Source of the DNA: a virus
Virus record (IMG/VR): IMGVR_UViG_3300027861_002706
Location: 53,602 to 117,601 of that record
Length of the DNA stretch: 64,000 nt
Reading direction: 5' to 3' (one strand)
Numbering within the stretch: position 1 is the stretch's first letter; each line of letters starts with the position of its first letter. The notes under the pieces are model-generated. The model saw nothing but the letters and a program-made list of their open reading frames with translations. It was not told where the DNA came from and did not search any database. Below are positions 1 through 64,000 of the stretch, piece after piece. The translations under genes were made by a program, and so were the position numbers.

Positions 1-787
1 TGACTAATAGCTTTTCTTTTATGTTATGGATTGGTACTTCCGCGGACCATGCGGTAGAACTAAGTATAGTCGTATTTCTAGTGGACCCATTTATCTCTAT
101 ACTAGAGATATCTGGAGCTTTGCTACCAGCGATCGTAGTTGTTATACCATTGACCTTTTGATCGTATCTATCTATGCTCCATGAATAATCGAATATGATT
201 GTCTTTGGTTCAAAGAACTGTACCTGAGAAGGGAATCCTCTAGATCCATTCTCCGCTACAGGTATGACTCGCCATAGATATTTATGATATTCGGCATTAA
301 CTAGTTCAATCATATCTATAAGATCTATAGTATATGAGAGCTTTTGCTTTAGTGGCGTTTCGTAGTCTATATCAGATACAACGTTAGATCCTACAACGAG
401 ATTAGTAAACTGCTTCAAGAGAGGATTCGACTTGACCTGCTGGTCAAGTATAAATGGCTCAAAGTTATCATCTAAATTTTCTTTGCCGAGATCTGGAGTT
501 ATCTCAAGTATATAACTAGATGGCATTTCTGCCTCGATAGGAACACCTTCATATCCAGTAAGATCAACTGCTCCAGTGTAGACAACTCCAGTAGTAGTCT
601 CTATCATATCGGCAAATGAACTTTGCCAGTAATATGTTAAGTCGCTATAGGATCTTGTTGCTGAGTTATAGTCGGCTGGAACTTCTGGTCTAGGTAGCAC
701 TTGGCTACCAACGCCAACATTGATGGCACCGAAAGGCTGAGTGAATCCGTCAAAAGGGGCTCCTTCTGGTACTCCGGTATGTGCCAT
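1..787 (-). CDS. Tail/baseplate-associated structural protein, partial (runs off the window edge); possible Ig/FN3-like domains
   Basis: Not in the ORF track. Manual translation from ATG at 787 (MAHTGVPEGAPFDGFTQPFG...) stays open to position 1. Starts 1 nt after the TAG of the 789-2915 gene. Beta-rich segments such as TIAGSKAPDISSIEINGSTRNTTILSSTAWSAEVPI. Confidence 0.8.
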   Translation of the reverse strand, partial: MAHTGVPEGAPFDGFTQPFGAINVGVGSQVLPRPEVPADYNSATRSYSDLTYYWQSSFADMIETTTGVVYTGAVDLTGYEGVPIEAEMPSSYILEITPDLGKENLDDNFEPFILDQQVKSNPLLKQFTNLVVGSNVVSDIDYETPLKQKLSYTIDLIDMIELVNAEYHKYLWRVIPVAENGSRGFPSQVQFFEPKTIIFDYSWSIDRYDQKVNGITTTIAGSKAPDISSIEINGSTRNTTILSSTAWSAEVPIHNIKEKLLV

Positions 788-788
788 C

Positions 789-2915
789 CTAAACCTCTAT
801 TTTAATACGGACCCAGGTGTCTGTACTAGGTACTTCGATAACAGCTGTTTTTCTATCTATGGGGGAGATAGCACCAGTGGTTATCTGAGTCACAGCTCCA
901 GGGCCATCGGCACTAGTACCGGCTGTATGGATAGTTACCTTGTAGTCCTGAGCTCTAAAGTCTCCGCCTAAATTATGATATATAGTAGGAGTAGTCGAGG
1001 CAAACTTCCTCCACGTAGAGTCATACTTACCGGCTGGCCTATAGGTAGTGAGTTGATCAAAAGTACTGCCGCCGTTATGCTCCGCTTCTGCAACTAGAAT
1101 ACTTTGGTCACTAGGAACTCCATAGTCGGATCCATACCATACTCCGTCAGATTCTAGTCCCGCAGATGCAACACTGTTCTCATTGGCTAGAGATAAGTAC
1201 TTAGTACCAGCATCAGCCGAATTGACAGAAGCAGTATCGGCATTAACATTAGACTTTACTATACCTCTGACATCGGCTACTACTGGGTTAGTAGTGCTAG
1301 CAGTAATATCAAAATCATTGCCATTGAGTGCGACAAAATCAGGATTACAGAAATATGGGTTATATATCCTATAGGACATACCAGATGCAGGCAGGGAGCT
1401 GAGTGTCCTTGACAACTGCCAGCTAGTAGTCGCACTGTTGTATGCAGCTATGGGAATCTTTTCTCCTGCGCTTGGCCCACTGCGGATATCAAATATCCAT
1501 GTGCCATCGTTGAATCTATCTGTATAGTATAGGCCACCTCCGGCAATATTAACGAGTAAAGCGTTACTGGATATCGTAGTATCTACGACTAGATCACCTG
1601 TAGTAGAGTCTTGAGTGGCAGTGCTAGCCGCCCCTCCGGTTAAAGTTCCATCCTCTGCCATTTGACCAATAGAACATATATTGACAGTATCGCCGCACCA
1701 GTCAGGTCCAGCAGGACGCATATACTTATGCCTATTGGCAATGTATGATGGATCTAATCCATCTACCAAGGAGGGGGTTGTTCCGCCATGGTTATTCAAA
1801 ATAATATCTCTATTAATAGTTACATCATGCTCAGTAGTACTACCAACCTGATCTATTCTACCGCTAACTGTTAAATCTCCAGCGATATAAACTTTATCCG
1901 CAGATCCGTTGCCGAGATATGCATCACCGTTTACTTGAAGATCTTCTTGGAAGGTATTCACTTGAATTTCAGCTTGCGAATTTATGACAGTATGACCACC
2001 TAAAGTGAATAAGTTACCTGCGATATAGGTATTACCATAAACCCTCAAAGCGTCATGGACTCCTTGATCCCTACCGGAATCATCAAGGAACAAAGCAGAG
2101 GTTACTGCCGCATCGGTAATTCCGGTAGATCTTGTAGTGCCCGTAGGAGACATACTTACGAGACCTATCATATTAAGGATATCGCCAGTATGGTCTGTTA
2201 TAGTGCCAGTCATAGGGTCAAGAGCACTACCACCCTCGAATGAGCCACAGTATACCTTGAACTCATTCGCGTTAATCTCAACTACATCATTAGAATTCCC
2301 TAAAGTGATAGTATGGCCTGGCTGCCCATCTAGAGATTTAAAAGAGATGTCTTCAGCTAATCCCTGAACATGTATTCTCTTGGGAAGTTTACTATCGATC
2401 TTAGCATTTGTGCTCTTGACTAGTACCTCTGCGGATCTTACACCTTCATTCTTTGTAGATCCTGCGCCCGCCCATATCTCTAGCTTATGCAATACATCTT
2501 GCATCTGACTTAGATATTCACCATAGTATTTATCAGGATCAGCAAGATAAGTTAGAGTAAAGTCGCTAGCAGGGAGAGCACTAAAATACACTACCCCATG
2601 ATTATAATCAGTGAGCCCCGTATCGAGTGTACCAAAGGTAGATTCTACTGTGCTTCCTAGTCGAGGCTTATGGTTCATATACAGAGCGTTATTGTTAGAT
2701 ACATCTATGTCGCCGGTTAGATGCTTCTCGTCGCTAACAGATACAGAAACTTGCTGATCGTCTGTCTTATTGACAAAGACATCATAATATGTAGGCCAGA
2801 GTATGTTTGGCGCAGCAGGATGATATGGATTATTCTGTACTAGCCTATTCAGGCTAGTATTGATAAAAGAAGTGTTCTTATCAGGCGAACTATCTGAATG
2901 AGTTGTATATGCCAT
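789..2915 (-). CDS. Tail fibre/baseplate structural protein (708 aa)
   Basis: Long ORF rich in Gly, Ser, Thr and Asp with beta-helix-like stretches (LQVNGDAYLGNGSADKVYIAGDLTVSG). Lies downstream of the baseplate genes. Confidence 0.6.
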   Translation of the reverse strand: MAYTTHSDSSPDKNTSFINTSLNRLVQNNPYHPAAPNILWPTYYDVFVNKTDDQQVSVSVSDEKHLTGDIDVSNNNALYMNHKPRLGSTVESTFGTLDTGLTDYNHGVVYFSALPASDFTLTYLADPDKYYGEYLSQMQDVLHKLEIWAGAGSTKNEGVRSAEVLVKSTNAKIDSKLPKRIHVQGLAEDISFKSLDGQPGHTITLGNSNDVVEINANEFKVYCGSFEGGSALDPMTGTITDHTGDILNMIGLVSMSPTGTTRSTGITDAAVTSALFLDDSGRDQGVHDALRVYGNTYIAGNLFTLGGHTVINSQAEIQVNTFQEDLQVNGDAYLGNGSADKVYIAGDLTVSGRIDQVGSTTEHDVTINRDIILNNHGGTTPSLVDGLDPSYIANRHKYMRPAGPDWCGDTVNICSIGQMAEDGTLTGGAASTATQDSTTGDLVVDTTISSNALLVNIAGGGLYYTDRFNDGTWIFDIRSGPSAGEKIPIAAYNSATTSWQLSRTLSSLPASGMSYRIYNPYFCNPDFVALNGNDFDITASTTNPVVADVRGIVKSNVNADTASVNSADAGTKYLSLANENSVASAGLESDGVWYGSDYGVPSDQSILVAEAEHNGGSTFDQLTTYRPAGKYDSTWRKFASTTPTIYHNLGGDFRAQDYKVTIHTAGTSADGPGAVTQITTGAISPIDRKTAVIEVPSTDTWVRIKIEV

Positions 2916-2922
2916 TTTTATC

Positions 2923-4746
2923 CTATGTCACGCAAATTTGATCGTATTTCTCTCTGGTAAAGAACTGCCCGTCGTCAGCATCTATGTAGTAGTCATACGC
3001 AAAATCGGTTTCATACTTAATTACTCCGTCATTTGTTTCTACGACAAACTTAGATCTGCTTCCATCGACTTTGCCCATCTGGCTGAACAAAACGCTCCCT
3101 GTCTCAACTCCGGTATTGAATAAGCTAGCAGTTGCATCTGGAACCTTAAAGTCTTGAATACACTCAAGATAGGTTCCCTGAAATCCCCTTTTCGAGGATA
3201 TAAACTTAAATGTATAGTATACTCTAGCACCTAGAGACTCTCTACAAAAAGCTACTAAATAGTCATGATCAATGGTGAGGGCTCGTATCGCTAAAGTATA
3301 AGTCTCTGATCCAGAATTCATGTGATCTTTTATAACAGTATACTTATTTGTATTGTCTCCGAAATAGTCTCTTTCAGCTATCGCAAAAGATCCATAGTCA
3401 TCATTGAATTGCAGAGAGCTCTTTTTTATCTTAGAGGAGTCATGCGGGTCAATACTCCATTTCATAGTAGAAGATGCTCTCTCATACTGATTTGTAGCCA
3501 GACCCATAGTATTCACAGATATGGCCGACTCTGTTGAGGGGGCTACGCTTCGCAATCTAGTTGGTATCGCATCATTGTAAAATGTATTTTCATCAGTAAC
3601 TTTGAAGATCCTAGTTTTAGGCCGTATATTATAGTATGAAGTATTTGAGTTTAAGACGACTGAAGTCTGAGTATAGTCAGAAGTATTATTGGAGTATACA
3701 TTATATGTTTCATCAGAATAAACCATAGACAGTTTTGCCCAGGGTACTGTTTCTCCATCTCTTCTTGTCCATCTCGTTGGTATTTTTCCTATTTCTAATT
3801 GAAAGCAATCGATATAAAATGAATAGTCGCTAGTATTATACCTATAGTCAGATTTAATATTGCATTTTATATAAGCAGAAGGTTTAGCCAAAGATATAGT
3901 AGTATGCACCTTTTCCCAATAAGCGATCTGACCGGTTGAGTTATCTGAGAGTATCCCTTCTTCCGTGGTGGAGGTAGGTATATCAACATATGATTGCCCA
4001 ATTGATCCATCCACATACAGTACGTCAAGTTGTAGTTGATTGCTATCAATTATATTTGTATCTATTCTACCAGAATGGTTTGGGACCATGACCATTGCGG
4101 ATAGCACTAGGTCTTGACCTTTAGGCATGCTTATAGCATACGACTGATACGCTGATGCGTACTCTCCAGATTCAACAGAAATAGCTAATGCGTTACCGGC
4201 GCTTAAACTATATTCGGAGTCTGCTTTGACTATAGCTCCAGTAGATTTATCTATTGCCCATCGACATGGTGTGTCTGGTATGGCTCTTCCTGGTATCGAG
4301 AGGTCAGAGTTGTATATAACATTCGGACTTACTTGTTCAGCTAGATCCTGACCTACCTTGGGATAGTCTTGTATAAACCCGGAATAAGCTAAATCAGATT
4401 CTACAGTATCTAGGTATTTATTTTTCTTCCCGGCAAAATGTTGTTCGGATAAATACTCAGCGCTCATAGCAAAGCCATTTATAAGTTGCTGGTAATTACT
4501 CGTATCGTTAAATCTACCTGCGTGCCAAAATGGTAAATCGTTACAGATCATTTGAGTATGGTCGGACCAATGTCCTGCTAGTTTATTAAATGAATTGCCA
4601 GTAGACGCATCAAAACTATAGCTTATATCTAATTCATTGGTCTGGACAGGTACCGGCAGATAGCTATACCTTAAAGTGAGCTCATTATACTCTACTCTGT
4701 TGTAGGCATACGTAACCTTTAGGGTTTTATAATCTGAATCTGCCAT
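2923..4746 (-). CDS. Baseplate/tail protein with carbohydrate-binding-like beta-sandwich (607 aa)
   Basis: Position after the baseplate J-like gene. Contains a CFQLEIGKIPTRW motif of the kind that ends CBM-like domains in phage tail proteins. Confidence 0.55.
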   Translation of the reverse strand: MADSDYKTLKVTYAYNRVEYNELTLRYSYLPVPVQTNELDISYSFDASTGNSFNKLAGHWSDHTQMICNDLPFWHAGRFNDTSNYQQLINGFAMSAEYLSEQHFAGKKNKYLDTVESDLAYSGFIQDYPKVGQDLAEQVSPNVIYNSDLSIPGRAIPDTPCRWAIDKSTGAIVKADSEYSLSAGNALAISVESGEYASAYQSYAISMPKGQDLVLSAMVMVPNHSGRIDTNIIDSNQLQLDVLYVDGSIGQSYVDIPTSTTEEGILSDNSTGQIAYWEKVHTTISLAKPSAYIKCNIKSDYRYNTSDYSFYIDCFQLEIGKIPTRWTRRDGETVPWAKLSMVYSDETYNVYSNNTSDYTQTSVVLNSNTSYYNIRPKTRIFKVTDENTFYNDAIPTRLRSVAPSTESAISVNTMGLATNQYERASSTMKWSIDPHDSSKIKKSSLQFNDDYGSFAIAERDYFGDNTNKYTVIKDHMNSGSETYTLAIRALTIDHDYLVAFCRESLGARVYYTFKFISSKRGFQGTYLECIQDFKVPDATASLFNTGVETGSVLFSQMGKVDGSRSKFVVETNDGVIKYETDFAYDYYIDADDGQFFTREKYDQICVT

Positions 4747-4750
4747 TCAA

Positions 4751-5227
4751 CTAGACTTCCCCAATGATGCCTATTGTAGTAGACGCGCCAACCTCTGAAG
4801 GAAGGTTAGCTGGAATAGATTGCTTGATCCAAATATGAAAATCGCCCCCAATACCAAGGCTGGCTGTGACTTCAACTGCATTTGCAAGTCCGATAGGTTC
4901 AACAAAGGTTGCGCCACTGGGCAAAGTTGTTGGCGTGCTGATTAAGTTAGATCCATCTAGAGCTATTTGAATCTGTCCAGGGTGTTTGACATTGTTTAGA
5001 AATATTTTTACGTTTTTGATTGGAGTACCCGACGTGTTCTCTACCCAAATCTTTTGATACCTTACCCGAGCATCTTGACCAATATAATCGCTAACTCCTT
5101 CTGGAAAAACATCACTAAGTGTAGCTCCTATTAGCGTACTTGTTGCTGCACCACCAACGGTATTATTGTCTGGAGGACTACTTATATTCCAACTCGCAGA
5201 CTGGTAAAAAGTTACATCAAGTGCCAT
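4751..5227 (-). CDS. Small tail/baseplate structural protein (158 aa)
   Basis: Tightly coupled ORF (TAATG overlap with the upstream gene); beta-rich sequence. Confidence 0.55.
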   Translation of the reverse strand: MALDVTFYQSASWNISSPPDNNTVGGAATSTLIGATLSDVFPEGVSDYIGQDARVRYQKIWVENTSGTPIKNVKIFLNNVKHPGQIQIALDGSNLISTPTTLPSGATFVEPIGLANAVEVTASLGIGGDFHIWIKQSIPANLPSEVGASTTIGIIGEV

Positions 5228-6366
5228 TATTGCCTCACCATTATCGGGTTAATCTCATCTTCGTCAGGAACGAAGAGCTCGTCCTCTTCTAGTCTTAGAT
5301 CTCTTATCGCCTGAACTCTCTTATTTATACAGAGAAATACAACTTCTGCACTTGAGATCGAACTATCTGCGCTAAGAACTGCCGATACAATCCGGCTCAT
5401 GCTAAGATCATCTCCTGGTCGCATGGCGCCTATTGCCGCCTCCACCTTGAACTCAGCCTGCCTAATGATAGTTTCTTTCAATGAATCATTAACTCGATTT
5501 GAAAAAGATATTTTAACTTCTATTTTTACTGGTATATAATCATATTCTCTTATATTAAAAGATATACCAAATCCTGTTGAACTTGCTAAGCTCTCGCGGA
5601 CCATAGCTAATGTTGATTGAGATACTCTATTGCCTGTGGGGAGTAGATATACATCATAGGACCCTGATCCTGAGACGCCTAACCTTAAGTCTACGCTGGC
5701 AACATCTTGAAACCTCATTAAGCCAGATATAATATTAGAAGAATTTGCACCTTCTGATGCAACTGCGGCATTCGATATTCGAGATCTAAACGAGCTATCT
5801 AACTCTCTCCCCTTGGAATAGTTTATTGCATTAGTGTTAGTTACATAAACATCAGGATTGCCTAAATCATGGACTGTAAATTCTCCGGGTCCAATGTTAA
5901 GCAGCCCATCACTAGATGTAGATACTGAAACAAATACGAATGTATCTGTATCATTAAAAGAAGTTGAGTTTGATGTTGTTAGGGAGGTTCCATCATCGAA
6001 CCGAGATATCTTTATTCCGGCAGGTATCACATTGCTGCCTAGCACGCGCTTTAATGTATTTACTCCAGTTACATAAAACTTTATAAGCTTATCACCAGCC
6101 GTCGCTTTAAAATTGCTTAAGTCTAATCTTGATACTCCAAAAATAGATCCGATGAGATCAAGGTAGTAACCAGAAGCTGTATCCAGATACGCCATACTGG
6201 AAGAGTCTGCTATCTCTCCAGATAATCTAGCCATCTGAGTATTCATAATATCAGTTATACTTCTTACGGAGCTTCCTACACCTAGGTTAGTGAACGGTGT
6301 ATTCAATGCGATAAATCTTAAACTCTCGTCTTGAAATTGACTAAATGACTTTCTCTTTTTAGGCAT
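5227..6366 (-). CDS. Baseplate J-like (T4 gp6-like) wedge protein
   Basis: YLDTASGYYLDLIGSIFGVSR and GRELDSSFRSRI motifs are typical of baseplate J proteins. Follows a gp25-like gene. Confidence 0.85.
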   Translation of the reverse strand: MPKKRKSFSQFQDESLRFIALNTPFTNLGVGSSVRSITDIMNTQMARLSGEIADSSSMAYLDTASGYYLDLIGSIFGVSRLDLSNFKATAGDKLIKFYVTGVNTLKRVLGSNVIPAGIKISRFDDGTSLTTSNSTSFNDTDTFVFVSVSTSSDGLLNIGPGEFTVHDLGNPDVYVTNTNAINYSKGRELDSSFRSRISNAAVASEGANSSNIISGLMRFQDVASVDLRLGVSGSGSYDVYLLPTGNRVSQSTLAMVRESLASSTGFGISFNIREYDYIPVKIEVKISFSNRVNDSLKETIIRQAEFKVEAAIGAMRPGDDLSMSRIVSAVLSADSSISSAEVVFLCINKRVQAIRDLRLEEDELFVPDEDEINPIMVRQ

Positions 6367-6794
6367 TATGCTACTGCTTCCAGTGTGCCATTATTAAAGT
6401 CATACTTGTATGCTAGAATTATATCTTCCGAACTAATACTTGTAATAAGCTCCATTATGGGCTCCTTGATCTTAAGTATTATAGCAATCTCATGATTACC
6501 AACAGAGACTACTTCTAGGCTATGGTTAGACCAGTTAAGAATCCCTTGATCATTTAAACGTTGACTGATATGGAGTTTTATCATATTTCTTGTATGTCCG
6601 TCATTGGGTCTCCCAATAAAACGATCTGGACTTGCTCCAAAGTTTTTATGCGGATTATAGTCAGAGTATTCTGTCAGTAAGCAAAAATTAATAGCTCTTA
6701 CGAGCGACACCGCCGAACTAGACCCCTGTAGATCGCCCGCAAATACGGACAGATCTCCATCTACTGTAGTATGTATGTCTGTCTCTGCGTACAT
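6366..6794 (-). CDS. Baseplate wedge gp25/gpW-like protein
   Basis: TTVDGDLSVFAGDL...HKNFGASPDRFIGRPN pattern, 142-aa size, and position directly before the baseplate J-like gene. Confidence 0.7.
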   Translation of the reverse strand: MYAETDIHTTVDGDLSVFAGDLQGSSSAVSLVRAINFCLLTEYSDYNPHKNFGASPDRFIGRPNDGHTRNMIKLHISQRLNDQGILNWSNHSLEVVSVGNHEIAIILKIKEPIMELITSISSEDIILAYKYDFNNGTLEAVA

Positions 6795-6800
6795 TTGATC

Positions 6801-7235
6801 CTACTCCGGTAGAAACGAATCGTAATCGATCACTTCGTAAATATACTTAATTTCCCTCTTGTATTCATCTCTATCTAGCTCCTCTAAACCTTTTATTATC
6901 TCAGATCCTAGTGTTAATAGAAACAAGAATTCGCTGTTATCTGGCCCTAATATAGAAAAGGGGGTTAATGGAGTAGAGGGGATCTCTGATGCCCTATTAT
7001 CTATGGCATTTCCACCAAGTATAGTATTTTCTGGAGCTGCTTCACTTCTAAGAGTATCTGAATCTAGTTCAATTTCGTCCCTATTGGCAGTGATTCCACC
7101 TGCTCCTTCATCTAGCCCAGGAGTGATCTTGACTTCCCCTCTATGGGGATTCCATGTTATCGGGCCAAGATTGATGTCACCATTATTCAGAAACACCTTA
7201 GGAACTTGTATTCTCTCGGGATCTAGAGTAGACAT
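6801..7235 (-). CDS. Baseplate/spike-region protein (144 aa)
   Basis: ORF with AGAGG Shine-Dalgarno upstream, located between the hub and gp25-like genes. Confidence 0.5.
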   Translation of the reverse strand: MSTLDPERIQVPKVFLNNGDINLGPITWNPHRGEVKITPGLDEGAGGITANRDEIELDSDTLRSEAAPENTILGGNAIDNRASEIPSTPLTPFSILGPDNSEFLFLLTLGSEIIKGLEELDRDEYKREIKYIYEVIDYDSFLPE

Positions 7236-7246
7236 TTATTCCTCTT

Positions 7247-7984
7247 TTAACTACTTCGATTATTCATTGCTGGTCTTTTAACTACTTGGATAACACCTTT
7301 ATCACATCCATCGTTCAATATTGCTTGCATACCATTTTGTAAATTTTTTCCTAAGGAGTTACTATTGCTGACATCTGCCGACTTAATTTGCTCAGATACT
7401 CCGATAGGAACTATACTCGTATGTCTAATATCTCCTGGATTTTTCCATGATATATCTAGTATAGTTATATGTGAAACATCGCTAGGTGCTCCAGTTCTTG
7501 CATTAGAAATCTCTAATTTGATAATAGGACTGTTTATAGGATTAGTAAAATCTATGTGGACATCACCAAAATAGCCCTTAGGCATTTTCCTTGTATAAGC
7601 ACTAGCCCAATTAGCTATATATAAACCAATAGCCCGATCAGTAGTCTCGTCAGAAGTTTCAATAGCATCTATCTCTGTCTGAGTGAGGAAGCCAGACTTA
7701 ACGTCTGACTTTAAAAATTCTATCTGATCGTTGATGCTACCCGATAGGCTATTTAGTTTATCCATTACCTTATTATATCGAGATCGCTCCATTATGACCA
7801 CATACTGTTGTGTTCCAGTAGTTATCTCGCCTTTTATATTAATGATATCTCCTATTACGGGAGTACTTGTATCAAGATAAGGACCCCTGTAAACAATAGC
7901 GTGCTCTATAAAGCTGCTATTATGCATACTGGGGTGATTTTTGGCATACTCAACTAGTTTGTTGCCCGGTGTACTTCTCGCCAT
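7247..7984 (-). CDS. Baseplate spike/gp5-OB-like protein (245 aa)
   Basis: Directly downstream of the hub gene. The function call rests on gene order only. Confidence 0.45.
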   Translation of the reverse strand: MARSTPGNKLVEYAKNHPSMHNSSFIEHAIVYRGPYLDTSTPVIGDIINIKGEITTGTQQYVVIMERSRYNKVMDKLNSLSGSINDQIEFLKSDVKSGFLTQTEIDAIETSDETTDRAIGLYIANWASAYTRKMPKGYFGDVHIDFTNPINSPIIKLEISNARTGAPSDVSHITILDISWKNPGDIRHTSIVPIGVSEQIKSADVSNSNSLGKNLQNGMQAILNDGCDKGVIQVVKRPAMNNRSS

Positions 7985-7993
7985 CAGATTCGC

Positions 7994-10900
7994 CTACCCT
8001 TCTTCAAATTGATCGAGTATATCCGGGGCTTCTCCTTGAGAAGCGATAAAGTCAGCCCAGAGGTATCGCGCCTGCTCCATTATGTTATCTATGCCATGAG
8101 GATTGCTACTTGCGACATCGATTGCACGGAGCCCGGCAGAGAACACTGTATTATTATATCTTAAAAGTTTTATCTTGGCCGGGAGGTATACTGGTATACT
8201 CCCATCAATACGGTGAGCGCCGGCAGAGAACACGTCTCCTTCATTTGCATCTATAACCGTTTGCTGAGATATAACTGGATTCAAGTACTCATCCATAACA
8301 CTACTTCCACCTCGAAGCATCAATCGCCCATACACAACATTCAACCATATAGCTCTTGCTCCAGCGGTGATTCCTGCTCCAGCGATAGAGCCTATCGCAG
8401 CGTTTCTAGCAGATATCGCTGCGGTGTATGCCGCCGTCTCAGCAGCAGTAGCAGTAGCAGGAAGAGCCCCAGCGGCTATCAGCCTTATCTGCTCTCGTGT
8501 TAACATTGCCTCAGCTCTGGCTCCCAGGTGGCCAAAAAGGCCTGCGCCGAGGCCTTGGCTAGAGGAGGTGCCTCCACCAAATATAGCTCTACCTGCACTT
8601 ATCAGTGGATCGCTAAGGCTATAAGGTGCATAGCCACTCTCTCCTGGCTGTAATGCCATTTTTTTAAGCGGTGCTCGAGCAACACCCTCTGCGAGGCGTC
8701 TGTTTGCTCTGTTTATACGTACATTTTGTCCGTATCTGTAGCCTCTTCTAAGAACGTTTCTGAATCCGGTTGTTGCCCAATTCCGCCAAACTGCTCGTTG
8801 TGCGACTCTTGCTCCAACAACGACTCCTGCTCCAGCGAGTCGAGCGCCGCTCGTAAGTATCGTTTTAAGTGTGAACCAGACACCTGATGTTATGCCACCG
8901 GTGAATATCGAGCCAAATAACGCTGCAACAGTTATTGTGTCCATTACGCCCATAAAGGTTTTACCGTTAGCAAAAGAATACATCCATCTCTCGGCCTGGC
9001 CTGCATTATACGTTCCCAAAAAGCTATTCACTCGGGTTAGACCTACTGGAACTACAGTAGTCGTCCATCCGCTAGTAGAACTGTAGTTTTGTATAACACG
9101 TTCAGCCATTATTTCTCCATGGATATTATTGACATTATCTACAATCCTAACTGAGTCATAAGGTTTAATATTTCTACCAATCATGATTAAATTACCACGA
9201 TACATCTTTGATAAACCTTGTGCTAATCTGAAGTTATTAACTTGTAGAGCTAGATTAGGAGTAGTCGCATTTATCTCTGTAAAAGTTTCAAGGATATCTT
9301 CTGGACCAGCATATAATCCTGCATAATTCATGCCCACCGAATTTTTCCTGGGCCATATCCCAAACTCTTGGTCAGAATCTATCTGAAAAACCCCTGCTGA
9401 CTTATTGATTCCACCTTCTTCTATGCCATAGTTAGTTGGCCCCCAATCACCCCACCCCGCTGTTTCATTAACAGTATTAATGGGTACTCTCAAGGAAACT
9501 GCACTCCACATATCGGACTGTGTCGCAACTACATTATTTGCTATTAGGTCATGATCAGAAGAGACTACATGGTGATCCCTAAATAGTTTATGAGTAAACG
9601 GTAGCATCTCGCTAGTATCGTCTTTGCTATTCATTATATCTTGCAGGACATCATTGTCTCTTTCTTCGCCATCTAATCCGATAGGGTTGAGTAGCTTGGT
9701 TGCCAGCTGAAGAGCTTGTTTGTATTCCATCAATGTTTTTACTATATAATCAACTGCAAGACTGTTGCCTGCTGCGGGATTCCTTGCAAAAGAAGTAGAG
9801 AGCTCTTCTCTCTTCGACATAAGATTTTTAAAGATCGAGATTTTCCTATCGGTACGAGAAGTATCCATAAATGTTGATGTCAGGAAGGGAACAATAGCTA
9901 TTTGTTCCGTAGAGTTGACTTGCCAACTAGCATCGAGGTTTACCTCGACGGCAGCTCCTTCCTCTTTGCTCGTTGACTTAAATAATCCAAAGTCCGACTC
10001 GTTGCTAATCAACAATGGCCAAAAATCTAATCTCTGCCCCGCGTGGTGGACTGCATTTCCGCTAATCGTAGTACTATTAACTTCGAGAGTGTTATTCAAT
10101 AAAGCACTAAGGCTAATGCTAGTATATAGCGGATTAGGCTTAAATGAATTTCCTCCAAAATTATATAAGGAGTTCCAGTTGGTTGTATTAAGTACATTCT
10201 TGCTGTTTAATCTGATCTTAGCTATAGCCTTAGAAGCTGTAGCTAGTTTGGTAAAGTCTGCTTCAGTTAATTTGCTCGTGTCTAAATTAAGGAATATAGC
10301 GAGCAAATTAGCATGCACGTCATCAGAAAGGTAAGGTTCATCAGAGATGGGCCTGAAGAGTGTATTCACCACTAGGTCTTCTAATTCCTTAAAGCCTCCA
10401 TCTGCTTGGGAGAATGGGGCGGTCGGATGTACAGTAACTTCTGCTCCTGCGTTATAGCTAGCTCCGTATAGCTGGTATGCGTTTGTGTGAATATCAGATT
10501 TTTCAACAGCGGCGATTTCACCAAGCTTAATTCTATTATATCTAGTTATTCTTTTACTTATCTTATCACTTATGTGATTAATCCGATGAGCAAGAATCCT
10601 ATATTTTCCTAGTTTTCTAAAATCATTCGCTTGGGTTTTTAGAGAAGTTTGAGCATTGTAACGGGCGACATATTCGCTCTCTTCTTTTGTGGCCTCTCTG
10701 TACTGATATGGACCACAGGGATCACCAACGAATAGCGTGGCGTCTCCTTCGTAAGGAACAACGGTGGCTATAAAATTAGGCATATATCTTACAACTTCTC
10801 TTATCCCATCTATCGCCGGAGCATTGGTAATAAGCCACTCGTTTGCTACCTCGGTACTAGTTATTTCAGCATAATTTCCTACACAGTTATACACATTTCT

Positions 10901-13900
10901 AGATAAGTCAAACCCTTGCCAACCAAAATAGTTAGATTCCATAAATGCATCGCCCCAGCTAGCATTGTCTCCTTCGATCTCAGATATGAAACCTACAGTA
11001 GTTTCTGAACCGAGTATCCTTTGTATATTACTATTCTCTTGTTCGTATGAGAATATGACATTTTCAGCGCTACCAGGTCCACCAGGTCTATATGGATTCA
11101 CCCGAATTTTTTTGCCTAAGTGATATGGACCAGACACAGGGCTGTCTGTTGGATCATTGTCGATACCAAGCAATATGTAATTTATTATACTGATAAAACC
11201 AACATGCTTATCGTAGCCTCCATACGCGAATTCTGGCCACCAATGTTTCATCATGTCCAAGAAGTCCTCTTCTATAAATCCTCCGAAATCAGTTTGTAGT
11301 TCAGACTGAAATCCCTGAGCAATAATTTCTACTATTTGTCCTGCTTTAACCTCTGCGATTGTTCCAGTAAATACTGTTTTTAGCGCGGCCAGATTATTCC
11401 CATATCCCATCTTGACTACTATATGAATACCTGGTCTAAGCATAAGCGTCTTAATAAATTTTTCGCCTGAGTCATCATCTACTAATTTAGGATCCGAATT
11501 ATTATAGAAAGAGGTGCTAGATAAAGTCCCACCAAAATTAGCTAGCTTCATTGTACATATATCATTATCATATATATGTGAAGAGATTGAGCACTCGAGT
11601 ATCTCCTTATAGCCATGATAGTCGTCTTTTTGGTAATCCCGTTTTCGATCTTCTTCAACAAAGTACAGTCTTGCAGTAGGAAATGACTTCAACAAAGATT
11701 CTGTTAAATCAGGCATATGGGATAATTGCTGCTCGCCCATCTTTGAATACTGATTTTCTCCATTAATGGGTACACTTATTCCGCTACCAGGTTGATAGTA
11801 TGTGGGAGTTTGAACATACTCCATTTTACTACCTTCATAGGCGTTCTTTTCTGGATTAAAGATTAGGCGGAGAGCCACTCGACCTGGATCGCTATTGTTA
11901 CCAGTCATAATAAACTCTATAACTGGATATTTATTTTTAACTGCTCCATAAAGCTGTTTTGCAAACTCAGCATGCGCTCTCTCATCAGTCCCTAGAATCA
12001 GCGATAATTCATTCACTACGTCCCCATTCTCGAGTATAACACTGGAACCCTCGGAGTTTAGTGATTCTTGATCAACTAGAGCCGCGCCAGCGGCCATTTC
12101 CGCTGGGTTTTTTATTGCGTTAAATAATTTCCCCAATGTCTCCTTACTGAAGGTATCTGTCTCCGGTCCATCACCAGTCTGTCCTGGCTCTTCATTGATA
12201 TTTTTTAGTATCGTTAGTCCGTTTAGAGGGAGAGTTATAACTCCTGCGCCTGTTTTATGTCGTGGAGCAATCCCGTAGCCTTCATTTCGTGCTTCATAGT
12301 TTTGATAATCACTGATCATCAACATCTTATCTCTATTTCTATGATAAAAGATGTCGGGGTCTATATAGCTACTAGCTCGCGCAGATACGGTACTGGCTAT
12401 ATCCTGTGTAGTCATCTTCATTAAATCAACAAATGGAATAGATGGGGTGATCCCATAGTCGCCACACTTTGGTGCGAATGCTTCCATTAAAGCATTAAAT
12501 ATAACTTCAGCTTTTTCGGGACTTTCTGCTTTGCTTATCTCGGAAGAAAACAATTCGCTATAAGTAGGTAGATACATATCTGAATATAAGTCTATCTCTT
12601 TAGTATTAAACTGCTCAACTTCCTCTTCTATCATTTCGATGTCAGACATATTTATTTCTGCCTTATTGGCGATACCATATATCTTTGAGCCTGCTTCATC
12701 TCTAAGGTAATTAAATTGCCATAGCCCTTTAAATTTTGCGACTAATTCTATCAATATGCTAAGAGAATTCTGCATGGACTCTCTGCTAGCGAATACGCGC
12801 CCTTGCTTTCCTAGAGTATATTTGTTATTTATTATACATTGAAAAATAGCATCCCATAGATCTTTGGGAATCATCTTGCCGCGCTTATGGAAAATATCTA
12901 ATATACTATTTATATCATTAAGGTCTTCAGGAAGCTTTACTGACCAGAGGGTATCTCCGGTGTCCGGAAATTCTGTGTCGAGATTGTCAAAGAGTACCCC
13001 TTCTCTTACTCCATAATATGAATGCCCTTTAGGCCCCGACTCTATATCAACATCATGCCTCTCCATAGGATTTTTGACATGTGTGACTGGTGATTCCTGG
13101 TCTTTTCCCAGGGAGAGTATTCCCGCAAGCCAATTCACCTGGAAAACTCCTTGTTGGTGGCTTGGACCTGCTTTACTTCCACCCCCCCTCTTATACGCAT
13201 TGTCTATCTCAAACCATCGACGAAACTCTTCTGAGTTCCCCTCCTGCTCTCTGAGTGGATCTCCTGTCTCGATCTCTGTCCATTTCAATCCAAATACTGA
13301 AGCATAATTCGATTCTTTGTCAGCGCGCAATGCTCCATGGACTAACCTAAGCAGACTTTTATATACTTCCTTATGGGTACTAAGACCAGAGTCTATCAAT
13401 ACTAATTCCTCTAGATCCCGATATATATCACCGGTAAGGAGTCGACCGGTTCTTTTCAGGGCGTACTGATAGATTATGCCCATAAAAATAGGCTGATAAT
13501 ATGTATCAGCTGCATTCGCTGACTCTGGGGCTAACACTGTACTGAATTTACCTAGGTCATCTGTTAGACCTAAAACGCGCATTAAGCTATCTAGCCTGTC
13601 CATATCATTTGCAGTTACCTTATCCCTGATTGAACTCGAAGACTCGTCCCCATTCTCACCTGGTCCAGTGTTGCGCTCCCACCATACTTTGTATAGCTTA
13701 TAGAAATATTCCCAGACTGCTTCAAGAGGTTTGGTAGATACTGCCCCTTTCTCAAGGACTAGTTTCTCCGTATCATGGCTTTGTGTATTTTCCACTAATG
13801 TGAGTATAAGCCGATACAGATCAGGAGAGTCTGGATCGGATTCTATTGTTACAGATTGCGGCGAGATTTTATTCACACCAAGAGAATTTATAAGCTGATT

Positions 13901-15436
13901 TTCTATCCATCCGAAAGAGTTAAATACTGTTTGAGAAGCTTCAGCAGATACTAGCTTCGCTTTCATCGCCATGAAGTCAGCAATAATTTTTTTATTTCTG
14001 ACTGCGAAGATAAGTTGGAACGAGTTTGAGTTTAAACCCATATACTGAATCATAGGAAATTTTGAGCCCATTAAAGGAATGTCAATTGATCTTGTATTAA
14101 ATGTACCAGAGATCTTTTCTAGAACCAATGGACTACCTTCGTAGCCATTGGTGTATCTCGGGTTAGTAGTATCAAAGTCTATGATTCCACCGAATATATC
14201 CCAATATGTTATTCTTAGATCATTGCTACCTATGGGAGTTATATTACCAGATTTACTTCGTTCTCCTGCTAAGGCTGCTATGGTTACATCTATCTCTTTT
14301 TTAATTCTATTGGACGCCTGGCTAACATATTCCATGCCCCAGTGACACTCGCTAGGATCGAGTGTAGGGCTGCCTTCTTTGTCCCGGTATAGAATAGTGC
14401 CAAAAGGGAACGCTGGAGAGCTCATTATCCCAAAACTAAATCGACCCAGTATGGCCCCTGGCATATCATGCATTGTCTGCATGCTTGCGCTTTTAAAACA
14501 GACCGGGACAGGAAATTTAGGACCACCATTGTCTTGTCCGCCTGAATCTAGGTCTTTGAGAAGATTTGTATTATTCTCAGTCGACTTATTATCATTAAGT
14601 ATATTCTTCATATGTTTTACTCCCTGAACAACTTCAGGGTGATTTTCAGTGAATAGGCCCAGGATATCATCGTAGGTATTATCGAGATCAAGAGCCTCGA
14701 GCATCCGATCAAATCTATTTTTCTCAGTATCGCCTTTACCTCCAATTACTTTTAATGCTGCTACGTCTCCGATCATATCGTATAAAGCAGGGTAGGCGTA
14801 CTGGGAGACAAAAGCCATGCATAAGGCAGAAGAATATATAGAGTTCATTGGCATAAACTTAAACATATTATATAGATTTATAAAGCTGGGATAATCTCTT
14901 TCTGTAGATGAGAACACCTCGAAATTGGGGAATATAATATCTATAGAGACCGTATGCTTTGACTTGCTATTTGCCATCATTCCCGATGACTTGGATCTTG
15001 CGACCGGCACAGGTGTATTTAATAAGTGCTCTTGTATATTGATAGAGCTTGGAATGATATAAGGAGAAGAAGACATCCCAGAAGACTCAATTATTTTATA
15101 GAATCCTATTTGAGTAATATCTTCATTCTGGAAACGCAGGTCATCAAAAATTTGTCGCTTAGTGGCTAGTATGCCTTTAAGTATCTTCTGTCCTGTTTCT
15201 GGCAAAGGCGTGGGCGCGCTTGGATTCTCTAACTGCCAGTTAAAAAGTTTCGACTTGTATTTTGCTTTCTGATCCTCTGGTATCGTCTTACTGATATCTA
15301 TATCTTTTAGCGCGCCGAATAATATTTCATTATGCTTATCGAGATCTATAATACTTGTACTCATGAATTCGATTGGACTTCTACCGACCGATTCTAATAC
15401 TGTTTCGAGGGTTAGTATATCGCTAGTGGTAGGCAT
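7994..15436 (-). CDS. Giant baseplate hub protein (gpD/gp27-like C-terminal half; tube-initiator-like N-terminal domains), about 2480 aa
   Basis: LRPGIHIVVKMGYGNNL...VFTGTIAEV and YRGNLIMIGRNIKPYDSVRIVD are late-control-D/hub-type motifs. Start moved from 15502 to the ATG at 15436 (MPTTSD), which lies 1 nt after the upstream TAA. Confidence 0.75.
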   Translation of the reverse strand: MPTTSDILTLETVLESVGRSPIEFMSTSIIDLDKHNEILFGALKDIDISKTIPEDQKAKYKSKLFNWQLENPSAPTPLPETGQKILKGILATKRQIFDDLRFQNEDITQIGFYKIIESSGMSSSPYIIPSSINIQEHLLNTPVPVARSKSSGMMANSKSKHTVSIDIIFPNFEVFSSTERDYPSFINLYNMFKFMPMNSIYSSALCMAFVSQYAYPALYDMIGDVAALKVIGGKGDTEKNRFDRMLEALDLDNTYDDILGLFTENHPEVVQGVKHMKNILNDNKSTENNTNLLKDLDSGGQDNGGPKFPVPVCFKSASMQTMHDMPGAILGRFSFGIMSSPAFPFGTILYRDKEGSPTLDPSECHWGMEYVSQASNRIKKEIDVTIAALAGERSKSGNITPIGSNDLRITYWDIFGGIIDFDTTNPRYTNGYEGSPLVLEKISGTFNTRSIDIPLMGSKFPMIQYMGLNSNSFQLIFAVRNKKIIADFMAMKAKLVSAEASQTVFNSFGWIENQLINSLGVNKISPQSVTIESDPDSPDLYRLILTLVENTQSHDTEKLVLEKGAVSTKPLEAVWEYFYKLYKVWWERNTGPGENGDESSSSIRDKVTANDMDRLDSLMRVLGLTDDLGKFSTVLAPESANAADTYYQPIFMGIIYQYALKRTGRLLTGDIYRDLEELVLIDSGLSTHKEVYKSLLRLVHGALRADKESNYASVFGLKWTEIETGDPLREQEGNSEEFRRWFEIDNAYKRGGGSKAGPSHQQGVFQVNWLAGILSLGKDQESPVTHVKNPMERHDVDIESGPKGHSYYGVREGVLFDNLDTEFPDTGDTLWSVKLPEDLNDINSILDIFHKRGKMIPKDLWDAIFQCIINNKYTLGKQGRVFASRESMQNSLSILIELVAKFKGLWQFNYLRDEAGSKIYGIANKAEINMSDIEMIEEEVEQFNTKEIDLYSDMYLPTYSELFSSEISKAESPEKAEVIFNALMEAFAPKCGDYGITPSIPFVDLMKMTTQDIASTVSARASSYIDPDIFYHRNRDKMLMISDYQNYEARNEGYGIAPRHKTGAGVITLPLNGLTILKNINEEPGQTGDGPETDTFSKETLGKLFNAIKNPAEMAAGAALVDQESLNSEGSSVILENGDVVNELSLILGTDERAHAEFAKQLYGAVKNKYPVIEFIMTGNNSDPGRVALRLIFNPEKNAYEGSKMEYVQTPTYYQPGSGISVPINGENQYSKMGEQQLSHMPDLTESLLKSFPTARLYFVEEDRKRDYQKDDYHGYKEILECSISSHIYDNDICTMKLANFGGTLSSTSFYNNSDPKLVDDDSGEKFIKTLMLRPGIHIVVKMGYGNNLAALKTVFTGTIAEVKAGQIVEIIAQGFQSELQTDFGGFIEEDFLDMMKHWWPEFAYGGYDKHVGFISIINYILLGIDNDPTDSPVSGPYHLGKKIRVNPYRPGGPGSAENVIFSYEQENSNIQRILGSETTVGFISEIEGDNASWGDAFMESNYFGWQGFDLSRNVYNCVGNYAEITSTEVANEWLITNAPAIDGIREVVRYMPNFIATVVPYEGDATLFVGDPCGPYQYREATKEESEYVARYNAQTSLKTQANDFRKLGKYRILAHRINHISDKISKRITRYNRIKLGEIAAVEKSDIHTNAYQLYGASYNAGAEVTVHPTAPFSQADGGFKELEDLVVNTLFRPISDEPYLSDDVHANLLAIFLNLDTSKLTEADFTKLATASKAIAKIRLNSKNVLNTTNWNSLYNFGGNSFKPNPLYTSISLSALLNNTLEVNSTTISGNAVHHAGQRLDFWPLLISNESDFGLFKSTSKEEGAAVEVNLDASWQVNSTEQIAIVPFLTSTFMDTSRTDRKISIFKNLMSKREELSTSFARNPAAGNSLAVDYIVKTLMEYKQALQLATKLLNPIGLDGEERDNDVLQDIMNSKDDTSEMLPFTHKLFRDHHVVSSDHDLIANNVVATQSDMWSAVSLRVPINTVNETAGWGDWGPTNYGIEEGGINKSAGVFQIDSDQEFGIWPRKNSVGMNYAGLYAGPEDILETFTEINATTPNLALQVNNFRLAQGLSKMYRGNLIMIGRNIKPYDSVRIVDNVNNIHGEIMAERVIQNYSSTSGWTTTVVPVGLTRVNSFLGTYNAGQAERWMYSFANGKTFMGVMDTITVAALFGSIFTGGITSGVWFTLKTILTSGARLAGAGVVVGARVAQRAVWRNWATTGFRNVLRRGYRYGQNVRINRANRRLAEGVARAPLKKMALQPGESGYAPYSLSDPLISAGRAIFGGGTSSSQGLGAGLFGHLGARAEAMLTREQIRLIAAGALPATATAAETAAYTAAISARNAAIGSIAGAGITAGARAIWLNVVYGRLMLRGGSSVMDEYLNPVISQQTVIDANEGDVFSAGAHRIDGSIPVYLPAKIKLLRYNNTVFSAGLRAIDVASSNPHGIDNIMEQARYLWADFIASQGEAPDILDQFEEG

Positions 15437-15437
15437 A

Positions 15438-18400
15438 TTAGAATACCGAGTCCATTCTATCTCTGAGGTCTGTGGCGATTTCGCTTCGAGCCATTGTACC
15501 ATTTAACTCAGATCTAAATGAACCCTGAATCTTTGGAACGTACCCATTATGAAGCGCATATTGGTTCGTCATGCCTCTAAAATCTGCTGGCGCATTCATC
15601 TTACCCGATACATTGAGTCTGCTTCTTTTCCCTTCGGATCTAGTGATACGAGCTATTCTGGTATTAGGCATTGCATTCGGATTAAATGTCGGGTCATTTG
15701 GAGTTGACATCACTGGAACTGGAGGTAATGTTCCCGAAGAGTTATACATAGATACCGGTACATTGCCGGGTGAGAATCTATCTAACGTAGATCGGACCGC
15801 CTCTATCCCTGCGAGGCCTCCTATTACCGCAGCAGCAGGCTTAAAGAACTTTGTTCTACTTATATTCTGGAAGAATTCGCCGCTCAACATACCAGACCTA
15901 GACGCGTTCGAGCTGACGCTTGCTCCACCTACCCTAGCATTGTCTGGGCCGTAGTCGGCTATATTCACATTATTCTGCCGCATCCTAGTCATTGTTTCAT
16001 GAAACTCAGCAGATAGAACTTCGTTGAGGCCTGCGCCACTTGTATCCATCGCTGCTAATCCTTGGAAGTCGGCCATAGTCAATGAAGCAATACCAGACGC
16101 GCCAAAGACATTATCGTTAACTAGTCCGCCTATTACTGAACTAAGGTTTCTGACTACACCCTCGAATGGCATTCCTAGTCCGGTTCCCCTGGTCCCTACT
16201 TGTAACTCTTGGGCCATCACTTCTATAAACATCATTCGTTTTGCAAGATTGTGTGCAAGTTGTCTCATCTGTTCGTCATTACCGGAGCCACTCAGCTTTT
16301 GTAATATACTTAATGTTTGTGGCTCCATTTCATGGAGCTTTCGGAACAAACCATCTGTCCCGGGTTCTATGATCTCTGCTGCCCTTAACAAGTTATTAGA
16401 TACTTGATCGATAAGATCCCCAGCTTTAGTCCCACTCCTGCCTTCTATCAGGTCATACATGAACCCCATGCTGCCGTGGTCCATATCAGATCTGGCCTGA
16501 GAGGAACCCGCCTTCAATGCGTTAAGGATAAGCTCTGCTGGTTCCTGCCCAGAAACACCGTGTGCAGCCTTTTTGAGGAACATATACTTTATCAAGTTCC
16601 GCGCATCTGTATAATGATATGTTGAAGCAGTACGAGTAGGCCCACCTGCCCCGGCCACGCTCTCTGTAAAGATGCCGCTAGCCTTACCTAAAAATTTACC
16701 CAGGCGATCTATTCCCGCATCGTCTAACCTGGCTTCAAGGTTAGTCCTTAACAGACTTTGACCCTCACCGCTAGCCTGCAAGTCTATTAACTGTGTAACC
16801 ATATAGTCGACATAAGATCTAGCTCTGAAGTGCCCCTCGACAATAGGAGTAGAATGCCCATGGCCAGCTATTTTTATCAATGACTCGAAGGTATGCTGTC
16901 TTACAGTTGCCTCTGACGTCATATCTGCGGTCTGAGATATAAGCTTATTGACATCTCCATAATTAAAACTAGTCTGCCCAGCTAGGCCTAAGCTCCTCGC
17001 CATTTCATTATCTGGACTACCTTTAAGATTACTAAGTATGCCATCCATCATTTCTATTTGTCCTTGATGGATACCCCTCATAGTGGAATCGTCCATACTA
17101 GCTAGTCTAAATAGATTGATAGCATCTTTGTCAAGGTCGCCTTCAGCTGCAAACTCAATCAGCATATTATTAAGATATGCTGTATGCTTGAACTCAAAAT
17201 CATCGACTATATCTGCAGAAGCGAAAGCTGTATCCTTCAGCAATACAGTCTGAAGCGCAAACATTTGGCGTCCGCCTGCAGCAGGTTCTCTTACTCCAGT
17301 AGTATAGTGCTTCCCAGCCCATGCCTTTTCGACTAGCTTGTCTAGTGCACCATCATCCATTCCTGGCGTAAAGTGCATGGACCTGAATGCTTTTTCGGTC
17401 ATACCAACCTGGAATTTGCCAAGACTGCTATGAGTCTGTAGCCGCATTCTTGCGCCAGATTGTATCCCTGCAGCACCTATCTCTGATGAATAGAATAAGC
17501 CTTGTTTGGCCATTGTATTAGCGGCCATTACTTGATAAAGCTTATCTAGTTTTTTTCCTATATCGGATGTTTCAGCAAGCCGGTTATCTGCTGAGCTATC
17601 CCTGAGTGTCTCCACGCTTTCTAATATATCCAGATACATTGATTGAGCTTCTACCTTGGCGCTTTGTCCAGAGCCTAGCTTGGCAGCCGCATCATCGGCT
17701 AGCTTCTCAAATTGCCTCCCTCCTTGTGAGACTCTTACAAAGCCTTGCTCTTCAATGAATTGCATAGTTTTTGCGGAGGGGACAAGCATTGGCCCATGTT
17801 CACCTTGGATCAAGAATGCTTGATCTGAGATTTTGGCCACACCACCCTCACTGGAAACTAGTCCGAGCAGGCTTTTGCCAATATCTTCAAGGTTCACTTT
17901 ACCAGAGGCACCACGTTTTCTCAGTTGATTGATACCATACTCGGATTCAATACCTCCAGCTGCAAGTTTTGGCCTAAATCGCTTAGGCCCTATCTCTCCA
18001 CTCCCGTAAGCCTCCCCCTCTCCTTTAAATTTAAGCCGAGATACATCTCCAGTTTTGAGATCTCCATCAGCGCCTATCTTTCTCAGAGCCTCAAATCCGA
18101 AGCTCGTCTCTTTGAAGTGCCTCATCTGCTGATAGATAAGACTCATCTCATGATCTTTGGCGAATATTGCTGGATTCGCTTCGCTCAGAGCGTTAAAGAT
18201 TAGTCCCTTTTTCTCACTAATCTGCTTCTGATGGAATCGCTGATTAGAATAAGGCTGGTTAGTGTCGGGATTTATATATTTTCCATCACGTTTTTTGAGA
18301 AGCTCGCCAGTTTTGGGATCTCTATCTGGATGCATTCTTTGCCCGTGAGCAAAGTCAACAGACTCTGCAAGCATCATTAGATCTCTTTGTTTTATACTGA

Positions 18401-21095
18401 GTGCATTCCTGCCGAAAGAACCCATAGGTTCTTCCGCTCTTGTTCCTACCTCCGCTGCGAGAGATGCCATCATATATTGCTTACCTACATCGAGATTTTT
18501 AGTACCGATAACCCCCATTCTTGCGAGTGTCTGATTAAGCGAGCCTGCTTGTTCCCTTAATGCAGCCTCGGCTTGTTCTTGCGTATGAGCTGGTAACTGT
18601 TTTAATATCTCGTGGACATCAACTTCATGGAATGTCTTTTCTATTAGTTCCTTGAATAGAAGAGAATCTTTTCCTCCGGCGGCCTCATGTAGGTGCTTCA
18701 TGAACTGCTCGTTGGTTACACGTTCTAACTTGCTCCCCAGGCCGTGGATCTGTGTAGTTATCCCACTACCTATTATCTCTTGGTTAGAAGTTCCGCCCAT
18801 TACGTTTACTAATCGCTGAGTAGCAACTTCGCTCCCAGTCTCTGTGATAATATGTGCAAGGTTCCTGAGCAGTGTTTCGTTAAAGCCGAAGTCAAATCCC
18901 TCTGCAACTCCCTTCATTGCGTCTGAACTCCACCGGCCAGAACCGGTTTTCGTCCTATCCATATCCTTAATTCCCTTAACGGAAATTCCTAGATCTCCCA
19001 TTACAAAATGTTGTCCCCCAGATGAATCTATTCCTGTGAGCTGTCCTACGATAGCTTGCACTGCGGTAGGTCCAACAACCTGAGATGTACTAACCCTCTG
19101 GCTACCTACCATATGTCCTGCACTAACACTAGTACGTGCGGGTGCCCTTGTAGTCCTATGCGGCCCTTCCGCCATGATTAGTTCCAGCTGCCCAGTTCCA
19201 GGAATTAATCTATATCCGGTGACATATGTATGATCCGGATCCATTCCTCGCTGCTTAACAATATTCATCATATCGTTAGCATGCCTGAGGTCTTTCACCA
19301 TCACATCTTCAGATCGAGCCACCCCTTGTCCAATTACTGCTTTATCTATACCAGCAGGTTGTACGTCGAACCCTACCGCGGAAATAGATCTTCTAACTTT
19401 ACGGTCTGCTGTAACCTGCAAGTCATATTCAAGAGCTTTTAGCTGGATCGGACTACCAAAATTTACCTTTTGATCGCCTGCGACTTTGCTGGTCATCGAC
19501 TGTTGATGCTGTCCAATTGCATCGACTAAATCATTACGCAGGAATCCTAAAAATTCTTGAGTCCCATCCTCTAAAATCTGGAGCTCTTTGAGATTGATTT
19601 TATGGGATACGGTACGTCTAGACATACCAGTCATAGGATCAAGATCTAGCTGCTTCACTAGCTCGCTAGACATCACTACACCAGAGTCGCCAAAAATTGC
19701 TTTGTTTAATACGGGGTCTGCAAACTGTAGTCCTAACGCCCTTATTCCAAAAGCTACGTCGTCAGAGATGCTCGCACCCCCACGTGCACTTCTGATTTCG
19801 TGCTTTAATAATTCGTTAGTCTCACTACTGAAACCCATTATCTCTGCTACAGCTGTAGGCAATTCTTTAATATCTCTTAGGACAATCGGGGCCCTGGACA
19901 GATGAAATTGCCTGCCTTTTTCGAACGTTTCCTGTCCGGGTAATACAGTAAGGTTTTTAACATCCTCAATAGTTCCTTTGATATATACTCTCTGCTTACC
20001 CCTACTACCATCTGCGAGGTTGGGCCTGAATGCAGATTCTGCGCTTTGTGGAGTCCATGCAAAATTGAAATTCTTGAGTCTTTCACTAAGAGGATCAATA
20101 CCTAGCGCAGATGATCCTTCGGGGACTCCACGTTTAGTAATCCTCTCTATATGATCTGTTACGGCTTGTTGCGCAGTATTCAGCTCTCTGCGCATTTCTC
20201 CCGAATTAAATCTTTCTGCATGGGTATGAGGATCATATCCAGTAATCAGTATCTGCCTTAGTCTGTCTTCCTCTAGCATGAGTTTGAACAGGTCGGAATC
20301 CTGACTCACTTCTAGCATTATTTGGTTTCTGGCCCCGAGAAGATGCCTACCTAGCTTAGGCTGGCCAGAGTACGACATGGGGTCAATCATTCCTGCGCTA
20401 TTTTTAGTACGCATCTCGAACGGGAGTCTATTGTCGAATAAGTCCTCTGTAGCCCCAATCACTTGATTTATAGTCTTATTTAATTTGCTAAAATCAGACT
20501 GATCCTTCATTACTGTATTGATTTCTCGATATACTGTTTCAGAAAAACTTGTAGGTTTTGTCAGACGATCGTTTCCTCCGATAGTTCCAACACCAGCAGG
20601 AACGCTATATGTACTACCTCCTTTGAACATATACTCATTCGCGCTCTGGCTAACTCTCCCAGGAAAATCCGGATTCATATCATCTGCGAATAGAGGTATG
20701 TGCACAGCCTTTTTACCTTGGCCATGAGGAGTAAACACAAGTGAGCCACCCCTGTGAACTAGCGTGCCTTCATTGCTACCTGCTATACCTGTTATTAACT
20801 GGCTAAGTCCCTCGCTCTGGGAGCCAGTCTTATATACATCTGGTAAATTATCTATACTACTAATTGTTTTCCCAGGTAGACTCAACTTGACCTTGGAGAA
20901 CAGATCTTCTTGAGTGGTGCCTGTCGAGGCTCCTATGGCCAGTGCTGCTGCTAGGTTTGCTTTAGCGGTGTGGCTAATTCCACCACGCAGAGGAGGGGTT
21001 TCACCGAAATGAATATCGACTACATCTCTTTGAAATACCTTTATTGCATCTTGTCCCTCACTTGAGGCGGATCCAGGTGTGGGGGTGCTGGCCAT
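15438..21095 (-). CDS. Giant virion protein at the tape-measure locus; candidate virion RNA polymerase (DPBB, D-x-D-x-D motif), 1885 aa
   Basis: GVREP (about 17284-17298) is followed by GDLDKD (17124-17141), resembling the beta-prime NRAP...NADFDGD arrangement. The C-terminal AAVIGGLAGIEAV segment is hydrophobic. The CDS is certain; the RNAP call is an inference. Confidence 0.55.
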   Translation of the reverse strand: MASTPTPGSASSEGQDAIKVFQRDVVDIHFGETPPLRGGISHTAKANLAAALAIGASTGTTQEDLFSKVKLSLPGKTISSIDNLPDVYKTGSQSEGLSQLITGIAGSNEGTLVHRGGSLVFTPHGQGKKAVHIPLFADDMNPDFPGRVSQSANEYMFKGGSTYSVPAGVGTIGGNDRLTKPTSFSETVYREINTVMKDQSDFSKLNKTINQVIGATEDLFDNRLPFEMRTKNSAGMIDPMSYSGQPKLGRHLLGARNQIMLEVSQDSDLFKLMLEEDRLRQILITGYDPHTHAERFNSGEMRRELNTAQQAVTDHIERITKRGVPEGSSALGIDPLSERLKNFNFAWTPQSAESAFRPNLADGSRGKQRVYIKGTIEDVKNLTVLPGQETFEKGRQFHLSRAPIVLRDIKELPTAVAEIMGFSSETNELLKHEIRSARGGASISDDVAFGIRALGLQFADPVLNKAIFGDSGVVMSSELVKQLDLDPMTGMSRRTVSHKINLKELQILEDGTQEFLGFLRNDLVDAIGQHQQSMTSKVAGDQKVNFGSPIQLKALEYDLQVTADRKVRRSISAVGFDVQPAGIDKAVIGQGVARSEDVMVKDLRHANDMMNIVKQRGMDPDHTYVTGYRLIPGTGQLELIMAEGPHRTTRAPARTSVSAGHMVGSQRVSTSQVVGPTAVQAIVGQLTGIDSSGGQHFVMGDLGISVKGIKDMDRTKTGSGRWSSDAMKGVAEGFDFGFNETLLRNLAHIITETGSEVATQRLVNVMGGTSNQEIIGSGITTQIHGLGSKLERVTNEQFMKHLHEAAGGKDSLLFKELIEKTFHEVDVHEILKQLPAHTQEQAEAALREQAGSLNQTLARMGVIGTKNLDVGKQYMMASLAAEVGTRAEEPMGSFGRNALSIKQRDLMMLAESVDFAHGQRMHPDRDPKTGELLKKRDGKYINPDTNQPYSNQRFHQKQISEKKGLIFNALSEANPAIFAKDHEMSLIYQQMRHFKETSFGFEALRKIGADGDLKTGDVSRLKFKGEGEAYGSGEIGPKRFRPKLAAGGIESEYGINQLRKRGASGKVNLEDIGKSLLGLVSSEGGVAKISDQAFLIQGEHGPMLVPSAKTMQFIEEQGFVRVSQGGRQFEKLADDAAAKLGSGQSAKVEAQSMYLDILESVETLRDSSADNRLAETSDIGKKLDKLYQVMAANTMAKQGLFYSSEIGAAGIQSGARMRLQTHSSLGKFQVGMTEKAFRSMHFTPGMDDGALDKLVEKAWAGKHYTTGVREPAAGGRQMFALQTVLLKDTAFASADIVDDFEFKHTAYLNNMLIEFAAEGDLDKDAINLFRLASMDDSTMRGIHQGQIEMMDGILSNLKGSPDNEMARSLGLAGQTSFNYGDVNKLISQTADMTSEATVRQHTFESLIKIAGHGHSTPIVEGHFRARSYVDYMVTQLIDLQASGEGQSLLRTNLEARLDDAGIDRLGKFLGKASGIFTESVAGAGGPTRTASTYHYTDARNLIKYMFLKKAAHGVSGQEPAELILNALKAGSSQARSDMDHGSMGFMYDLIEGRSGTKAGDLIDQVSNNLLRAAEIIEPGTDGLFRKLHEMEPQTLSILQKLSGSGNDEQMRQLAHNLAKRMMFIEVMAQELQVGTRGTGLGMPFEGVVRNLSSVIGGLVNDNVFGASGIASLTMADFQGLAAMDTSGAGLNEVLSAEFHETMTRMRQNNVNIADYGPDNARVGGASVSSNASRSGMLSGEFFQNISRTKFFKPAAAVIGGLAGIEAVRSTLDRFSPGNVPVSMYNSSGTLPPVPVMSTPNDPTFNPNAMPNTRIARITRSEGKRSRLNVSGKMNAPADFRGMTNQYALHNGYVPKIQGSFRSELNGTMARSEIATDLRDRMDSVF
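19778..19822. repeat. 45-bp direct repeat, copy 1 (inside the 1885-aa gene)
   Basis: ccccacgtgcacttctgatttcgtgctttaataattcgttagtct is identical to 27738-27782; flanking bases differ. Confidence 0.95.
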
Positions 21096-21096
21096 C

Positions 21097-24000
21097 TTAG
21101 CTCCTTAGTATTTCTGATGCTATTCTAAAGTAATCGTCAAGTTCTTTTCTCGAAGTCATATCATAGTTGACTATATTTTCTAGCCCGGATCCGAGATCCT
21201 CGTTTATGTCGTAATCAGTTATACCTGATTGCATTAACTCTGCTTCCAACTGCTGTCTAGCTGCAGCATCTAGTCCAGATCTGGTATAAAAGTGATAGAT
21301 ATCTAGATCTGGTTCTGGGAATTCTGTTCTTAACCTATTTGCAGTTCTTGCAAACACCCCCGACCTGTGAGCATCATTAGAGACTGACCCCCAAACAGAA
21401 TCCATTGTTCTGATTCGAACAGCATTCATTGGAACATCTGGATGGAACCCAGCCCAATCTGCTCCTGGCATTCCATGTGCCATCATGCTTTGTGCAGCTC
21501 TGGCATCGGGGTGTCTTCTTATATTGCTATAGTCAAATGAAGTATCTCCTTGCTTTGCCCAGGCTGCCTGATATACCGGTTTTAAGTACTCAGGAACATA
21601 CTGCAATACTTCTTTACGTTTAGACGTAGTGAAGTCGAGGGACCTCATGAACAGCTGCTTTTCCCTTGTTGGCAAAGCGATTAGGGAGTCTCGCACAAAC
21701 TGCTTAGCCCCTAAAGAATAGTCCAGTGATGCTACTGTCCGTTTTTTAAGATCTATAAAGTGCGCTGCTACTTTATGTAGTCCTTCTACCTTCGCCTTTT
21801 TCTCTAGACGCCGTAGCTTTATGTATTCTAGTGAATCAAAATATTCATCCATTCTTCTTCTATCGGTGACATACTCGGGGACGTAGCCTCCAGCTAGCTG
21901 ACCAGTATTCATCGCCCGTATAGACGAACTACCCCCAAAGTGAATCGCTCCGGCAGTGGACATCACTATACGAGAGATGGGATTCGCACCCATGAGAACT
22001 CCGGTAGTGAACCCACCGATAGTTGCAGTAAACGGATCTGTTGCTTTGAGCTGCTCTGCCATTGGTCTTAGCATAGTAGTATATGGCTTAGTCCAATCAT
22101 ACTCATCTGTATCGTATACTTCTCTTTTAATATATGCGTCAAGCTCGTCTCTAACTGGCAGCATCTTGTTCGACAACATTGGACCGAGTATAGGTATTGT
22201 TATACCCAATCTAGCTACTATGTCATGCGAGAACACTTCCCATGCAGCACCAACTGCTTGCTCCGGAATAGTGTAATAGGCGTCTATGCCCTCTTGGTTT
22301 TCTTCATTGGTTTTTTGCTCGACTAGTCCGGAGAATTGTTCTCCTATCGAAGTAAATTTTCTAGAATATGTAGCGTACCTGTTTAACTTCTGCTTAACGC
22401 CTTCTTTTGTTTTTACTAACTTATCTGTCCAATATTCATCTACTGTTCCAGACTTAAGCATAGAGTCTACAAGTATACTGTAATGCTTATAGGATTCAGA
22501 ATGGGGAGCAACATCCGCTAACACCATGAATCTATCTACAGCGTCATATATCCCAGGAGATCCACTATGCAGTCTAAAGGCAATTTCTTTAGCTGTGCCA
22601 GGCAACCTTAGTTCGCCATGGGGTATCTTTGAGTATGGGTCACCCGTACTGAAATCTATGTGGTAGTTTGTGTCTCCCGGGAAAACCCCCATTGCTGTAT
22701 TCCCAGTAAAGCTGGATCTGGATCCAGGTAACCAGGATGGCATCGTATTAGGAATAGTATTTGTAGCTTGTCGCTGTGCTTGAAGATAATCAGACATGAC
22801 AAATCTACGAAGAAGCTCAGTGTGCCCCATCAGGCCACCAACGCTTTCATCATAGAAAGCTCTAGTCGTAGAATTCATAAACCCAGCATCTGCTAGCTGA
22901 GGCGCAGATGGATTAGTGGACTTAAATGGCATGTCCCATAGTCCGAATTTATAGATACCAGAAAGCTCACTCATATGAGCGATGCTAGTAGACAAAGTCG
23001 CGCTCTTTTTAGCAGGAGATAATTCCGCCCTTGCGGGATACGGATCCATTCCCATCTCTACTACTGACTCACCTGGAGTTTGGTATGCTCTTAACCCAGT
23101 TGCGTTACCTCCCGGTACGCCCATGCTTCCTATGGTCCTATTCGATAATTTTTCTATAGAAAACGCAGTAGGGTAGGGTCTATCAAATCTATGTTTCTCT
23201 GCTAGATATTCATCTCCGGTAGGATCGAACATAGCTCCGACTAGAGGCATGTGCTCTAGAAGAGATCCAACGGCAGGAATATCAGTCAGTGGGTTTAATA
23301 TATTTCCCGCAAGCTCTGGTACTCTAAACAGATTGCTTGGGGTCGGTAGAAAACTTACGCTTCTAAAATATTCTGCCTGGGAGCCATATAGTGTATCGGT
23401 ATACTTGTACTCAGATCGCATCCTGGCAAACATGCCAGGAGCAAAATAACTTATTTTTCCACCACTAAAAGGTTGCTTACCAAGCATCCAATATCTACCG
23501 GACCTCATAGGAACCGGTTGCTCACCAGATAATATATCTCTAGTTTCCTTAGGGGTTTCTGTTATGCCTGGGAACGGAAGTTCTCCGATAGCTGCAGATA
23601 TTCCTCCGGCTATGAGTAGGCCACTTTTGTTTGGTAGCATTTTTAGCGCGATTGCAAACGGTGCTATTGTCCGTATAAAATCTGAGGCTGAACTTTCCAC
23701 AGATCCTGGCATCAAGTCTTCCATATATCTCGCTGCAGGAGATACACCAGTAAACTCTCTCAAGAACTGTGCAGAGATTTTAGCTACACTATAGGCATCT
23801 AACAGTAAGTTAGAGGCCTTGTACCCACCAGTAGGAATACCAGATAAATAATCTGCATATTTTACCCCCTCTAGAGCTAAAGCTCCTCCCGCTGCCATAC
23901 CAAATATTTTTGCCGTGTTTCCTACAAAGCCAAACATTCCTGGAGTAGCTCTGAAGCCAAGACCTGTAGTCGCTCCAATCAAGTCATTGAGCCTAGTAGT

Positions 24001-25719
24001 CATAAAGTTAGCTACATCTGCTAGCCTACTAGAGATGTCGGACTTGAATGCGAATGAATCTAGGGGGCGAGTTTGTCTTCTCTCGAATCCACCAACTGGT
24101 CCGGCAGATACATTCTCGATGGCAGTAGCAGGGCGTACGCCGTAATCAGATTGGCTAACACCCTTTACTGGCTTGACTACTTTCTTGAGTATTCCACTTC
24201 TTTGTTCTCTCTGCACATACTCAATAGAAGTTTCATCTCCTAATGCAGCAAGTACATCTCGCTTAGTCTCCTCGAAGTATCCACGATCCCTGGGGTCTGG
24301 CCTAGATTGCCTCTGTACTCTCTGCCTAGATTGATCAATTAAGTCTAACTTAGATCCATCAACCTCAGAAGTTCCAGTCCTTCTTGCTACTTCTTTCGCC
24401 GTCTCATCTATTCGAGTAGTTTCTTTTACTACAGGTGTTCCCTTAGTCCTCCTTTTAACAAGATCGGTTGTAGCTCTTTTAAGGAAAGACTCTTGTGTCG
24501 CATACTTCCTTCCTATTCCTATGTCGTCTAATAGCGCATTAAACCATTTTAGTACAGGATTCCTAGATGTAGATTCTATTTCCTCAGAGGACATTCGAGT
24601 CTGGCTTTTAAGTTGCCCCCTGCTGGCAAGTACTGCTTCACCTATCTTGTTCTTTCCGCTTGCTCTATATCCGGAATCAACAAATTCAAGCTTAGCAGCA
24701 GTACTACCGTCTCCTCTGGGGGCTATTTTGAATAAGTCTTCACCTATTACGAGCCTGTGTGCAGCAGGATCAGATACCTCAGGCGCACGAACTATTGCGG
24801 AAGCTTCACCTTTACCGAAGAGGTGCCTAATGGGCCCAGCAAAAATATCACTAACACGCAGATTCGCAAACGGTAACTGAATTTCATCTGTCAGTCTTTT
24901 TAGTATACCACCGACATGTTGGCCACTTAATATTCTTGTGTCTATGACCTTTTTTGTAGCTGTATCTAAGAATATTCTTTCATCTATTCTTTGATCACCC
25001 GCAAGCAATCCCCATCTTTTCGCATCCACTAAGCCATCTATCTGATCTTTACCAAACAGATCAACAATTTGTTTATGCTGGATACTGTCTGTAGACATAG
25101 CGATAAGTTTATCGACGGTAAGATCTTCTACGCCTTCAGCTGAATTAAACTGTCGGGTATACCTTTCTCTAATCGACTCACGCATTCTAGTGACAATATC
25201 TTGGGCGTCCTGAGATATTGATCTTGTTCCTTCAACACCGCTAAAGAACGTGCCATGAATGTCTGCCTGATGCAATGTATCAAGATTTCTCTTCGTATCT
25301 TCTAGTATTTGAAGATGTGATATTAGAGGTGTACCTTCGGCTGTCATCCTGAGATTGGCAGCCGCTGCTTCATCAATCTTACCGGACAATCCTCCGGCGG
25401 TAGCAGCAATATTTAGATAAGTTTTAGATGCCGCCCGCTGGCCCCTATTAAGCATACTGGTGAGCTTACCAGCCACCTCCATACCTAGGTTGCCTAACGG
25501 TCTTTTAGATATTAAATTTACTGCTGCACCAATTAATGCTATCTTTGATATATTGCTAGAAAGCGCATAGTTCTCTCTTAGTATACGCTCTTCGTTAAAG
25601 GCGGGCTCGTCATCTCTAGATGATGCAATTCTATCTCTAAGCCGCTCAGGATCTTGGATAAGATCCCTATGGAAACTATAATCTCTAGGTAGGTTGGACT
25701 TATTTCTTTCTGATGGCAT
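21097..25719 (-). CDS. Tape-measure-like protein (1540 aa)
   Basis: Follows two tail chaperone genes. Mostly helical with several Gly/Ala hydrophobic segments (IFGMAAGGALALEGV, GLLIAGGISAAIG). Contains PMRSGRYWMLGKQPFSGGKISYF and DFSTGDPYSKIPHGELRLPG motifs. Confidence 0.7.
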   Translation of the reverse strand: MPSERNKSNLPRDYSFHRDLIQDPERLRDRIASSRDDEPAFNEERILRENYALSSNISKIALIGAAVNLISKRPLGNLGMEVAGKLTSMLNRGQRAASKTYLNIAATAGGLSGKIDEAAAANLRMTAEGTPLISHLQILEDTKRNLDTLHQADIHGTFFSGVEGTRSISQDAQDIVTRMRESIRERYTRQFNSAEGVEDLTVDKLIAMSTDSIQHKQIVDLFGKDQIDGLVDAKRWGLLAGDQRIDERIFLDTATKKVIDTRILSGQHVGGILKRLTDEIQLPFANLRVSDIFAGPIRHLFGKGEASAIVRAPEVSDPAAHRLVIGEDLFKIAPRGDGSTAAKLEFVDSGYRASGKNKIGEAVLASRGQLKSQTRMSSEEIESTSRNPVLKWFNALLDDIGIGRKYATQESFLKRATTDLVKRRTKGTPVVKETTRIDETAKEVARRTGTSEVDGSKLDLIDQSRQRVQRQSRPDPRDRGYFEETKRDVLAALGDETSIEYVQREQRSGILKKVVKPVKGVSQSDYGVRPATAIENVSAGPVGGFERRQTRPLDSFAFKSDISSRLADVANFMTTRLNDLIGATTGLGFRATPGMFGFVGNTAKIFGMAAGGALALEGVKYADYLSGIPTGGYKASNLLLDAYSVAKISAQFLREFTGVSPAARYMEDLMPGSVESSASDFIRTIAPFAIALKMLPNKSGLLIAGGISAAIGELPFPGITETPKETRDILSGEQPVPMRSGRYWMLGKQPFSGGKISYFAPGMFARMRSEYKYTDTLYGSQAEYFRSVSFLPTPSNLFRVPELAGNILNPLTDIPAVGSLLEHMPLVGAMFDPTGDEYLAEKHRFDRPYPTAFSIEKLSNRTIGSMGVPGGNATGLRAYQTPGESVVEMGMDPYPARAELSPAKKSATLSTSIAHMSELSGIYKFGLWDMPFKSTNPSAPQLADAGFMNSTTRAFYDESVGGLMGHTELLRRFVMSDYLQAQRQATNTIPNTMPSWLPGSRSSFTGNTAMGVFPGDTNYHIDFSTGDPYSKIPHGELRLPGTAKEIAFRLHSGSPGIYDAVDRFMVLADVAPHSESYKHYSILVDSMLKSGTVDEYWTDKLVKTKEGVKQKLNRYATYSRKFTSIGEQFSGLVEQKTNEENQEGIDAYYTIPEQAVGAAWEVFSHDIVARLGITIPILGPMLSNKMLPVRDELDAYIKREVYDTDEYDWTKPYTTMLRPMAEQLKATDPFTATIGGFTTGVLMGANPISRIVMSTAGAIHFGGSSSIRAMNTGQLAGGYVPEYVTDRRRMDEYFDSLEYIKLRRLEKKAKVEGLHKVAAHFIDLKKRTVASLDYSLGAKQFVRDSLIALPTREKQLFMRSLDFTTSKRKEVLQYVPEYLKPVYQAAWAKQGDTSFDYSNIRRHPDARAAQSMMAHGMPGADWAGFHPDVPMNAVRIRTMDSVWGSVSNDAHRSGVFARTANRLRTEFPEPDLDIYHFYTRSGLDAAARQQLEAELMQSGITDYDINEDLGSGLENIVNYDMTSRKELDDYFRIASEILRS

Positions 25720-25722
25720 TGT

Positions 25723-26397
25723 CTACTCCGTAGATTGTGCTGAATTCCAACCTTCAGGGGATTGCGGTACTCGGTAGGAATCCGGCATCATTTTGCCCGG
25801 TAACCCCCTATGCATCTGCTTTTTCTGTTTTCTTACTTCTTTAGCAACTTGTTTTTGAGCATACTCTTCATCTAGAAACATTCTTAAATCTATCGGCTGT
25901 TCTAATGAAGTTTCTGCAATCGCAAAAAGCTTAGTCAATTCGGCTAATGTCATGTCCTCTAGCTCACATGGTTTAATCGCATGAAAATGCCGGGTTATGA
26001 CAGTCATCATCACTGAATCTAACGAGTTAATTGCTACTCTAGCCTCATTGAAATAGTCCGCTATCCCCTCATTGGAGCTAAATCCAGATATATCTATTAT
26101 ACATTTACTTAGCATCTCAAAACACATACATGGTAAATCGTATAGCGGATTCTTATCTATATTAATCCAGTTAAATTCTGGCCAGATTATACAAGATTGC
26201 AGTATCTGCTCTGTAGGATCACATCCTAAATCGATGTCTTGCTGCAGAAATAAAAACTCCTGGCGAGTCATAGGTCTAATCAATATATTAGACACCTTAG
26301 ACTCGCCAGGCTGACCAGAGAGATCAATTAGGAAGATTTCTTTGCAGGCTCTCCTTAGCCTAGGTATCTCTTCTTTAAGTCGTGGATCGAGAAACAC
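25723..26397 (-). CDS. Tail assembly chaperone-like protein (224 aa)
   Basis: Directly upstream of the tape-measure-like gene. ILIRPMTRQEF resembles FIIRSLNRREY in the neighbouring gene. Confidence 0.6.
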   Translation of the reverse strand: MFLDPRLKEEIPRLRRACKEIFLIDLSGQPGESKVSNILIRPMTRQEFLFLQQDIDLGCDPTEQILQSCIIWPEFNWINIDKNPLYDLPCMCFEMLSKCIIDISGFSSNEGIADYFNEARVAINSLDSVMMTVITRHFHAIKPCELEDMTLAELTKLFAIAETSLEQPIDLRMFLDEEYAQKQVAKEVRKQKKQMHRGLPGKMMPDSYRVPQSPEGWNSAQSTE

Positions 26398-26400
26398 ATC

Positions 26401-26880
26401 CTAAACCTTAATTGGAGTAGGTGCACTTTGGTATCCTGAAATCGCAAGAATGGAATCATGAAGCGTAGTAGCTACACCTGAGGCCTTGCTCCTTAATTCA
26501 TCTAGTCCTAGCGGAGGATGAACAGTGCCCTGGGCAGCAATAGCTTCTTCACTCATCATGTTGAGTGTAGCTCTAACTCCTTCAGGATTCGCAGAATCTG
26601 CAGAAGCTTCAACTTCTTTAGCCATGGCCTCTGCCTGTGTTTGGACCAAGTTACGGTACTCTCGGCGGTTTAAGCTTCTAATGATGAACCATTCATCAGC
26701 ACAATTAACAACATTGACATTGCTGAATTGTTTTTTGGCGGCTTGGATGATCGAGATAAACTCTTCATCCCATTCAAGCTCCTTAGCTTGCTGCCACGTA
26801 ATCTCTAACCCTGGAATTTTGTCTTCCATATTTTTGAGCTTGGGTTCAGCCTTACTCTTTTTCTCTACTACAGTTTCCAA
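26401..26880 (-). CDS. Tail assembly chaperone (159 aa)
   Basis: FIIRSLNRREY...SGVATTLHDSILAISGY pattern, AAGGAG Shine-Dalgarno before a TTG start, and position after the tube genes. Confidence 0.65.
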   Translation of the reverse strand: METVVEKKSKAEPKLKNMEDKIPGLEITWQQAKELEWDEEFISIIQAAKKQFSNVNVVNCADEWFIIRSLNRREYRNLVQTQAEAMAKEVEASADSANPEGVRATLNMMSEEAIAAQGTVHPPLGLDELRSKASGVATTLHDSILAISGYQSAPTPIKV

Positions 26881-26894
26881 TGTCTCTCCTTAAT

Positions 26895-27695
26895 CTAACC
26901 ACCTGAGACACTATTGCTCAGTGTGTTATTTGCTTGATGGCCATCAGCCATTCTACGTGCTGGAGCATTCCTTTCAACTATTTCTTTTGCGAAAAAGCTA
27001 TAAATCTCATAAATAGGAGATCCAGAAGAAGATACATCTCCACCACCAGTGGCTGAAGCAGATATTACTTGAGATTGACCAACTATATACGCATCTTTTA
27101 TAATAGTTTCTATATGATCTTCAGACGTTATACTACCATATGCTACGAGTATATCAAATGTACGTTTTTGTTTATATGCTTCGTTAGTTGATCTTCTAAG
27201 GTATTCAACAGCCGCCATTGCTTCGGGGGTTCTAGATAAAGCTCCGGAACTGAAGTTACCAAGCATACTGCGTAGAGAATTTAATCGCGATCTAGAACTG
27301 CCTGGTCTGTTATCTGCATCAAAACCCTTTAGTATGTCATCCCCATAATCTTTGGCAGCTATTTGAGCTAGCCATTTTACTCTTTCAGTAGAATCTTTAG
27401 AAAAGAATTCTTCCGCATCATTAACTGCTTGTCTATGCTCCTTAAGATCTGTTTGGCCTTGTTTAGTGAACTCTGCTATTGCAGTGGCTAGATATCCTGG
27501 ATGTCTATAATTTATGACTAACCTCCCCGTAATTATCTTTCTGCCATTACTAACTGCAGAGAAGGTATCATCAGCCCATCCATATAGTGGAGTCTTGGAA
27601 TCCCTTGCATCCCAGTCAACTCTAAATGCATCGGATAGCCTATACCCTCCGATATAGATACCGACGTTACATGGAGTGTAGTATCTATCTGGCAT
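26895..27695 (-). CDS. Tail tube-fold protein, paralogue 3 (266 aa)
   Basis: DSKTPLYGWADDTFSAVSNGRKIITGRLVIN aligns by eye with REKAPLYTMGSANPRSFSRGKRGIAGSLIF of the main tube protein. Confidence 0.7.
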   Translation of the reverse strand: MPDRYYTPCNVGIYIGGYRLSDAFRVDWDARDSKTPLYGWADDTFSAVSNGRKIITGRLVINYRHPGYLATAIAEFTKQGQTDLKEHRQAVNDAEEFFSKDSTERVKWLAQIAAKDYGDDILKGFDADNRPGSSRSRLNSLRSMLGNFSSGALSRTPEAMAAVEYLRRSTNEAYKQKRTFDILVAYGSITSEDHIETIIKDAYIVGQSQVISASATGGGDVSSSGSPIYEIYSFFAKEIVERNAPARRMADGHQANNTLSNSVSGG

Positions 27696-27737
27696 TTAAT
27701 AGAATCCTTTAAGCATAATTGTTCCCGCCGTATCTAG

Positions 27738-27782
27738 CCCCACGTGCACTTCTGATTTCGTGCTTTAATAATTCGTTAGTCT
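27738..27782. repeat. 45-bp direct repeat, copy 2 (spans the stop codon of the 262-aa gene and the following intergenic gap)
   Basis: Identical to 19778-19822, same orientation, 7,960 bp apart. Confidence 0.95.
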
Positions 27783-28553
27783 TCCCTGAAATCTAAGATT
27801 CGTCTCTAGCCAGGCTGGATCATACCCCTTCTCAAACAACGATGCAATATCGGTGTCATTCTCCTGACCATAAAATTTCATTATCTCTTTTCTTAATCTG
27901 TCTTTATCGCTTTCCCAGCCTGCGGCAGATAATGGGAAATACTGCTCAGCTACATATGTGTAAGTAGACTCTGTATATATATCGTCTATAGAGAAAGTGG
28001 TGCCGAAATTAGTCAGTGTAATATTATGTAAAATCGCACTTGATGTACCTCCAAGTTCATTGGAGGCCTGAAACACCATACTAAATTTAGGTATCTGATC
28101 AACAAATATAGTAGGCTCTCTTATCGGTTCTCCATCCGAATAAGACTTAGAAAGCATGTTAACAAATGCATCTCTGAGGCCTGCCGTAAATACCATTGAT
28201 CCAGCTATAGTCCTAGACCCACGAGCATAAGCAACAGGATTTGTTTCTCCTAATCTCCTGACCGGCATAACGCTTCTAGCAGATGAGACTGTGACAGTCT
28301 GTAGCTTATTCTCAATTTCTGAAAATCCTGGATCATCCGTAGTTTCATTATGAAGAGCTGGAATAGTTATTAAGCATAGAATATCAGACCCAGCATAAGA
28401 CAGAACATCTCTTTGGACAACTGGAGCTGTCCCCATCAAATCTACATTTGATGCAGCCTGAGCTAAGCGCTTTACACGCTTAGCTTCATCTACTTGAATC
28501 TTCTCATGTTGAGAAATTGCATATGCACGCATGTTACTTAAAATATCAGTCAT
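27765..28553 (-). CDS. Tail tube-fold protein, paralogue 2 (262 aa)
   Basis: SYAGSDI...RSVMPVRRLGETNPVAYARGSRTIAGSMVF...DQIPKFSM matches the pattern of the adjacent tube gene. Confidence 0.75.
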   Translation of the reverse strand: MTDILSNMRAYAISQHEKIQVDEAKRVKRLAQAASNVDLMGTAPVVQRDVLSYAGSDILCLITIPALHNETTDDPGFSEIENKLQTVTVSSARSVMPVRRLGETNPVAYARGSRTIAGSMVFTAGLRDAFVNMLSKSYSDGEPIREPTIFVDQIPKFSMVFQASNELGGTSSAILHNITLTNFGTTFSIDDIYTESTYTYVAEQYFPLSAAGWESDKDRLRKEIMKFYGQENDTDIASLFEKGYDPAWLETNLRFQGRLTNY

Positions 28554-28565
28554 GGCTAAGAATTA

Positions 28566-28594
28566 GGGAGAGGTCGGATTAACCAACCTCTCCC
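28566..28594 (-). terminator. Stem-loop after the tail tube gene (putative terminator or processing site)
   Basis: Minus strand reads gggagaggttgg-ttaat-ccgacctctccc (12-bp stem with one G:U); U-tract is weak. Confidence 0.65.
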
Positions 28595-28617
28595 CCACCT
28601 CTCAATTCTAAAGCTAG

Positions 28618-29289
28618 TTAACCAGTAGGATTATCTTTATTTGCAATCGGTACATTGAACCGAAGATTGGCCTGGGCGTTCCAAGGTTCGACTTCCGTAG
28701 CAACGAAGGTACAGCTTTCGTCTGTAGTAATATCGTCGATAGACATACCACTACCAGCGTTCATTATCTCAACATTTTTAATCTGCATCCTGCATACATG
28801 TCCATATTCGTTAGCAGCAGATATGGTAATGTTGAACGGCGGTAATTGGTCATGATATGTCGCGCCAACAGATTCTAATCCTAGGAATTCCCTGAGGGCA
28901 ACTACATCATTAGGATTATTTCCTGTTGTTGATCCGAGCACCGGGTCTGTTATGTTAGCTGTACCAACCCGAGATTGAGAACCCATTTGGGATTTAGTCA
29001 GCTCAGTCTTCTTCATTATGACTCTAGACTCACCAGTTATATCTTGCCGAGAAACATCGAGCAAAGCCGACCTATCAAAGACCAAGAAGATTAGCGATCC
29101 TGCGATACCTCGCTTGCCCCTAGAGAAGGAGCGCGGGTTTGCGGATCCCATTGTGTAAAGCGGCGCTTTCTCCCTTGTAACCGTGTAAGAGACTCCTTGA
29201 ACCTCTCCTACGGTCACATTTCCGAATGTGACAATCATGTCAACACCGCTAAATGAATTGTATGTTTGTGTTACTGCTGATCCTGGCAT
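28618..29289 (-). CDS. Major tail tube protein
   Basis: TYNSFSGVDMIVTFG...EVQGVSYTVTREKAPLYTMGSANPRSFSRGKRGIAGSLIF; directly after the sheath gene. Confidence 0.85.
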   Translation of the reverse strand: MPGSAVTQTYNSFSGVDMIVTFGNVTVGEVQGVSYTVTREKAPLYTMGSANPRSFSRGKRGIAGSLIFLVFDRSALLDVSRQDITGESRVIMKKTELTKSQMGSQSRVGTANITDPVLGSTTGNNPNDVVALREFLGLESVGATYHDQLPPFNITISAANEYGHVCRMQIKNVEIMNAGSGMSIDDITTDESCTFVATEVEPWNAQANLRFNVPIANKDNPTG

Positions 29290-30845
29290 TAGCCTATCCC
29301 CTCTCCCTTAGCTAGAGATATCGTAGTATTAATCGTAACCAACTCGAATGCAGGTACCATGCTCAAGTCAATCGTCACTTCTCCTAGAACCTGCTGATCT
29401 GGAGTAGATGATATTGCAAAGTCATAAGACTTTATTGCACCCTTCTTTAGTGCTCTCTGAAGATTTGTATCTATCGCACTTTCCAGTGCCGCGAGGAACG
29501 GTCCGCTAATCGGTTTGCCGATAAACGCCTCACCGGCATCTCTTATTATTTCACCCATTGCTTGAGTGGTTCTTATCGTAGTCACTCTAGTATAATCGGA
29601 TCTCGAGTTGATTCCAGCATTAAATGCTCCAGTTATCCCAGAAGTAATTACATAGCCAGCTGCTTTTTGAAGTAGTGCTACTATTCTATGTTGAAGCAGA
29701 GACCTAGCCTGAACTCCGCTGAGAGTTCTAGCTTGCCCAAGACCAGCAAGAGGCCTATTCGTTACACCGATATGGGGCTGAACTACAGTAAGCATTGCAG
29801 CGTACGAAGCAGCACCATTGCTGTTAACATAAGAAACAGTACCAGCGCCTTTTGCTACAGCAAACTTCTTCGCCTCAGTACCAAATGCTCTTGCTGTACC
29901 TCCGACTACACTAACATATGCACCAGCGTCTATTTTGTTTCCATCACCATCAGTAGCAGCAGTACCATCGGTATCATTCGGCTGCATTAAGCCTATGTAG
30001 TCTGTACTAGGCGCAGATGCATCAGTGGAGTTTAGAACTGATCCCTTAAGATACTTCACCCAACTAGATCCAGTGAATGATTCACCAGTATAGCTGGCAT
30101 TAGAAGCTCCTCCGTATACTGAAGTATCGCCGGCATCCTGTGTAAGATATTTTACATATTCATTAACAAGAGTAAGACTAGGCGTCATGAACCAGGCACC
30201 TGTAGTTGAAGTGAAGTCTGAGACAGCGGTAGCGCCGGCGTCTTTCCACGTGAGCTGTTTGGCCACATGTCCTATTGGAGTAACACCGATAACGCCGAAT
30301 GCGCTATTGCTCTCTTTTGTCAACTGATAGCAAAACTCTCCAAGTTGAGCAACAAAACTATTACCAACAAGACTATCGGTAGCTGCAGCATCAGTTGTAC
30401 CAGAGAAAGCTCCATCGGCATATGCTCCAGCGACATATACTATATCTACTTCATGATGCTGTAGCTTAGAATAGGTAGATGCTAGCTTGGTATACAGCCC
30501 AGACATGTGGTCACCTACATCTGTACCGGAGTAGGGTGTAATGACACCAGTGTCGGTTACTACTACTTCGATATTAGTAGTGCCGGCAGCTATTGCCTCT
30601 TCTATCGCAAGAGTGATTTCAGATGGCGAACCATCGGTTTGATTCCTCAAATTGCGCATAGCCACGCCAACATTATCTATCAGCAACGGCTCGTTCATCG
30701 GGATTATTCCCGGAGTTGCACCTTCGAAACCACCAATAATAGTTAACTTGGGTCCAGGATTAGGCGGAGCAATCCTGAGTCCAAAATCATTGATAGTAAC
30801 ATTGACAGTTGGTAGACTGTCAGTATTCGTAATTCCACTTACCAT
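29289..30845 (-). CDS. Contractile tail sheath protein
   Basis: C-terminal sheath domain (GAIKSYDFAISSTPDQQVLGEVTIDLSMVPAFELVTI), GGAGGT Shine-Dalgarno, and position before the tube gene. Confidence 0.9.
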   Translation of the reverse strand: MVSGITNTDSLPTVNVTINDFGLRIAPPNPGPKLTIIGGFEGATPGIIPMNEPLLIDNVGVAMRNLRNQTDGSPSEITLAIEEAIAAGTTNIEVVVTDTGVITPYSGTDVGDHMSGLYTKLASTYSKLQHHEVDIVYVAGAYADGAFSGTTDAAATDSLVGNSFVAQLGEFCYQLTKESNSAFGVIGVTPIGHVAKQLTWKDAGATAVSDFTSTTGAWFMTPSLTLVNEYVKYLTQDAGDTSVYGGASNASYTGESFTGSSWVKYLKGSVLNSTDASAPSTDYIGLMQPNDTDGTAATDGDGNKIDAGAYVSVVGGTARAFGTEAKKFAVAKGAGTVSYVNSNGAASYAAMLTVVQPHIGVTNRPLAGLGQARTLSGVQARSLLQHRIVALLQKAAGYVITSGITGAFNAGINSRSDYTRVTTIRTTQAMGEIIRDAGEAFIGKPISGPFLAALESAIDTNLQRALKKGAIKSYDFAISSTPDQQVLGEVTIDLSMVPAFELVTINTTISLAKGEGIG

Positions 30846-30860
30846 TTTTTCTTACCTCCA

Positions 30861-32030
30861 TTAACCTGTATCTGTAAATCTCTGGTCTATTACGCTGTAG
30901 TCTCCATACAAGTAATTTCCACTTGCGTCATGAAAAGCATCAAAAATTGTTGCAAACCTATCTCCGAATGGCCCCATCACGCTACCTGCTGTTTCTGGAC
31001 TTTGGCCAGTAGGAGGACTAACTGCACTGTCGCTCCAAGCTATTCTGCTCGACAAATTTATAGAAGTTACATTATGAATGACTTCTACTGTATGTTCTTC
31101 GGTTCTAAAATACCACTCTACGGTGTATCCTATTATGTCGTCTCGCCACACCTTAACTTTTTGGTCTGCTCGTCTCTGCCAATACAGTAGCTCTTGAACA
31201 CCATTCTTTTTCAGAACCCAAGCATACTTATATAAGAAATCGTTAAACCAAGTTATTAGCTTTTCGGCACCAAAATGAGTGCTACTGTAACAAGTAAATC
31301 TTAATATATTATCGTACCATTGTCCACGTACCTGGATCGAGTAGTTTTGTGGGTCATCGGGATGCTTGTAAATTTCTCTAACTCTAGGCTTAATTTCTTT
31401 CATCATGTCAAATGGTCTCTTGCCTACAGTCCCAGGCTCTTGCCGTATAAGCTCTACCGATATCGTTGGAGTAAACGGCTCCGCCTGAGAGACCCCTATG
31501 TCTCCCGAGCTATCTGACATGTCTGTGCCAGGCGTGTCTGGGTAAGCATGTAAGAACTTTACAAGTTTAGTAGTTTCCGCCCCTATCCCATCTGGGTTGA
31601 TAAACTCTAGCTTATCACTACCCTTTGGCCCAGTAATCCCTGTCTCGAGAAGGACTGCTCCATAGAACCTATTGTCTGGCGTTTTGGGTACATATTTAAC
31701 TGTGTATATTTCTGATGTATTTATATTTCGTATCTTATCCCCAAATTTAGGCTCTACTATCATGAATGGGAATACAATTAAAAATGGATTTTTCTTAGAA
31801 ACAGTAAAATACATCTGATATTTAGGCAGCAATTTACCTATCATATCATATATATCTTGCACATTTGCAGATCTGTCAGCCATAGACCTAGGCGGTCTAA
31901 GGAAGTCTTCTTTCTCAGTAATACCAAGTATTATATTTCTTGCTATAGGGGAAGTATTAAAATACTGTAGTGTTAGTTCGTCAAAATCCTCAAGGATAGG
32001 ATCGCCGGACTTATCATTTCTAATTGACAT
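30861..32030 (-). CDS. Neck/tail-terminator-like protein
   Basis: RGQWYDNILRFTCYS...GAEKLITWFNDF pattern, immediately before the sheath. Start set at ATG 32030 (the ORF track uses 32048). Confidence 0.6.
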   Translation of the reverse strand: MSIRNDKSGDPILEDFDELTLQYFNTSPIARNIILGITEKEDFLRPPRSMADRSANVQDIYDMIGKLLPKYQMYFTVSKKNPFLIVFPFMIVEPKFGDKIRNINTSEIYTVKYVPKTPDNRFYGAVLLETGITGPKGSDKLEFINPDGIGAETTKLVKFLHAYPDTPGTDMSDSSGDIGVSQAEPFTPTISVELIRQEPGTVGKRPFDMMKEIKPRVREIYKHPDDPQNYSIQVRGQWYDNILRFTCYSSTHFGAEKLITWFNDFLYKYAWVLKKNGVQELLYWQRRADQKVKVWRDDIIGYTVEWYFRTEEHTVEVIHNVTSINLSSRIAWSDSAVSPPTGQSPETAGSVMGPFGDRFATIFDAFHDASGNYLYGDYSVIDQRFTDTG

Positions 32031-32487
32031 TCCACACACTCTCTTCACATAAACACCTGTAGTATATTATTTTACCATTAATTCCACGCTGCTCGCTCAC
32101 ATCCTGTATGTCGTAGTACTTAGTTATCTTGAAGGGCTTTATCGGCTCTAATGTAGCTTCGTCTATAGCTAGTTCCACTATCCAATCTAGCTCCCTCGGA
32201 TTCATACTATACCTAAGATAAAAGATATACTTGGGTACAGTTATTAATCCTATTGGAGTTCCTAGCTCATCAGATCCACCTGACATTCCTACAGGACTCT
32301 TCCTGGCCTTAGTAATGTGATCTGTATATGTATGTCCAGACGTGGTCGTATCTGGTGCAGCAGTCAAGCCTTCACCAGTGGGACTATCTACGTTGGGAGA
32401 GCTAGGACTAAGCAGCACTTTTCTAAGCGCGATCCAGTACCCATTCTCTTTTACAAACTTCTCAAACTCTAATCTCATTTGAGTCAT
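32020..32487 (-). CDS. Head-closure/neck protein
   Basis: About 155-aa ORF (RLEFEKFVKENGYWIALRK...IIYYRCLCEE) located before the tail terminator and sheath. Start set at ATG 32487, 2 nt after the upstream stop. Confidence 0.55.
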   Translation of the reverse strand: MTQMRLEFEKFVKENGYWIALRKVLLSPSSPNVDSPTGEGLTAAPDTTTSGHTYTDHITKARKSPVGMSGGSDELGTPIGLITVPKYIFYLRYSMNPRELDWIVELAIDEATLEPIKPFKITKYYDIQDVSEQRGINGKIIYYRCLCEESVWNVN

Positions 32488-32489
32488 GA

Positions 32490-35400
32490 TTATCCATCTC
32501 CCCATAGATTATCGCTAGCATGCGTACCACCTATTTTATCAGACGCTGGCCTAGATATCTGTGTGTCGGTTGCCGATATCCTGGGATCTTTGTCGGATAT
32601 AGCACCTTGAGGTATACTGTCTTTTAGCGCAGGAACTAGTCTGACTATTACATCTAGACTTGAACTGATAGCAGAATCCAGGAAGATACGAGCACTATTA
32701 GTAAAGTCTAGGGATATTGCTGCGCTGGATAGCGCGCTAGACACCACATTGCCAACAATGGGAACTATCAGTCTGGCAGAAGTAACTCCTTCCGAAGAAA
32801 CCGATCCAGATATAAGTATAACTTTCTCTGCTCCAGCTATGATTATAGTCTCACTAGAAATTTGTCCAGATAGATCACTACTGAGTGATAGAGAAGCTGA
32901 AGTTACACTAGAGCCTGCAGTCTCTGCAGATAGAACCTTATCTCCTGTTTTAGACAGGCTTGAAGTAACAACACATTCTCCAACAGTAGTTCCGGAAACA
33001 CTTGATACAGTAGAAATAGTAGCAGTGCTAATTGCACTTCCTGTTGCAGTCGCAGATACACCGTGGATCAGGAGTGTACCGGCCTCGACTATAGCCTCAC
33101 TTGATATAGCTGATTCTAATCCTACACCTAGCTGCTGTTCTGAAGTAGCTACTGACTCACTCGAAATAGATCCGGAAACATAAGTCGCTACGCTAGTAGA
33201 ACTAGTAGAAACAGATACACTTACTATTGAAGCAGCAATAGCGTATGTAACGCTAACGTTACCAACAGATACTGCAGTACCTCTGATAGACCCTACGCTT
33301 TCAGAAGTAGGTAATGCTGCTGAAACTACTGCCAAACCTGAAGAAGATGCACTCAAGTCAGCGACGAGGTTGAGCACACCTGTAACAACGCTAGTCGAAG
33401 TAACAGTCGCAGTGAGAGCCGTATCCACGAGTGTGGCACTTATCGCAGTTCCCTCTGTGACTATGGAGCCCCTCAGATCGGTGACCACGCTAAGAGTACT
33501 GGCGGTAACGCTAGTGGAGCTGACAGCTGCGACAAGAGTTGTGTCCACTAGTGTGGCGCTTACTGTGGTTCCCTCTGTGATTATCGAACCTCTGAGGTCG
33601 GTAACCACGCTTATACTACTGCTAGAACTAGAAGATCCGATAGTACTGGCAACGACGAAAGCATCTGCTGTTACAGCAGAAGTAGCAACTGTCAGTCCTG
33701 TAATATCAGCAACTACAACATAATCTACGACTGTAGCCAGCTGAGTAACTGTAGTTCCTATGGCGGACCCAGAAAACTCTGCTACTCCTGATTCTGTTAG
33801 TGCTGCTGAAATATCACATATTCCTACAGATTCAGCTACGCAGCTATACCCCATAGTTAGCGTAGATGTAGCAACAGCTGTACCTGCAGATGCTCCAACA
33901 GAAGAGTAGGAGGCAACAGCGCTGCCAGTAGCAGTAGCTTCTCCAGAAGCAGTGGCAGCCAGGTCGGTAACTATACTAAGGGCACTGGTAGTAACAGCGG
34001 TAGAGGTTGTAGTTGCAGTAAGAGCTGTGACCACGCTGAGTGCACTAGCGGTAACGCTGGTAGAACTAACAGCTGCGACAAGAGTTGTGTCTACCAGTGT
34101 GGCACTCACTGTGGTGCCCTCTGTGATTATGGAGCCTCTGAGGTCGGTAACCACGCTGAGTGCGCTGGTAATAACAGAGGTGGAGGATGTGGTTGCAACG
34201 AGGTCAGTAACCAGCAGCGTGGCACTCACTGTGGTGCCCTCTGTGATTATGGAGCCTCTGAGGTCGGTGACCACGCTGAGTGCGCTGGTAACAACAGAGG
34301 TGGAGGATGTGGTTGCAACGAGGTCAGTAACTACGCTGAGTGCGCTGGTAACAACAGAGGTGGAGGATGTGGTTGCAGCAACATACGTTATAACTTCTAT
34401 CGCAGAAGATATACTCACAGATCCGATAGTAGATCCAGTAAGTTGCCTGTCCATAGCTTTAGTGAAGTTAGATGAAATTATTGTCCTACTGATAAGCTCA
34501 GCTGCAAGATCAGTAACAACACTAATACTACTTTCAGCAACAGAGGTAGAACTAATAGACGCAATAAGATCAGTGACTACCAGTGTAGCACTTACCGTGG
34601 TTCCCTCAGTTACGATGGAGCCTCGAAGGTCGGTGACTACGCTGAGCGCACTGGTGGTGACAGAGGTAGAAGTTGTGGTTGCAACAAGAGTTGTGTCTAC
34701 CAGTGTGGCACTCACTGTGGTTCCCTCAGTGACTATCGAGCCTCTGAGATCGGTAACCACGCTGAGTGCGCTAGTGGTAACGCTGGTGGAAGTTGTGGTT
34801 GCAACGAGGTCAGTGACCACACTGAGTGCGCTGGTGGTGACGCTAGTAGAGGTAGTGGTTGCAACAAGGTCGGTAACCACGCTGAGGGTGCTGGTCGTAA
34901 CGCTCGTGGAGGTCGTGGTTGCGACAAGATCGGTAACCACGCTAAGGCTACTAGTGGTAACACCTGTAGCAGAGATTGAAGCAGCGAGATCGGTGATAAC
35001 CGAGATGCTGCTTTCTGTAACCGCCGGCAGAGAAATTGAAGCTCTTAGATCCGTAACAACAGATATATTGCTTGCAGCAATACCTTCAATGACTATGGAA
35101 GCAGCTAGCTGTCTGGCAACCTGAACATCGCTGGAGGCAACCGTATCTGACTGAATCGCCCCTATTACATCTGTAACTACTCCAGCATTACTGGATATAA
35201 CACTATCGGAAACTACCGATCCTCTTACATCTGTAACAACACTAATGACTCCCTGGCTGTCAGCTACACCAATGATAGTGCCTGTAGCAAGATGGTCGAC
35301 GCCAGCAGCAGCAGAGACTGCCTTTTCCCATCTCGCCTTTAATGGACCTATGTTCCAGTCGCCGTCCTTGCCAGCAGCAAAAATCCTAAATTGATATGTT

Positions 35401-35867
35401 CTACCTTCGACCGCATTATCTACAGATATAGACCATCCACCTTCAGAATGATTATCTCTAATCTCTGCAGAAACATTTTGCTGGCCATTCCCTTCTTCAA
35501 ATTGCAACAATCCTGGCGTATAGTTTTGATCAGTACTCGCTTGGTTAATTCTAGGATTGATAGAATTGCTATGGACAAAGCTTGCATCAACTGCTCCCGT
35601 TAAATATAGCTCATGGGCGCTATTGGCCTGAAGGATAGTATAGCTGCCCGGTGAATTAACATCCTTCCATTCAAGATAGTGATTATTACCAGCACGTATT
35701 CTCTCACTTTCGTCTAGTATATTTGTAAATAGAATAAAATTATCTGACCCAGTATATGTATATATACCTGACTCTGTCGCTGTAGATCCTGGGCCAGCGA
35801 GGAAGGGAGTTACAGCATCTGCTGTACTAAATCCAGTAGTTAGTACTGTACCTATCTCACTTGCCAC
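32490..35867 (-). CDS. Ser/Thr/Val-rich repetitive fibre or whisker-like structural protein (1125 aa)
   Basis: 20-aa quasi-repeats (SALSVVTDLVATTSSTSVVT / SALSVVTDLRGSIITEGTTV) through the central region, with a non-repetitive N-terminal domain. Confidence 0.7.
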   Translation of the reverse strand: MASEIGTVLTTGFSTADAVTPFLAGPGSTATESGIYTYTGSDNFILFTNILDESERIRAGNNHYLEWKDVNSPGSYTILQANSAHELYLTGAVDASFVHSNSINPRINQASTDQNYTPGLLQFEEGNGQQNVSAEIRDNHSEGGWSISVDNAVEGRTYQFRIFAAGKDGDWNIGPLKARWEKAVSAAAGVDHLATGTIIGVADSQGVISVVTDVRGSVVSDSVISSNAGVVTDVIGAIQSDTVASSDVQVARQLAASIVIEGIAASNISVVTDLRASISLPAVTESSISVITDLAASISATGVTTSSLSVVTDLVATTTSTSVTTSTLSVVTDLVATTTSTSVTTSALSVVTDLVATTTSTSVTTSALSVVTDLRGSIVTEGTTVSATLVDTTLVATTTSTSVTTSALSVVTDLRGSIVTEGTTVSATLVVTDLIASISSTSVAESSISVVTDLAAELISRTIISSNFTKAMDRQLTGSTIGSVSISSAIEVITYVAATTSSTSVVTSALSVVTDLVATTSSTSVVTSALSVVTDLRGSIITEGTTVSATLLVTDLVATTSSTSVITSALSVVTDLRGSIITEGTTVSATLVDTTLVAAVSSTSVTASALSVVTALTATTTSTAVTTSALSIVTDLAATASGEATATGSAVASYSSVGASAGTAVATSTLTMGYSCVAESVGICDISAALTESGVAEFSGSAIGTTVTQLATVVDYVVVADITGLTVATSAVTADAFVVASTIGSSSSSSSISVVTDLRGSIITEGTTVSATLVDTTLVAAVSSTSVTASTLSVVTDLRGSIVTEGTAISATLVDTALTATVTSTSVVTGVLNLVADLSASSSGLAVVSAALPTSESVGSIRGTAVSVGNVSVTYAIAASIVSVSVSTSSTSVATYVSGSISSESVATSEQQLGVGLESAISSEAIVEAGTLLIHGVSATATGSAISTATISTVSSVSGTTVGECVVTSSLSKTGDKVLSAETAGSSVTSASLSLSSDLSGQISSETIIIAGAEKVILISGSVSSEGVTSARLIVPIVGNVVSSALSSAAISLDFTNSARIFLDSAISSSLDVIVRLVPALKDSIPQGAISDKDPRISATDTQISRPASDKIGGTHASDNLWGDG
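33370..35100. repeat. Intragenic quasi-tandem repeats with about 60-nt period
   Basis: Near-identical DNA blocks such as accacgctgagtgcgctggtaa...gaggtggaggatgtggttgcaacgaggtcagtaac (about 34151 and 34271) and gtggcactcactgtggtgccctctgtgattatggagcctctgaggtcggt (34099 and 34219). Boundaries are approximate. Confidence 0.9.
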
Positions 35868-35876
35868 TTAACTCCC

Positions 35877-37385
35877 CTAAGCCTGGTCTAAGTCAACTCC
35901 GAAAAAGATTTTTCCAGTTTCGTGTTGTACGATATGGTGAGGTCCATTTGGTGGAGATGCATAATACTGAATAGTACCACCCTCTAAAGCTTCAGCATTC
36001 ATTAACCAATATCTTGAGTAAACTACATCTTTGTCAGCGTTACATACAAAGCCAGTTAAGCTAATATACCAATCAGCGACCCCTTCGGTATCTGCTGATA
36101 CATATCCTGTTCCAGGCAGTAGGTAAGTTAAACCATTATAGTAATCTTCTACTGCAAATCTAAAGCCCATGCCATCGCCCAGGAGTCCCTCTAGCGAGAA
36201 ATTCGTCAGCTGCTCTACATCTCTGCCAGCAGTGAATAGTTTATCCCGATATACAGGATTTCCATCCATGTCTACACCAAACTCTTCACCATAGAATTGA
36301 TAAGTTCTCGACATTCCGGCTATAGTCGCACTGACTTTATGATCTGTTGGGCCTGAAGGACCCTGGCCTACTATATCATATGGATAACCTGAATCAGGAG
36401 AGGTACTACTTATATTAGAAACAGCGGATTCAAAGGTTCCATTAAGCACTCCTACATCTTCGTAGTCGGCTACTGAGAGACTGGCGCCAGTTTCATTCAA
36501 TCTAAAACAATGAACTAAGTCAGACTGTTGATCTCCATCGACAGGTACAGTCTTAAGACTCTCTAGCTTTCCGTAGTTTATAACAGAAGCCATATCTGAC
36601 TTCCAAAATCTATGCTCGCAGTGTCCGCCAGGCCAACTCCTATTTAGTTTGCTAGAAGCGCTATTATTCTGTTGCGTACCGAAGAATCCAGCAAGACCTG
36701 AAGTACCTAACATAGAATTATCATTATTATCTAGCTGTCTGTGTATAAATACCAAGATTGGCCCATTCGCTGGATCAGTTTCACTCCTGATCATTCTAAA
36801 ATACTTACCAGGCGTATGAGTAGTATCACCCTCCTGTGGACCCCAAAAAGTACCATTAAGATTATCTACTGTTCCACCTGCATCAGTCCCATCAGAATTT
36901 TTACCCAATCTGCCGACTAGCCATTCCCACTGACTATCTGTACTGTTGTACCTAAGAACAGAGTGATACCACTCATCTGGACTCATCCAGTCATCTGCGT
37001 TGGCTGTCTCCAGGGCTACATTACCGGACCAGCCGTTAGTGCCAGTATTTCCCCGAACATATCCAAATCTTACCCTTAGTGCGTTGGTATTTCTTAGCCG
37101 TAACTGATATCCGCAGATTTTAGAATTCGACTGTTGCCTTATATCTACAGCAAACTGGTAATTCGTACCTGAATTATCAAAACGTGAAATATAAAAAAAT
37201 GTTTCTATACATGTAACACCGATTTTGCTAGCCCACATACCGTCTAACTCTGACTGCGTTTGAGGGAATAGCCCATGAGCCTGGTGACTCTCTAGCCACC
37301 AGCCAAGATACGCACCTGCACCCCGAGTTGCGGTAGTATGCTCCGTGTCTCCGAGATGATATGGATCATATGAGCCTGTAGGCAT
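35877..37385 (-). CDS. LamG/concanavalin-A-like lectin-domain structural protein (502 aa)
   Basis: DEWYHSVLRYNS...WPGGHCEHRFW...DLVHCFRLNE follows the LamG_3-type motif order. Confidence 0.65.
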   Translation of the reverse strand: MPTGSYDPYHLGDTEHTTATRGAGAYLGWWLESHQAHGLFPQTQSELDGMWASKIGVTCIETFFYISRFDNSGTNYQFAVDIRQQSNSKICGYQLRLRNTNALRVRFGYVRGNTGTNGWSGNVALETANADDWMSPDEWYHSVLRYNSTDSQWEWLVGRLGKNSDGTDAGGTVDNLNGTFWGPQEGDTTHTPGKYFRMIRSETDPANGPILVFIHRQLDNNDNSMLGTSGLAGFFGTQQNNSASSKLNRSWPGGHCEHRFWKSDMASVINYGKLESLKTVPVDGDQQSDLVHCFRLNETGASLSVADYEDVGVLNGTFESAVSNISSTSPDSGYPYDIVGQGPSGPTDHKVSATIAGMSRTYQFYGEEFGVDMDGNPVYRDKLFTAGRDVEQLTNFSLEGLLGDGMGFRFAVEDYYNGLTYLLPGTGYVSADTEGVADWYISLTGFVCNADKDVVYSRYWLMNAEALEGGTIQYYASPPNGPHHIVQHETGKIFFGVDLDQA

Positions 37386-38011
37386 TATATCTTCCTGTCA
37401 GTCTTGGTATCTTTTCTTCTAGCATTTTTTCTTATATTAATAGCGGAGCCATTGCTATAAGGATTAGATACCGATGCTACGCTATTAGCACTAGCCCAGA
37501 ATTCACATGTGATCTGTACTGAACTAGTGATAGTAGATCCTGCAGTAACAATTAATCTTAGTCTAGTCATAGTTGCACCCTGCAACTGCAGAATCCTATC
37601 TTTTATATCAAATATAGTTATTCCGCCGTCCAAACCCTCCTTAATCACATCCTCTTGATCACCCTGAAGATAGGCACTGGACCATACAGCTCCAGTAACA
37701 GAATCATCATCCTCTAGATCCTGTCCAGTGGGAGCAACACTGGCTGTCCACTCGACATATCCATCGATATCTAATGAGCTGTCTATGCCGCTATCAGAAT
37801 TAAATATTCTATAAAACGTATCCTCAAAGTAAGAGACAGGTTGCGGCGAAAAATATCCAGTAAAAGGAAGGGTTATCCCACTAGATAAAACGATACTCTC
37901 ACTACTCACAGGTACTTCAGAAGACAGATATGCACCATTATTCCTGGGCATACCTATATGAGAGTTAGGAGTTCCCATGACAGAAATAGAGGTTAATACT
38001 CTTCTGGCCAT
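37385..38011 (-). CDS. Accessory structural protein (208 aa)
   Basis: Coupled ORF (TAATG overlap), beta-rich, inside the fibre cluster. Confidence 0.55.
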   Translation of the reverse strand: MARRVLTSISVMGTPNSHIGMPRNNGAYLSSEVPVSSESIVLSSGITLPFTGYFSPQPVSYFEDTFYRIFNSDSGIDSSLDIDGYVEWTASVAPTGQDLEDDDSVTGAVWSSAYLQGDQEDVIKEGLDGGITIFDIKDRILQLQGATMTRLRLIVTAGSTITSSVQITCEFWASANSVASVSNPYSNGSAINIRKNARRKDTKTDRKI

Positions 38012-38020
38012 AGTACTCTC

Positions 38021-38599
38021 CTATAGTATGTAGAATGCTTGCCCACTAGCAGGAGTGGTATGTATCTGGCTTATTGTTAGCGTGTTTGCTGCTCCTGTGA
38101 CGTAGTCTTCTATGAAGGCGATTCTTCCATCTAGATTTCCACCGTGGAAAAGAACTGTTCTATCAACCCATTGATCATTTAGACCGGTTAAATCGCTACA
38201 GACAACAGTAGTTAAAGAGCCTGCGGCAGTCGTAGTAAAACTCTTTGCAAGAGTTGGGAAGTCCATATCCATTTGGTGTTGGGCACTGGCGTGGCCATAG
38301 GTTTCTATAGCTATATGGCTATCCATAAATACTTTTGTGGCGGTAGCATCTTCTATTTTTAGATCTATATGAGCACCCGACATTTCAGCAGCGGTCAGAC
38401 TTAACTTATACACTCCGACAAAACTATTGTTCCATTTAGTAGGCTGATTAGTTGTATTAGCTGGAGCTCCAGCGTCTATTGATATTAGTGTGTCTCCGGA
38501 CGGCAAACTAGTTACATGATAGAGTTCATCTCCAGCTGTGTTATATACAGGAATGAATATATCTGTAGCTACACCATATTTTCTCTGAATAGGATTCAT
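38021..38599 (-). CDS. Accessory structural protein (192 aa)
   Basis: Coupled ORF, beta-rich (GVYKLSLTAAEMSG). Confidence 0.55.
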   Translation of the reverse strand: MNPIQRKYGVATDIFIPVYNTAGDELYHVTSLPSGDTLISIDAGAPANTTNQPTKWNNSFVGVYKLSLTAAEMSGAHIDLKIEDATATKVFMDSHIAIETYGHASAQHQMDMDFPTLAKSFTTTAAGSLTTVVCSDLTGLNDQWVDRTVLFHGGNLDGRIAFIEDYVTGAANTLTISQIHTTPASGQAFYIL

Positions 38600-39249
38600 C
38601 CTACTCTCCTAACTCTACATCTCGCGCCTTGCCAATCAAAAAAGGATGCCGTGATAGAAGACCATTCTTCATCATCTCTATCCACTGATCCTGAACCACT
38701 ATGCGACCCTTTGCCGGAAGTGATCTTATACCCAGCCCACAGGGAACATGCATTCCCTACTGTAGTTAACTGAGTATACCCACTTGGAGTAGTCCAGTCC
38801 GGAGAATTAGTATGACAGGCGGCTAATACTATTAGTCTTCCAGAAAGCTCAGGAGAGATAGATGGAAAAGTAATTGTCTCACCCGAGCTACTACTGCTAC
38901 TTGAACTAGCCTTATCCGCAACTAACCTAGATCTAGTCCCAGAAAATTCCGACACAAATACATTATATTGTTGTCTGTCACCAAAAGTAACCGTGAATGA
39001 TGTAGATTCAGTACCATCGGCAACTTTATACCACAGCACAGATCTAGCATCTGATCCGTTCGATACAGTTGCTATCTCTGTCCACGATCCGTTAGATGTA
39101 CTTGATGGATCCTCGCTAGAACCTAGTCTACCCATGAGCCCCAGGACTAGTAAGTTACCTTTAGTAGGAGAGGAGGCCAGGGTTGCTGTTATAGAAGTAG
39201 TCCCGCTGCCTGAAGTAGAACCAGACTGGACATGGGCTATAATAGCCAT
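38596..39249 (-). CDS. Accessory beta-sandwich structural protein (217 aa)
   Basis: AHVQSGSTSGSGTTSITATLASSPTKGNLLVL pattern; Ser/Thr-rich. Confidence 0.55.
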   Translation of the reverse strand: MAIIAHVQSGSTSGSGTTSITATLASSPTKGNLLVLGLMGRLGSSEDPSSTSNGSWTEIATVSNGSDARSVLWYKVADGTESTSFTVTFGDRQQYNVFVSEFSGTRSRLVADKASSSSSSSSGETITFPSISPELSGRLIVLAACHTNSPDWTTPSGYTQLTTVGNACSLWAGYKITSGKGSHSGSGSVDRDDEEWSSITASFFDWQGARCRVRRVG

Positions 39250-39572
39250 CAGTAGGTTAATTCTATATCTATTATTCCCGCCTGATCAGAACTACTTATG
39301 ACTATATCCATAATTCCCCCAGTAGCAAAATCCAGATCAACAGAATGGTCTACTACTGAAGTAGTTATGTCTATCGCGGTGGCGTACATATTCACCTTAT
39401 TCTTCTGCATCATTATCGTGGAGTCTGTACCCCCAACTCTGGACACTCTGATACTGCTAATGGATATACCATCAAGTACCGAAGTAACCACCGACGCTGG
39501 TAAAGAAAGCGGCGGATCAGTTACTGGGTCATTCGACCCAGTAGGATCCGCCACAAAGGTCATTATTGCCAC
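39249..39572 (-). CDS. Small accessory structural protein (107 aa)
   Basis: Coupled ORF within the cluster. Confidence 0.5.
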   Translation of the reverse strand: MAIMTFVADPTGSNDPVTDPPLSLPASVVTSVLDGISISSIRVSRVGGTDSTIMMQKNKVNMYATAIDITTSVVDHSVDLDFATGGIMDIVISSSDQAGIIDIELTY

Positions 39573-39591
39573 GATTAACCTAAACTAGTTG

Positions 39592-40062
39592 TTAACGCTC
39601 TTCTATTGTTAAATTATTAGCCGTTATCCTAACTGAATCTCCATCTGCCACGCTCTTTGGAGTATCAAAAATACCATAGTAGTATGTACCAGTTTCAGCT
39701 ATTACACTACTGGTAGCAATGATAAATCCAGTTACAGTGCCCCATGATGCAACAGTAGACGTGCCAAAATTAATCTCATTGCCGTTATCAATAGTTGTTG
39801 CAAAGGGATCGCCGGCCGCAGTGGACGCAGCATTCATAGAAGCTGCAGTAAGTCGTACTCTACTATAACCAGCCGAGGCAGCAACTTCATGGGTGCTATG
39901 CCAGGCTGATGCCGCGTTATCATTTACAGCAGGATCGCCTGTAACTAGCCCAATGTAAAGATCAGTATTCTCTGTGCCAGCCATCGGCGCAGCACCATCA
40001 TCAAACAAATAATTTAGAAGTATTCTTTCAAATTCAGCAGTTTTTGCTCCAGTAGTTGCCAT
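39592..40062 (-). CDS. Phage fibre/decoration-type protein (156 aa)
   Basis: GYSRVRL...NGNEINFGTSTVASWGTVTGFII...PKSVADGDSVRITANNLTIEE is a pattern common in small phage structural proteins. Confidence 0.6.
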   Translation of the reverse strand: MATTGAKTAEFERILLNYLFDDGAAPMAGTENTDLYIGLVTGDPAVNDNAASAWHSTHEVAASAGYSRVRLTAASMNAASTAAGDPFATTIDNGNEINFGTSTVASWGTVTGFIIATSSVIAETGTYYYGIFDTPKSVADGDSVRITANNLTIEER

Positions 40063-40271
40063 TACTTAGACTCCTTTTTTGCTTCTTTGCCGAAGTCTGC
40101 TAAGCCTTGGCCTCCGAGGTAAGCAATTGTAAGATACAATGTATCTTTCATAGCTTCTTCCGATAAACCAAAAAGCTTGCCTGTTACGATAAGGATCGCG
40201 GCCAATACAAAGGCCTGCGATTTCTTAGATTCTGCTCCACTAAATGGAAGCAACGAAGTTAAAAATTTCAT
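40062..40271 (-). CDS. Holin-like small membrane protein (69 aa, two hydrophobic segments)
   Basis: AFVLAAILIVTGKLFGL and TLYLTIAYLGGQGLADF segments with a Lys-rich C-terminal tail; adjacent to a lipoprotein gene. Confidence 0.55.
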   Translation of the reverse strand: MKFLTSLLPFSGAESKKSQAFVLAAILIVTGKLFGLSEEAMKDTLYLTIAYLGGQGLADFGKEAKKESK

Positions 40272-40573
40272 AGATTAGTCCCCTTCAAAGAGATCTCGAG
40301 CTCTTCTTTTCTTTTTCTAGTATACCAGCCTGCTAAAATGCCTACCACCCCAACAGCTAGAGTACCCCACTGAGCGAGAAATGGTGCAGCCAGTGGGGCT
40401 ATTTTTTCAGCACTTGCCAGTTCTCCGGTTTCGACTACTACAGCGTCTGTTCCCTCGCCAACGATATCTAGCGGCCTAACAAACGCATCTGTTTCAAGTT
40501 CCGATGCTGGCTGGCCAAAAATTGCACAACCGGATATTGCTAAACATAACAAAGAGATACTAACTATTTTCAT
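40268..40573 (-). CDS. Lipoprotein with C-terminal TM helix; unimolecular-spanin-like (101 aa)
   Basis: GGAGG Shine-Dalgarno before ATG 40573. MKIVSISLLCLAISG-C is a lipobox; QWGTLAVGVVGILAGWY is a TM segment followed by TRKRK. Confidence 0.6.
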   Translation of the reverse strand: MKIVSISLLCLAISGCAIFGQPASELETDAFVRPLDIVGEGTDAVVVETGELASAEKIAPLAAPFLAQWGTLAVGVVGILAGWYTRKRKEELEISLKGTNL

Positions 40574-40636
40574 TCTTCCTCCTCGTAAGGCTCGTACTGT
40601 GGATAAATCCAATGTACCCAATGGTTCATTATCACT

Positions 40637-40680
40637 CTAGGATTATTGCACCCTATTAAGCAGATTATACTTAATCCTAG
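40637..40680 (-). promoter_or_regulatory. Inverted repeat enclosing a perfect TATAAT (minus strand) upstream of the spanin-like gene
   Basis: CTAGGATTA (40637-40645) and TAATCCTAG (40672-40680) flank a minus-strand TATAAT at 40664-40669; the -35 match is weak. Confidence 0.35.
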
Positions 40681-40697
40681 TATAGATAGAAACATCA

Positions 40698-41033
40698 TTA
40701 CTGAGACTTTCTTACTTCCAGAGAAGACAACTTTCTGCCTAACTCATTGAGCGAAACTCTCATGTTATCTATCTCTTTTTGTATATTCTTTATATCACCC
40801 TTTAGCAACAACTCCAAGGCCTCAGGATGTCCATCATTTACATGATCTTGAAGTCTTTCTTCAAGTTTTTGTAAATCATTTAACATAATTTCCTGGTTAA
40901 TCCTTATTGGAGCAATCTGTCTCTGTAGACTTAACTCCTGCTGGTTAAGCAGCCCCCACATACCTCCGATTAAAGCTATTACGGCAGCCAGGCTACCGAA
41001 AGCTCTGGCCCCTGATTCTCCATTATTAGCCAC
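40698..41033 (-). CDS. Membrane-anchored coiled-coil protein (111 aa); holin- or i-spanin-like
   Basis: N-terminal TM segment FGSLAAVIALIGGMWGLL followed by heptad-like helices; GTG start. Confidence 0.5.
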   Translation of the reverse strand: MANNGESGARAFGSLAAVIALIGGMWGLLNQQELSLQRQIAPIRINQEIMLNDLQKLEERLQDHVNDGHPEALELLLKGDIKNIQKEIDNMRVSLNELGRKLSSLEVRKSQ

Positions 41034-41037
41034 GCTC

Positions 41038-42411
41038 CTACTCCGTATCTATAATACCGGGTATTAAGCTATTTCTTTCTCTGGCGGTATTCGCTGCCGG
41101 TATTGGGTCAGATACATAGAGGTTCCTTTGTGGATTAAACAGGAAGGGTCCCCTGACCTGTCTAGATCCACGTTTGACTACCGACCCTACATCTCTCGTG
41201 GCGGATCTTGGCCTGTTCATATAGCCGACCAGGGCCGCCATAGCGGTGTTCATTCTTGTTTGTAGTGCTCGCTCTTTTTGAGTAGCTATATCTGCACCAG
41301 CAGGGAAATATGATATTCTAAAGTCACCTAGTTCTTTACTGGTTCCAGCGGCTAGATCCTTAGTTCCTCTCACATCATGAAGTATATCCATTGCAGTCTT
41401 GCACTTTACATATTCACGAAATGATCTATTCTTAGAAAATTTAGTTATATTTATATTTGCGCCCAAACTCTCATATACATCTATAGTGTTAGCCCATGCT
41501 CTAAGTCCGATATAATCATCTAAGTATGTATTAGGAATCATCGTTCCCAGTTCATTCTTAACTACTCTGACTCCGACTAGATTAGGATAGGGCTCAGTAT
41601 GGAACGTAATCTTTTGCGCAGATCCTAGGGTATTGCCACCCGTATCTGCTACGGCTGCAGCAATATGCACCTCTACTGTCATATTATTAGGCCAGTCTCT
41701 AGCAGCATCTGGTGTAATAGTTATTACCTTACCTGCTGTGCCTAGAGTCCCTATCGATAGATCTGAATAATTGCCACCGGTATTATTAGCATAGAATATA
41801 CTGCCGGTTGCTAGCAGATGTTCTTCATCCAGGAATGCGTACTGTACTACCTGCACATTATCATTGGTTACAGTAGTTGAATCGATGTCTGCTGAAAAAG
41901 TCAGCTTTATCGTGTCCGTAGTGATGTCGACGCCGAAGGCATGATTGGTAGGAAGACTAGACGCCAATGTGAGAGAAGTCGAAGTTAAGTTAACATCTCC
42001 TGGAAGATTAAGGTCTCCACCAAGTGTAATCTCCTCTGCGGTTCTAGCAACAGAGGTTGTATCTAACTGGCTTCCTGTTTGAAAGGAAAGGACGCTAGTC
42101 GTGACTAGACTATGGCTAGTGCCGGATTTTATAGCCCCAGTAGAAAGAGCCAGGTCGCTTCCTATTAAAGTCAGCCTATATATGGAGTTAGATATAAGTA
42201 AGGTATATGGAACTATTGTTATTTTAGTGCCGGAAACACTAAGAGTAGCATCAACAACAGTATCCAGAGCCACAGATCTAAGTACCACTGTAGCCCCGGA
42301 CACTGAAGTAGCATCTAAGCTAGTATTAAAAGTTACCTCTAATTTTTGATTGAGGTATACGTTGGTAGCACCATCTGCAGGGGTAGACGCGGAAAAGACT
42401 GGTGCTGCCAC
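41038..42411 (-). CDS. Ig-like (Big_5/SbsA-type) domain protein with putative head-tail adaptor C-terminus (457 aa)
   Basis: STPADGATNVYLNQKLEVTFNTSLDATSV and SLPTNHAFGVDITTDTIKLTFSADIDSTTV are Big_5-like starts. The C-terminal EYVKCKTA...SKELGDFRISY is adaptor-like. Confidence 0.6.
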   Translation of the reverse strand: MAAPVFSASTPADGATNVYLNQKLEVTFNTSLDATSVSGATVVLRSVALDTVVDATLSVSGTKITIVPYTLLISNSIYRLTLIGSDLALSTGAIKSGTSHSLVTTSVLSFQTGSQLDTTSVARTAEEITLGGDLNLPGDVNLTSTSLTLASSLPTNHAFGVDITTDTIKLTFSADIDSTTVTNDNVQVVQYAFLDEEHLLATGSIFYANNTGGNYSDLSIGTLGTAGKVITITPDAARDWPNNMTVEVHIAAAVADTGGNTLGSAQKITFHTEPYPNLVGVRVVKNELGTMIPNTYLDDYIGLRAWANTIDVYESLGANINITKFSKNRSFREYVKCKTAMDILHDVRGTKDLAAGTSKELGDFRISYFPAGADIATQKERALQTRMNTAMAALVGYMNRPRSATRDVGSVVKRGSRQVRGPFLFNPQRNLYVSDPIPAANTARERNSLIPGIIDTE

Positions 42412-42420
42412 AACATACCC

Positions 42421-43005
42421 CTAAATTAGATCTTTATTTTTTGGTGATGTTTCGGCTCCAACACGCATTCCTACATCTACTGTCTTATGCCCAACATCTA
42501 TCGTTCTTTTACCAACGATTGAATCTATTATTTTTCCAGGGCCAGGTATATTATTCAATGCGTATTCGAAGTATTCTATGAATCTCGCTCTAGCCTGGCT
42601 GTTTTTTTCGTACTCAAGTAGTTCATCTAGCACCACTCTTGCACCATAGTCTTTGGCTATTTTGCCAGAAACGACCGGAACTATATGAGGATGCAGCTCT
42701 TTGATGTTCTTAGAAGATTTTATCTTCTCCTTGAGATCATCAATAAGGTCTACTGGCTTGTCTACAAACGGAATGTGAATTTTAGACTGAACCAAGAATC
42801 CCATATCTATGGACTTTTGAATTATCTCTCTATCTGCCTTGGAGACCTCTGCAGTGACTTTAGCAGTAGGACTGTCTGCAGTTAAAACAAAATTGTCAAC
42901 CGCATAAAACTGCCTGGTCTTCATGTTTAATGAGACATAGGTATTAGTTTTAATTGGCTTCAATCCTGTCGGAGACTCTGCCTCATCTGAAATCTTTATT
43001 GCCAT
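42421..43005 (-). CDS. Hypothetical head-associated protein (194 aa)
   Basis: Clean ORF directly after the capsid terminator. Confidence 0.6.
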   Translation of the reverse strand: MAIKISDEAESPTGLKPIKTNTYVSLNMKTRQFYAVDNFVLTADSPTAKVTAEVSKADREIIQKSIDMGFLVQSKIHIPFVDKPVDLIDDLKEKIKSSKNIKELHPHIVPVVSGKIAKDYGARVVLDELLEYEKNSQARARFIEYFEYALNNIPGPGKIIDSIVGKRTIDVGHKTVDVGMRVGAETSPKNKDLI

Positions 43006-43023
43006 TTTACCTACTTAAATCTA

Positions 43024-43051
43024 AGCCCGGGGGCGAGGAAGCCCCCGGGCT
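43024..43051 (-). terminator. GC-rich stem-loop after the major capsid gene
   Basis: agcccgggggc-gaggaa-gcccccgggct forms a perfect 11-bp stem 14 nt after the stop codon. Confidence 0.8.
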
Positions 43052-43065
43052 AATCAGCTACTCAA

Positions 43066-44514
43066 CTATTGCGGCAGTGTCGTACTAGTACTACCGCTCA
43101 GATCACCAGTACCAAACTGGAGTACAGGCGCAGACTCAGGATCGATCGACTTATCGATTACGATGCCCTTAGCAGTCCTAATGGCTTGACCGTTATTGAT
43201 GTTTTCGACAGCATAACGTTCGCGCAGCTTGACCTTGCGAATATCGCGTGCCGGATCATCAAACTCCTCAGTAACAACATCTTCATCAACAACCAGTACA
43301 CCAAGTTCGTTGGTGTCAACCATCCAGAAGTCAGTTTTGTTAGTACCAACATCATATGGAACGAATGGGCTAACAATAATGTTGAGTGAAGCAGGGAATC
43401 CTGCCGGAAGCCTTGACGAAGTAGTAGCAATGGCAGAAGGATCAGTTAACTTAGTCTCCTGATTTAATCCTCCAACGCGGAATTCTCCGCCTGAACCGGG
43501 GCTACCGGCATAGTTTTGGAACATTTCACCATTATTGGCAAATCCAAATGCACGCAACTGGGGATTAAGTGCGAAGGTAAGCCATCCGAATGGATGCATG
43601 ATGATTGCGTTTGGCACATAACCATCATCGATCATACTGGCATACATACGGAAGATGTCTTCAATGGTAATTGTACCATTCATCGCACCGTCAATGCCCC
43701 TGCCGCTTGAGCTCCTGGGGGCAACAGCGTTATTATCAATGAAGCCAACACCGGCAGTACTGATCATATCAGCAACTTTTTGCTCCTTATGACGGATCAG
43801 GGCACGACCTGCTGCACGCAGATGCATACTCATTACATCAAACAAGGAGTACCTAAGCATCTCATCAGTGAACTTGACGGCAACACCCGACTTTCCGATG
43901 GTCGCAGTCACTTGACCTGCGAATTCCATCGTCTGTTCTGGGTATTCCCCACCCTCTGGGATATCAGCAGCAGCGAATGCGCCCATAGCCGGGAAGGTTA
44001 AACTAGTTCCAACCTGAAAATTAATCCTCTGAAGCAGGGGAGTAAGAGCAATTGTTGGTTCAATCGCATCCCTAACAATCTGAGAAACAACTTTCGGTAT
44101 GAGCATTGGCTGCTCAAACGCAAACTGCGTATCGTAAAACTCATCCTTCTTGATTTTGCCAGCCTCAAAGGAAGACTTACGCTTCTGGTCAGCCTGGATC
44201 AAGTCATCTAAACTAAACCGATGAGAAGGTGAGCCAGGCAGCACACCATTGTTTTTCCAAATGCTATGCATTCGGTCAAACTTATCATCGAATTCGCGTT
44301 TCTTTGGTTGTTCGTCAGTAAAACGCTTGAGCGCTTTAATAGCCTGACTATCCAACCCTTCTTCTTCTAGCTTTTCAGCTAAAGCACCGTCTACGGCGTT
44401 GGTGATACCATTCTCAGTATCTTCAACAAGGCGAAGAATCGTATTCTTTTGCCCCTCATCGAAGTTCTGCTCAATAGCGTCTTCGTCAACGCCAATTAAC
44501 CTATCTTGACTCAT
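43066..44514 (-). CDS. Major capsid protein (HK97-fold; acidic N-terminal extension)
   Basis: PMLIPKVVSQIVRDAIEP...AADIPEGGEYPEQ...IGKSGVAVKFTDEMLRYS...DPARDIRKVKLRERY; follows the protease and decoration genes. Confidence 0.9.
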   Translation of the reverse strand: MSQDRLIGVDEDAIEQNFDEGQKNTILRLVEDTENGITNAVDGALAEKLEEEGLDSQAIKALKRFTDEQPKKREFDDKFDRMHSIWKNNGVLPGSPSHRFSLDDLIQADQKRKSSFEAGKIKKDEFYDTQFAFEQPMLIPKVVSQIVRDAIEPTIALTPLLQRINFQVGTSLTFPAMGAFAAADIPEGGEYPEQTMEFAGQVTATIGKSGVAVKFTDEMLRYSLFDVMSMHLRAAGRALIRHKEQKVADMISTAGVGFIDNNAVAPRSSSGRGIDGAMNGTITIEDIFRMYASMIDDGYVPNAIIMHPFGWLTFALNPQLRAFGFANNGEMFQNYAGSPGSGGEFRVGGLNQETKLTDPSAIATTSSRLPAGFPASLNIIVSPFVPYDVGTNKTDFWMVDTNELGVLVVDEDVVTEEFDDPARDIRKVKLRERYAVENINNGQAIRTAKGIVIDKSIDPESAPVLQFGTGDLSGSTSTTLPQ

Positions 44515-44523
44515 TTTTTCTCC

Positions 44524-45459
44524 TTAAAGATCCACTTTGATTACAAGAGCAAAGAAATCACCACTACCATCTATAGTAGCATGCTCAAACATTGCAGGAA
44601 TTCCCTGAGTACCAGAACCACTCAAGCCTAAGCCAGGTACAGTTTGTACTCTTTTAAGAGTGTTAAACTGCTGATCGGCATTCTGATTACTAACAGTTCC
44701 CGCACCGATCAAGCTTGCTACGGTGTCGTTAGCACTACCAGCAATTGTTCCAACGCGGTACTTATCGATGCAACGACCAACAACATAGTTAGCTGAAGCT
44801 GCAGCACCATCCCAGGCGACTAATCGACCAGGCGAATTTGCAGCAGTTGCGTTTGTCACAGGATTCCAAGTAGCTGCAGTACCACCGTCTCCATCTACTC
44901 TTACAAGGTCTCCCGGCTCAATAGCACGTTCTCCAATAGTGACTGCAGGAATCACAACAGAGTAGTTACCCATCAACAGAGAAGGCATCAAGTCACGACT
45001 GTAATTCGTGTACTTAGTTTTGAGTAGGTTGGAGTAGACCGGGGCAGTAATTACACCAACTGGTCTTACTCCAGTCACAGTAGCAGCACTTGCGCCGAGC
45101 GGCGCATCTGCGCGTGCAGTAGTACTATCTAGATCGTCGGTCCCAAAGTCAACATCGTTCTGAGCATATGTTACTGTGTAAGCACCCCAGCACGCAGGGA
45201 CAAGACCCCTAGCGGCTTCTTCTGCATTCGGGTATGTGTCATCTACACTTATCGCTGCTGTCGCTGCTCCAGTATTTAACCTACCAACGAATGTTCCAGG
45301 AAGCAGGACGATGGGATCATCATCATGCAACTTGTCTAACATCGCGATAGGGAGAAAGTTCGCAGCCCTGAGGCCTTGAATCGAAGGACGTACACCTTCG
45401 TAAAGTTCTTGGTATGGGTGATGAATTTTCCCATAGCCTCTTCCAGTTCGAATAGCCAT
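44524..45459 (-). CDS. Capsid decoration/cement protein (311 aa)
   Basis: Position between the protease and capsid genes; Ala/Gly/Thr beta-rich. Confidence 0.6.
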   Translation of the reverse strand: MAIRTGRGYGKIHHPYQELYEGVRPSIQGLRAANFLPIAMLDKLHDDDPIVLLPGTFVGRLNTGAATAAISVDDTYPNAEEAARGLVPACWGAYTVTYAQNDVDFGTDDLDSTTARADAPLGASAATVTGVRPVGVITAPVYSNLLKTKYTNYSRDLMPSLLMGNYSVVIPAVTIGERAIEPGDLVRVDGDGGTAATWNPVTNATAANSPGRLVAWDGAAASANYVVGRCIDKYRVGTIAGSANDTVASLIGAGTVSNQNADQQFNTLKRVQTVPGLGLSGSGTQGIPAMFEHATIDGSGDFFALVIKVDL

Positions 45460-45472
45460 TTAATTACCTCTT

Positions 45473-47140
45473 CTAAATTTGATCCATTGGATCAATGTCT
45501 GTTTTCTTGATAGTCGATACATTTTCCTCTTTCACAGATTTGGCCACAGGAGGTTTCTCCTCAACCCTATCTTTTATGAAAGATGGTAATCCATTAGACT
45601 TGAAACTACTTGCTAGCTCAGGCACTAGATCCTCAATGCTATCTCTAAGGCTTTCAACACTTCTCGCTGCAACATGAGTCACTGCCTCTCCGAAGCTTTG
45701 GTGATCGGCTACCGATTTCACCTGCGGCTTATGGAGTTGCATTTGCATAGTGACCAGTTGAGAGGCGAGCTGCTTTTTGAATTCCTCAGTAATGGCAGCA
45801 TTCTCATCCATTAAGCAATTGTACTCACTTATCTTAGTGTCGTACAACTGCTTTGCCTTCGCCAGTTCTGCTTCAAGTTCTGCAGTTCTAGACTGACTAT
45901 CTTCTAAAGCCTTTTCCAAGACAACAACTGTCCTATCTAGAGGCTTATCCGTATCATCCGTATTTTTCGCAACATCGGTATCTTTAATCTCGTTCTCTTT
46001 CTTGGTACTCATGATATTTTGAGCATCCTTCCCACCTTCAGGATCATTTAATTCTCCTGATTGTTTATCGGTATTGATTTTTGAATTACTTGTTAATGAA
46101 CTGCCGGCCAGCTCCTTAATTACTTCATGTTTTAGCATATTTTTAATGCTGGCAGCCATCTCCTCTATATTGTAGTTGGCGTTTGTGTCGCCTAGACCAA
46201 GAGACTTAGGCCAATCTAATTTTTTGCTGCGTGACCCATCTTTATCCATATCGAATCCTTCAGGAACAGCAACCCTTACGGCACGCTTTGCGTTATCTTG
46301 CCCATAAGGAATTTCATCTTTATCGTCTGGAGATCTAATCAATTCTGTCACCCTGCCTTCTGAGTCCGCTAGCACTATTGAGCAGACTCCACCAAGAGTA
46401 TCTGCGGTAACAACTTCTACTGTTTGTTCTTTTGATTCTGGAACTATAGCGCTATCAAAATCTGCGCTTAATATTCCTGCGAGTTCATTGGCGGGGTGGT
46501 TCACAAATGAGCATTCCATATATTTCATCTTACCTGTAACAAGATAAGCTCTATATTTTACTCCTTCTAGGTCGTAGACTCTTCCTGGTCTGTGATTACA
46601 GACTTCTTCTTCGTCAGTATCACTTAGCCAATCATGGCCACATATGGAGCAATATGCCTTGTTGCTGCTTTGTCCAGTAGAAACAGTTTTATATCGTCCG
46701 TCTAGTATTTTTTGTTGTGCATCTTTGTCAGAAACAGTTCCGCTTATAACGATATATCCAGATCCCGGATTTGTACCATGATCTGGATTCTTCCAATCGT
46801 TCTTAAATCGATCATCTTCCCATAGCTGTACAAATTTTTGCGAATCTATTCTACCTATCGGTTCAGATTTAGAATCGTGATGCTTCAGGAATGGTTTGTC
46901 ATAACCAGCTGTGCCTCCATTGTCTTTGGAGACCCAAGAAGATGCACCTGCTTTTACTCCACTACCAGGATAAACACGATTATTGAGTAAGTAGCCGGAG
47001 TGAGTTGCTTTAATAGTTACCCTGAAGCTAGGGGCATTAATAGAAGAATATAAATCTTCTAAAATATTGTTAGCGTCAGTATATATATCGGATCTTTCTG
47101 GCATACCAAAGAGATCGGTAAATCGAACTTCTCTGTTCAT
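45473..47140 (-). CDS. Prohead protease with C-terminal scaffold-like coiled coil
   Basis: ATHSGYLLNNRVYP, KPFLKHHD...PIGRI, ILDGRYKTVSTG, CSICG and ECSFVNHPA motifs, plus a helical C-terminus. Confidence 0.85.
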   Translation of the reverse strand: MNREVRFTDLFGMPERSDIYTDANNILEDLYSSINAPSFRVTIKATHSGYLLNNRVYPGSGVKAGASSWVSKDNGGTAGYDKPFLKHHDSKSEPIGRIDSQKFVQLWEDDRFKNDWKNPDHGTNPGSGYIVISGTVSDKDAQQKILDGRYKTVSTGQSSNKAYCSICGHDWLSDTDEEEVCNHRPGRVYDLEGVKYRAYLVTGKMKYMECSFVNHPANELAGILSADFDSAIVPESKEQTVEVVTADTLGGVCSIVLADSEGRVTELIRSPDDKDEIPYGQDNAKRAVRVAVPEGFDMDKDGSRSKKLDWPKSLGLGDTNANYNIEEMAASIKNMLKHEVIKELAGSSLTSNSKINTDKQSGELNDPEGGKDAQNIMSTKKENEIKDTDVAKNTDDTDKPLDRTVVVLEKALEDSQSRTAELEAELAKAKQLYDTKISEYNCLMDENAAITEEFKKQLASQLVTMQMQLHKPQVKSVADHQSFGEAVTHVAARSVESLRDSIEDLVPELASSFKSNGLPSFIKDRVEEKPPVAKSVKEENVSTIKKTDIDPMDQI

Positions 47141-49314
47141 TACTCATCTCCCTTGTTGATATTTATATCTTCATCTATCACACATGTGGTATTTAACCGT
47201 ATATGTGGACCAGAAACATCTCTTTTGCTTACCGAAGCAATCGGCATAACTACTTCTTTCTCTAGATCAAGTGTTCCATCTTCGTTAATGCTATTATACA
47301 TAACTCTGATATTCTTCCTACCAGCCTTCTGTAACGTAGTCATGTATCCGTACTTATAAGCAAAGTCCGCGGTTTGGACTGTCATCATATCTAACTCAAC
47401 TTTTAATGCGTCAAAGATGCTAGACGCCTTAGCCGGGTCTAAGTCAAGTTTTACTTCATTATCTAAATCTATCTTCAACATTATCATAGCCTTACGATTG
47501 AGCTTTATCAACGGTATACGTATGTGCTTAGACAAAAATAGGCTGATATCGTCCTTAGATACTAGCTTATTGGTATGTATATCTTTGCGTGCTTCCTTTG
47601 CTCCGCTCTCTATTTCAGGCAATAAGTACTTTTTTGCATCAGACATCATTGCATCTGTTTTTAATATTAATATTTTCTTTATATCATTAGACCTAGTGGC
47701 CTTATTGTACTTGCCGTTTCTAGCGCTAAGGCCACAGATATCCTCGCACATTTCTGACCATGAGTAAGAGAACTGATTGAATAGCTCTTTCATCATCAGA
47801 CTATTCTGAGCAACTGATTTTTTAGTAGTGGCAGTACCATGCTGGTTAGTCGGGCGAGCTTTATTGGTGACGGTGTTGGCGGATCCTTGTGAACTGCCTG
47901 GGCCCTGTTCGTTCATTGCACCAATCTCGGCTAATGGCTTAGTATATAGCTCGTGGAAAGTATTCTTTCTATCTCCATCAGCATACGGTTCTCGATTGAG
48001 ATAGTCCGTTCTTAGCTCATCCTCTGTTATAGCATTCTGCATAAATAGCTGAATACCATGGTTCTGATGAGCTCTAGCCTCTTCTCTATCTATGTCTGGG
48101 AATCTCAGAGAGACCCGTACATCGCTGACTAGGTTAAATCCACCCTCTAATAGTATGATATCAACTATCTTGGCGGTGAACATTTCAGAAAATACATTCT
48201 GTATTTCTGAACATGCATCGACTAAATTCTTTGTCACTGTCTGTGCAGTAGCCTTATTCGCAGTATCGCCTCTGCCTAGGTCTATTCCAGATAACCTCAG
48301 ACCGCCAAGAACCCTACTTTCAAAGTGAGAGAGATAGGGTTCTAAATCTAATACCTGGCCTTCTGTGCCAAGCATGTTTATCTCTACTCTTTCAGAGGTG
48401 ACTAGCCCACCCTCTGGAGGTAATGCATCTACTTGTGCTCCAATAACATCTACCTCTGAGAGTGTCTGTCCATCTGGAGATGTTATATATCCAGCTGGCT
48501 TATCTTTTGAGCCTACCTTGGCATGGAATAGAGGGAATGTATGCTTGTGGGTTACTAGCTCGGCTAGTTCCTCTAGCCTTCTCAAAGCTCTGATGTCTTC
48601 AAGAACAGGCACTATATATGGTGTACCAAAGGTAAAGCCAGACTTTCTATCCAAATGGAAGTGTACAACGTCGGAAGCCCTGAACTTTCTAGTTTTCTCA
48701 GAGTCCCATATCTTTTGTTTCCACTCTACTGGCCTGCCAAAGTCATTCTTTTTTACTGCCATACTAGTAGGATCTGCTGGATATAATCCAGAGATAGGCT
48801 GCATCGTTTTACCGAACATCCTAATAGGAGAACCACTAGACCTAAGAGGGTCTCTCTTTATTACAAGGATAGCATTGCCGTAGGCAATCAAGTTAGTTAA
48901 AAGCTCTCTTACAATAGCAGAGATAGGTTCGCCGGTGATAAGCTCTATCTCTTCAAATCGTTTTTTTACATACGCTATAGCTTCTTTATCTTTACCGTGC
49001 AGATGCCATCCTTCTTTCATGGATAGCTCTCTGTGCCTTCTAACAGAAGCAGCAAAGAATGATTCTACATCTAGCGTCTTGCCTATCTCTCCAAGGTTAT
49101 ACATTGGGGTGATATAGTTACCATCTCCGCCTAAGCTGGGATAGCCTCTTGCCGTTAAGCTCGTTTTATAGTAGAGCGTAGATACAGCTTGTCGCGGAGA
49201 TTCCTTAACAGTAGACTCTACGCTAGAGGGGTTAGTCTTGCGGACAAGCCTAAGATCCTCTTGCTCTGGTTTAGTAGTAGAGAACACTGACGCTATTCTA
49301 CCGAGAAGACCCAT
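47140..49314 (-). CDS. Portal protein
   Basis: ELLTNLIAYGNAILVIKR, DVVHFHLDRKSGFTFGTPYIVPVLEDIRALRRLEE; lies between the terminase and protease genes. Confidence 0.85.
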   Translation of the reverse strand: MGLLGRIASVFSTTKPEQEDLRLVRKTNPSSVESTVKESPRQAVSTLYYKTSLTARGYPSLGGDGNYITPMYNLGEIGKTLDVESFFAASVRRHRELSMKEGWHLHGKDKEAIAYVKKRFEEIELITGEPISAIVRELLTNLIAYGNAILVIKRDPLRSSGSPIRMFGKTMQPISGLYPADPTSMAVKKNDFGRPVEWKQKIWDSEKTRKFRASDVVHFHLDRKSGFTFGTPYIVPVLEDIRALRRLEELAELVTHKHTFPLFHAKVGSKDKPAGYITSPDGQTLSEVDVIGAQVDALPPEGGLVTSERVEINMLGTEGQVLDLEPYLSHFESRVLGGLRLSGIDLGRGDTANKATAQTVTKNLVDACSEIQNVFSEMFTAKIVDIILLEGGFNLVSDVRVSLRFPDIDREEARAHQNHGIQLFMQNAITEDELRTDYLNREPYADGDRKNTFHELYTKPLAEIGAMNEQGPGSSQGSANTVTNKARPTNQHGTATTKKSVAQNSLMMKELFNQFSYSWSEMCEDICGLSARNGKYNKATRSNDIKKILILKTDAMMSDAKKYLLPEIESGAKEARKDIHTNKLVSKDDISLFLSKHIRIPLIKLNRKAMIMLKIDLDNEVKLDLDPAKASSIFDALKVELDMMTVQTADFAYKYGYMTTLQKAGRKNIRVMYNSINEDGTLDLEKEVVMPIASVSKRDVSGPHIRLNTTCVIDEDININKGDE

Positions 49315-51211
49315 CTGATTCCTTTAACATCTTTTTAATCTCTTCGTCGCTAATTTCCATTTTACAAGTCTTGAGTATATTCCTTATCACCTCTTCTGAT
49401 GTTTCTGGCTGATTAAACTTATCAATAGCCGGAATAACCATAGTTTCATCTAGTCCAAACAGCTCAGATTTTTGACTTATTACTATTGGTTCATTATCTG
49501 AGAAGTACCTTTCTCGTAAATCATCAGGAATATCAATTGTATACTGATTAGCAGGTATATCTAACCCACCTACAATATCATCTATGATATTGTCTGTTAT
49601 ATCGTCAGATAAATCAAAGCACTCTTCGAGAGATTGAGCTAATATAGAGTTTAATATCATCTGCATTTCATTCACTCGCCTCACTTGCCATTTGACCTGA
49701 GCCGTATGTACATCCCTCCAGATTTCGACCGAAGCCTTCTTCTGCTCCTTGCTTTCATAGGAATTCAGTTTACTCGCTGTTTTTTCTAATTGATTAAGTA
49801 TAGACTTAAGCATATCATGGAATAGCTTACATTTCATATATAACGGTTTTACAACTGTTACATCCATCATACGTACCCAACGCTCAAGTAATTTACGTAT
49901 TATATCCATAGTCTTATGTTTTATATACATAACAACTGCATAATCGAATCTAGTTCCAGATAAAACTGCGGATGTCTTTCTAGCATATTTAGCAGATATG
50001 TCAACCGCTAATGTTTTTGATATCGCCTTTAAAAATATTATAATCATTTTTATCACTTTTTTATCAAACTTCTGCTTAGCCATTATACGCAATAAACAAC
50101 AGATTTGATCTTTTGTAGCGATATACGCACTAGACTGAGCTACGTTATTAATCAGCATTCTTTGCTCTTTATTATTAAACCTTATAATCGTAGCGGTGTG
50201 ACCACACATCCCAGTGAAATTATTTTTATATGCAGTTAAAAACTCAGTCTTTAAAAAACTAGGTATGGCATCATCTTCTTTAATTGATGGTATCTGATCA
50301 TGAAGATTCATATTTATATTAACTTCACTAGAATACGTAGGATAGTATTTATATACATCAACAGAAGAATTTCTGGATTTTCTAAGACTGATGTAATTTA
50401 CCCATAAGTCATATTTAGGATCGGATGATGCATATATATAATTAATGACATAATCTAAAATATTCTTGTAGTCATTTTCACCCACCTTTTCCATAGCCAA
50501 GGACTCTAAACGATTAAATTGAAACTGCTCAGCTGGAGTCGTGGAAACTGAGCTAGACTCAGATCTTATTCCTCTTATTAGTATCTTGTTTAATACATCT
50601 ATCGCAGAGGCAAAAGCAATAGCAATAACTAATTTCATTGCACCATACGCAGCTCCTTCTGGGTGTTCTGATGGCGGAGATATTTTAAGTATGTCTGGCA
50701 CATTAAATATATCTTGAAATTTATGTATCGCATAATTCAATAGATATACTGAATCGAACATAGCTAAATCATCATCAGATAGCCCAAACAATATTTTATT
50801 TTTATAATTTCGTTGTGTAACTGAGTCTAACCTAAGATTGCCTGTAGTTGACTCCATTATCTTAAACGCATAATTCAATTTAACTTGTTCAAACTTCTTA
50901 ACTGCAGTAAGGAATAAATGAAAACTTATTCTTGCTCCATCTGCTTCTGATGGATCTTTTCTTGCTACAGCGGCTCTGACATCTTGCATAATAGAATCAA
51001 CAGGGACATGTGTCGCCCTACATTTTTTATCTAATAAGTTAAGCAATCTATTAGATAGTTCTATGTTGTCTTTTACTTCAGAAAATATTTCATGGATTTC
51101 TTCTTCGTTGGCATTTTCTTTGTGGATGGGAGGAGCAGGACGTGCTGTATTCTCGTCGAATAGGGTTCTATCCTTTTCAAATTCCCGGGGTTTTTTAGAG
51201 AATATACCCAT
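49298..51211 (-). CDS. Hypothetical helical protein (637 aa) between terminase and portal
   Basis: Long ORF, Lys/Ile-rich and visibly more AT-rich than its neighbours; no motif recognised. Confidence 0.7.
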   Translation of the reverse strand: MGIFSKKPREFEKDRTLFDENTARPAPPIHKENANEEEIHEIFSEVKDNIELSNRLLNLLDKKCRATHVPVDSIMQDVRAAVARKDPSEADGARISFHLFLTAVKKFEQVKLNYAFKIMESTTGNLRLDSVTQRNYKNKILFGLSDDDLAMFDSVYLLNYAIHKFQDIFNVPDILKISPPSEHPEGAAYGAMKLVIAIAFASAIDVLNKILIRGIRSESSSVSTTPAEQFQFNRLESLAMEKVGENDYKNILDYVINYIYASSDPKYDLWVNYISLRKSRNSSVDVYKYYPTYSSEVNINMNLHDQIPSIKEDDAIPSFLKTEFLTAYKNNFTGMCGHTATIIRFNNKEQRMLINNVAQSSAYIATKDQICCLLRIMAKQKFDKKVIKMIIIFLKAISKTLAVDISAKYARKTSAVLSGTRFDYAVVMYIKHKTMDIIRKLLERWVRMMDVTVVKPLYMKCKLFHDMLKSILNQLEKTASKLNSYESKEQKKASVEIWRDVHTAQVKWQVRRVNEMQMILNSILAQSLEECFDLSDDITDNIIDDIVGGLDIPANQYTIDIPDDLRERYFSDNEPIVISQKSELFGLDETMVIPAIDKFNQPETSEEVIRNILKTCKMEISDEEIKKMLKESDGSSR

Positions 51212-53250
51212 CAGATGTTACCTCGACCAAACCGGTTGCCCCTAGGAGTGTTACCGTGATATCTTGTTCTACCTTGAACTGAATCTCCTCTAGATCTATT
51301 AGTAGCCTGCCTCCTAGCGACATACACTCCTATGTCGTTTCCTCCTACTAATGTTTCTTTATCTTCATCTGTCCTTTTCTCTGGCTTTAGATCTTTTTGC
51401 ATTTTCTTACTAAATTTCTTCGCCTCTTCTAAATCTATTTGACGCTCAGTGATATTACTCAACTCAGGGAATGGTGAGTCGTTATCATGGTCACTGCCTA
51501 CACCAATAGAATAGGCAATATCCATAACGTGTTCTATCTTTTTTATATCACTAAACTCTAAAATATGACCCATAATACATAGCATCCATGCGGTAACAGT
51601 GTGCTCATAGTCTTGAGAATACGTAGGTACGCCGCTTGGACTATACTTAACTATCTTGAATGCTCTTATCTGTTGGACGATACCTATGTTGGCGAAGGGT
51701 ATCTCACTAGGTACGATCCTTGTGGTCGTATCTTCATCTACAGGCATTAATACCTGCTTCATCTCCATTGTTCGACATGACGCATCTACCATAAACTGTT
51801 TTACTGGTTTCTTGATAGGCATACCGCTGACTGGATCGGTTATCTCTATATTAGAGTTCATAGTCATGGGCTTGACACGCTCTTTATAGTTGGTGTGTTC
51901 GTTAGGATAATCCATGTCATATTTCCACATCATCTCAACTTGGACGTGTCCATAGCCAGCATCTACATAGATGTATGCAGTTTGATTACCCCATACTTTG
52001 TCAAGCTCCATTATTTTCTTAATAGCTTCTATCTGTTGAAATTCCTGAGTTCGTATTATATGTTTGTCTACTGTTTTATACATGAGTCGACCATCTACGT
52101 TCATGGCCTCAGTAACAACTATGTGCGTACCTGTAGTCTTACCCCAGTCTACTCCTATAACATACTTAGACTCTGCGTGCGGGATGCAATCTTCATAAGT
52201 GTAGTCAGCCAGGCACGCGTTAACGTCCTCGCTTCTAAACACACCCTCAGCTTCGTCACCAAACTCAGCAAGAAACTCTCGTTCGTATCCAGTCTTTGAG
52301 TAGTTCTGCTTAAACATATGATCTACTTTTGGAGTCCAACTAGGAGATTCCGCAGATATAAACCAGAACTCCTTAAAGCCTTGACTCTTGTCACAACACC
52401 AGTTATATAGTTTTTTACGTATTCCAGTAGGCGTAGATGAGACGATGAGTTCGCAAGTCGGGTGAGAAGCCATTATCGCCATGATCACTTCGATGTCGCT
52501 GTCATTGATATAATCAACTTCGTCCATGATAATAAAATCTGCGTCCTGACCACGAACCTTATCGGATTTTGCGCCCGAATGTGCACCAGAAGACCAGCCT
52601 CGAATAACTCCACCTGAGCTGAATTCAATCATTTGTGGGTTGAGGACATTCCTCTTAATCATGCCTGGCATATTTAGTGTAGAGGATCTGCCTATAAAAT
52701 CACGCATAGTATCAAATATCTTTGCAACTTGGGGCTGATATGGCGCAAGCACAAGTATTTCAAACTGCCTATCAGTAAGGCCGCCGTTAGTAAACAATTT
52801 CCAAAGAGCAAGAACACTCATCGCTTCAGTTTTGCCGACACGACGTCCTGCGCGAATGGCTTTAAACTGAGATGAACATCGCATGACCTCTTTCTGATAC
52901 CATCTAGCCTCCCAGTCAAATTCAAACTTAGCCCAAGCAACTGGATCTTGTAGCATTTTATAGTTCTCGAACTCTTCGTCAGATAAGCCTTGATTTTTCA
53001 TCTTCTTAGCTAGCTGTCGATAATCGCCGTCACAGGCAGGTATAAATGGTTCGGAAGTAAAGCCCTTGCTATGCATATCTTGATAGTAGTCTATACACTT
53101 TCTGCAGAAATGACAATCTCGACCAAGCATAGGCTTATAGTCGGATCCCTTATAGTCATCCATTGGCCTATATTTTTCACCAAAATCAATGCCTATTTTA
53201 ATGGGCTTTTCGCCCTCAATCCTAATCTCATTCTTCTTTTTATCAGGCAT
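51211..53250 (-). CDS. terL: Terminase large subunit
   Basis: Walker A (AIRAGRRVGKT), Walker B (FIIMDEVD), motif III (VSSTPTG) and RNase H nuclease start (VIGVDWGK). Confidence 0.95.
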   Translation of the reverse strand: MPDKKKNEIRIEGEKPIKIGIDFGEKYRPMDDYKGSDYKPMLGRDCHFCRKCIDYYQDMHSKGFTSEPFIPACDGDYRQLAKKMKNQGLSDEEFENYKMLQDPVAWAKFEFDWEARWYQKEVMRCSSQFKAIRAGRRVGKTEAMSVLALWKLFTNGGLTDRQFEILVLAPYQPQVAKIFDTMRDFIGRSSTLNMPGMIKRNVLNPQMIEFSSGGVIRGWSSGAHSGAKSDKVRGQDADFIIMDEVDYINDSDIEVIMAIMASHPTCELIVSSTPTGIRKKLYNWCCDKSQGFKEFWFISAESPSWTPKVDHMFKQNYSKTGYEREFLAEFGDEAEGVFRSEDVNACLADYTYEDCIPHAESKYVIGVDWGKTTGTHIVVTEAMNVDGRLMYKTVDKHIIRTQEFQQIEAIKKIMELDKVWGNQTAYIYVDAGYGHVQVEMMWKYDMDYPNEHTNYKERVKPMTMNSNIEITDPVSGMPIKKPVKQFMVDASCRTMEMKQVLMPVDEDTTTRIVPSEIPFANIGIVQQIRAFKIVKYSPSGVPTYSQDYEHTVTAWMLCIMGHILEFSDIKKIEHVMDIAYSIGVGSDHDNDSPFPELSNITERQIDLEEAKKFSKKMQKDLKPEKRTDEDKETLVGGNDIGVYVARRQATNRSRGDSVQGRTRYHGNTPRGNRFGRGNI

Positions 53251-53953
53251 GCATGAACGTCGCTTCGTTGCCCATCGCTGCTCTAGTATTCATTTGTGAG
53301 TTATGTATGGCGGCCATGGCAGTTTGCCTTTGTGTAAAACTAGCCCTAGTGTCAGCGAATCCTTCGCCAAGATCATACTCTATGCCCTCTTTGATATTGC
53401 TTCTCTCATATGAGTATGAGTGTAACCCCTGAATACCTGCACTCAACGCAGAAAAACCCATACCAAAGAGATCATTTATTAGCCATGCTGAGGATAGTAT
53501 TCTTAATCCCCCTCCAATTCCCATCCTAATCGCAGCTCCGCTTAGTTTACCCGCCTGCTCACCAGCAAATTTCCCAGCGCTCCCCTTCGTGTATTCTCTG
53601 ATGAATTGTTCTTCTGGCGCTTGATATAATCCAAAGCTCCTGAGTGAGCCCCATCTCCCCTTAGGCTTCCAGCTAGGGAGAGTGCTGGCTCTACCTCCTA
53701 GGAAACTGTCAAGAGCAGTTGTTTCAGCGCCTTGTTGGAACATGTAAGGTGTTACTCCGGGGATCATCCCCATTAGAGGTCTACCTCCTGTACCCATACC
53801 TATTCTACCCATGAGGCCTGCGCCAAGACTTTCTCCAGCAGTGGCTATGGCGACATCCGCAATCATATTGCCTATACCAAAGTTCTCATGGTCAGAGGCC
53901 GTCGATATTAGTTGAAACCCATCAGAGCTTATAGTCGGATTATATCCCTGCAT
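53243..53953 (-). CDS. Gly/Ala-rich membrane-like virion (ejection-type) protein (236 aa)
   Basis: Hydrophobic helix GIGGGLRILSSAWLINDLFGMGFSALSAG; C-terminus FTQRQTAMAAIHNSQMNTRAAMGNEATFMH. Confidence 0.5.
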   Translation of the reverse strand: MQGYNPTISSDGFQLISTASDHENFGIGNMIADVAIATAGESLGAGLMGRIGMGTGGRPLMGMIPGVTPYMFQQGAETTALDSFLGGRASTLPSWKPKGRWGSLRSFGLYQAPEEQFIREYTKGSAGKFAGEQAGKLSGAAIRMGIGGGLRILSSAWLINDLFGMGFSALSAGIQGLHSYSYERSNIKEGIEYDLGEGFADTRASFTQRQTAMAAIHNSQMNTRAAMGNEATFMHA

Positions 53954-53954
53954 A

Positions 53955-55088
53955 TTACATATTCAATCTATGCGCATGAAGCGTTGCGTTATAGTTTAAG
54001 TTGCCAAAGCTTCTCCCTCTGACCCTAGGTGCAGGAGACGATACATTTTTCAGATTTCCTCTTTTCACGGATGATATCCCTGCCGCTGCTCCGGCACCGA
54101 CTCCAGCTAGGAATCCTCCTGCCATTGATGGTCCCATAAATTTCATTAAATCGTCACCCTTGCCCCACAAAGAGCCACGCCCTATTAGCCCGCCTGCAAG
54201 CATGAATGGCAGCCCTACAACAGTGGAAGCAAGACCTCCCGCTCCCTCAGAGCCAAGCCATCCTTTTGTCCACTTAGGCATTCCGCCAAGCACACTAAAC
54301 TTCTGTGCATCTCGCATTCCATATGACTGTCTAAGCATTTTTTTGTTAGAGGTCAGTAATCTCTGCTGCTTGGCCATCTCCCTAATGCTTAGTCTATCCT
54401 TTTCTACCCCCTCTCGATATAATTGTTTCGTTCTGCGTGACATTCTGCCGGCAGGTCCCGGTAGATTTAAACCAGCATTGAATCCAGTAGGCGTTTGTGC
54501 GGTAGTGGGTGTCCTAGACCTAGCCCACGTTTTTAGTTTTGTCTTTTGTGAACCGATTCCAGTTCCGAGAGAAGCTTTTGCCTCTAGGCTCGCAACTGCC
54601 TTAGCTGCAGCAGACTTGCTACTATACTTGGCATTAGCTAAGATGCCTGCACGGCCTATAGATGTTGCCATTTTGACACCAGAGACAACACCTACACCAA
54701 CCTTAGCTGCGCTTAACGCAAAGTTCCCTAGACCAGACATCTGATGCCCAAATGTGTCCTGGAATGAACTGATTCCGGCGTTTATTGTAGCTCCAGTCAA
54801 ACCAATCCCAACAGCACCTACTAGCTGATCTGATATCGTCATACCATGGCTTAACCCAAGGTCATGACCAACTTTTAGCCCTTCCATCTCCTTCGCTAGA
54901 TTCTTTGCTACCGCATCTCTTCCATACCTTGCTGTCATCCAACTAACATCAGAGGGAGGGAGGGGTGGCCCGTGAGAAACAAGGGGGTGTGGCCCGTAAG
55001 GAACTCCAGCTCCTCCACTACCTCCAGCTCCTCTACGCCCTTTGAAGATCCTCTTAAATATATCTTTGAGTATATTGCCTCTTGCCAT
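53955..55088 (-). CDS. Basic Gly-rich membrane-like virion protein (377 aa)
   Basis: Several Gly/Ala hydrophobic segments and many Lys/Arg residues. Confidence 0.5.
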   Translation of the reverse strand: MARGNILKDIFKRIFKGRRGAGGSGGAGVPYGPHPLVSHGPPLPPSDVSWMTARYGRDAVAKNLAKEMEGLKVGHDLGLSHGMTISDQLVGAVGIGLTGATINAGISSFQDTFGHQMSGLGNFALSAAKVGVGVVSGVKMATSIGRAGILANAKYSSKSAAAKAVASLEAKASLGTGIGSQKTKLKTWARSRTPTTAQTPTGFNAGLNLPGPAGRMSRRTKQLYREGVEKDRLSIREMAKQQRLLTSNKKMLRQSYGMRDAQKFSVLGGMPKWTKGWLGSEGAGGLASTVVGLPFMLAGGLIGRGSLWGKGDDLMKFMGPSMAGGFLAGVGAGAAAGISSVKRGNLKNVSSPAPRVRGRSFGNLNYNATLHAHRLNM

Positions 55089-55102
55089 TATTAATTACCT
55101 AA

Positions 55103-55678
55103 CTAGAACGGTCCAAAATTATTGCCGGATCTGATAGCATTTACAGCTGCTAGTCCGCCATAGCCTACACCAAACATCTTCGCCGCTCCACCAGATCTGA
55201 CCGCAGCTGCCGTTATCCCAGCATGTGCTCCAAATGAAGCTCCTGCGCCTATCGCCCGGCTTACAAAATTATCTTCTCCAAGAGCCATAGGAGCTATTCC
55301 AAATGCTGCTACCGATCCAGCGGCTATTGATCTAGTCGTTGCTCTGGACCTATTTCCTCTTTCGTCGATAAAACCACCCAGGACATTAGGCTGGCCTTCT
55401 TCCCCGGGTGTTACTTTCATCTTTTTGCCCGCGAAGTACTGAGAGAGAGACATACGCTGCTCTTCCCCATAGTGCGAAGCTCCTGATCTCGTAGTCCTCG
55501 TGTCCCTCGTTACTAACTCTTTAATAGCAGATACATTACGAACAATATCGGGATCTGTTGCTCCGTTTGCCTGACCTGCATGGTGCAACTTTACTGGATT
55601 CATATCCGATATAAGATCGGTTAAAAAGTTGCCTAACTTCTTACCAACATAGTTATCTATTATTCCGGGCATACCCAT
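55103..55678 (-). CDS. Gly/Ala-rich membrane-like virion protein (about 191 aa)
   Basis: C-terminal hydrophobic Gly/Ala helices. Start set at ATG 55678 (AAGGA Shine-Dalgarno, no overlap); the ORF track uses 55741. Confidence 0.5.
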   Translation of the reverse strand: MGMPGIIDNYVGKKLGNFLTDLISDMNPVKLHHAGQANGATDPDIVRNVSAIKELVTRDTRTTRSGASHYGEEQRMSLSQYFAGKKMKVTPGEEGQPNVLGGFIDERGNRSRATTRSIAAGSVAAFGIAPMALGEDNFVSRAIGAGASFGAHAGITAAAVRSGGAAKMFGVGYGGLAAVNAIRSGNNFGPF

Positions 55679-55691
55679 AAGGCTATCCTTA

Positions 55692-58600
55692 CTACCAGTT
55701 TCCTTTTCTTCTCGATCCATTTGCGTGTGTGGTAGGTCCATTATATATCATAGACCTATTACTATGCATCGATGCATTCCTGCTTCCTTGGTCTCTTATT
55801 CCAGATCCGCTAGTATATTTCAATTGATTAGTAGAATTGACTTTTTTACCTTGCCTCCACAAGGCTTTTTTTATCAAGGTGCCATAATCTCCAAAACTCT
55901 TGATGGCGGAGTAATCTGGACCGGGCAGCATTCCCGAAGGCACTCCACTTCCTTGACCAACAGCATTTTGCATATATTTACTTTGAGTAGCTCTGCCAAT
56001 AGCATCTGACGCGGCCTGATACATGGAATAGTTTTTAATCTCATGGCCTTGTCTCCTAAGATCTTTCATCATAGCTTTTACGGCACGAGAATCTTCTACT
56101 ACCTTACTCAGATTGACATTAATCTTAAAGTATTTTACTTTAGTCGGATCATTTCTCGCGGCGTAACCAATTAAAGCATATGGCTGTTTTAATGCATATG
56201 CATAAAAGTTAGCCTGAGAAACGTGCGCCTTCTTAGGGTACTTAAGTTCTTTAAGCGCATCAAAATCTGCAACAGATTTTATTTCTAAAGGAACACCAGA
56301 TTTTAGGACTAGATCGATATGACCCATTATATCTAGTTCAGAATCATGGACGACATGCTCGCTGGCCTGAGCGATACCTCTTCTCAAGTACTCCGATTCT
56401 ATTACCTTGTGTACGAGGGTACCCTTCTCGGAGGATTTTGTGTAGTCATCAAAAGAAGATCTTCCCAAGAGTATATCTTTTAGCCTATCTCCGCGATAGC
56501 CCAGCATAGACGATCTAATCGTATTACTACCATACCCGCTACCATATTTTATCTCGGCTATAGCCTGAGAAGCAAAGTAGTCATTTCCAGAGCCAAAGGA
56601 GTGTAGAAGCGTATCTCCTGAAGGAGACATTCCCTCCAGGGTGTTATACTTGCTCCCTGGATGTTTTATATCACCATTTCTATTACCCAATAATACTAAT
56701 CCTGAAAGAGTGAATATTCCGGCAGCTAAAACACCTCCCTTTCTCTTTATGCCACCCATAGTCTCACCGAACTGACTTCTGGCGATATCTCCTATCGTCT
56801 CTCCTGTGGCTCTACTTGCCGTAGAGTGTGGTTCGGGGATATATCGTGGGAACCCGCCAGACCAGCGTTCTGTATCTCCTGCTAGAATAATCTGGTCTAA
56901 TGTATTTTCGGCGCTTCTTAGCTTGGAGTCATTTACCATATTCCTGATAAACTCATGCATCTCGGTTTGCGCACCATGCGGATTTGATAAATGTTTATTA
57001 AACATATCAAATATGTAAGACATCTGTTGGTCAATGTCGATCGAAGCGTCATGCGCTATTTGCTTTACAAACTTGTCATCTAGCGCTATCACATCTGATA
57101 TTAACCCATGTAAGCTATCTCCACCTTTATTCGTGATATACTCAGCTTTACTGATTCCAGGATGATGTGTTGTGATATACGCATCTGTTGCGAACATCAG
57201 GCTTCGGCCAATTCCGCCAGCCGCGGTTAGAGAGTTTCCGCCCTTTAGCTCAAACCCGGTAGCATAGTTCTGTAAAAATTTTAGCGTATCACGTTCCAGG
57301 CTGCCGCTCTTTGTCCATTTCAAATCACTCTCATAGGAGGGACCCATTATGCTTGATCCGCCCCCTGCTCCGAATATTCTGTCTAGCGTTTTTTCGGCAA
57401 TATCGAGATGTCTTATTCCAGCTGTACTTCTTCTTATTACATCTAAGCTTGTCTGACCAGAAGATCTGTCTAGCTCTGTAAGATCTCTAACCATAGTCGC
57501 AGCTTGCTTAACTATCTTCTCTTCATCGGTACTTGCTGTTCGTATGTTCTCCGAGGGGAAAGCCCTCTCTAAAAAATCCCCCTGGATTTTGTTAAGATCT
57601 TGACTAGTATAGTCTCTAACATTCTTAGCAAGCGAGTGTAGCCCGCCCCTATTCCCCCTGCTGCCGTGGTTTAGGTACTGAGTCGTCTCACCAGTCTCTA
57701 TACCCTGACGTATTAGACTCTTGATCTCATCTCTGTTATGCACGCCTTTTGCCAGATTCTCCCGTATCTGCTCCTGATTTAGATTACTTACATTGAAGTT
57801 CTCATCTCTAACCATCATCCAAAACTGCACATCCTTCATTTTGTCAGAAGCATCGGCTAGATGTATAACATCATTCGCCATTGTGCCTGAAGAAAAAGGA
57901 TCATGATAACCAGTACGATCAATACCAAATACAGTTTTGAATCTTATCGCGTACTCTCCGCCTTTTTGACGGATCGCCGCATCAGTATGACTTGTTAATG
58001 TATCGATATGTCTGGCGTATGCACCCATATCAAACTTCATGTTCCAAGCAACTGCAGCCTTTTTCCCTGTTCGATTGTTTAGACTCTCTGCCTCAGCTAA
58101 AAACCGGTCTATCATATCCGTGCTAGACTCTACGCTAACTTGACTTACCTTAGCTCCATGCCTTTCCATGAATAATTGTTTACCAAACCCTATATTTAAT
58201 GGTGAACCTATCTTTGCTACTGCTACTGCATAGGCGCCAGAAGGGGGATTATTCATCAGATTGGCTGTAATTTTTCTGAGTACTTCTGGATCTCTTACCT
58301 GAAATTTACCACGCTGTGCCTCTATCTCCTCCCTGACTGCCTTGGCTATATCTGATGTATCCTTAAATCCCCCCCCCTCTGCTTCCTTATAGAATTGGGC
58401 TAACTGTTCATTTCCAATTACTTTATGTGGCAGAACTTCCCCATCAGGGGCAGCAGGTCTCTCGTATTCTATTTTTATTTTAGTTGAGTCTATGCCAGTG
58501 CCAGCCAGATCTAGTTTGTCTAAGTGAATATTTGTTTTCTGATCTGTCGAGGTTCTATTACCTGCCCCATCTATGCTTATGATCTCTGATGCTGACTGTG

Positions 58601-60182
58601 TTATCTGGCCTGGGCGATTTCTCTCAGCCGGTGTATCACCCCTAGTGCTGCCGCTATCTCGAATCTCATGTATGACACCCGAACTGGTTATTGCATGAGT
58701 CTTGCTTCCTCCAGGAAGCTTCGTGGTTTCAGTGTCAAGATGCATTTCAGTACTAAATGGAGATCTAACAGTCGTACCGGGGGAATATTTAGATTCAGCA
58801 GGAAATATAGTACCAACAGGAGAGCCAGGAGTAGCGGAGGTAGGAGCAGCAGGAGTAGGAATAGCACCAGCAGCGGCGGGAGTAGGAGCAGGAGTAGGAA
58901 TAGCACCAGCGGGAGCAGCGGGAGTAGGAATAGCACCAGCAGCGGCGGGAGTAGGAGCAGGAGTAGGAATAGCACCAGCGGGAGCAGCGGGAGTGGGAAT
59001 AGCAGTAGCGGGAGCGGATGGAGGCACCCCTAAAGCAGCACTACGGTTAGCCTTAAATGCGGCATCTGCTTCTGCCCTAGTAACTTCCTCTCCTACGGGG
59101 AAGTAGAGGTCAGAGTCGGACTTTCCAGAAATGTAATCATATTTGATTCGAGAAAGCTTTGATAGCTGCTCATCTCCATACTCGGTCACCTGAATATATG
59201 AAGGCCTACTACCTTTTACTACTTGGCCTCCTTCTACTATGCGAGATCGAGGATCTCCTTTGGTCTCATTATTGAAGGGTAAATTTGCAGGCGCATCATC
59301 AATTACCATGGCTACATTTTTATGCTTACGTATCTCTTCTACTTTTCTTGAAGCCCCTTCTTCTGTTCCTCCGTATATTTTCTGAGTAAAGAGATCCTCA
59401 AGCCCATGATGCTTTAAGTTTGCCTCTGTCATCTCCTGCATGTGTGGCGAGCGACTAGTATATAAATTTACCTCGAATCCCTTACTCTTCCAGAATTCTA
59501 GATTATGAACAAGACCTTTATCTACGGGAATCTCACTAAGCCCAGGAGTCCCCTTCATCTCACGAGTATAGTCTGCAAGAGCATCTACAATATTGCCGGG
59601 GTGTCTCTTCTGAGCCGCTTCGAATACTTCGTCACCTGCAGAAGAGAATAATGTGCTATCTAGATCTACGAATATTTTGGGCTTATTCCTACTTTTCCAT
59701 CTTTGAAAACCTTGTTTTATCTGAGGAAAATTTTCATTAATAATTGCGGCCCCTACCGGGAGGCTACCCCCGGGTATTACCGCAGCAGCTGCCACATATG
59801 CTGCGGCCTTTTTCCAGCCCTTCAGTTTTTTCATCTTTCTAATCGCGGCTTGGACAGCACTCTCCGGCCTCTGAGGGGAAGCAGCGGGAGTAGGAATAGC
59901 ACCAGCAGTAGCAGTAGTAGTAGGAGTACGAGCAGGAGCGGGAGTGTGAATAGCAGGAGCACGAGCAGGAGAGGGAGTGTGAATAGCAGGAGCACGAGCA
60001 GGAGAGGGAGTGTGAGGTATGGGCCGTTTCGTAGAGGAGGGATTTGAGCCCGAGAGGATTGGCTTCCTTGCTGCCGTTGCCTCTGCCGCTGCCTTTTCCG
60101 CTGCTCTCTTTTCTGCTGCTAGCTTTGCTGCTGCCTTTGCTGCTGGAGTATTACGGTTTCCTCTGGGATTTATCTTTGCCAT
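55692..60182 (-). CDS. Multidomain protein: HAD phosphatase + DEDDh 3'-5' exonuclease-like + PD-(D/E)XK (RecB/Cas4-like) nuclease (1496 aa)
   Basis: HAD motifs IFVDLDSTL / LYTSR / VIDDAP; DnaQ-like motifs HLDTETT / VAWNMKFD / AHDASID; PD-(D/E)XK motifs KGTLVHKVIE / GHIDLVLKSGVPLEIKS / HVSQANFY. Confidence 0.75.
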   Translation of the reverse strand: MAKINPRGNRNTPAAKAAAKLAAEKRAAEKAAAEATAARKPILSGSNPSSTKRPIPHTPSPARAPAIHTPSPARAPAIHTPAPARTPTTTATAGAIPTPAASPQRPESAVQAAIRKMKKLKGWKKAAAYVAAAAVIPGGSLPVGAAIINENFPQIKQGFQRWKSRNKPKIFVDLDSTLFSSAGDEVFEAAQKRHPGNIVDALADYTREMKGTPGLSEIPVDKGLVHNLEFWKSKGFEVNLYTSRSPHMQEMTEANLKHHGLEDLFTQKIYGGTEEGASRKVEEIRKHKNVAMVIDDAPANLPFNNETKGDPRSRIVEGGQVVKGSRPSYIQVTEYGDEQLSKLSRIKYDYISGKSDSDLYFPVGEEVTRAEADAAFKANRSAALGVPPSAPATAIPTPAAPAGAIPTPAPTPAAAGAIPTPAAPAGAIPTPAPTPAAAGAIPTPAAPTSATPGSPVGTIFPAESKYSPGTTVRSPFSTEMHLDTETTKLPGGSKTHAITSSGVIHEIRDSGSTRGDTPAERNRPGQITQSASEIISIDGAGNRTSTDQKTNIHLDKLDLAGTGIDSTKIKIEYERPAAPDGEVLPHKVIGNEQLAQFYKEAEGGGFKDTSDIAKAVREEIEAQRGKFQVRDPEVLRKITANLMNNPPSGAYAVAVAKIGSPLNIGFGKQLFMERHGAKVSQVSVESSTDMIDRFLAEAESLNNRTGKKAAVAWNMKFDMGAYARHIDTLTSHTDAAIRQKGGEYAIRFKTVFGIDRTGYHDPFSSGTMANDVIHLADASDKMKDVQFWMMVRDENFNVSNLNQEQIRENLAKGVHNRDEIKSLIRQGIETGETTQYLNHGSRGNRGGLHSLAKNVRDYTSQDLNKIQGDFLERAFPSENIRTASTDEEKIVKQAATMVRDLTELDRSSGQTSLDVIRRSTAGIRHLDIAEKTLDRIFGAGGGSSIMGPSYESDLKWTKSGSLERDTLKFLQNYATGFELKGGNSLTAAGGIGRSLMFATDAYITTHHPGISKAEYITNKGGDSLHGLISDVIALDDKFVKQIAHDASIDIDQQMSYIFDMFNKHLSNPHGAQTEMHEFIRNMVNDSKLRSAENTLDQIILAGDTERWSGGFPRYIPEPHSTASRATGETIGDIARSQFGETMGGIKRKGGVLAAGIFTLSGLVLLGNRNGDIKHPGSKYNTLEGMSPSGDTLLHSFGSGNDYFASQAIAEIKYGSGYGSNTIRSSMLGYRGDRLKDILLGRSSFDDYTKSSEKGTLVHKVIESEYLRRGIAQASEHVVHDSELDIMGHIDLVLKSGVPLEIKSVADFDALKELKYPKKAHVSQANFYAYALKQPYALIGYAARNDPTKVKYFKINVNLSKVVEDSRAVKAMMKDLRRQGHEIKNYSMYQAASDAIGRATQSKYMQNAVGQGSGVPSGMLPGPDYSAIKSFGDYGTLIKKALWRQGKKVNSTNQLKYTSGSGIRDQGSRNASMHSNRSMIYNGPTTHANGSRRKGNW
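58845..59010. repeat. Pro/Ala/Thr tandem repeat (69-nt unit, AIPTPAAPAGAIPTPAPTPAAAG, about 2.3 copies)
   Basis: Repeated ggagtaggaatagcaccagc blocks between the HAD and DEDDh domains. Confidence 0.9.
59920..60020. repeat. 33-nt tandem repeat (HTPSPARAPAI, about 3 copies)
   Basis: gggagtgtgaatagcaggagcacgagcaggaga repeated in the N-terminal low-complexity region. Confidence 0.85.
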
Positions 60183-60946
60183 TATTCACCAAACACTTCT
60201 GGCGCAATGGTCTTAGAATCGTTATGCATCTCAATCTCTGTAGCTGTAATATTGCCGTCAGAATCTTGAGAAGCCATCCGTATCTTCTTGGCCTTTTCCA
60301 TGAGATTAGCTGCGACTTTTGAAGGATCAGCATATCCTTTGGAAGCTGCATCTGCTTTGGACTTCCTCGTAGTGAGAAGCTCACGCATAAGCCTTAGTTT
60401 TGTTTTAACCAGTTTTTCGTAGAATTCGGCGGCCTTGGAACTCTCATTGCTATAGAAAGGCTGGCCTGCTGGGCTATACCCGCTTATAACTCTTCGTTCT
60501 ATCTTTGGGTCCATGGCAAGTTGCATGGCGGCTCTTGCCTCTAACGTCATCTGGAATACTATCTGGTCTACTAGCATCCTGTCATATGCGGAAGAAGGAT
60601 CTTCTGGATTTATGCCTGCCGCCTCGCTGAACTGATCTGTCCACTGTCTTATCTGGTAGGACTCTACAGGACAATCACCTCCAAATGGACGATCTATCTT
60701 ATTGCGTACCAGAGGGCATTTCTCAAAGTATGGGCACTGCTCATCTCTACATACCATGGGGCCTGCCATGGGAGCAAAGCCAAACTTAACAGATTCTGTA
60801 TATCTGGCAAGATTTCCTCTTTGGACTTCTGTGAGAGCAGTTTCTTCCTTGCCAGTCAGGCTATTGTCATTTATTACTACTTCAGGTAAGTTCTCGGCGT
60901 TTTCAGGAACAGTAACCCCAGGACCGAAGAGCTCGTTTGAATTCAT
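60182..60946 (-). CDS. Cys-motif protein (254 aa); possible terminase small subunit
   Basis: C-x4-C-x5-C-x14-C cluster (CRDEQCPYFEKCP...DCPVE) followed by helices. The function is inferred from position only. Confidence 0.45.
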   Translation of the reverse strand: MNSNELFGPGVTVPENAENLPEVVINDNSLTGKEETALTEVQRGNLARYTESVKFGFAPMAGPMVCRDEQCPYFEKCPLVRNKIDRPFGGDCPVESYQIRQWTDQFSEAAGINPEDPSSAYDRMLVDQIVFQMTLEARAAMQLAMDPKIERRVISGYSPAGQPFYSNESSKAAEFYEKLVKTKLRLMRELLTTRKSKADAASKGYADPSKVAANLMEKAKKIRMASQDSDGNITATEIEMHNDSKTIAPEVFGE

Positions 60947-61148
60947 CTTTGTTCACTCTCATCTCGTTGCCAAAAATCAACCTGAGGCAGGTTCTAGCGT
61001 GCATGCAATTCTTACCCCTAGCTGCGGCTACACCTAAATATGTTTTGGTTAACTCCGGTTGATTACTATAGATGTATTGCATTGCTTCATCTTTGCCGTC
61101 CACCAGCTTTGCAAATCTTTTAGGTATATATTCTACACTATTAGACAC
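60903..61148 (-). CDS. Small hypothetical protein (81 aa)
   Basis: GTG start with GGAG Shine-Dalgarno; fills the gap after the nrdJ terminator and overlaps the next gene by 44 nt. Confidence 0.5.
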   Translation of the reverse strand: MSNSVEYIPKRFAKLVDGKDEAMQYIYSNQPELTKTYLGVAAARGKNCMHARTCLRLIFGNEMRVNKDEFKRALRSWGYCS

Positions 61149-61162
61149 TAATCTACTCCGTT

Positions 61163-61200
61163 AAAAAATAGAGCCCCACTGCTATTACACAATGGGGCTC
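61163..61200 (-). terminator. Rho-independent terminator after nrdJ
   Basis: Minus strand: gagcccca...tggggctc stem followed by tatttttt. Confidence 0.85.
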
Positions 61201-61223
61201 CAAAAGTGAGGATATGTGACATG

Positions 61224-63197
61224 CTATGTTAGCTCGCACCGGTCTCCGGTGCATGCCCATGTCTTGGCGCCCTCGGTAGTATCTTCAGTTTCGTACATAC
61301 TGAGATAACGATAATCTATCTCTGGTAAGTTTGCAAGCATTTTATTATACTCTTCTTCAGTGCATTCTTCGTATGGCGCCTGTTCATACCTGCCACCATC
61401 ATATGGTAAGAATGATACACCATTTATTATGTCCCAGTTTTTATATACCCAATTGCCTACTTCAAACCACTCATTATCTTTTACATAAACAGTGCAAGAC
61501 GCATTATGCTCACACCAGTTCTCTTGTATCTTCTTGTATTGCTCCAGCTGCTCCATGGCAGTCATGTCTCCTCGTAGGACAGAACCATCAGGAGATTTTA
61601 CAGGGAAGGATACAACCCAGGTGATAACATCGTCTGCAGACCAGCTTTTCCCTTCCTTATATATAGCGCATGCTTCTGCGTCACCACCCTCAGCTTTCGC
61701 CCAGTCTTCTTTCCTTTGACCGGTCTCAGGAGACATGGGGACCTTTTGATCCTGTAGCATCCTGAATAATGGGTCAGTAGCAGATATACGATATCTGCGT
61801 CTATAGTAGCTTGCATACCTCGTGTGAATACCAGAAGAAGAGTCGACTAATTGGGATACAGTTCCGGAGGGTTTTACACAAGTTATAGCAGCAGGCATAC
61901 TTACGCCCAGTAGTTCAGACGCATGTTTGGCTATTTTAATTGCTTTCCTTTTCATTGCGCGCAGCGCGTCGGCGCTTAATAGTGTTTTGTTATCCATGAT
62001 GCCTGTCAACGAGACTCCAAGAAGTCGTTCCTCCTCACAGTTCTCTTTCCACTTATCGTTCAAATACGGGAAATCGGTGAAGCAGGACTGTATCACACCT
62101 ATCCATACGGCGGTCTCTACCTTTTTAAACAGGGTATCCAGGTCATCCTCGGCTCGTACCACGACCTCGGACAGATTACAGAACTCCTGGTGGCGTAAGC
62201 TTATCTCTGCACACGGGTTAGTCCCTGAAATCAAGTAGCCTTGTCTGCGTTTTGGAGATCTTGTCCTAACAGATTGAACATTAAATATACCCCGTTCCCC
62301 CGTCCCAGAGGATGCTAATGTACTCCACTCCTTGAGGAAGTCAGTAGCACTGGGCTTCTCTAGATACACAGCACTGTTATTAGCCATTGCACGTCTCAGT
62401 GGAAAGGGCCACACCTTAGCACTAGCCATTTCTTTGTCAGATAAGTCAGATAAACTAATTTGACTCGATCTCCGTACACCTCCCACAACAACAATCTCTG
62501 CTATTTGGTTCAGTATGTCATGACACTCCAGAGAGGTCAGTTTACGCCCCTGCGCATTTTGGAATATCTCACGCATGAATGCATGAAGCTGTACGAGGGG
62601 TTCGGGTCCAGAGGACCTACCACCCATTGTATAGAGACGAGATCCTTTAGGTCTTATGTTTGTATAGTCCATGTCGACGTCGTGTCCTTCATAGAGGGAG
62701 TCGACGAGAAGTTTAACAGATTTAGTCCATCCGCCGCGAGAGTCCTTAATTGTATGTTGTTTTGTATATGCACCGTCGCGGAAGGTGCCTACCACTGGGA
62801 GCTTTTCTATATGTTTAGATTCAACAGAGAAGCCATACCCTGTACCACACATTAGTATGTATAGCGCTTCTGAGAAGGCTATTGGGTCATCAATGACCTG
62901 GAACGAGCAGTTATACATGCAGGTATTGTCTTTTTCCGCCGCGGGGCCTGCAGCCCAGAGTGATCTCATCGATGGCATCACCTCGAACCCCAGTATAGAT
63001 GAATGAATCTTTTCGTAGGTCTTAAGCGGAACCCTGTCCCCCATGTGTTTACGTATGAAATTTACGTACCTGTCTGTGGTTTCACTCCATGTTTCCCTGC
63101 GGTTCTCCTCGTCTCTCCACCTCGAGTATGTGCGCATGTATACGAATTCCGCCGCGTCGTTTGAGAAGCCTGTGTGTAGTTCGTCCTTAGTAAGCAT
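61224..63197 (-). CDS. nrdJ: Class II (adenosylcobalamin-dependent) ribonucleotide reductase, monomeric RTPR type
   Basis: TNPCAEI catalytic loop, TCVKPSGT, GGVRRSSQISLSD, and a C-terminal CTGDRCEL redox pair. No class I tyrosine pair or beta subunit nearby. Confidence 0.93.
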   Translation of the reverse strand: MLTKDELHTGFSNDAAEFVYMRTYSRWRDEENRRETWSETTDRYVNFIRKHMGDRVPLKTYEKIHSSILGFEVMPSMRSLWAAGPAAEKDNTCMYNCSFQVIDDPIAFSEALYILMCGTGYGFSVESKHIEKLPVVGTFRDGAYTKQHTIKDSRGGWTKSVKLLVDSLYEGHDVDMDYTNIRPKGSRLYTMGGRSSGPEPLVQLHAFMREIFQNAQGRKLTSLECHDILNQIAEIVVVGGVRRSSQISLSDLSDKEMASAKVWPFPLRRAMANNSAVYLEKPSATDFLKEWSTLASSGTGERGIFNVQSVRTRSPKRRQGYLISGTNPCAEISLRHQEFCNLSEVVVRAEDDLDTLFKKVETAVWIGVIQSCFTDFPYLNDKWKENCEEERLLGVSLTGIMDNKTLLSADALRAMKRKAIKIAKHASELLGVSMPAAITCVKPSGTVSQLVDSSSGIHTRYASYYRRRYRISATDPLFRMLQDQKVPMSPETGQRKEDWAKAEGGDAEACAIYKEGKSWSADDVITWVVSFPVKSPDGSVLRGDMTAMEQLEQYKKIQENWCEHNASCTVYVKDNEWFEVGNWVYKNWDIINGVSFLPYDGGRYEQAPYEECTEEEYNKMLANLPEIDYRYLSMYETEDTTEGAKTWACTGDRCELT

Positions 63198-63249
63198 ACC
63201 TCATGCCCTTGTCTATCTGGGGTCTCCAGAAAATTAGTGTGAACGATCC

Positions 63250-63278
63250 ATCGTAGTACATCTCTGAGGGTATTGCAA
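63250..63278 (-). promoter_or_regulatory. Sigma70-type promoter for nrdJ
   Basis: Minus strand TTGCAA-N17-TACGAT, about 52 nt upstream of the ATG, with a GAGGT Shine-Dalgarno. Confidence 0.7.
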
Positions 63279-63504
63279 ATGGGTAAAACGCCATTCAGGA
63301 GAGTTTTTTTCTGTGAAAAATTTTAAGGAGTTTACCCCCCAGGGTTTATGTCTGAAAAATATTATTTAGGCATTCATATTGGGCCTTAAAAATATGAATT
63401 CGGCTCGCTGTATAGTTTTATTATATGCGACTTTGGGAGGAATTCCATTCATGGTCCCCCCCTTTCCCTGTTCCTTGGGCATAGTGTCCTAGGAATTTTG
63501 AAAG

Positions 63505-63882
63505 GTGGACATGATGTCTATTCTTCTCACTTTCGTATTGACTACTGTGATCAACGCTGCACTGGCGGCCTTGATCATCCACCGGTCGCTCATCAAGGAG
63601 AGGCGCTTAAGTGCGCTCATTCTTGCTGAGACGATGAACTCCTTGCGTAAGGAGTACATCGCCCAGAACCTCGCCTCCCATGGGGAGGAGGGCCTGGAGG
63701 ACGTGTACCATCGCATGATGGACGTCCAGGCCGATCTGCACTGCGTGCTGACAAGCGCGAGGCAGAGTCGCGGGATGATCGAAGGACTGCTTGGCAACCT
63801 CGGTCTGACATGCTGGGACCTCCCAAACCTGGGCCTGTGCTCGAAAGAGTACATGTCTAAGGTAATGTCAGAGGAGAACTGA
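63505..63882 (+). CDS. Hypothetical protein with N-terminal TM segment (125 aa)
   Basis: AAAGGTGG Shine-Dalgarno-like sequence, hydrophobic N-terminus, followed by a hairpin. Only well-supported plus-strand gene; visibly more GC-rich. Confidence 0.65.
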   Translation: MDMMSILLTFVLTTVINAALAALIIHRSLIKERRLSALILAETMNSLRKEYIAQNLASHGEEGLEDVYHRMMDVQADLHCVLTSARQSRGMIEGLLGNLGLTCWDLPNLGLCSKEYMSKVMSEEN

Positions 63883-63896
63883 TCACACCTGCCGCA

Positions 63897-63930
63897 CAGG
63901 GGAGGGAAGGGCATAAGCCCTCCTCCCCTG
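63897..63930 (+). terminator. GC-rich hairpin after the plus-strand gene
   Basis: caggggagg(ga)agggc-ataa-gccctcctcccctg; no U-tract. Confidence 0.5.
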
Positions 63931-63933
63931 GGT

Positions 63934-63978
63934 CCATGTGTATACACATGGGTTTAGGTCCGGGTACACATTGTGTAC
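63934..63978. promoter_or_regulatory. Two palindromes sharing a TACACA/TGTGTA half-site (putative operators)
   Basis: ccatgtgtatacacatgg (63934-63951) and gtacacattgtgtac (63964-63978). Confidence 0.45.
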
Positions 63979-64000
63979 TTGAGATGCTCAAGGCTAACCC

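Follow-up and report, generated by a model that had tools for sequence, protein, structure and literature searches.

We identified a block of three giant genes in the window, a 64,000-nucleotide stretch of the genome of an uncultured, marine, contractile-tailed phage (Table 1). The central gene of the block, open reading frame P0001, encodes a protein of 1885 residues. The upstream gene was recognised as encoding a homologue of gp145, a virion protein of Bacillus phage 0305phi8-36, by tblastn run against 0305phi8-36, Edson, WH1, KLEB27-3, ME3 and MTATph1. The product of the downstream gene, which occupies the hub position, matches a "putative baseplate protein" and virion proteins of Bacillus jumbo phages, as well as phrog_20474. 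The gene order, which runs from the sheath through tube-like genes, small genes, the gp145 homologue, the 1885-residue protein and the hub-like gene to the baseplate, mirrors that of 0305phi8-36, in which mass spectrometry has identified gp145 and gp146 in the virion and gp146 is termed a "hypothetical tape measure protein" (PMC2147016). By synteny, the 1885-residue protein is the positional counterpart of gp146 and lies in the tape-measure slot. An earlier note on this DNA had placed the gene at the tape-measure locus of a contractile-tailed phage, and both points are borne out, the first by this gene order and the second by the presence of sheath and baseplate wedge genes.

Table 1. Positions in the window of the 1885-residue protein gene, its neighbours and the features mapped within it
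Feature	Position	Strand	Remark
Whole ORF P0001, giant gene in the tape-measure slot	15438..21095	-	1885 aa
Upstream 1540-aa gene, homologue of 0305phi8-36 gp145 virion protein	21097..25719	-	tblastn
Downstream 2502-aa gene, hub position	7994..15502	-	positional equivalent of gp147 hub
Sheath gene	29289-30845
Baseplate wedge gene	5227-6366
IFGDSGVVMSSELVKQ, residues 467-482	19650..19697	-	conserved; strand proposed as beta-like by the earlier note
Beta-rich domain, residues 1064-1122	17730..17906	-	invariant GPM..PSAK (1101-1109)
Helical hairpin, residues 1129-1197	17505..17711	-	best-predicted part in both models (pLDDT 65-85)
Putative beta-prime-like catalytic barrel (DPBB-A) region, residues 1184-1333	17097..17546	-
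RMRLQT...FQVGMT, residues 1216-1233	17397..17450	-	paired by hhalign with beta-prime SGRSVIT...QCGLP
REPAAGGRQ, residues 1269-1277	17265..17291	-	pairs with beta-prime NRAPTLHRL
GDLDKD, residues 1319-1324, candidate Mg-binding loop	17124..17141	-	pairs with beta-prime ADFDGD (D460/462/464)
Conserved block H..TP..E....RSY.D.M, residues 1401-1440	16776..16895	-	conservation peak; predicted helical
Conserved block TYxYTDARNxxKYMxLKK, residues 1481-1513	16557..16655	-	conservation peak
C-terminal module, residues 1731-1885: hydrophobic helix (FFKPAAAVIGGLAGIEAV), P-rich linker, conserved tail	15441..15905	-

No tape-measure family in Pfam or PHROGs was matched by the protein. A comparison by hhalign with the single gp146 sequence likewise gave no match; the C-terminal tail bears a weak resemblance to the C-terminus of gp146 (P 0.058). 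The look-alikes found in the ESM Atlas are tape measure proteins, not polymerases, with scores of 0.81-0.84, below the threshold for a lead.

The protein belongs to a small, isolated metagenomic family, with 13-14 known homologues at 31-51% identity. A profile search over 1.84 billion representatives returned 11 matches only, all of them orthologues or fragments, and tblastn of the protein against 50,697 phage records gave none. Orthologues of 1865-2105 residues sit in the same three-giant-gene block at all related loci. Conservation within the family is highest in the C-terminal module, and outside its tail one of the most conserved blocks contains the motif DLDKD. This is the sole DxDxD in the whole protein, and no such motif is found in the neighbouring giant proteins. 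Since about 0.4 DxDxD motifs are expected from composition in a protein of this length, its presence alone means little. Across the 13-14 homologues, G1319, D1320, D1322, K1323 and D1324 are invariant, as are R1269, P1271, G1275 and Q1277 (14 sequences), the lysines K1109 and K1197 and, in an eight-sequence alignment, R1218, L1219, Q1220, V1230, G1231 and T1233. The loop carries lysine where the canonical motif has glycine, and is preceded by EG where the canonical residues are NA. All three aspartates retained and glycine exchanged for lysine is how the earlier note had read the loop, and the D-x-D-x-D pattern is conserved in every homologue. The strings quoted in that note are all found in the translation of the ORF: SGARMRLQTHSSLGKFQVGMTEKAF forms residues 1214-1238, IFGDSGVVMSSELVKQ forms residues 467-482, and within EGDLDKDAINL the DLDKD motif spans residues 1320-1324 at 17124-17138, exactly as given. 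TTGVREP is also there (residues 1265-1271), one base away from the position claimed for it (17283-17303, not 17284-17304).

Based on profile comparison with hhalign, residues 1184-1333 align over 132 columns with a profile of diverse viral and bacterial beta-prime sequences (score 31.9-32.2, P ~5e-4), and the aligned stretch is collinear with E. coli beta-prime 321-473. Within it five motif pairs line up, KQG with KQGR, RxRLQT with RSVIT, EVGxT with QCGLP, REP with NRAP and GDLDKD with ADFDGD. In a null set of about 100 windows and shuffles the top score was 24: scores were 12-18 for windows of the family that do not touch the region and 20-24 for flanking ones that share part of it, 30 column shuffles gave at most 19.6 and reversed profiles about 20.5, and 35 windows taken from the families of the two giant neighbours averaged 14.0 (sd 2.1, maximum 16.9). 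The real score of 32 is higher than that of any of the 30 shuffles and exceeds these 35 windows by about 8 sd. As positive controls on the same profile, from which the AR9 beta-prime segment was left out owing to an in-frame stop at its intron, the P23-45 polymerases gp64 and gp96 scored 34.0 (P 1.2e-4) and 50.8 (P 1.9e-7), respectively. The significance of the match is moderate, not overwhelming. These sequence comparisons support homology or, at the least, significant similarity between the REP...DxDKD stretch and the catalytic double-psi barrel of beta-prime.

The diverse viral beta-prime profile was the only one that worked. A narrow proteobacterial beta-prime/beta profile gave no match in hhalign, nor did the single gp96 and gp64 sequences. 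PHROGs and Pfam, queried to E 10 with the whole protein and with the core of five family members, returned no polymerase or peptidoglycan hydrolase; HMMER searches found no polymerase; and searches of PDB sequences, gp96 entries included, found no match to the protein or to the family profile. Elsewhere in the genome, which is 91% complete, no other RNA polymerase was detected with PF00623 or PF05183, and no further DxD[GIK]D motif is plausible. It could be argued that the protein is an ordinary, fast-evolving tape measure, in which the motif resemblance and some weak structural matches are due to chance or convergence, with the sequence term of Foldseek echoing the same motifs. We consider this distinctly unlikely. 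The profile score exceeds the null windows by a wide interval and the alignment extends over 132 columns, not over the DxDxD alone, whereas the tape measure protein of 0305phi8-36 lacks a DxDxD and, on the beta-prime profile, stays within the null range (at most 18.4). Invariant charged motifs are also rarely kept in tape measures.

Structure prediction was of low confidence throughout. An AlphaFold2 model of residues 860-1600 had a mean pLDDT of 48.7 and a second model one of 53.9; the DxDKD loop itself has a pLDDT below 50, and model 2 puts it, at this low confidence, in a loop between two strands. The double-psi beta-barrel for which the earlier note suggested looking with AlphaFold did not appear with confidence in either model (pLDDT 49-54), and, because of this low confidence at the loop and overall, no barrel has actually been demonstrated. 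RNA polymerases were nevertheless first in both structure libraries searched with Foldseek, a search that the note had also suggested: the top 50 PDB matches of model 2 were all chains of RNA polymerases, their E-values being weak (from 0.013 upwards), and the top matches in BFVD, a library of viral structures, were RNA polymerases as well. That RNA polymerases came first in two libraries independently also speaks against a chance resemblance in an ordinary tape measure. With VIA-align the hairpin at residues 1129-1197 was placed on the beta-prime clamp helices (residues 262-340) at an rmsd of ~17 A. Generic helical-hairpin matches dominated open searches with the model; for the 860-1600 model the output of Foldseek and VIA-align was mostly ribosome-biogenesis noise and helical hairpins, and the hairpin also dominated a wide VIA-align search with model 2.

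Double-psi barrels are not confined to polymerases. Lytic transglycosylases include double-psi barrels with conserved aspartates, and tape measures often contain peptidoglycan hydrolase domains, so that a protein in the tail lumen slot might carry a cell-wall-degrading barrel of the MltA/3D, RlpA or expansin type, with its conserved aspartates serving glycan cleavage. We regard this as highly improbable, as Pfam DPBB_1, 3D and RlpA gave no match even at E 10, no such enzyme appeared among the Foldseek and VIA-align matches, in which RNA polymerases fill the list, and the DxDxD spacing with its flanking REP, KQG and RxRLQT is specific to RNA polymerases. In addition, peptidoglycan degradation is more likely to be the task of the downstream hub-like gene.

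A two-barrel enzyme should also contain a second, beta-type barrel. Two diverse beta profiles (50 and 43 sequences) found no match in the 1885-residue protein or either giant neighbour, and the conserved lysine pair of beta was found in none of the three; the invariant lysines K1109 and K1197 are left unassigned. The same test misses the barrel in the verified polymerases gp96 and gp64, however, and for this reason the negative result says little. The earlier note had likened the strand IFGDSGVVMSSELVKQ to the FEDSILVSERV strand of beta; this was not upheld, since it did not align with the FEDS strand of the diverse beta profile and was brought into line with it by a narrow proteobacterial profile alone (P 0.1). 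Nor did the conserved helical blocks at residues 1401-1440 and 1481-1513 match bacterial beta-prime profiles as a bridge helix or trigger loop; to call the first of them a bridge helix is only a guess. A crude k-mer search for dispersed, phage-specific promoter repeats found none, only intragenic tandem repeats.

These results could also be explained by a tape-measure or ejection protein in which a beta-prime-derived barrel has been exapted for another role and works with no second barrel, so that the protein is not a transcribing polymerase. Such a barrel might bind DNA or metal during ejection, carry out short primer-like synthesis or other nucleotidyl transfer, or act as a structural plug. 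By the profile controls the similarity to beta-prime is real, yet a beta-type barrel, bridge helix and trigger loop were not detected; the module is central in a protein whose position, C-terminus and embedding look-alikes are those of a tape measure; and the related phage 0305phi8-36 has its RNA polymerase (orf99) as a separate gene (PMC2147016). On the other hand, the strict invariance of the three aspartates, the NRxP arginine and KQG at 31-51% identity points to polymerase-type catalysis, and the second-barrel test was powerless on gp96 and gp64. We know of no protein that uses an isolated RNA polymerase barrel A with an intact triad. On balance we think exaptation unlikely.

Since the protein in the tape-measure slot has a barrel-like stretch with three intact aspartates, the phage may deliver a transcription enzyme of its own by injection. 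The earlier note had proposed an injected, highly diverged two-barrel RNA polymerase; the slot, the beta-prime-like similarity and the invariant aspartates agree with this, while the beta-type strand, the second barrel and a confident fold do not emerge from the analysis. The reading that we favour, as a nearly even call, is that the protein is the counterpart of a tape-measure-slot virion protein, and that its central conserved region (~1020-1520) carries a diverged catalytic module of the two-barrel type. The putative module would consist of a clamp-like beta domain and the helical hairpin, followed by a beta-prime-type double-psi barrel that is predicted to keep the NRxP arginine (R1269) and the invariant D1320-x-D1322-K-D1324 metal loop. 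By analogy with P23-45 gp96, the protein would be assembled within the tail lumen with its C-terminal module as an anchor, and contraction of the sheath would drive it out before the DNA. Crossing or holding of the membrane may be aided by the hydrophobic C-terminal helix, after which the polymerase module would transcribe the first-entering genes without the host enzyme. Barrel fold, second barrel, catalysis, packaging and ejection are all parts of this scheme that we infer.

To our knowledge, cellular-type (two-barrel) RNA polymerases delivered with the virion are known only in crAss-like and P23-45-like Thermus phages, and fusion of such an enzyme to a tape measure only in P23-45. The 1885-residue protein is probably a candidate for a new, sequence-unrelated analogue of the latter. 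Potentially, it represents a third lineage, independent of the other two, of two-barrel RNA polymerases that travel with the virion, here as part of the protein in the tape-measure slot of contractile-tailed marine phages; it would be nearer to the beta-prime clamp-plus-barrel than to gp96 or crAss gp66, with a DxDKD loop and a second barrel that is either too diverged to recognise or replaced; this broader proposal is tentative, and we doubt it rather more than we believe it. If it is true, the passage of polymerases through the tail has arisen repeatedly in evolution, and a minimal beta-prime-like core can work in a new context. Injection through the tail would then be a recurrent solution, present in widespread marine myoviruses, and would explain how such phages could begin transcription independently of the host enzyme. 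It would also offer a very small, diverged beta-prime-like core in which to study what this ancient class of enzymes minimally requires. Genes labelled only "tape measure" or "hypothetical" may conceal enzymes.

Among known systems, gp146 of 0305phi8-36 shares the gene position, after the gp145-like gene and before the hub, and the C-terminal layout of hydrophobic helix, linker and short conserved tail, but has no DxDxD and no beta-prime-like signal. That phage also encodes a separate YonO/QDE-1-like RNA polymerase (orf99; PMC2147016), whereas none was found in this genome. The best structural and profile matches are the N-terminal beta-prime subunits of jumbo phages (AR9 gp270, PhiKZ nvRNAP) and bacterial beta-prime ~260-490, in which the clamp helices, KQGR, RSVIT, QCGLP, NRxP and DxDGD are collinear with residues 1129-1333. 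These belong, however, to multisubunit enzymes with a separate beta, of which no homologue was found here or next door, and PF00623 has no match in the 1885-residue protein.

The precedents for virion delivery cited in the earlier note, gp96 of P23-45 (PMC10770324) and the polymerase of crAss phage phi14:2 (bioRxiv 10.1101/2020.03.07.982082), both hold. The crAss enzyme, gp66, which is delivered with the virion (bioRxiv 10.1101/2020.03.07.982082), is likewise a giant single chain with a residue other than glycine at loop position 4 (DFDxD), encoded amid several giant cargo genes. It differs in being capsid cargo, not a tail-slot protein, and in coming from podovirus-like crAss phages instead of a sheath-bearing myovirus, and no PHROG or HMM match relates the two families. 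P23-45 gp64, a non-virion single-chain two-barrel polymerase, has a beta-prime profile score close to that found here (34.0 against 32) and a second barrel equally undetectable by profile, but is a free enzyme of 616 residues, absent from virions, with no direct sequence similarity.

In gp96 of P23-45, a virion RNA polymerase and the tail tape measure form one protein, for which activity and structure are proven (PMC10770324). The profile comparison proposed in the earlier note detected no sequence relation (hhalign Prob 0.1, catalytic region not aligned). The polymerase of gp96 is N-terminal (residues 1-1124 of 5002) in a siphovirus protein, whereas here it would be central (~1020-1520 of 1885) in that of a contractile-tailed phage; gp96 is flat and clamp-less, while our models suggest a clamp-helix-like hairpin; and loop position 4 is glycine in gp96 and lysine here. 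Nevertheless, both are giant proteins of the tape-measure slot with a two-barrel-type loop (DFDGD and DLDKD), the first clue to each was a solitary DxDxD in a virion or tail protein, and in both the expected logic would be a polymerase ejected with or ahead of the DNA.

The window covers the right-hand 64 kb of an IMG/VR virus record that is 117.6 kb long and an estimated 91% complete. Its genes include those for TerL, the portal, a major capsid protein, the tail sheath, a gp6-like baseplate wedge and two tube-like proteins. Based on the sheath, tube-like and wedge genes, the phage is contractile-tailed, as the earlier note had it. Between the cluster of tube and small genes on one side and the baseplate genes on the other, the minus strand carries three giant genes that abut one another, a block kept in every related locus recovered. 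The 1540-aa protein encoded upstream of the 1885-aa protein studied here is a homologue of gp145, a virion protein of Bacillus phage 0305phi8-36, and of relatives in other large myoviruses, and the 2502-aa gene downstream matches baseplate and virion proteins from the same phage group. In 0305phi8-36 the order is sheath, tube, tube paralogue, gp142, two tail chaperonins, gp145, gp146 and gp147, where gp146 is a "hypothetical tape measure protein" of 2537 aa, gp147 is a gp27-like hub with wall-degrading domains, and gp145 and gp146 were both detected in virions by mass spectrometry (PMC2147016). With these two neighbours, the 1885-aa protein thus corresponds in position to the tape measure. It ends in a hydrophobic helix followed by a P-rich linker and a short conserved tail, the layout also found at the end of gp146; the two C-termini align weakly (P 0.058), consistent with a published remark that tape measures in that lineage align only over the last 60 or so residues.

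Other features of the locus were also recorded. The 1540-aa gene stops 1 nt short of the ATG that opens the 1885-aa gene, a spacing suggestive of translational coupling. The 2502-aa ORF, as listed, shares its first 65 nt with the end of the 1885-aa gene (15438-15502), as against about 11 nt in relatives, so it probably starts further downstream. An exact 45-bp direct repeat (identity confirmed) has one copy inside the 1885-aa gene and one at the 3' end of a tube-like gene. Two paralogous proteins encoded just downstream of the sheath gene match phrog_9206 ('major head protein'); because their position matches the tube and tube paralogue of 0305phi8-36, they are more likely tail tube proteins. 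In gp146 (ORF146, 24002-31615 of 0305phi8-36) we found no Pfam match and a DnaQ-type ExoI-like string, YLDIETTGLSG; other enzymes acting on nucleic acids may reside in proteins of the tape-measure slot in this phage group. The word TCGGTAACCACGCT (13-14 bases) recurs five times within the 1125-aa gene, suggesting a repeated domain in its product. Beside the packaging genes, a 1496-aa protein matches a Cas4/RecB-like nuclease PHROG (residues 1250-1369) and, weakly, a polynucleotide kinase.

Coordinates of features in the window, except where genome positions are stated
Feature	Position	Strand	Remark
2502-aa giant gene	7994-15502	minus	downstream of 1885-aa gene
1885-aa giant gene	15438-21095	minus	under study
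DLDKD	17124-17138		
TTGVREP	17283-17303		earlier placed at about 17284-17304
45-bp repeat, first copy	19778-19822		about residues 425-439 of 1885-aa protein
1540-aa giant gene	21097-25719	minus	upstream of 1885-aa gene
45-bp repeat, second copy	27738-27782		3' end of tube-like gene 27765-28553
Paralogous 223-aa and 262-aa proteins	27765-28553, 28618-29289		probable tail tube proteins
Tail sheath gene	29289-30845		
1125-aa gene	32490-35867		
Word repeated five times	33598-34930		within 1125-aa gene
1496-aa protein	55692-60182		
Repeated 13-14-base word	58852-59889		inside 1496-aa gene; genome 112453-113490
2025-aa ORF	genome 22567-28644	minus	outside window
Dense tandem array	genome 26290-26830		period about 75 bp; inside 2025-aa ORF, outside window

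Every string quoted in the earlier note is present in the 1885-aa protein, DLDKD exactly where it had been placed and TTGVREP shifted by one nucleotide. DLDKD is the sole DxDxD in the protein. The protein belongs to a tiny, isolated family: a word-indexed search returned 8 homologues, an HMMER profile search run exhaustively over 1.84 billion representatives found 11 matches, all full-length orthologues or fragments, and no homologue was found among 50,697 phage records. In alignments of 8 and 14 sequences (31-51% identity), G1319, D1320, D1322, K1323, D1324, R1269, P1271, G1275 and Q1277 are invariant, so that all three Asp of the proposed active-site loop are conserved. Outside the C-terminal tail, conservation is highest at residues 1081-1121, about 1211, 1261-1335, 1401-1440 and 1481-1510.

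Searches of Pfam, PHROGs and, by sequence, the PDB gave no polymerase match for the 1885-aa protein, and PF00623 and PF05183 matched nothing in the whole genome. The family profile matched neither a narrow proteobacterial beta-prime/beta profile nor the single sequences of gp96 and gp64, the tape-measure-fused virion RNAP and the non-virion RNAP of Thermus phage P23-45. Language-model look-alikes were tape measures, with scores below threshold. A diverse profile of the beta-prime barrel was then built from 79 sequences of jumbo phages, giant viruses and E. coli; on it, residues 1184-1333 of the family match E. coli beta-prime 321-473 over 132 columns (score 31.9-32.2, P about 5e-4). The register is that expected from the motifs, pairing SKQGLF with GKQGRF, GxRxRLQT with SGRSVIT, FEVGxT with HQCGLP, REPAAGGRQ with NRAPTLHRL, and EGDLDKDAINLF with NADFDGDQMAVH. 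With the same profile, family windows clear of this region scored 12-18, flanking windows overlapping it 20-24, 30 column shuffles at most 19.6, reversed profiles (palindromic DxDxD only) about 20.5, 35 windows from the two neighbouring giant families a mean of 14.0 (sd 2.1, max 16.9) and the 0305phi8-36 tape measure protein at most 18.4; the verified RNAPs gp64 and gp96 reached 34.0 and 50.8. The similarity is therefore clearly above background, though modest; its strength is close to that of a proven phage RNAP that is very diverged. We consider it probable that the region is truly beta-prime-derived, and a plain tape measure with a chance resemblance is doubtful.

Two AlphaFold2 runs on a shallow 14-sequence alignment, covering residues 860-1600 and 1040-1345, gave poor models (pLDDT 48.7 and 53.9), in which the pLDDT rises to 65-85 only in a beta-rich domain (1064-1122) and a helical hairpin (1129-1197). 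Around the motifs, the second model has strands 1263-1269, 1278-1285 and 1306-1308, the DLDKD loop and strand 1326-1329; at pLDDT 35-65, this predicted order is the pattern of barrel A, the beta-prime-type double-psi beta-barrel. In the PDB, the best 50 Foldseek rows for the second model are all RNA polymerase chains (E 0.013-0.16, TM-scores 0.1-0.2), including AR9 and PhiKZ non-virion RNAPs, cyanobacterial gamma, plastid rpoC1, bacterial beta-prime and Pol I. The BFVD matches were led by a phage RNAP subunit (E 9.6e-3), and about ten of the best 50 were RNAPs. The Foldseek score reuses part of the sequence signal and single fold-search values are weak; we take these results to be compatible with a barrel but not to prove it. 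A double-psi barrel could also be muralytic, which is very improbable beside these polymerase matches. The second-best BFVD match of the core model, A0A8S5SD80_1 (E 0.019, 400 columns), is a 'minor tail protein' of 1423 aa from an uncultured siphovirus; it may likewise be a tail protein that carries a module of this sort.

A two-barrel enzyme also needs another barrel, one that carries basic residues. Two diverse profiles of this beta-type barrel (barrel B), one covering its C-half and the other the whole barrel plus flap, gave no significant match in the 1885-aa protein or either giant neighbour, and the FEDS-like beta strand formerly seen in IFGDSG was recovered by neither. The missing match is uninformative, since the same profiles also miss the verified gp96 and gp64, in agreement with the poor conservation of barrel B among single-chain RNAPs (PMC10770324). 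Neither a bridge helix nor a trigger loop was found in the 1885-aa protein, and a crude k-mer search gave no dispersed promoter-like repeat. The claim of an injected, diverged two-barrel RNAP is partly supported: the beta-prime-like match at 1184-1333 and the invariant Asp speak for it, and no second barrel was recognised. A barrel that is real but exapted, and not a transcribing enzyme, would accommodate both sides of this result; we regard it as unlikely. The likeliest reading, put forward tentatively, is that of a virion protein of the tape-measure slot in which a highly diverged polymerase module of the two-barrel type is embedded. Such a module would be ejected through the tail and would then transcribe the first-entering DNA, by analogy with P23-45 gp96, for which this has been shown (PMC10770324).

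The 1885-aa protein is like gp96 in this proposed mode of action but is not a member of its family: the two have no sequence relation, the phage morphologies differ, and the module is central rather than N-terminal, with a clamp-helix-like element and a DxDKD loop. A non-Gly residue at loop position 4 is shared with the crAss vRNAPs, whose loop is DFDxD (bioRxiv 10.1101/2020.03.07.982082). The best matches of the 1885-aa protein lie among beta-prime N-terminal subunits, not among enzymes of the YonO/QDE-1 type.

Follow-up and report, generated by a model that had tools for sequence, protein, structure and literature searches.

The question raised by this locus is why 45 nucleotides from the interior of a very long open reading frame recur, base for base, at the 3' end of a tube-like gene elsewhere in the same viral genome, and whether the second copy is a working element or the trace of a past event. 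The window, that is, the whole 64,000-nt stretch of DNA that was analysed, comprises bases 53602-117601 of a linear virus record of 117,601 nt that is rated 91% complete. The two sites concerned are the following.

19778..19822, minus strand: copy 1, the donor, 45 nt within the 1885-aa open reading frame at residues ~425-440 (sequence comparison).
27738..27782, minus strand: copy 2, a derived 15-codon insert, in frame with the tube paralog (absent here in the related contigs L008, L009 and L015).

The first-pass annotation had described these sites as a 45-nt direct repeat with abrupt edges, and a base comparison of both bears this out: positions 27738-27782 and 19778-19822 are identical at 45 of 45 nt, stand in direct orientation 7,960 nt apart, and are bordered by mismatches directly beyond both edges of the identity. 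By chance, about 1e-17 such matches would be expected in the genome [(1.2e5)^2/2 x 4^-45]. A self-comparison of the whole genome for other gene-derived copies, which the same annotation had proposed, was run as a listing of all exact repeats of 18 nt or more over the 117,601 nt; the 45-mer proved to be the sole dispersed exact repeat of at least 25 nt, and the remaining repeats of that length are all local tandem repeats within three repeat-rich genes. In the whole virus record the 45-mer occurs twice, also when up to three mismatches are permitted. It has no match in any other IMG/VR record, and its 32-nt core has 0 matches in 185,579 prokaryote genomes, which argues that it is not a known spacer; a blastn search of window 26800-28700 against INPHARED phage records also gave no match. 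Separately, an exact 18-nt palindrome is located at window positions 63934-63951 (genome 117535-117552), ~50 nt from the end of the linear record.

All genes of this stretch lie on the minus strand and are transcribed in the order sheath, 223-aa tube, 262-aa tube paralog, 69-nt gap and 266-aa gene, followed by two small genes and then the 1540-aa, 1885-aa and 2502-aa genes. The features that matter for the argument, in order of transcription, are these.

29289-30845, minus strand: tail sheath gene (PHROG tail sheath).
28618-29289, minus strand: 223-aa tube gene (PHROG 9206 and 34314 common to it and its 262-aa neighbour).
27765..28553, minus strand: 262-aa tail-tube paralog (PHROG, AlphaFold2, Foldseek).
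27696..27764, minus strand: 69-nt intergenic gap, created or lengthened by the in-frame TAA of the insert (frame reading with and without the insert).
26895..27695, minus strand: next gene, 266 aa, with its ATG at 27695 (conservation in all relatives resumes at this ATG).
15438..21095, minus strand: 1885-aa open reading frame that holds the donor copy, without family assignment (ORF list).

At the recipient site, copy 2 begins on a codon boundary of the tube paralog and forms a block of exactly 15 codons, of which the first 18 nt are read as RLTNY-TAA and the other 27 nt are now non-coding. The earlier claim that the copy is read as RLTNY-stop, supplying the stop codon of the 262-aa gene, agrees with the translation of ORF 27765-28553, and the claim that it fills much of an intergenic gap can be put at 27 of the 69 nt. 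With the 45 nt removed in silico, reading continues through 13 further codons to a TAA directly adjoining the ATG of the 266-aa gene.

The protein that carries this new end had been called tube-like, a label confirmed at the level of a predicted structure. An AlphaFold2 model of the 262-aa product, built on a 54-sequence alignment, has a mean pLDDT of 74.8 and places the tube fold at about residues 57-208, and a Foldseek search with this model gave 57 matches with E <=0.001 (best E 3e-6, probability 1.00). The matches listed include chains of the tail-tube type, from phages, from contractile injection systems and from related particles, as well as chains of phage neck and baseplate assemblies. 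The model thus confirms a predicted tube-type beta-sandwich fold like that of solved tube proteins. The C-terminal tail at residues 210-262 is modelled as low-confidence helices (pLDDT blocks 39-59), with pLDDT <50 for the five insert-encoded residues. As an aside on annotation, PHROG 9206, which is labelled 'major head protein', matches both the 223-aa and the 262-aa tube-fold proteins (E 4e-49 and 4e-19, respectively); given the Foldseek tube matches, this label looks wrong for these two members.

The direction of copying is clear from the donor side. The distant orthologues of the 1885-aa protein in L006 and L007 (43% identity) can be aligned gap-free across the copy-1 segment, in which several positions are conserved. 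L008 and L009 are metagenome contigs, collinear with the window for 11-12 kb and 98-99% identical to it at the nucleotide level. Both carry the 45-mer once, at 45/45 and at the copy-1 position, with none at the copy-2 position. Because orthologues align through the segment and these two strains carry copy 1 exactly and lack copy 2, copy 1 is the original donor, and copy 2 was made from it. Across strains, copy 1 is no more conserved than its flanks, both being 98-99% identical, and therefore nothing marks it as a special DNA element.

As to what the donor gene encodes, the 1885-aa protein has no Pfam, PHROG or PDB-sequence match, and in the ESM Atlas it matches only unnamed phage clusters, so that the 'RNAP-like' label given to it in the first-pass annotation found no support in these sequence libraries. 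Relatives of the frame are present in the related virus records G001 and G003, as open frames of 2092 and 2114 codons, and an IMG/VR peptide-pattern search with a 333-aa piece of the protein returned no locus. The gene comes after the 1540-aa putative tape-measure gene. Taken from their first start codons, it and the 2502-aa ORF share 65 nt (15438-15502), an unusually large overlap for an operon so tightly packed, and translation of the 2502-aa gene may in fact begin further downstream.

The comparison of relatives for presence of the insert, also proposed earlier, was run and gave three close relatives without copy 2: it is absent at the target site in L008, L009 and L015, in all of which the flanks are 98-99% identical to the window. 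The same comparison locates the insert within a short stretch that differs between strains.

27701..27829, minus strand: variable block that differs from strain to strain, covering the last part of the tube paralog and the spacer as far as the following start codon, with the insert inside it (L015 alignment).

L015, the closest relative, is 98% identical up to 27830 and again from 27700, and diverges only over this 129-nt block. L008 is 98-99% identical to the window except at 27698-27878, the sole block of non-homology in 12.6 kb, and the corresponding variable blocks are window 27698-27878, L008 3337-3440, L009 2227-2471 and L015 2219-2359. At the protein level, a single 90%-identity cluster contains four unrelated tail types, and a neighbouring cluster, whose cores are 94% identical to the query, adds further types that are mutually different at the extreme C-terminus; at least five tail types are present within about 90% protein identity. 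In homologues more broadly, the tails that follow a conserved YVAEQYFP motif range from ~24 to ~165 residues and have little in common, and the spacing between the stop codon and the following start varies between an 11-nt overlap and +86 nt. This stretch of tail and spacer tolerates almost any sequence. The presence of non-homologous tails between strains that are otherwise 98-99% identical could stem from recombination with distant relatives, from relaxed constraint or from diversifying selection.

An insert-free allele of the same tail type was not present among the 104 proteins compared. When the variable tails of 14 related loci were searched against the whole genome, only chance matches of 13-19 nt were found; tails without other self pieces leave recurrent capture of self DNA at this position unsupported. 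In L010 (~1290-1520), the tail of protein P0003 contains three tandem copies of a ~12-residue unit (RELWPVIGTPQ...), another sign that the tail accepts duplications. L015 itself has a tube paralog that is 8 nt short in its conserved core (~1790-1800) compared with all others and is frameshifted, with a called product, P0100, of 203 aa only; the allele may be broken, or the sequence may be in error.

The insert is observed well beyond the record in which it was noticed. The exact 262-aa product is present in the JGI/IMG, Logan and ENA collections, and two further alleles from other assemblies, P0095 (3 contigs) and P0101 (1 contig), have the same tail and differ from the query at 2-3 core residues, ending in RLMNY. 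The change from T to M is a single C-to-T transition, which would be synonymous in the copy-1 frame. This pattern shows that copy 2 is inherited and is starting to drift, its encoded end being present in several non-identical populations. With an insert-encoded end in non-identical alleles of other assemblies, assembly error is excluded as far as is possible without reads.

The surroundings of both sites were searched for traces of how copy 2 arose or of what it might do. When the 80-nt flanks of the two sites were aligned locally, to one another and to the insert, the scores did not exceed those of shuffled controls, and in these flanks no target-site duplication, terminal repeat or extended homology was found at copy 2. 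At its edges there is zero shared base on either side, a count made without a pre-insertion junction for comparison. No sigma-70-like promoter on either strand and no intrinsic terminator was found at the copy-2 site, the predicted RNA fold of the region is not above shuffles (z-score -0.21), and an Rfam scan of window 19000-29000 returned no family. Several kinds of element were considered and set aside on this and related evidence: a transposon or MITE-like element, given two copies only, no target-site duplication, and a copy 1 that is ordinary conserved coding sequence; a structured regulatory RNA or transcription signal, given that promoter, terminator, stable fold and Rfam match are all lacking; a CRISPR spacer array, given unrelated flanks and no array-like repeats in the 117.6-kb genome; and programmed readthrough or frameshifting at the new TAA, given no slippery motif by eye and the absence of the insert from sister strains.

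The reading that best accommodates these observations, and the one we consider probable, is that copy 2 arose once, by ectopic templated insertion or by capture of a fragment, in an unconstrained tail, and was kept as a neutral or nearly neutral scar; most likely it is a harmless scar of DNA repair or copying and not a working device. In an ancestor of the sub-lineage, a DNA break or stalled replication at the 3' end of the tube paralog would have been sealed with 45 nt whose source was the 1885-aa gene, in that genome or in a sister phage's: a polymerase may have copied the stretch and switched back, or a free fragment may have been ligated in. The donor was left intact, and the insert came to lie in the C-terminal tail outside the tube fold, the locus's least constrained portion, where RLTNY-stop would have replaced the last 13 codons and left a tail 8 residues shorter with a new end. 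Had the earlier frame extended to the TAA next to the following ATG, the stop would also have been uncoupled from that start. The insert would since have been inherited as a neutral or nearly neutral scar, and it would have survived because it fell in an unconstrained tail. We infer both the repair or replication mechanism and the neutrality; the lack of microhomology at the edges slightly favours ligation, although no pre-insertion allele was found for comparison.

Among the five options that the first-pass annotation had left side by side, a template-switch or repair scar is therefore the one favoured, and a spacer-like capture, an RNA guide or target, and an artefact are disfavoured. The remaining option, a recombination substrate, stands in part: recombination is physically possible for a 45-bp direct repeat, but it would be a side effect and not a function, since the product would have lost four tail genes, among them the 1540-aa putative tape-measure gene, and would carry a truncated 1885-aa gene. 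The repeat predicts rare 7,960-bp deletion genomes, in which those four tail genes and the 5' portion of the 1885-aa gene would be missing, and deletion by this route is a small load.

Some observations count against reading copy 2 as a scar. A slightly beneficial change would also account for a length that is a whole number of codons and for persistence in three or more alleles; deletion between 45-bp direct repeats that bracket essential genes should carry some cost, yet the repeat has been kept; and the junctions are not exactly definable without the pre-insertion allele, with no template-switch microhomology visible.

The alternative that survives best, although we consider it unlikely, is that the insertion was selected, such that the early stop trims the tail of the tube paralog and changes the ratio or the surface of the tail proteins. 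It is consistent with an in-frame insert, in whose absence the ORF would run on to a TAA directly before the next ATG, with the persistence of the insert in those alleles, and with a tail that is hypervariable among near-identical strains, as fits diversifying selection. But an open frame of 48 nt would arise by chance in close to half of all cases, the alleles already disagree at one of the five new residues (T versus M), and the tail lies outside the fold in a low-confidence part of the model. A more specific form, that stop-start coupling with the next tube-like gene was broken (if the prior frame ran to the abutting TAA) and that the altered ratio or surface served, for example, escape from a tube-sensing host defence, is similarly doubtful; the distance from stop to start already varies among relatives, which argues that coupling is not conserved.

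Somewhat less probable again is the idea that the tube-paralog 3' tail and spacer are a recurrent break site in this phage group, cut for example by a host or phage nuclease. If this were true, lesions here would be patched with any DNA at hand, the 100-180-nt blocks of non-homology would have been made locally, and the 45-mer would be a single patch whose source is still recognisable.

It is slightly more improbable still that copy 2 is a functional nucleic-acid element that regulates, or is co-regulated with, the 1885-aa mRNA. Only the perfect identity of the copies and the position in an intergenic gap speak for such an element. Against it, both copies have the same sense on what is probably one late transcript and so would have no mutual pairing; the site has no promoter on either strand, terminator, fold above shuffles or Rfam match; L008, L009 and L015 do without copy 2; and the identity of copy 1 across strains does not exceed that of its flanks.

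Enzyme-mediated capture, in which host Cas1-Cas2 would have integrated a spacer-like fragment off target or a tiny mobile element would have been at work, is a very improbable account. A short self-derived fragment with sharp edges is what it would leave, but there is no target duplication on either side, nor terminal inverted repeats or a short target-site duplication, no repeat array is found anywhere in the genome, and the 45-mer (as its 32-nt core) is absent from the prokaryote genomes searched. A length of 45 nt exceeds that of most CRISPR spacers. Least credible of all is an assembly or chimeric-read artefact: the record is a metagenome assembly, but four more contigs, from other assemblies, carry the same kind of C-terminal end in two alleles that are not identical, the exact protein is in three source collections, and an artefact would require two switches returning precisely to the same place.

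In comparison with known systems, copy 2 groups with templated insertions, with the filler DNA of repair junctions and with illegitimate recombination in phages. Template switching of the FoSTeS/MMBIR type and the filler DNA of end joining both yield templated insertions, and the points at which templates are switched usually show 1-5 nt of microhomology. Like these insertions, copy 2 matches sequence elsewhere in the genome with the donor unchanged, has no target-site duplication or mobile-element ends, and is polymorphic among close relatives; unlike FoSTeS/MMBIR products, it has no visible microhomology of 1-5 nt in a comparison made without the pre-insertion allele, and fragment ligation would account just as well for this lack. 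Phage mosaicism arises by illegitimate recombination, which acts with short or no homology at module joints, and the tube-paralog tail and spacer resemble a mosaic joint in that they are rewritten between strains with 98-99% identical flanks. Here, in contrast to mosaicism, the material comes from the phage's own genome 8 kb away and not from another phage, and it amounts to only 45 nt. Off-target Cas1-Cas2 integration, as in neo-CRISPR loci, is similar in that copy 2 is short, self-derived and sharp-edged, but it differs in the lack of a target duplicated on both sides and of any array or cas context. A literature search on templated insertions in phages returned only papers on genome editing and eukaryotic repair.

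The value of the case is that of a clean natural example, a dated and directional self-copy of 45 nt in a phage for which donor, target, carrier strains and non-carrier strains are all identified, and its importance beyond this is small. It also carries a warning for annotation, because the stop codon and the intergenic gap of the 262-aa gene are recent accidents. For the biology of these phages, it means that short templated or captured insertions feed variation at gene ends, and that the C-terminal tails of tube paralogs tolerate them.

Follow-up and report, generated by a model that had tools for sequence, protein, structure and literature searches.

The DnaQ-like exonucleases—E. coli Exonuclease I, Pol III epsilon, RNase T, TREX1, and Cas2-DEDDh—share an RNase H-like core and the motifs DxE, NxxxD, and HxxxxD. 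A second group, which includes Cas4 (SSO0001), lambda exonuclease, RecE, MGME1, and the nuclease domain of Dna2, consists of RecB-like PD-(D/E)xK 5'-3' nucleases and has in common a fold and the residues E, D, ExK, and QxxxY; the small viral HADs, such as T5 dNMPase, the phosphatase domain of T4 PNK, and the class B acid phosphatases, carry DxDxT, T, K, and DD motifs. Here we describe a protein, X, in which all three sets of motifs occur in one polypeptide, and which by its sequence is a genuine multi-enzyme protein. It is encoded in a 64,000-nucleotide stretch of viral DNA (the window), to which all coordinates refer; the minus strand is marked (-). The source of X is an uncultured marine-type tailed phage.

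Polyvalent proteins (PMC5512222), known from phages and conjugative elements, and the internal proteins of T4 resemble X in being multidomain, possibly particle-delivered effectors of entry that are encoded in plastic regions. The text of the polyvalent-protein paper mentions no DnaQ, RecB, or Cas4 domain (Iyer et al. 2017, PMC5512222), and neither X nor the homologues scanned gave a Pfam match to MuF, ART, methylase, Zincin, or other polyvalent hallmark domains. The lineage of Bacillus phage 0305phi8-36 is related to the phage of X via TerL, sheath, tube, gp112, and gp115; in 0305phi8-36, 55 virion proteins have been found by mass spectrometry (MS; PMC2147016). Our literature search returned nothing relevant on phage fusions of DEDDh and Cas4 domains, ejection-protein nucleases, or tape-measure nucleases.

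Architecture of the protein

ORF X (55692..60182(-)) encodes 1,496 amino acids in a stop-free translation, and its start codon shares one base with the stop codon of p254, the 254-aa gene that precedes it. A sequence-only reading of the window had proposed a single polypeptide at this position combining a HAD phosphatase, a DEDDh exonuclease, and a RecB/Cas4-like nuclease. The frame is indeed open throughout, every motif lies where it had been placed, and the three domain calls are correct, that of the HAD being the weakest. The order is HAD, DEDDh exonuclease, hydrophobic helix, conserved linker, and PD-(D/E)xK nuclease. Ahead of the HAD domain, the N-terminal region (aa 1-125, 59808..60182(-)) is Ala/Lys-rich, as had been noticed, and then Pro-rich, and contains a 33-nt tandem repeat in 3.0 copies (59918-60015). 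Neither this region nor the first hydrophobic segment (aa 126-148, 59739..59807(-), Kyte-Doolittle 1.87) is conserved among homologues. A Pro/Thr/Ala linker at aa 395-470 (58773..59000(-)) holds a 69-nt tandem repeat in 2.3 copies (58843-59004).

X contains no cysteine, against about 8 expected from the window mean of 0.53%, and its close homologues are likewise all Cys-free; so are 111 of the 161 proteins recovered in two protein searches, nearly all of which carry the nuclease domain of X. The conserved core of the family is the exonuclease-helix-nuclease unit, which spans 601-1,000 aa in short forms, and the N-terminal HAD is a lineage-specific add-on to it.

That X is an artefact, either a mis-assembled chimera or a decayed and inactive fusion, is very improbable; we found no evidence for such a reading. 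Independent assemblies and 13 viral contigs all show this architecture, the frame is intact, and the catalytic residues are all invariant, both the DEDDh pentad and the PD-(D/E)xK residues being kept across homologues of 15-40% identity. Separate assemblies supply one full-length homologue at 96% identity (P0002, JGI) and another at 98% across the shared part (P0003, ENA), and the HAD-Exo-helix-nuclease order is repeated in six further long homologues; the concern over a chimera raised in the sequence-only reading is thereby answered. The same reading had not recognised the triple fusion, and it is absent from Pfam, PDB sequences, cultured phages, and GTDB genomes alike: neither X nor the 24-kb region was matched by tblastn or megablast in 50,697 cultured-phage records, no relative was found in GTDB genomes, and searches of PDB sequences (phmmer and profile) returned only low-complexity ribosomal-protein noise.

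Predicted DEDDh exonuclease domain

The predicted DEDDh (DnaQ-fold) 3'-5' exonuclease occupies aa 475-1110 (56853..58760(-)) and is interrupted by two large insertions. Its motifs—ExoI D483-x-E485 (DTETT, aa 483; 58728..58736(-)), ExoII N714-x3-D718 (WNMKFD, aa 713, nt 58046; 58029..58043(-)), and ExoIII H1044-x4-D1049 (HDASID; 57036..57053(-))—are each invariant and supply the DEDDh pentad D483, E485, D718, H1044, and D1049. Across the 681-aa exonuclease region, a 22-sequence alignment that extends to 15-17% identity leaves D483, E485, L635, N714, D718, G982, H1044, and D1049 as the sole invariant positions; D483, E485, N714, D718, H1044, and D1049 are also invariant in a 14-sequence alignment.

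The exonuclease had been read as split, with exceptionally long gaps between its motifs, and the spacing holds: ExoI and ExoII lie 230 aa apart, ExoII and ExoIII 330 aa. In the AlphaFold (AF2) model (pLDDT 75.8, pTM 0.80), the three widely spaced motifs form one DnaQ core, with ExoI on strand 1, ExoII on a strand and then a helix, and ExoIII at the beginning of helix 577-596. Foldseek against the PDB gave nothing significant for this model (RNase T, E 0.2-0.5), and VIA-align was needed; the 50 matches listed there are all DnaQ/RNase H-like exonuclease folds. DnaQ-like exonucleases align to the model over 164-192 residues with Z 9.7-12.2, as do Exonuclease I (1fxx; Z 12.2, 187 aligned, model 7..600) and Pol III epsilon (1j53; Z 10.9, rmsd 3.0, 172/174 residues, model 9..594).

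Unlike these enzymes, X has its ~175-residue core stretched over ~600 residues by insertions with no recognised fold (about aa 561-705, ~145 aa, and 791-1040, ~250 aa), and its exonuclease shares the polypeptide with a hydrophobic helix and another nuclease. Whatever the function of X, the model suggests that the DnaQ fold tolerates ~400 inserted residues while retaining only its catalytic pentad. No Pfam model matches the exonuclease region of X itself (P0001). Among relatives, a syntenic 601-aa orthologue (L014) matches RNase_H_2 at 25 bits (cut-off 22) and DNA_pol_B_exo1 at 24.3 bits (cut-off 23), as well as PDDEXK_1 weakly, and a further protein (P0037) combines RNase_T (24.4 bits, cut-off 24) with a Cas4-like domain.

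Hydrophobic helix and predicted C-terminal nuclease

The exonuclease is followed by a conserved, Gly/Ala/Ser-rich hydrophobic helix (aa 1148-1168, 56679..56741(-); GVLAAGIF at 1150), which is a candidate membrane-inserting segment. G1150, G1161, L1164, N1167, and G1170 are invariant in and around it, and its AF2 pLDDT is low. The hydrophobicity is moderate, with Kyte-Doolittle values of 1.65 in X and 0.9-1.4 in many relatives, and is weak in several; most of the distant relatives examined have a comparable helix 50-150 aa N-terminal to the nuclease. The linker that comes next (aa 1169-1250, 56433..56678(-); SPSGD.LLHSFGSG...LGYRGDRL...) is partly predicted to be disordered and is the most conserved stretch of X, at 62-80% identity versus 20-33% in the exonuclease region. 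A prohead-protease or autoproteolysis site was considered in the SPSGD..HSFGSG stretch and dropped, as the candidate residues are not invariant.

The predicted PD-(D/E)xK core, of Cas4/lambda-exo/RecE/MGME1 type, covers aa 1251-1380 (56043..56432(-)), with GTLVH at 1254, GHID at 1287, EIK at 1300, and QANFY at 1323. A 39-sequence C-terminal alignment has G1254, E1275, G1287, D1290, P1298, E1300, K1302, Q1323, N1325, and Y1340 invariant and Y1327 nearly so; among them, E1275, D1290, E1300, K1302, and Q1323 make up the PD-(D/E)xK residue set. The domain matches PHROG 1706 (E 1.4e-13), its core is modelled at pLDDT >90, and Foldseek, at probability 1.0, finds Cas4 (4ic1, 1.3e-7), lambda exonuclease (3slp, 5e-6), MGME1 (1e-5), and RecE (1.8e-5). 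The C-terminal tail (aa 1381-1496, 55695..56042(-)) is basic and predicted to be disordered; it contains conserved motifs, with S1490 and R1491 invariant.

The sequence-only reading had remarked that the Fe-S cysteines of Cas4 are missing, and this extends to the whole protein: the four Fe-S-binding cysteines are absent in X and its close homologues, which have no cysteine anywhere. Because it is cysteine-free, we class the domain as a Cas4/lambda-exo-like PD-(D/E)xK nuclease and not as Cas4; by its sequence, it has lost the Fe-S cluster. In this it differs both from Cas4 and from a second nuclease of the same phage, a stand-alone 4-Cys Cas4-family exonuclease encoded next to the primase-helicase. 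X also departs from the Cas4/lambda-exo group in the conserved hydrophobic helix and FGSG motif that precede the nuclease, and in its setting: the locus shows no CRISPR-cas context, its neighbours being ribonucleotide reductase (RNR), a gp112-like gene, Gly/Ala-rich proteins, and terL. The connection to CRISPR prespacer trimming that had been drawn is a likeness of activities only. An Fe-S-free, Cys-free subfamily of Cas4-like nucleases, recurrently coupled to a hydrophobic helix, exists whatever X does.

Predicted HAD-type phosphatase domain

The HAD-type domain (aa 165-330, 59193..59690(-)) is an optional accessory. Its motifs are D173-x-D175-x-T177 (motif I, DLDST at aa 173, nt ~59666), T242 (motif II, YTSR at aa 241), K280 (motif III), and D295 (motif IV, IDDAP at aa 294, nt ~59303); D173, D175, T177, T242, K280, and D295 are invariant in seven of the seven long forms that carry a HAD. 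This is the weakest of the domain calls because all Pfam matches fall under the gathering score: Hydrolase reaches E 1.6e-3 (19.3 bits, gathering 26.4), and Acid_phosphat_B is found below cut-off in three of the seven HAD-bearing members (best E 7e-4). Membership in the HAD family is suggested by the four conserved motifs together with these sub-threshold matches; PHROG 415 (polynucleotide kinase) is also matched, at E 7e-4. Among named ESM-Atlas clusters, those closest to the domain (scores 0.90-0.91) belong without exception to viral HADs such as T5 dNMPase (Phage_T5_dNMPase), HAD_PNKP, and Acid_phosphat_B. X differs from the small viral HADs in the fusion to nucleases and in profile matches that stay sub-threshold. 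In one relative (P0028), a DUF4406 / nucleoside 2-deoxyribosyltransferase-like domain replaces the HAD.

Operon and swappable gene cassette

X occupies the second position in a compact operon extending into terL and the portal gene. Upstream, an intrinsic terminator (61169..61202(-); 14-bp stem, 7 G-C pairs, T-run) closes the RNR unit, and a 277-nt gap separates it from p254 (60182..60946(-)), the first operon gene and a homologue of 0305phi8-36 gp112 (HMM E 4.5e-33). The nearest named ESM-Atlas clusters of p254 are Terminase_4/6 (0.82-0.85), which makes a small-terminase-like identity a lead only. Codons overlap at p254/X and at p236/TerL. The upstream terminator and the tight coupling to terL and portal place X, between p254 and terL, in a late structural/packaging operon, and this gene order is kept in 13 viral contigs, down to 42-49% TerL identity.

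The earlier placing of X among virion-like genes was too simple: X belongs to the cassette described below, which is bounded by the gp112-like gene and terL, and the terminator of the RNR unit lies shortly upstream. The adjoining RNR gene bears on a different account, in which X is never packaged and acts late inside the cell as a membrane-tethered enzyme breaking down host DNA into nucleotides or nucleosides, whether for host shut-off or for nucleotide and phosphate economy. Such a role would have a parallel in T5, where a dNMPase accompanies the degradation of host DNA: the predicted exonucleases would have opposite polarities and are joined to a nucleotide-type HAD, Phage_T5_dNMPase is among the nearest named clusters, and a deoxyribosyltransferase-like nucleotide enzyme takes the place of the HAD in one relative. 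However, the strong terminator parts X from RNR, and X is co-oriented and codon-coupled with packaging genes; host-DNA degradation is normally early; and this account leaves the absence of cysteine, the cassette partners, their wholesale swapping, and the nuclease within a virion protein of relatives unexplained. We regard it as rather unlikely.

Three genes follow X at 53243..55741(-): p212 (55103-55741(-), true start probably the ATG at 55678), p377 (53955-55088(-)), and p236 (53243-53953(-)), the last homologous to 0305phi8-36 gp115 (HMM E 5.9e-9). All three products are Cys-free, with 26-27% Gly+Ala and conserved C-terminal peptides; two other proteins, g1540 and g1885, also have zero cysteines, and neither matches any PDB sequence. 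X, p212, p377, and most of p236 make up a hypervariable island of 6.7 kb (53496..60180(-)). In comparison with three related loci (L002, L003, and L005), the flank that reaches the X start codon is 98-99% identical in nucleotides and the one that sets in at 53496 is 87-91% identical, and only patches of 70-76% align inside. At the protein level, X is 41-44% identical, versus 97-100% for RNR, p254, TerL, and portal. By these sequence comparisons, X and the three Gly/Ala-rich, Cys-free proteins are a cassette that is exchanged as a unit between otherwise near-identical phages, and their replacement as a block suggests an arms race against factors of the host or of rival phages.

The position and variability of X also bear on a housekeeping role, either in DNA maturation (trimming, debranching, or resecting DNA for terminase) or in recombination or replication, proofreading included. 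X does lie between a possible small-terminase-like gene and terL, and relatives of lambda exonuclease and RecE act in recombination. Proofreading came into question for want of a polymerase: the 91%-complete record yielded no polymerase of family A, B, or C and no further DnaQ domain, although the missing 9% of the genome may encode a polymerase. We consider a housekeeping role improbable, given that a dedicated Fe-S Cas4-type exonuclease already adjoins the primase-helicase, that such an enzyme is not expected at 41-44% identity beside TerL and portal at 97-100%, and that it would give no role to the helix, the Cys-free composition, or the membrane-like partners. A proofreading subunit in particular is unlikely in view of the hypervariability and the context.

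Relation to Bacillus phage 0305phi8-36 and proposed role

Giant tail-module proteins that are homologues of g1540 also contain the nuclease subfamily of X, as a discrete ~176-aa insertion at a single site. The window's own g1540 (21097..25719(-)) is a Cys-free homologue of 0305phi8-36 gp145 and is without the nuclease insertion of its relatives. The cultured-phage member with the insertion is gp145 itself, a protein of 1,930 aa and no cysteine, annotated as a virion protein identified by MS, whose nuclease (about aa 1045-1290) retains the E, D, DxK, and QxxxY residues. Like X, gp145 and its metagenomic giant homologues are Cys-free and keep the catalytic residues of the subfamily; the likeness to X covers only the ~130-aa nuclease core and neither the exonuclease nor the HAD. 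In contrast to X, gp145 has neither a DEDDh nor a HAD domain and has its nuclease inside a giant tail-module protein, whereas in the phage of X the nuclease lies in X, upstream of terL. The nuclease copy is in X only in the near-complete X-type records G000 (91%) and G006 (93%), and in the giant only in the giant-type genomes G001 (100%) and G004 (95%). For one giant (P0072), a single-sequence scan of viral contigs was empty and an alignment-based scan gave matches. The subfamily moves between two settings, a tail-module giant and a packaging-module cassette.

In 0305phi8-36, the slot from gp112 (equivalent to p254) to gp115 (equivalent to p236), upstream of terL, holds gp113 and gp114, which are Cys-free and Gly/Ala-rich. 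gp113, gp114, and gp116 are MS-identified virion proteins; gp115, the only cassette-protein homologue proven, has no annotation of MS detection. Profiles of p212 and p377 gave no significant match to gp113 or gp114, so that the link between these proteins is positional and compositional only.

Packaging and injection of X had been proposed in the sequence-only reading, with DNA-end processing, host-DNA degradation, or anti-defence as candidate roles. Virion delivery is plausible on indirect grounds: the late operon, the Cys-free composition of X and its swappable cassette, the nuclease domain of gp145, and the virion proteins in the syntenic slot. We put at roughly one half the probability that X is made late, packaged with its cassette partners, and delivered to attack DNA as infection starts. 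X would be expressed late and enter the particle together with p212, p377, and p236, to be released into the cell envelope or cytoplasm when infection begins, where the helix may tether it at the membrane near the site of DNA entry. Its two predicted nucleases would then digest exposed linear DNA from the 3' and 5' ends; this could be DNA of the host chromosome or of a competing element, or fragments produced by defence systems. The HAD may act on the products, dephosphorylating dNMPs as they are released, or may clear 3'-phosphates that block the ends. Phage DNA would have to escape this attack, perhaps through modification or protected ends; the phage carries a large sugar-modification operon. 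Ejection of a well-folded 640-aa exonuclease would need unfolding or travel in the head, and the helix, if membrane-spanning, would separate the two nucleases across the membrane.

A lack of cysteine and late co-transcription are also compatible with exported or periplasmic proteins, and X with its three Gly/Ala-rich partners may instead be an envelope complex for superinfection exclusion or competitor killing, which destroys incoming DNA at the membrane or in the periplasm. The hydrophobic helix, the membrane-like partners, and a Cys-free composition typical of exported proteins all fit, and allelic replacement is expected from phage-phage conflict. X, however, has no signal peptide, genes of this kind are usually early or lysogenic and not found among packaging genes, the slot proteins of 0305phi8-36 are virion components, and a tail-module virion protein contains the nuclease domain; an envelope complex therefore has a small chance of being the right explanation.

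Returning to virion delivery, we extend it tentatively, and with doubt, to the lineage. Uncultured myophages related to 0305phi8-36, from marine and other sources, may deliver an active Fe-S-free nuclease of Cas4/lambda-exo type. It would be carried either within a tail-lumen giant of the gp145 type or as the C-terminal part of a cassette protein of the X type, which adds a greatly expanded DEDDh exonuclease and a nucleotide phosphatase. The cassette protein would be ejected with three glycine-zipper-like partners as a swappable, Cys-free 'ejectosome', and the nuclease would destroy host or rival DNA or disarm DNA-based defences before phage gene expression. Injection of X, if it takes place, would put this phage among the rare ones that bring preformed DNA-degrading enzymes with them into the cell, and would open a new class of pre-expression effectors of host takeover or anti-defence; the serotype-locus-like exchange of the cassette would also be explained.

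The comparative-genomics paper on the cultured phage does not discuss the nuclease domain of gp145. An MS-verified virion protein that, from its sequence, contains an apparently intact nuclease domain offers a tractable laboratory entry point.

Domain architecture and homologues

The gene under study, X (55692-60182, minus strand), had been read from sequence as encoding one polypeptide that joins a HAD phosphatase, a split DEDDh exonuclease and a RecB/Cas4-like nuclease. Its 1,496-aa reading frame runs without interruption, and all motifs listed in that sequence-only reading are found where they had been placed. A misassembled chimera, which had also been considered, is ruled out because near-identical full-length copies of X occur in separate assemblies (P0002, 96% identity; P0003, 98% across the shared part). 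Our preferred reading, to which we give about even odds (roughly 0.5), is that X is a late-made, particle-associated effector that degrades exposed DNA at entry—a reading that draws on where X lies in its operon, on its avoidance of cysteine, on the swapping of its island and on two links to virion proteins of Bacillus phage 0305phi8-36.

A word-indexed search returned 15 homologues of 967-1,934 aa. The short forms (967-989 aa) begin at the exonuclease and the long forms carry an extra HAD domain and variable N-termini; the family core is therefore the exonuclease, a hydrophobic helix and the nuclease. An exhaustive family-wide profile search gathered 192 proteins, among which distant relatives with the full architecture measure 833-1,190 aa. 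Compact fusions also occur: the curated models RNase_H_2 and DNA_pol_B_exo1 both pass their cut-offs in a syntenic 601-aa orthologue, where PDDEXK_1 gives a weak match, and the relative P0037 joins RNase_T or a "DNA polymerase exonuclease subunit" to a Cas4-like domain. Among variants of X, the helix-linker and nuclease are 61-80% identical, and the exonuclease and HAD domains 20-35%. All three folds are already known; the three-domain architecture appears to be undescribed in the sources searched. The Pro/Thr/Ala linkers are encoded by near-perfect tandem repeats at 58843-59004 (69 nt x2.3, 97%) and 59918-60015 (33 nt x3.0, 95%), which suggests that linker lengths have changed recently.

The exonuclease domain

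In an alignment of X homologues at ~38% mean identity, D483, E485, N714, D718, H1044, A1046 and D1049 are invariant; once relatives of 15-17% identity are added, invariance within the 681-aa exonuclease region is limited to D483, E485, L635, N714, D718, G982, H1044 and D1049. The AlphaFold2 model of aa 470-1150 (pLDDT 75.8, pTM 0.80) gave no significant match in Foldseek; in an exhaustive VIA-align comparison, every row among the matches listed is a DnaQ/RNase H-like exonuclease fold, including Exonuclease I (Z 12.2), Pol III epsilon (Z 10.9; 172 of its 174 residues aligned across model residues 9-594, 3.0 A), 3'hExo, TREX1, RNase T and Cas2-DEDDh. The three widely spaced Exo motifs, whose convergence had been in question, are therefore predicted to share one DnaQ core. 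The ~400 extra residues would form two insertions, at about aa 561-705 and 791-1040, the latter modelled as mainly helical; so extreme an expansion of the core appears not to be described in the sources searched.

No DnaQ domain other than that of X was detected in the record, which is incomplete and ends shortly past the ribonucleotide reductase gene, and no A-, B- or C-family polymerase (Pfam DNA_pol_A, DNA_pol_B, DNA_pol3_alpha) was matched in its 117.6 kb (91% complete). The polymerase either lies in the missing ~9%, is too divergent for detection, or is absent.

The C-terminal nuclease and hydrophobic helix

Across 39 aligned C-terminal sequences, the invariant residues are G1254, E1275, G1287, D1290, P1298, E1300, K1302, Q1323, N1325 and Y1340; Y1327 comes close. 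AlphaFold2 models the nuclease core within aa 1140-1496 at pLDDT >90, and Foldseek matches it to Cas4 SSO0001 (1.3e-7), lambda exonuclease, MGME1, LHK-Exo and RecE, each with probability 1.0; PHROG 1706 matches at E 1.4e-13. Cas4 binds an Fe-S cluster through cysteines; in contrast, X shares the fold by model but, as had been noticed for its nuclease motifs, lacks cysteine—throughout the protein—and therefore cannot bind the cluster. We regard the enzymatic assignment of both the exonuclease and the nuclease domain as well supported and very probable.

Resemblance to lambda exonuclease and RecE recalls enzymes of DNA maturation or recombination, a role that we think improbable for X. The record carries a separate Cas4-family exonuclease (G000:C1:7477-8433), directly after a primase-helicase gene (5004-7496 of the record). 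It has the four cysteines typical of its family, one N-terminal and three in a C-terminal CxxCx5C, and shares only 23% identity with the X nuclease. The ordinary replication/recombination role is thus already taken, and we disfavour it for X.

Most of the distant relatives examined have a Gly/Ala/Ser-rich hydrophobic helix 50-150 aa N-terminal to the nuclease, often with an FGSG motif after it. This Cys-free, Fe-S-free subfamily with its helix likewise appears undescribed in the sources searched. Such a helix might also place X in an envelope complex for superinfection exclusion, for which we see little likelihood; under the particle-associated reading, it would tether X.

The N-terminal domain

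The four HAD motif residues are invariant across seven long forms of X. Pfam and PHROG matches of the region fall below threshold, and its language-model neighbours are all small viral HADs, including T5 dNMPase and PNKP-type phosphatases; a HAD assignment is probable on these grounds. One relative has a DUF4406/nucleoside 2-deoxyribosyltransferase-like domain in the same position, an exchange that suggests an accessory domain acting on nucleotides. A non-packaged enzyme of host-DNA degradation or nucleotide economy could have such a domain, and we consider this unlikely, though the most plausible alternative to a particle-associated effector.

The packaging operon and its swappable island

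The window is the final 64 kb of the 117.6-kb IMG/VR virus record (completeness 91%), a myovirus as judged by its hallmark genes: sheath (29289-30845), major head protein (43066-44514), portal (47140-49314) and TerL (51211-53250), with a class II ribonucleotide reductase (RNR, 61224-63197). TerL is only 25-33% identical to that of cultured phages, the closest being Moorella phage MTATph1 and Bacillus phage 0305phi8-36 with its relatives.

Between RNR and p254, where the packaging operon begins, stand a strong intrinsic terminator (61169-61202, 14-bp stem) and then a gap of 277 nt; the gap is of much the same length in two related contigs (277 nt and 274 nt). From p254 on, genes abut or overlap in the order p254, X, p212, p377, p236, TerL, p637 and portal (p254/X by one base, p236/TerL by eight), and the p254-to-portal order is conserved in 13 viral contigs, with TerL identity as low as 42-49%. 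The conserved first gene, p254 (60182-60946), encodes a Cys-motif protein (CRDEQCP...GGDCP) that, among named language-model clusters, comes closest to small-terminase families (scores 0.82-0.85), which is no more than a lead. As annotated, p212 starts at 55741 and shares 50 nt with X; its alignment with eight homologues indicates that translation really starts at an internal ATG at ~55678, 13 nt past the X stop.

In contigs that match the record at 97-100% protein identity in RNR, p254, TerL and portal, the proteins X (41-44%), p212 (51-53%), p377 (33-36%) and p236 (53-54%) are divergent. DNA identity is 98-99% up to the X start codon, is lost from exactly there, and recovers at 53496; this sharp loss and recovery mark a 6.7-kb island (53496-60180: X, p212, p377 and most of p236) exchanged as one unit. 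X and these small Gly/Ala-rich partners are Cys-free, as are the tail-module proteins g1540 and g1885 (mean Cys content of the window, 0.53%), and the pattern extends to divergent cassettes and to 111 of the 161 proteins from the two protein searches.

The partners (53243-55741) have divergent bodies and sharply conserved C-terminal peptides, ...AVNAIRSG(D/N)NFGPF in p212, ...RSFSNI.YNATLH.HRMN in p377 and ...TQRQTAMAAIHNSQMNTRAAMGNEATFMH in p236, which could be targeting or docking signals. A second variable gene, p637 (49298-51211), lies between TerL and portal (64-65% identity vs 97-100% for these two); it has 7 Cys and strongly hydrophobic segments.

Links to virion proteins

The X-type nuclease domain also occurs inside giant proteins of 2,000-3,800 aa. 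Their genes follow those for the sheath, the tube and chaperone-like proteins and precede those for a second giant and a hub-like protein that bears a lysin. These giants are homologous to g1540 (21097-25719) on both sides of the nuclease, which is a clean ~176-aa insertion at one precise site, between "S.PG" and "DR..LADVAP" (loci L015-L027); inteins with LAGLIDADG domains are present as well in some of these giants (P0071, P0133). Near-complete genomes have the domain in X (G000, G006) or in a giant (G001, G004), never both, and this alternation between tail-module giant and swappable packaging-module cassette appears undescribed in the sources searched.

A cultured giant homologue of g1540 is gp145 of 0305phi8-36 (EF583821.1 46786-52578; 1,930 aa, zero Cys), annotated as "identified as virion protein by mass spectrometry" and flanked by tail chaperonins and the putative tape measure gp146. 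When just these two sequences are compared, residues 1222-1307 of X match residues 1058-1148 of gp145 at 31% identity (E 1.6e-7). The PD-(D/E)xK nuclease domain of gp145 retains the E, D, DxK and QxxxY residues, has an extra ~70-aa loop and is apparently intact; the comparative-genomics paper does not discuss it (PMC2147016). Upstream of terL, the same phage encodes gp112, a homologue of p254 (HMM E 4.5e-33), and gp115, a homologue of p236 (5.9e-9). The two proteins encoded in between, gp113 and gp114, are Cys-free, 25-30% Gly+Ala, and, like gp116, virion proteins identified by mass spectrometry; the survey by that method, reported in PMC2147016, found 55 virion proteins. Homology of p212 and p377 to gp113 and gp114 is not demonstrable.

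As a particle-associated effector, X would be produced late; on entry, its nucleases would digest exposed DNA from the two ends, and its HAD domain would meanwhile process nucleotides or 3'-phosphate ends. Multidomain effectors delivered by virions are a known concept (PMC5512222), and the hub protein of a related prophage bears a staphylococcal-nuclease domain (PMC2147016), so that nucleases carried in the virion have a precedent within the lineage.
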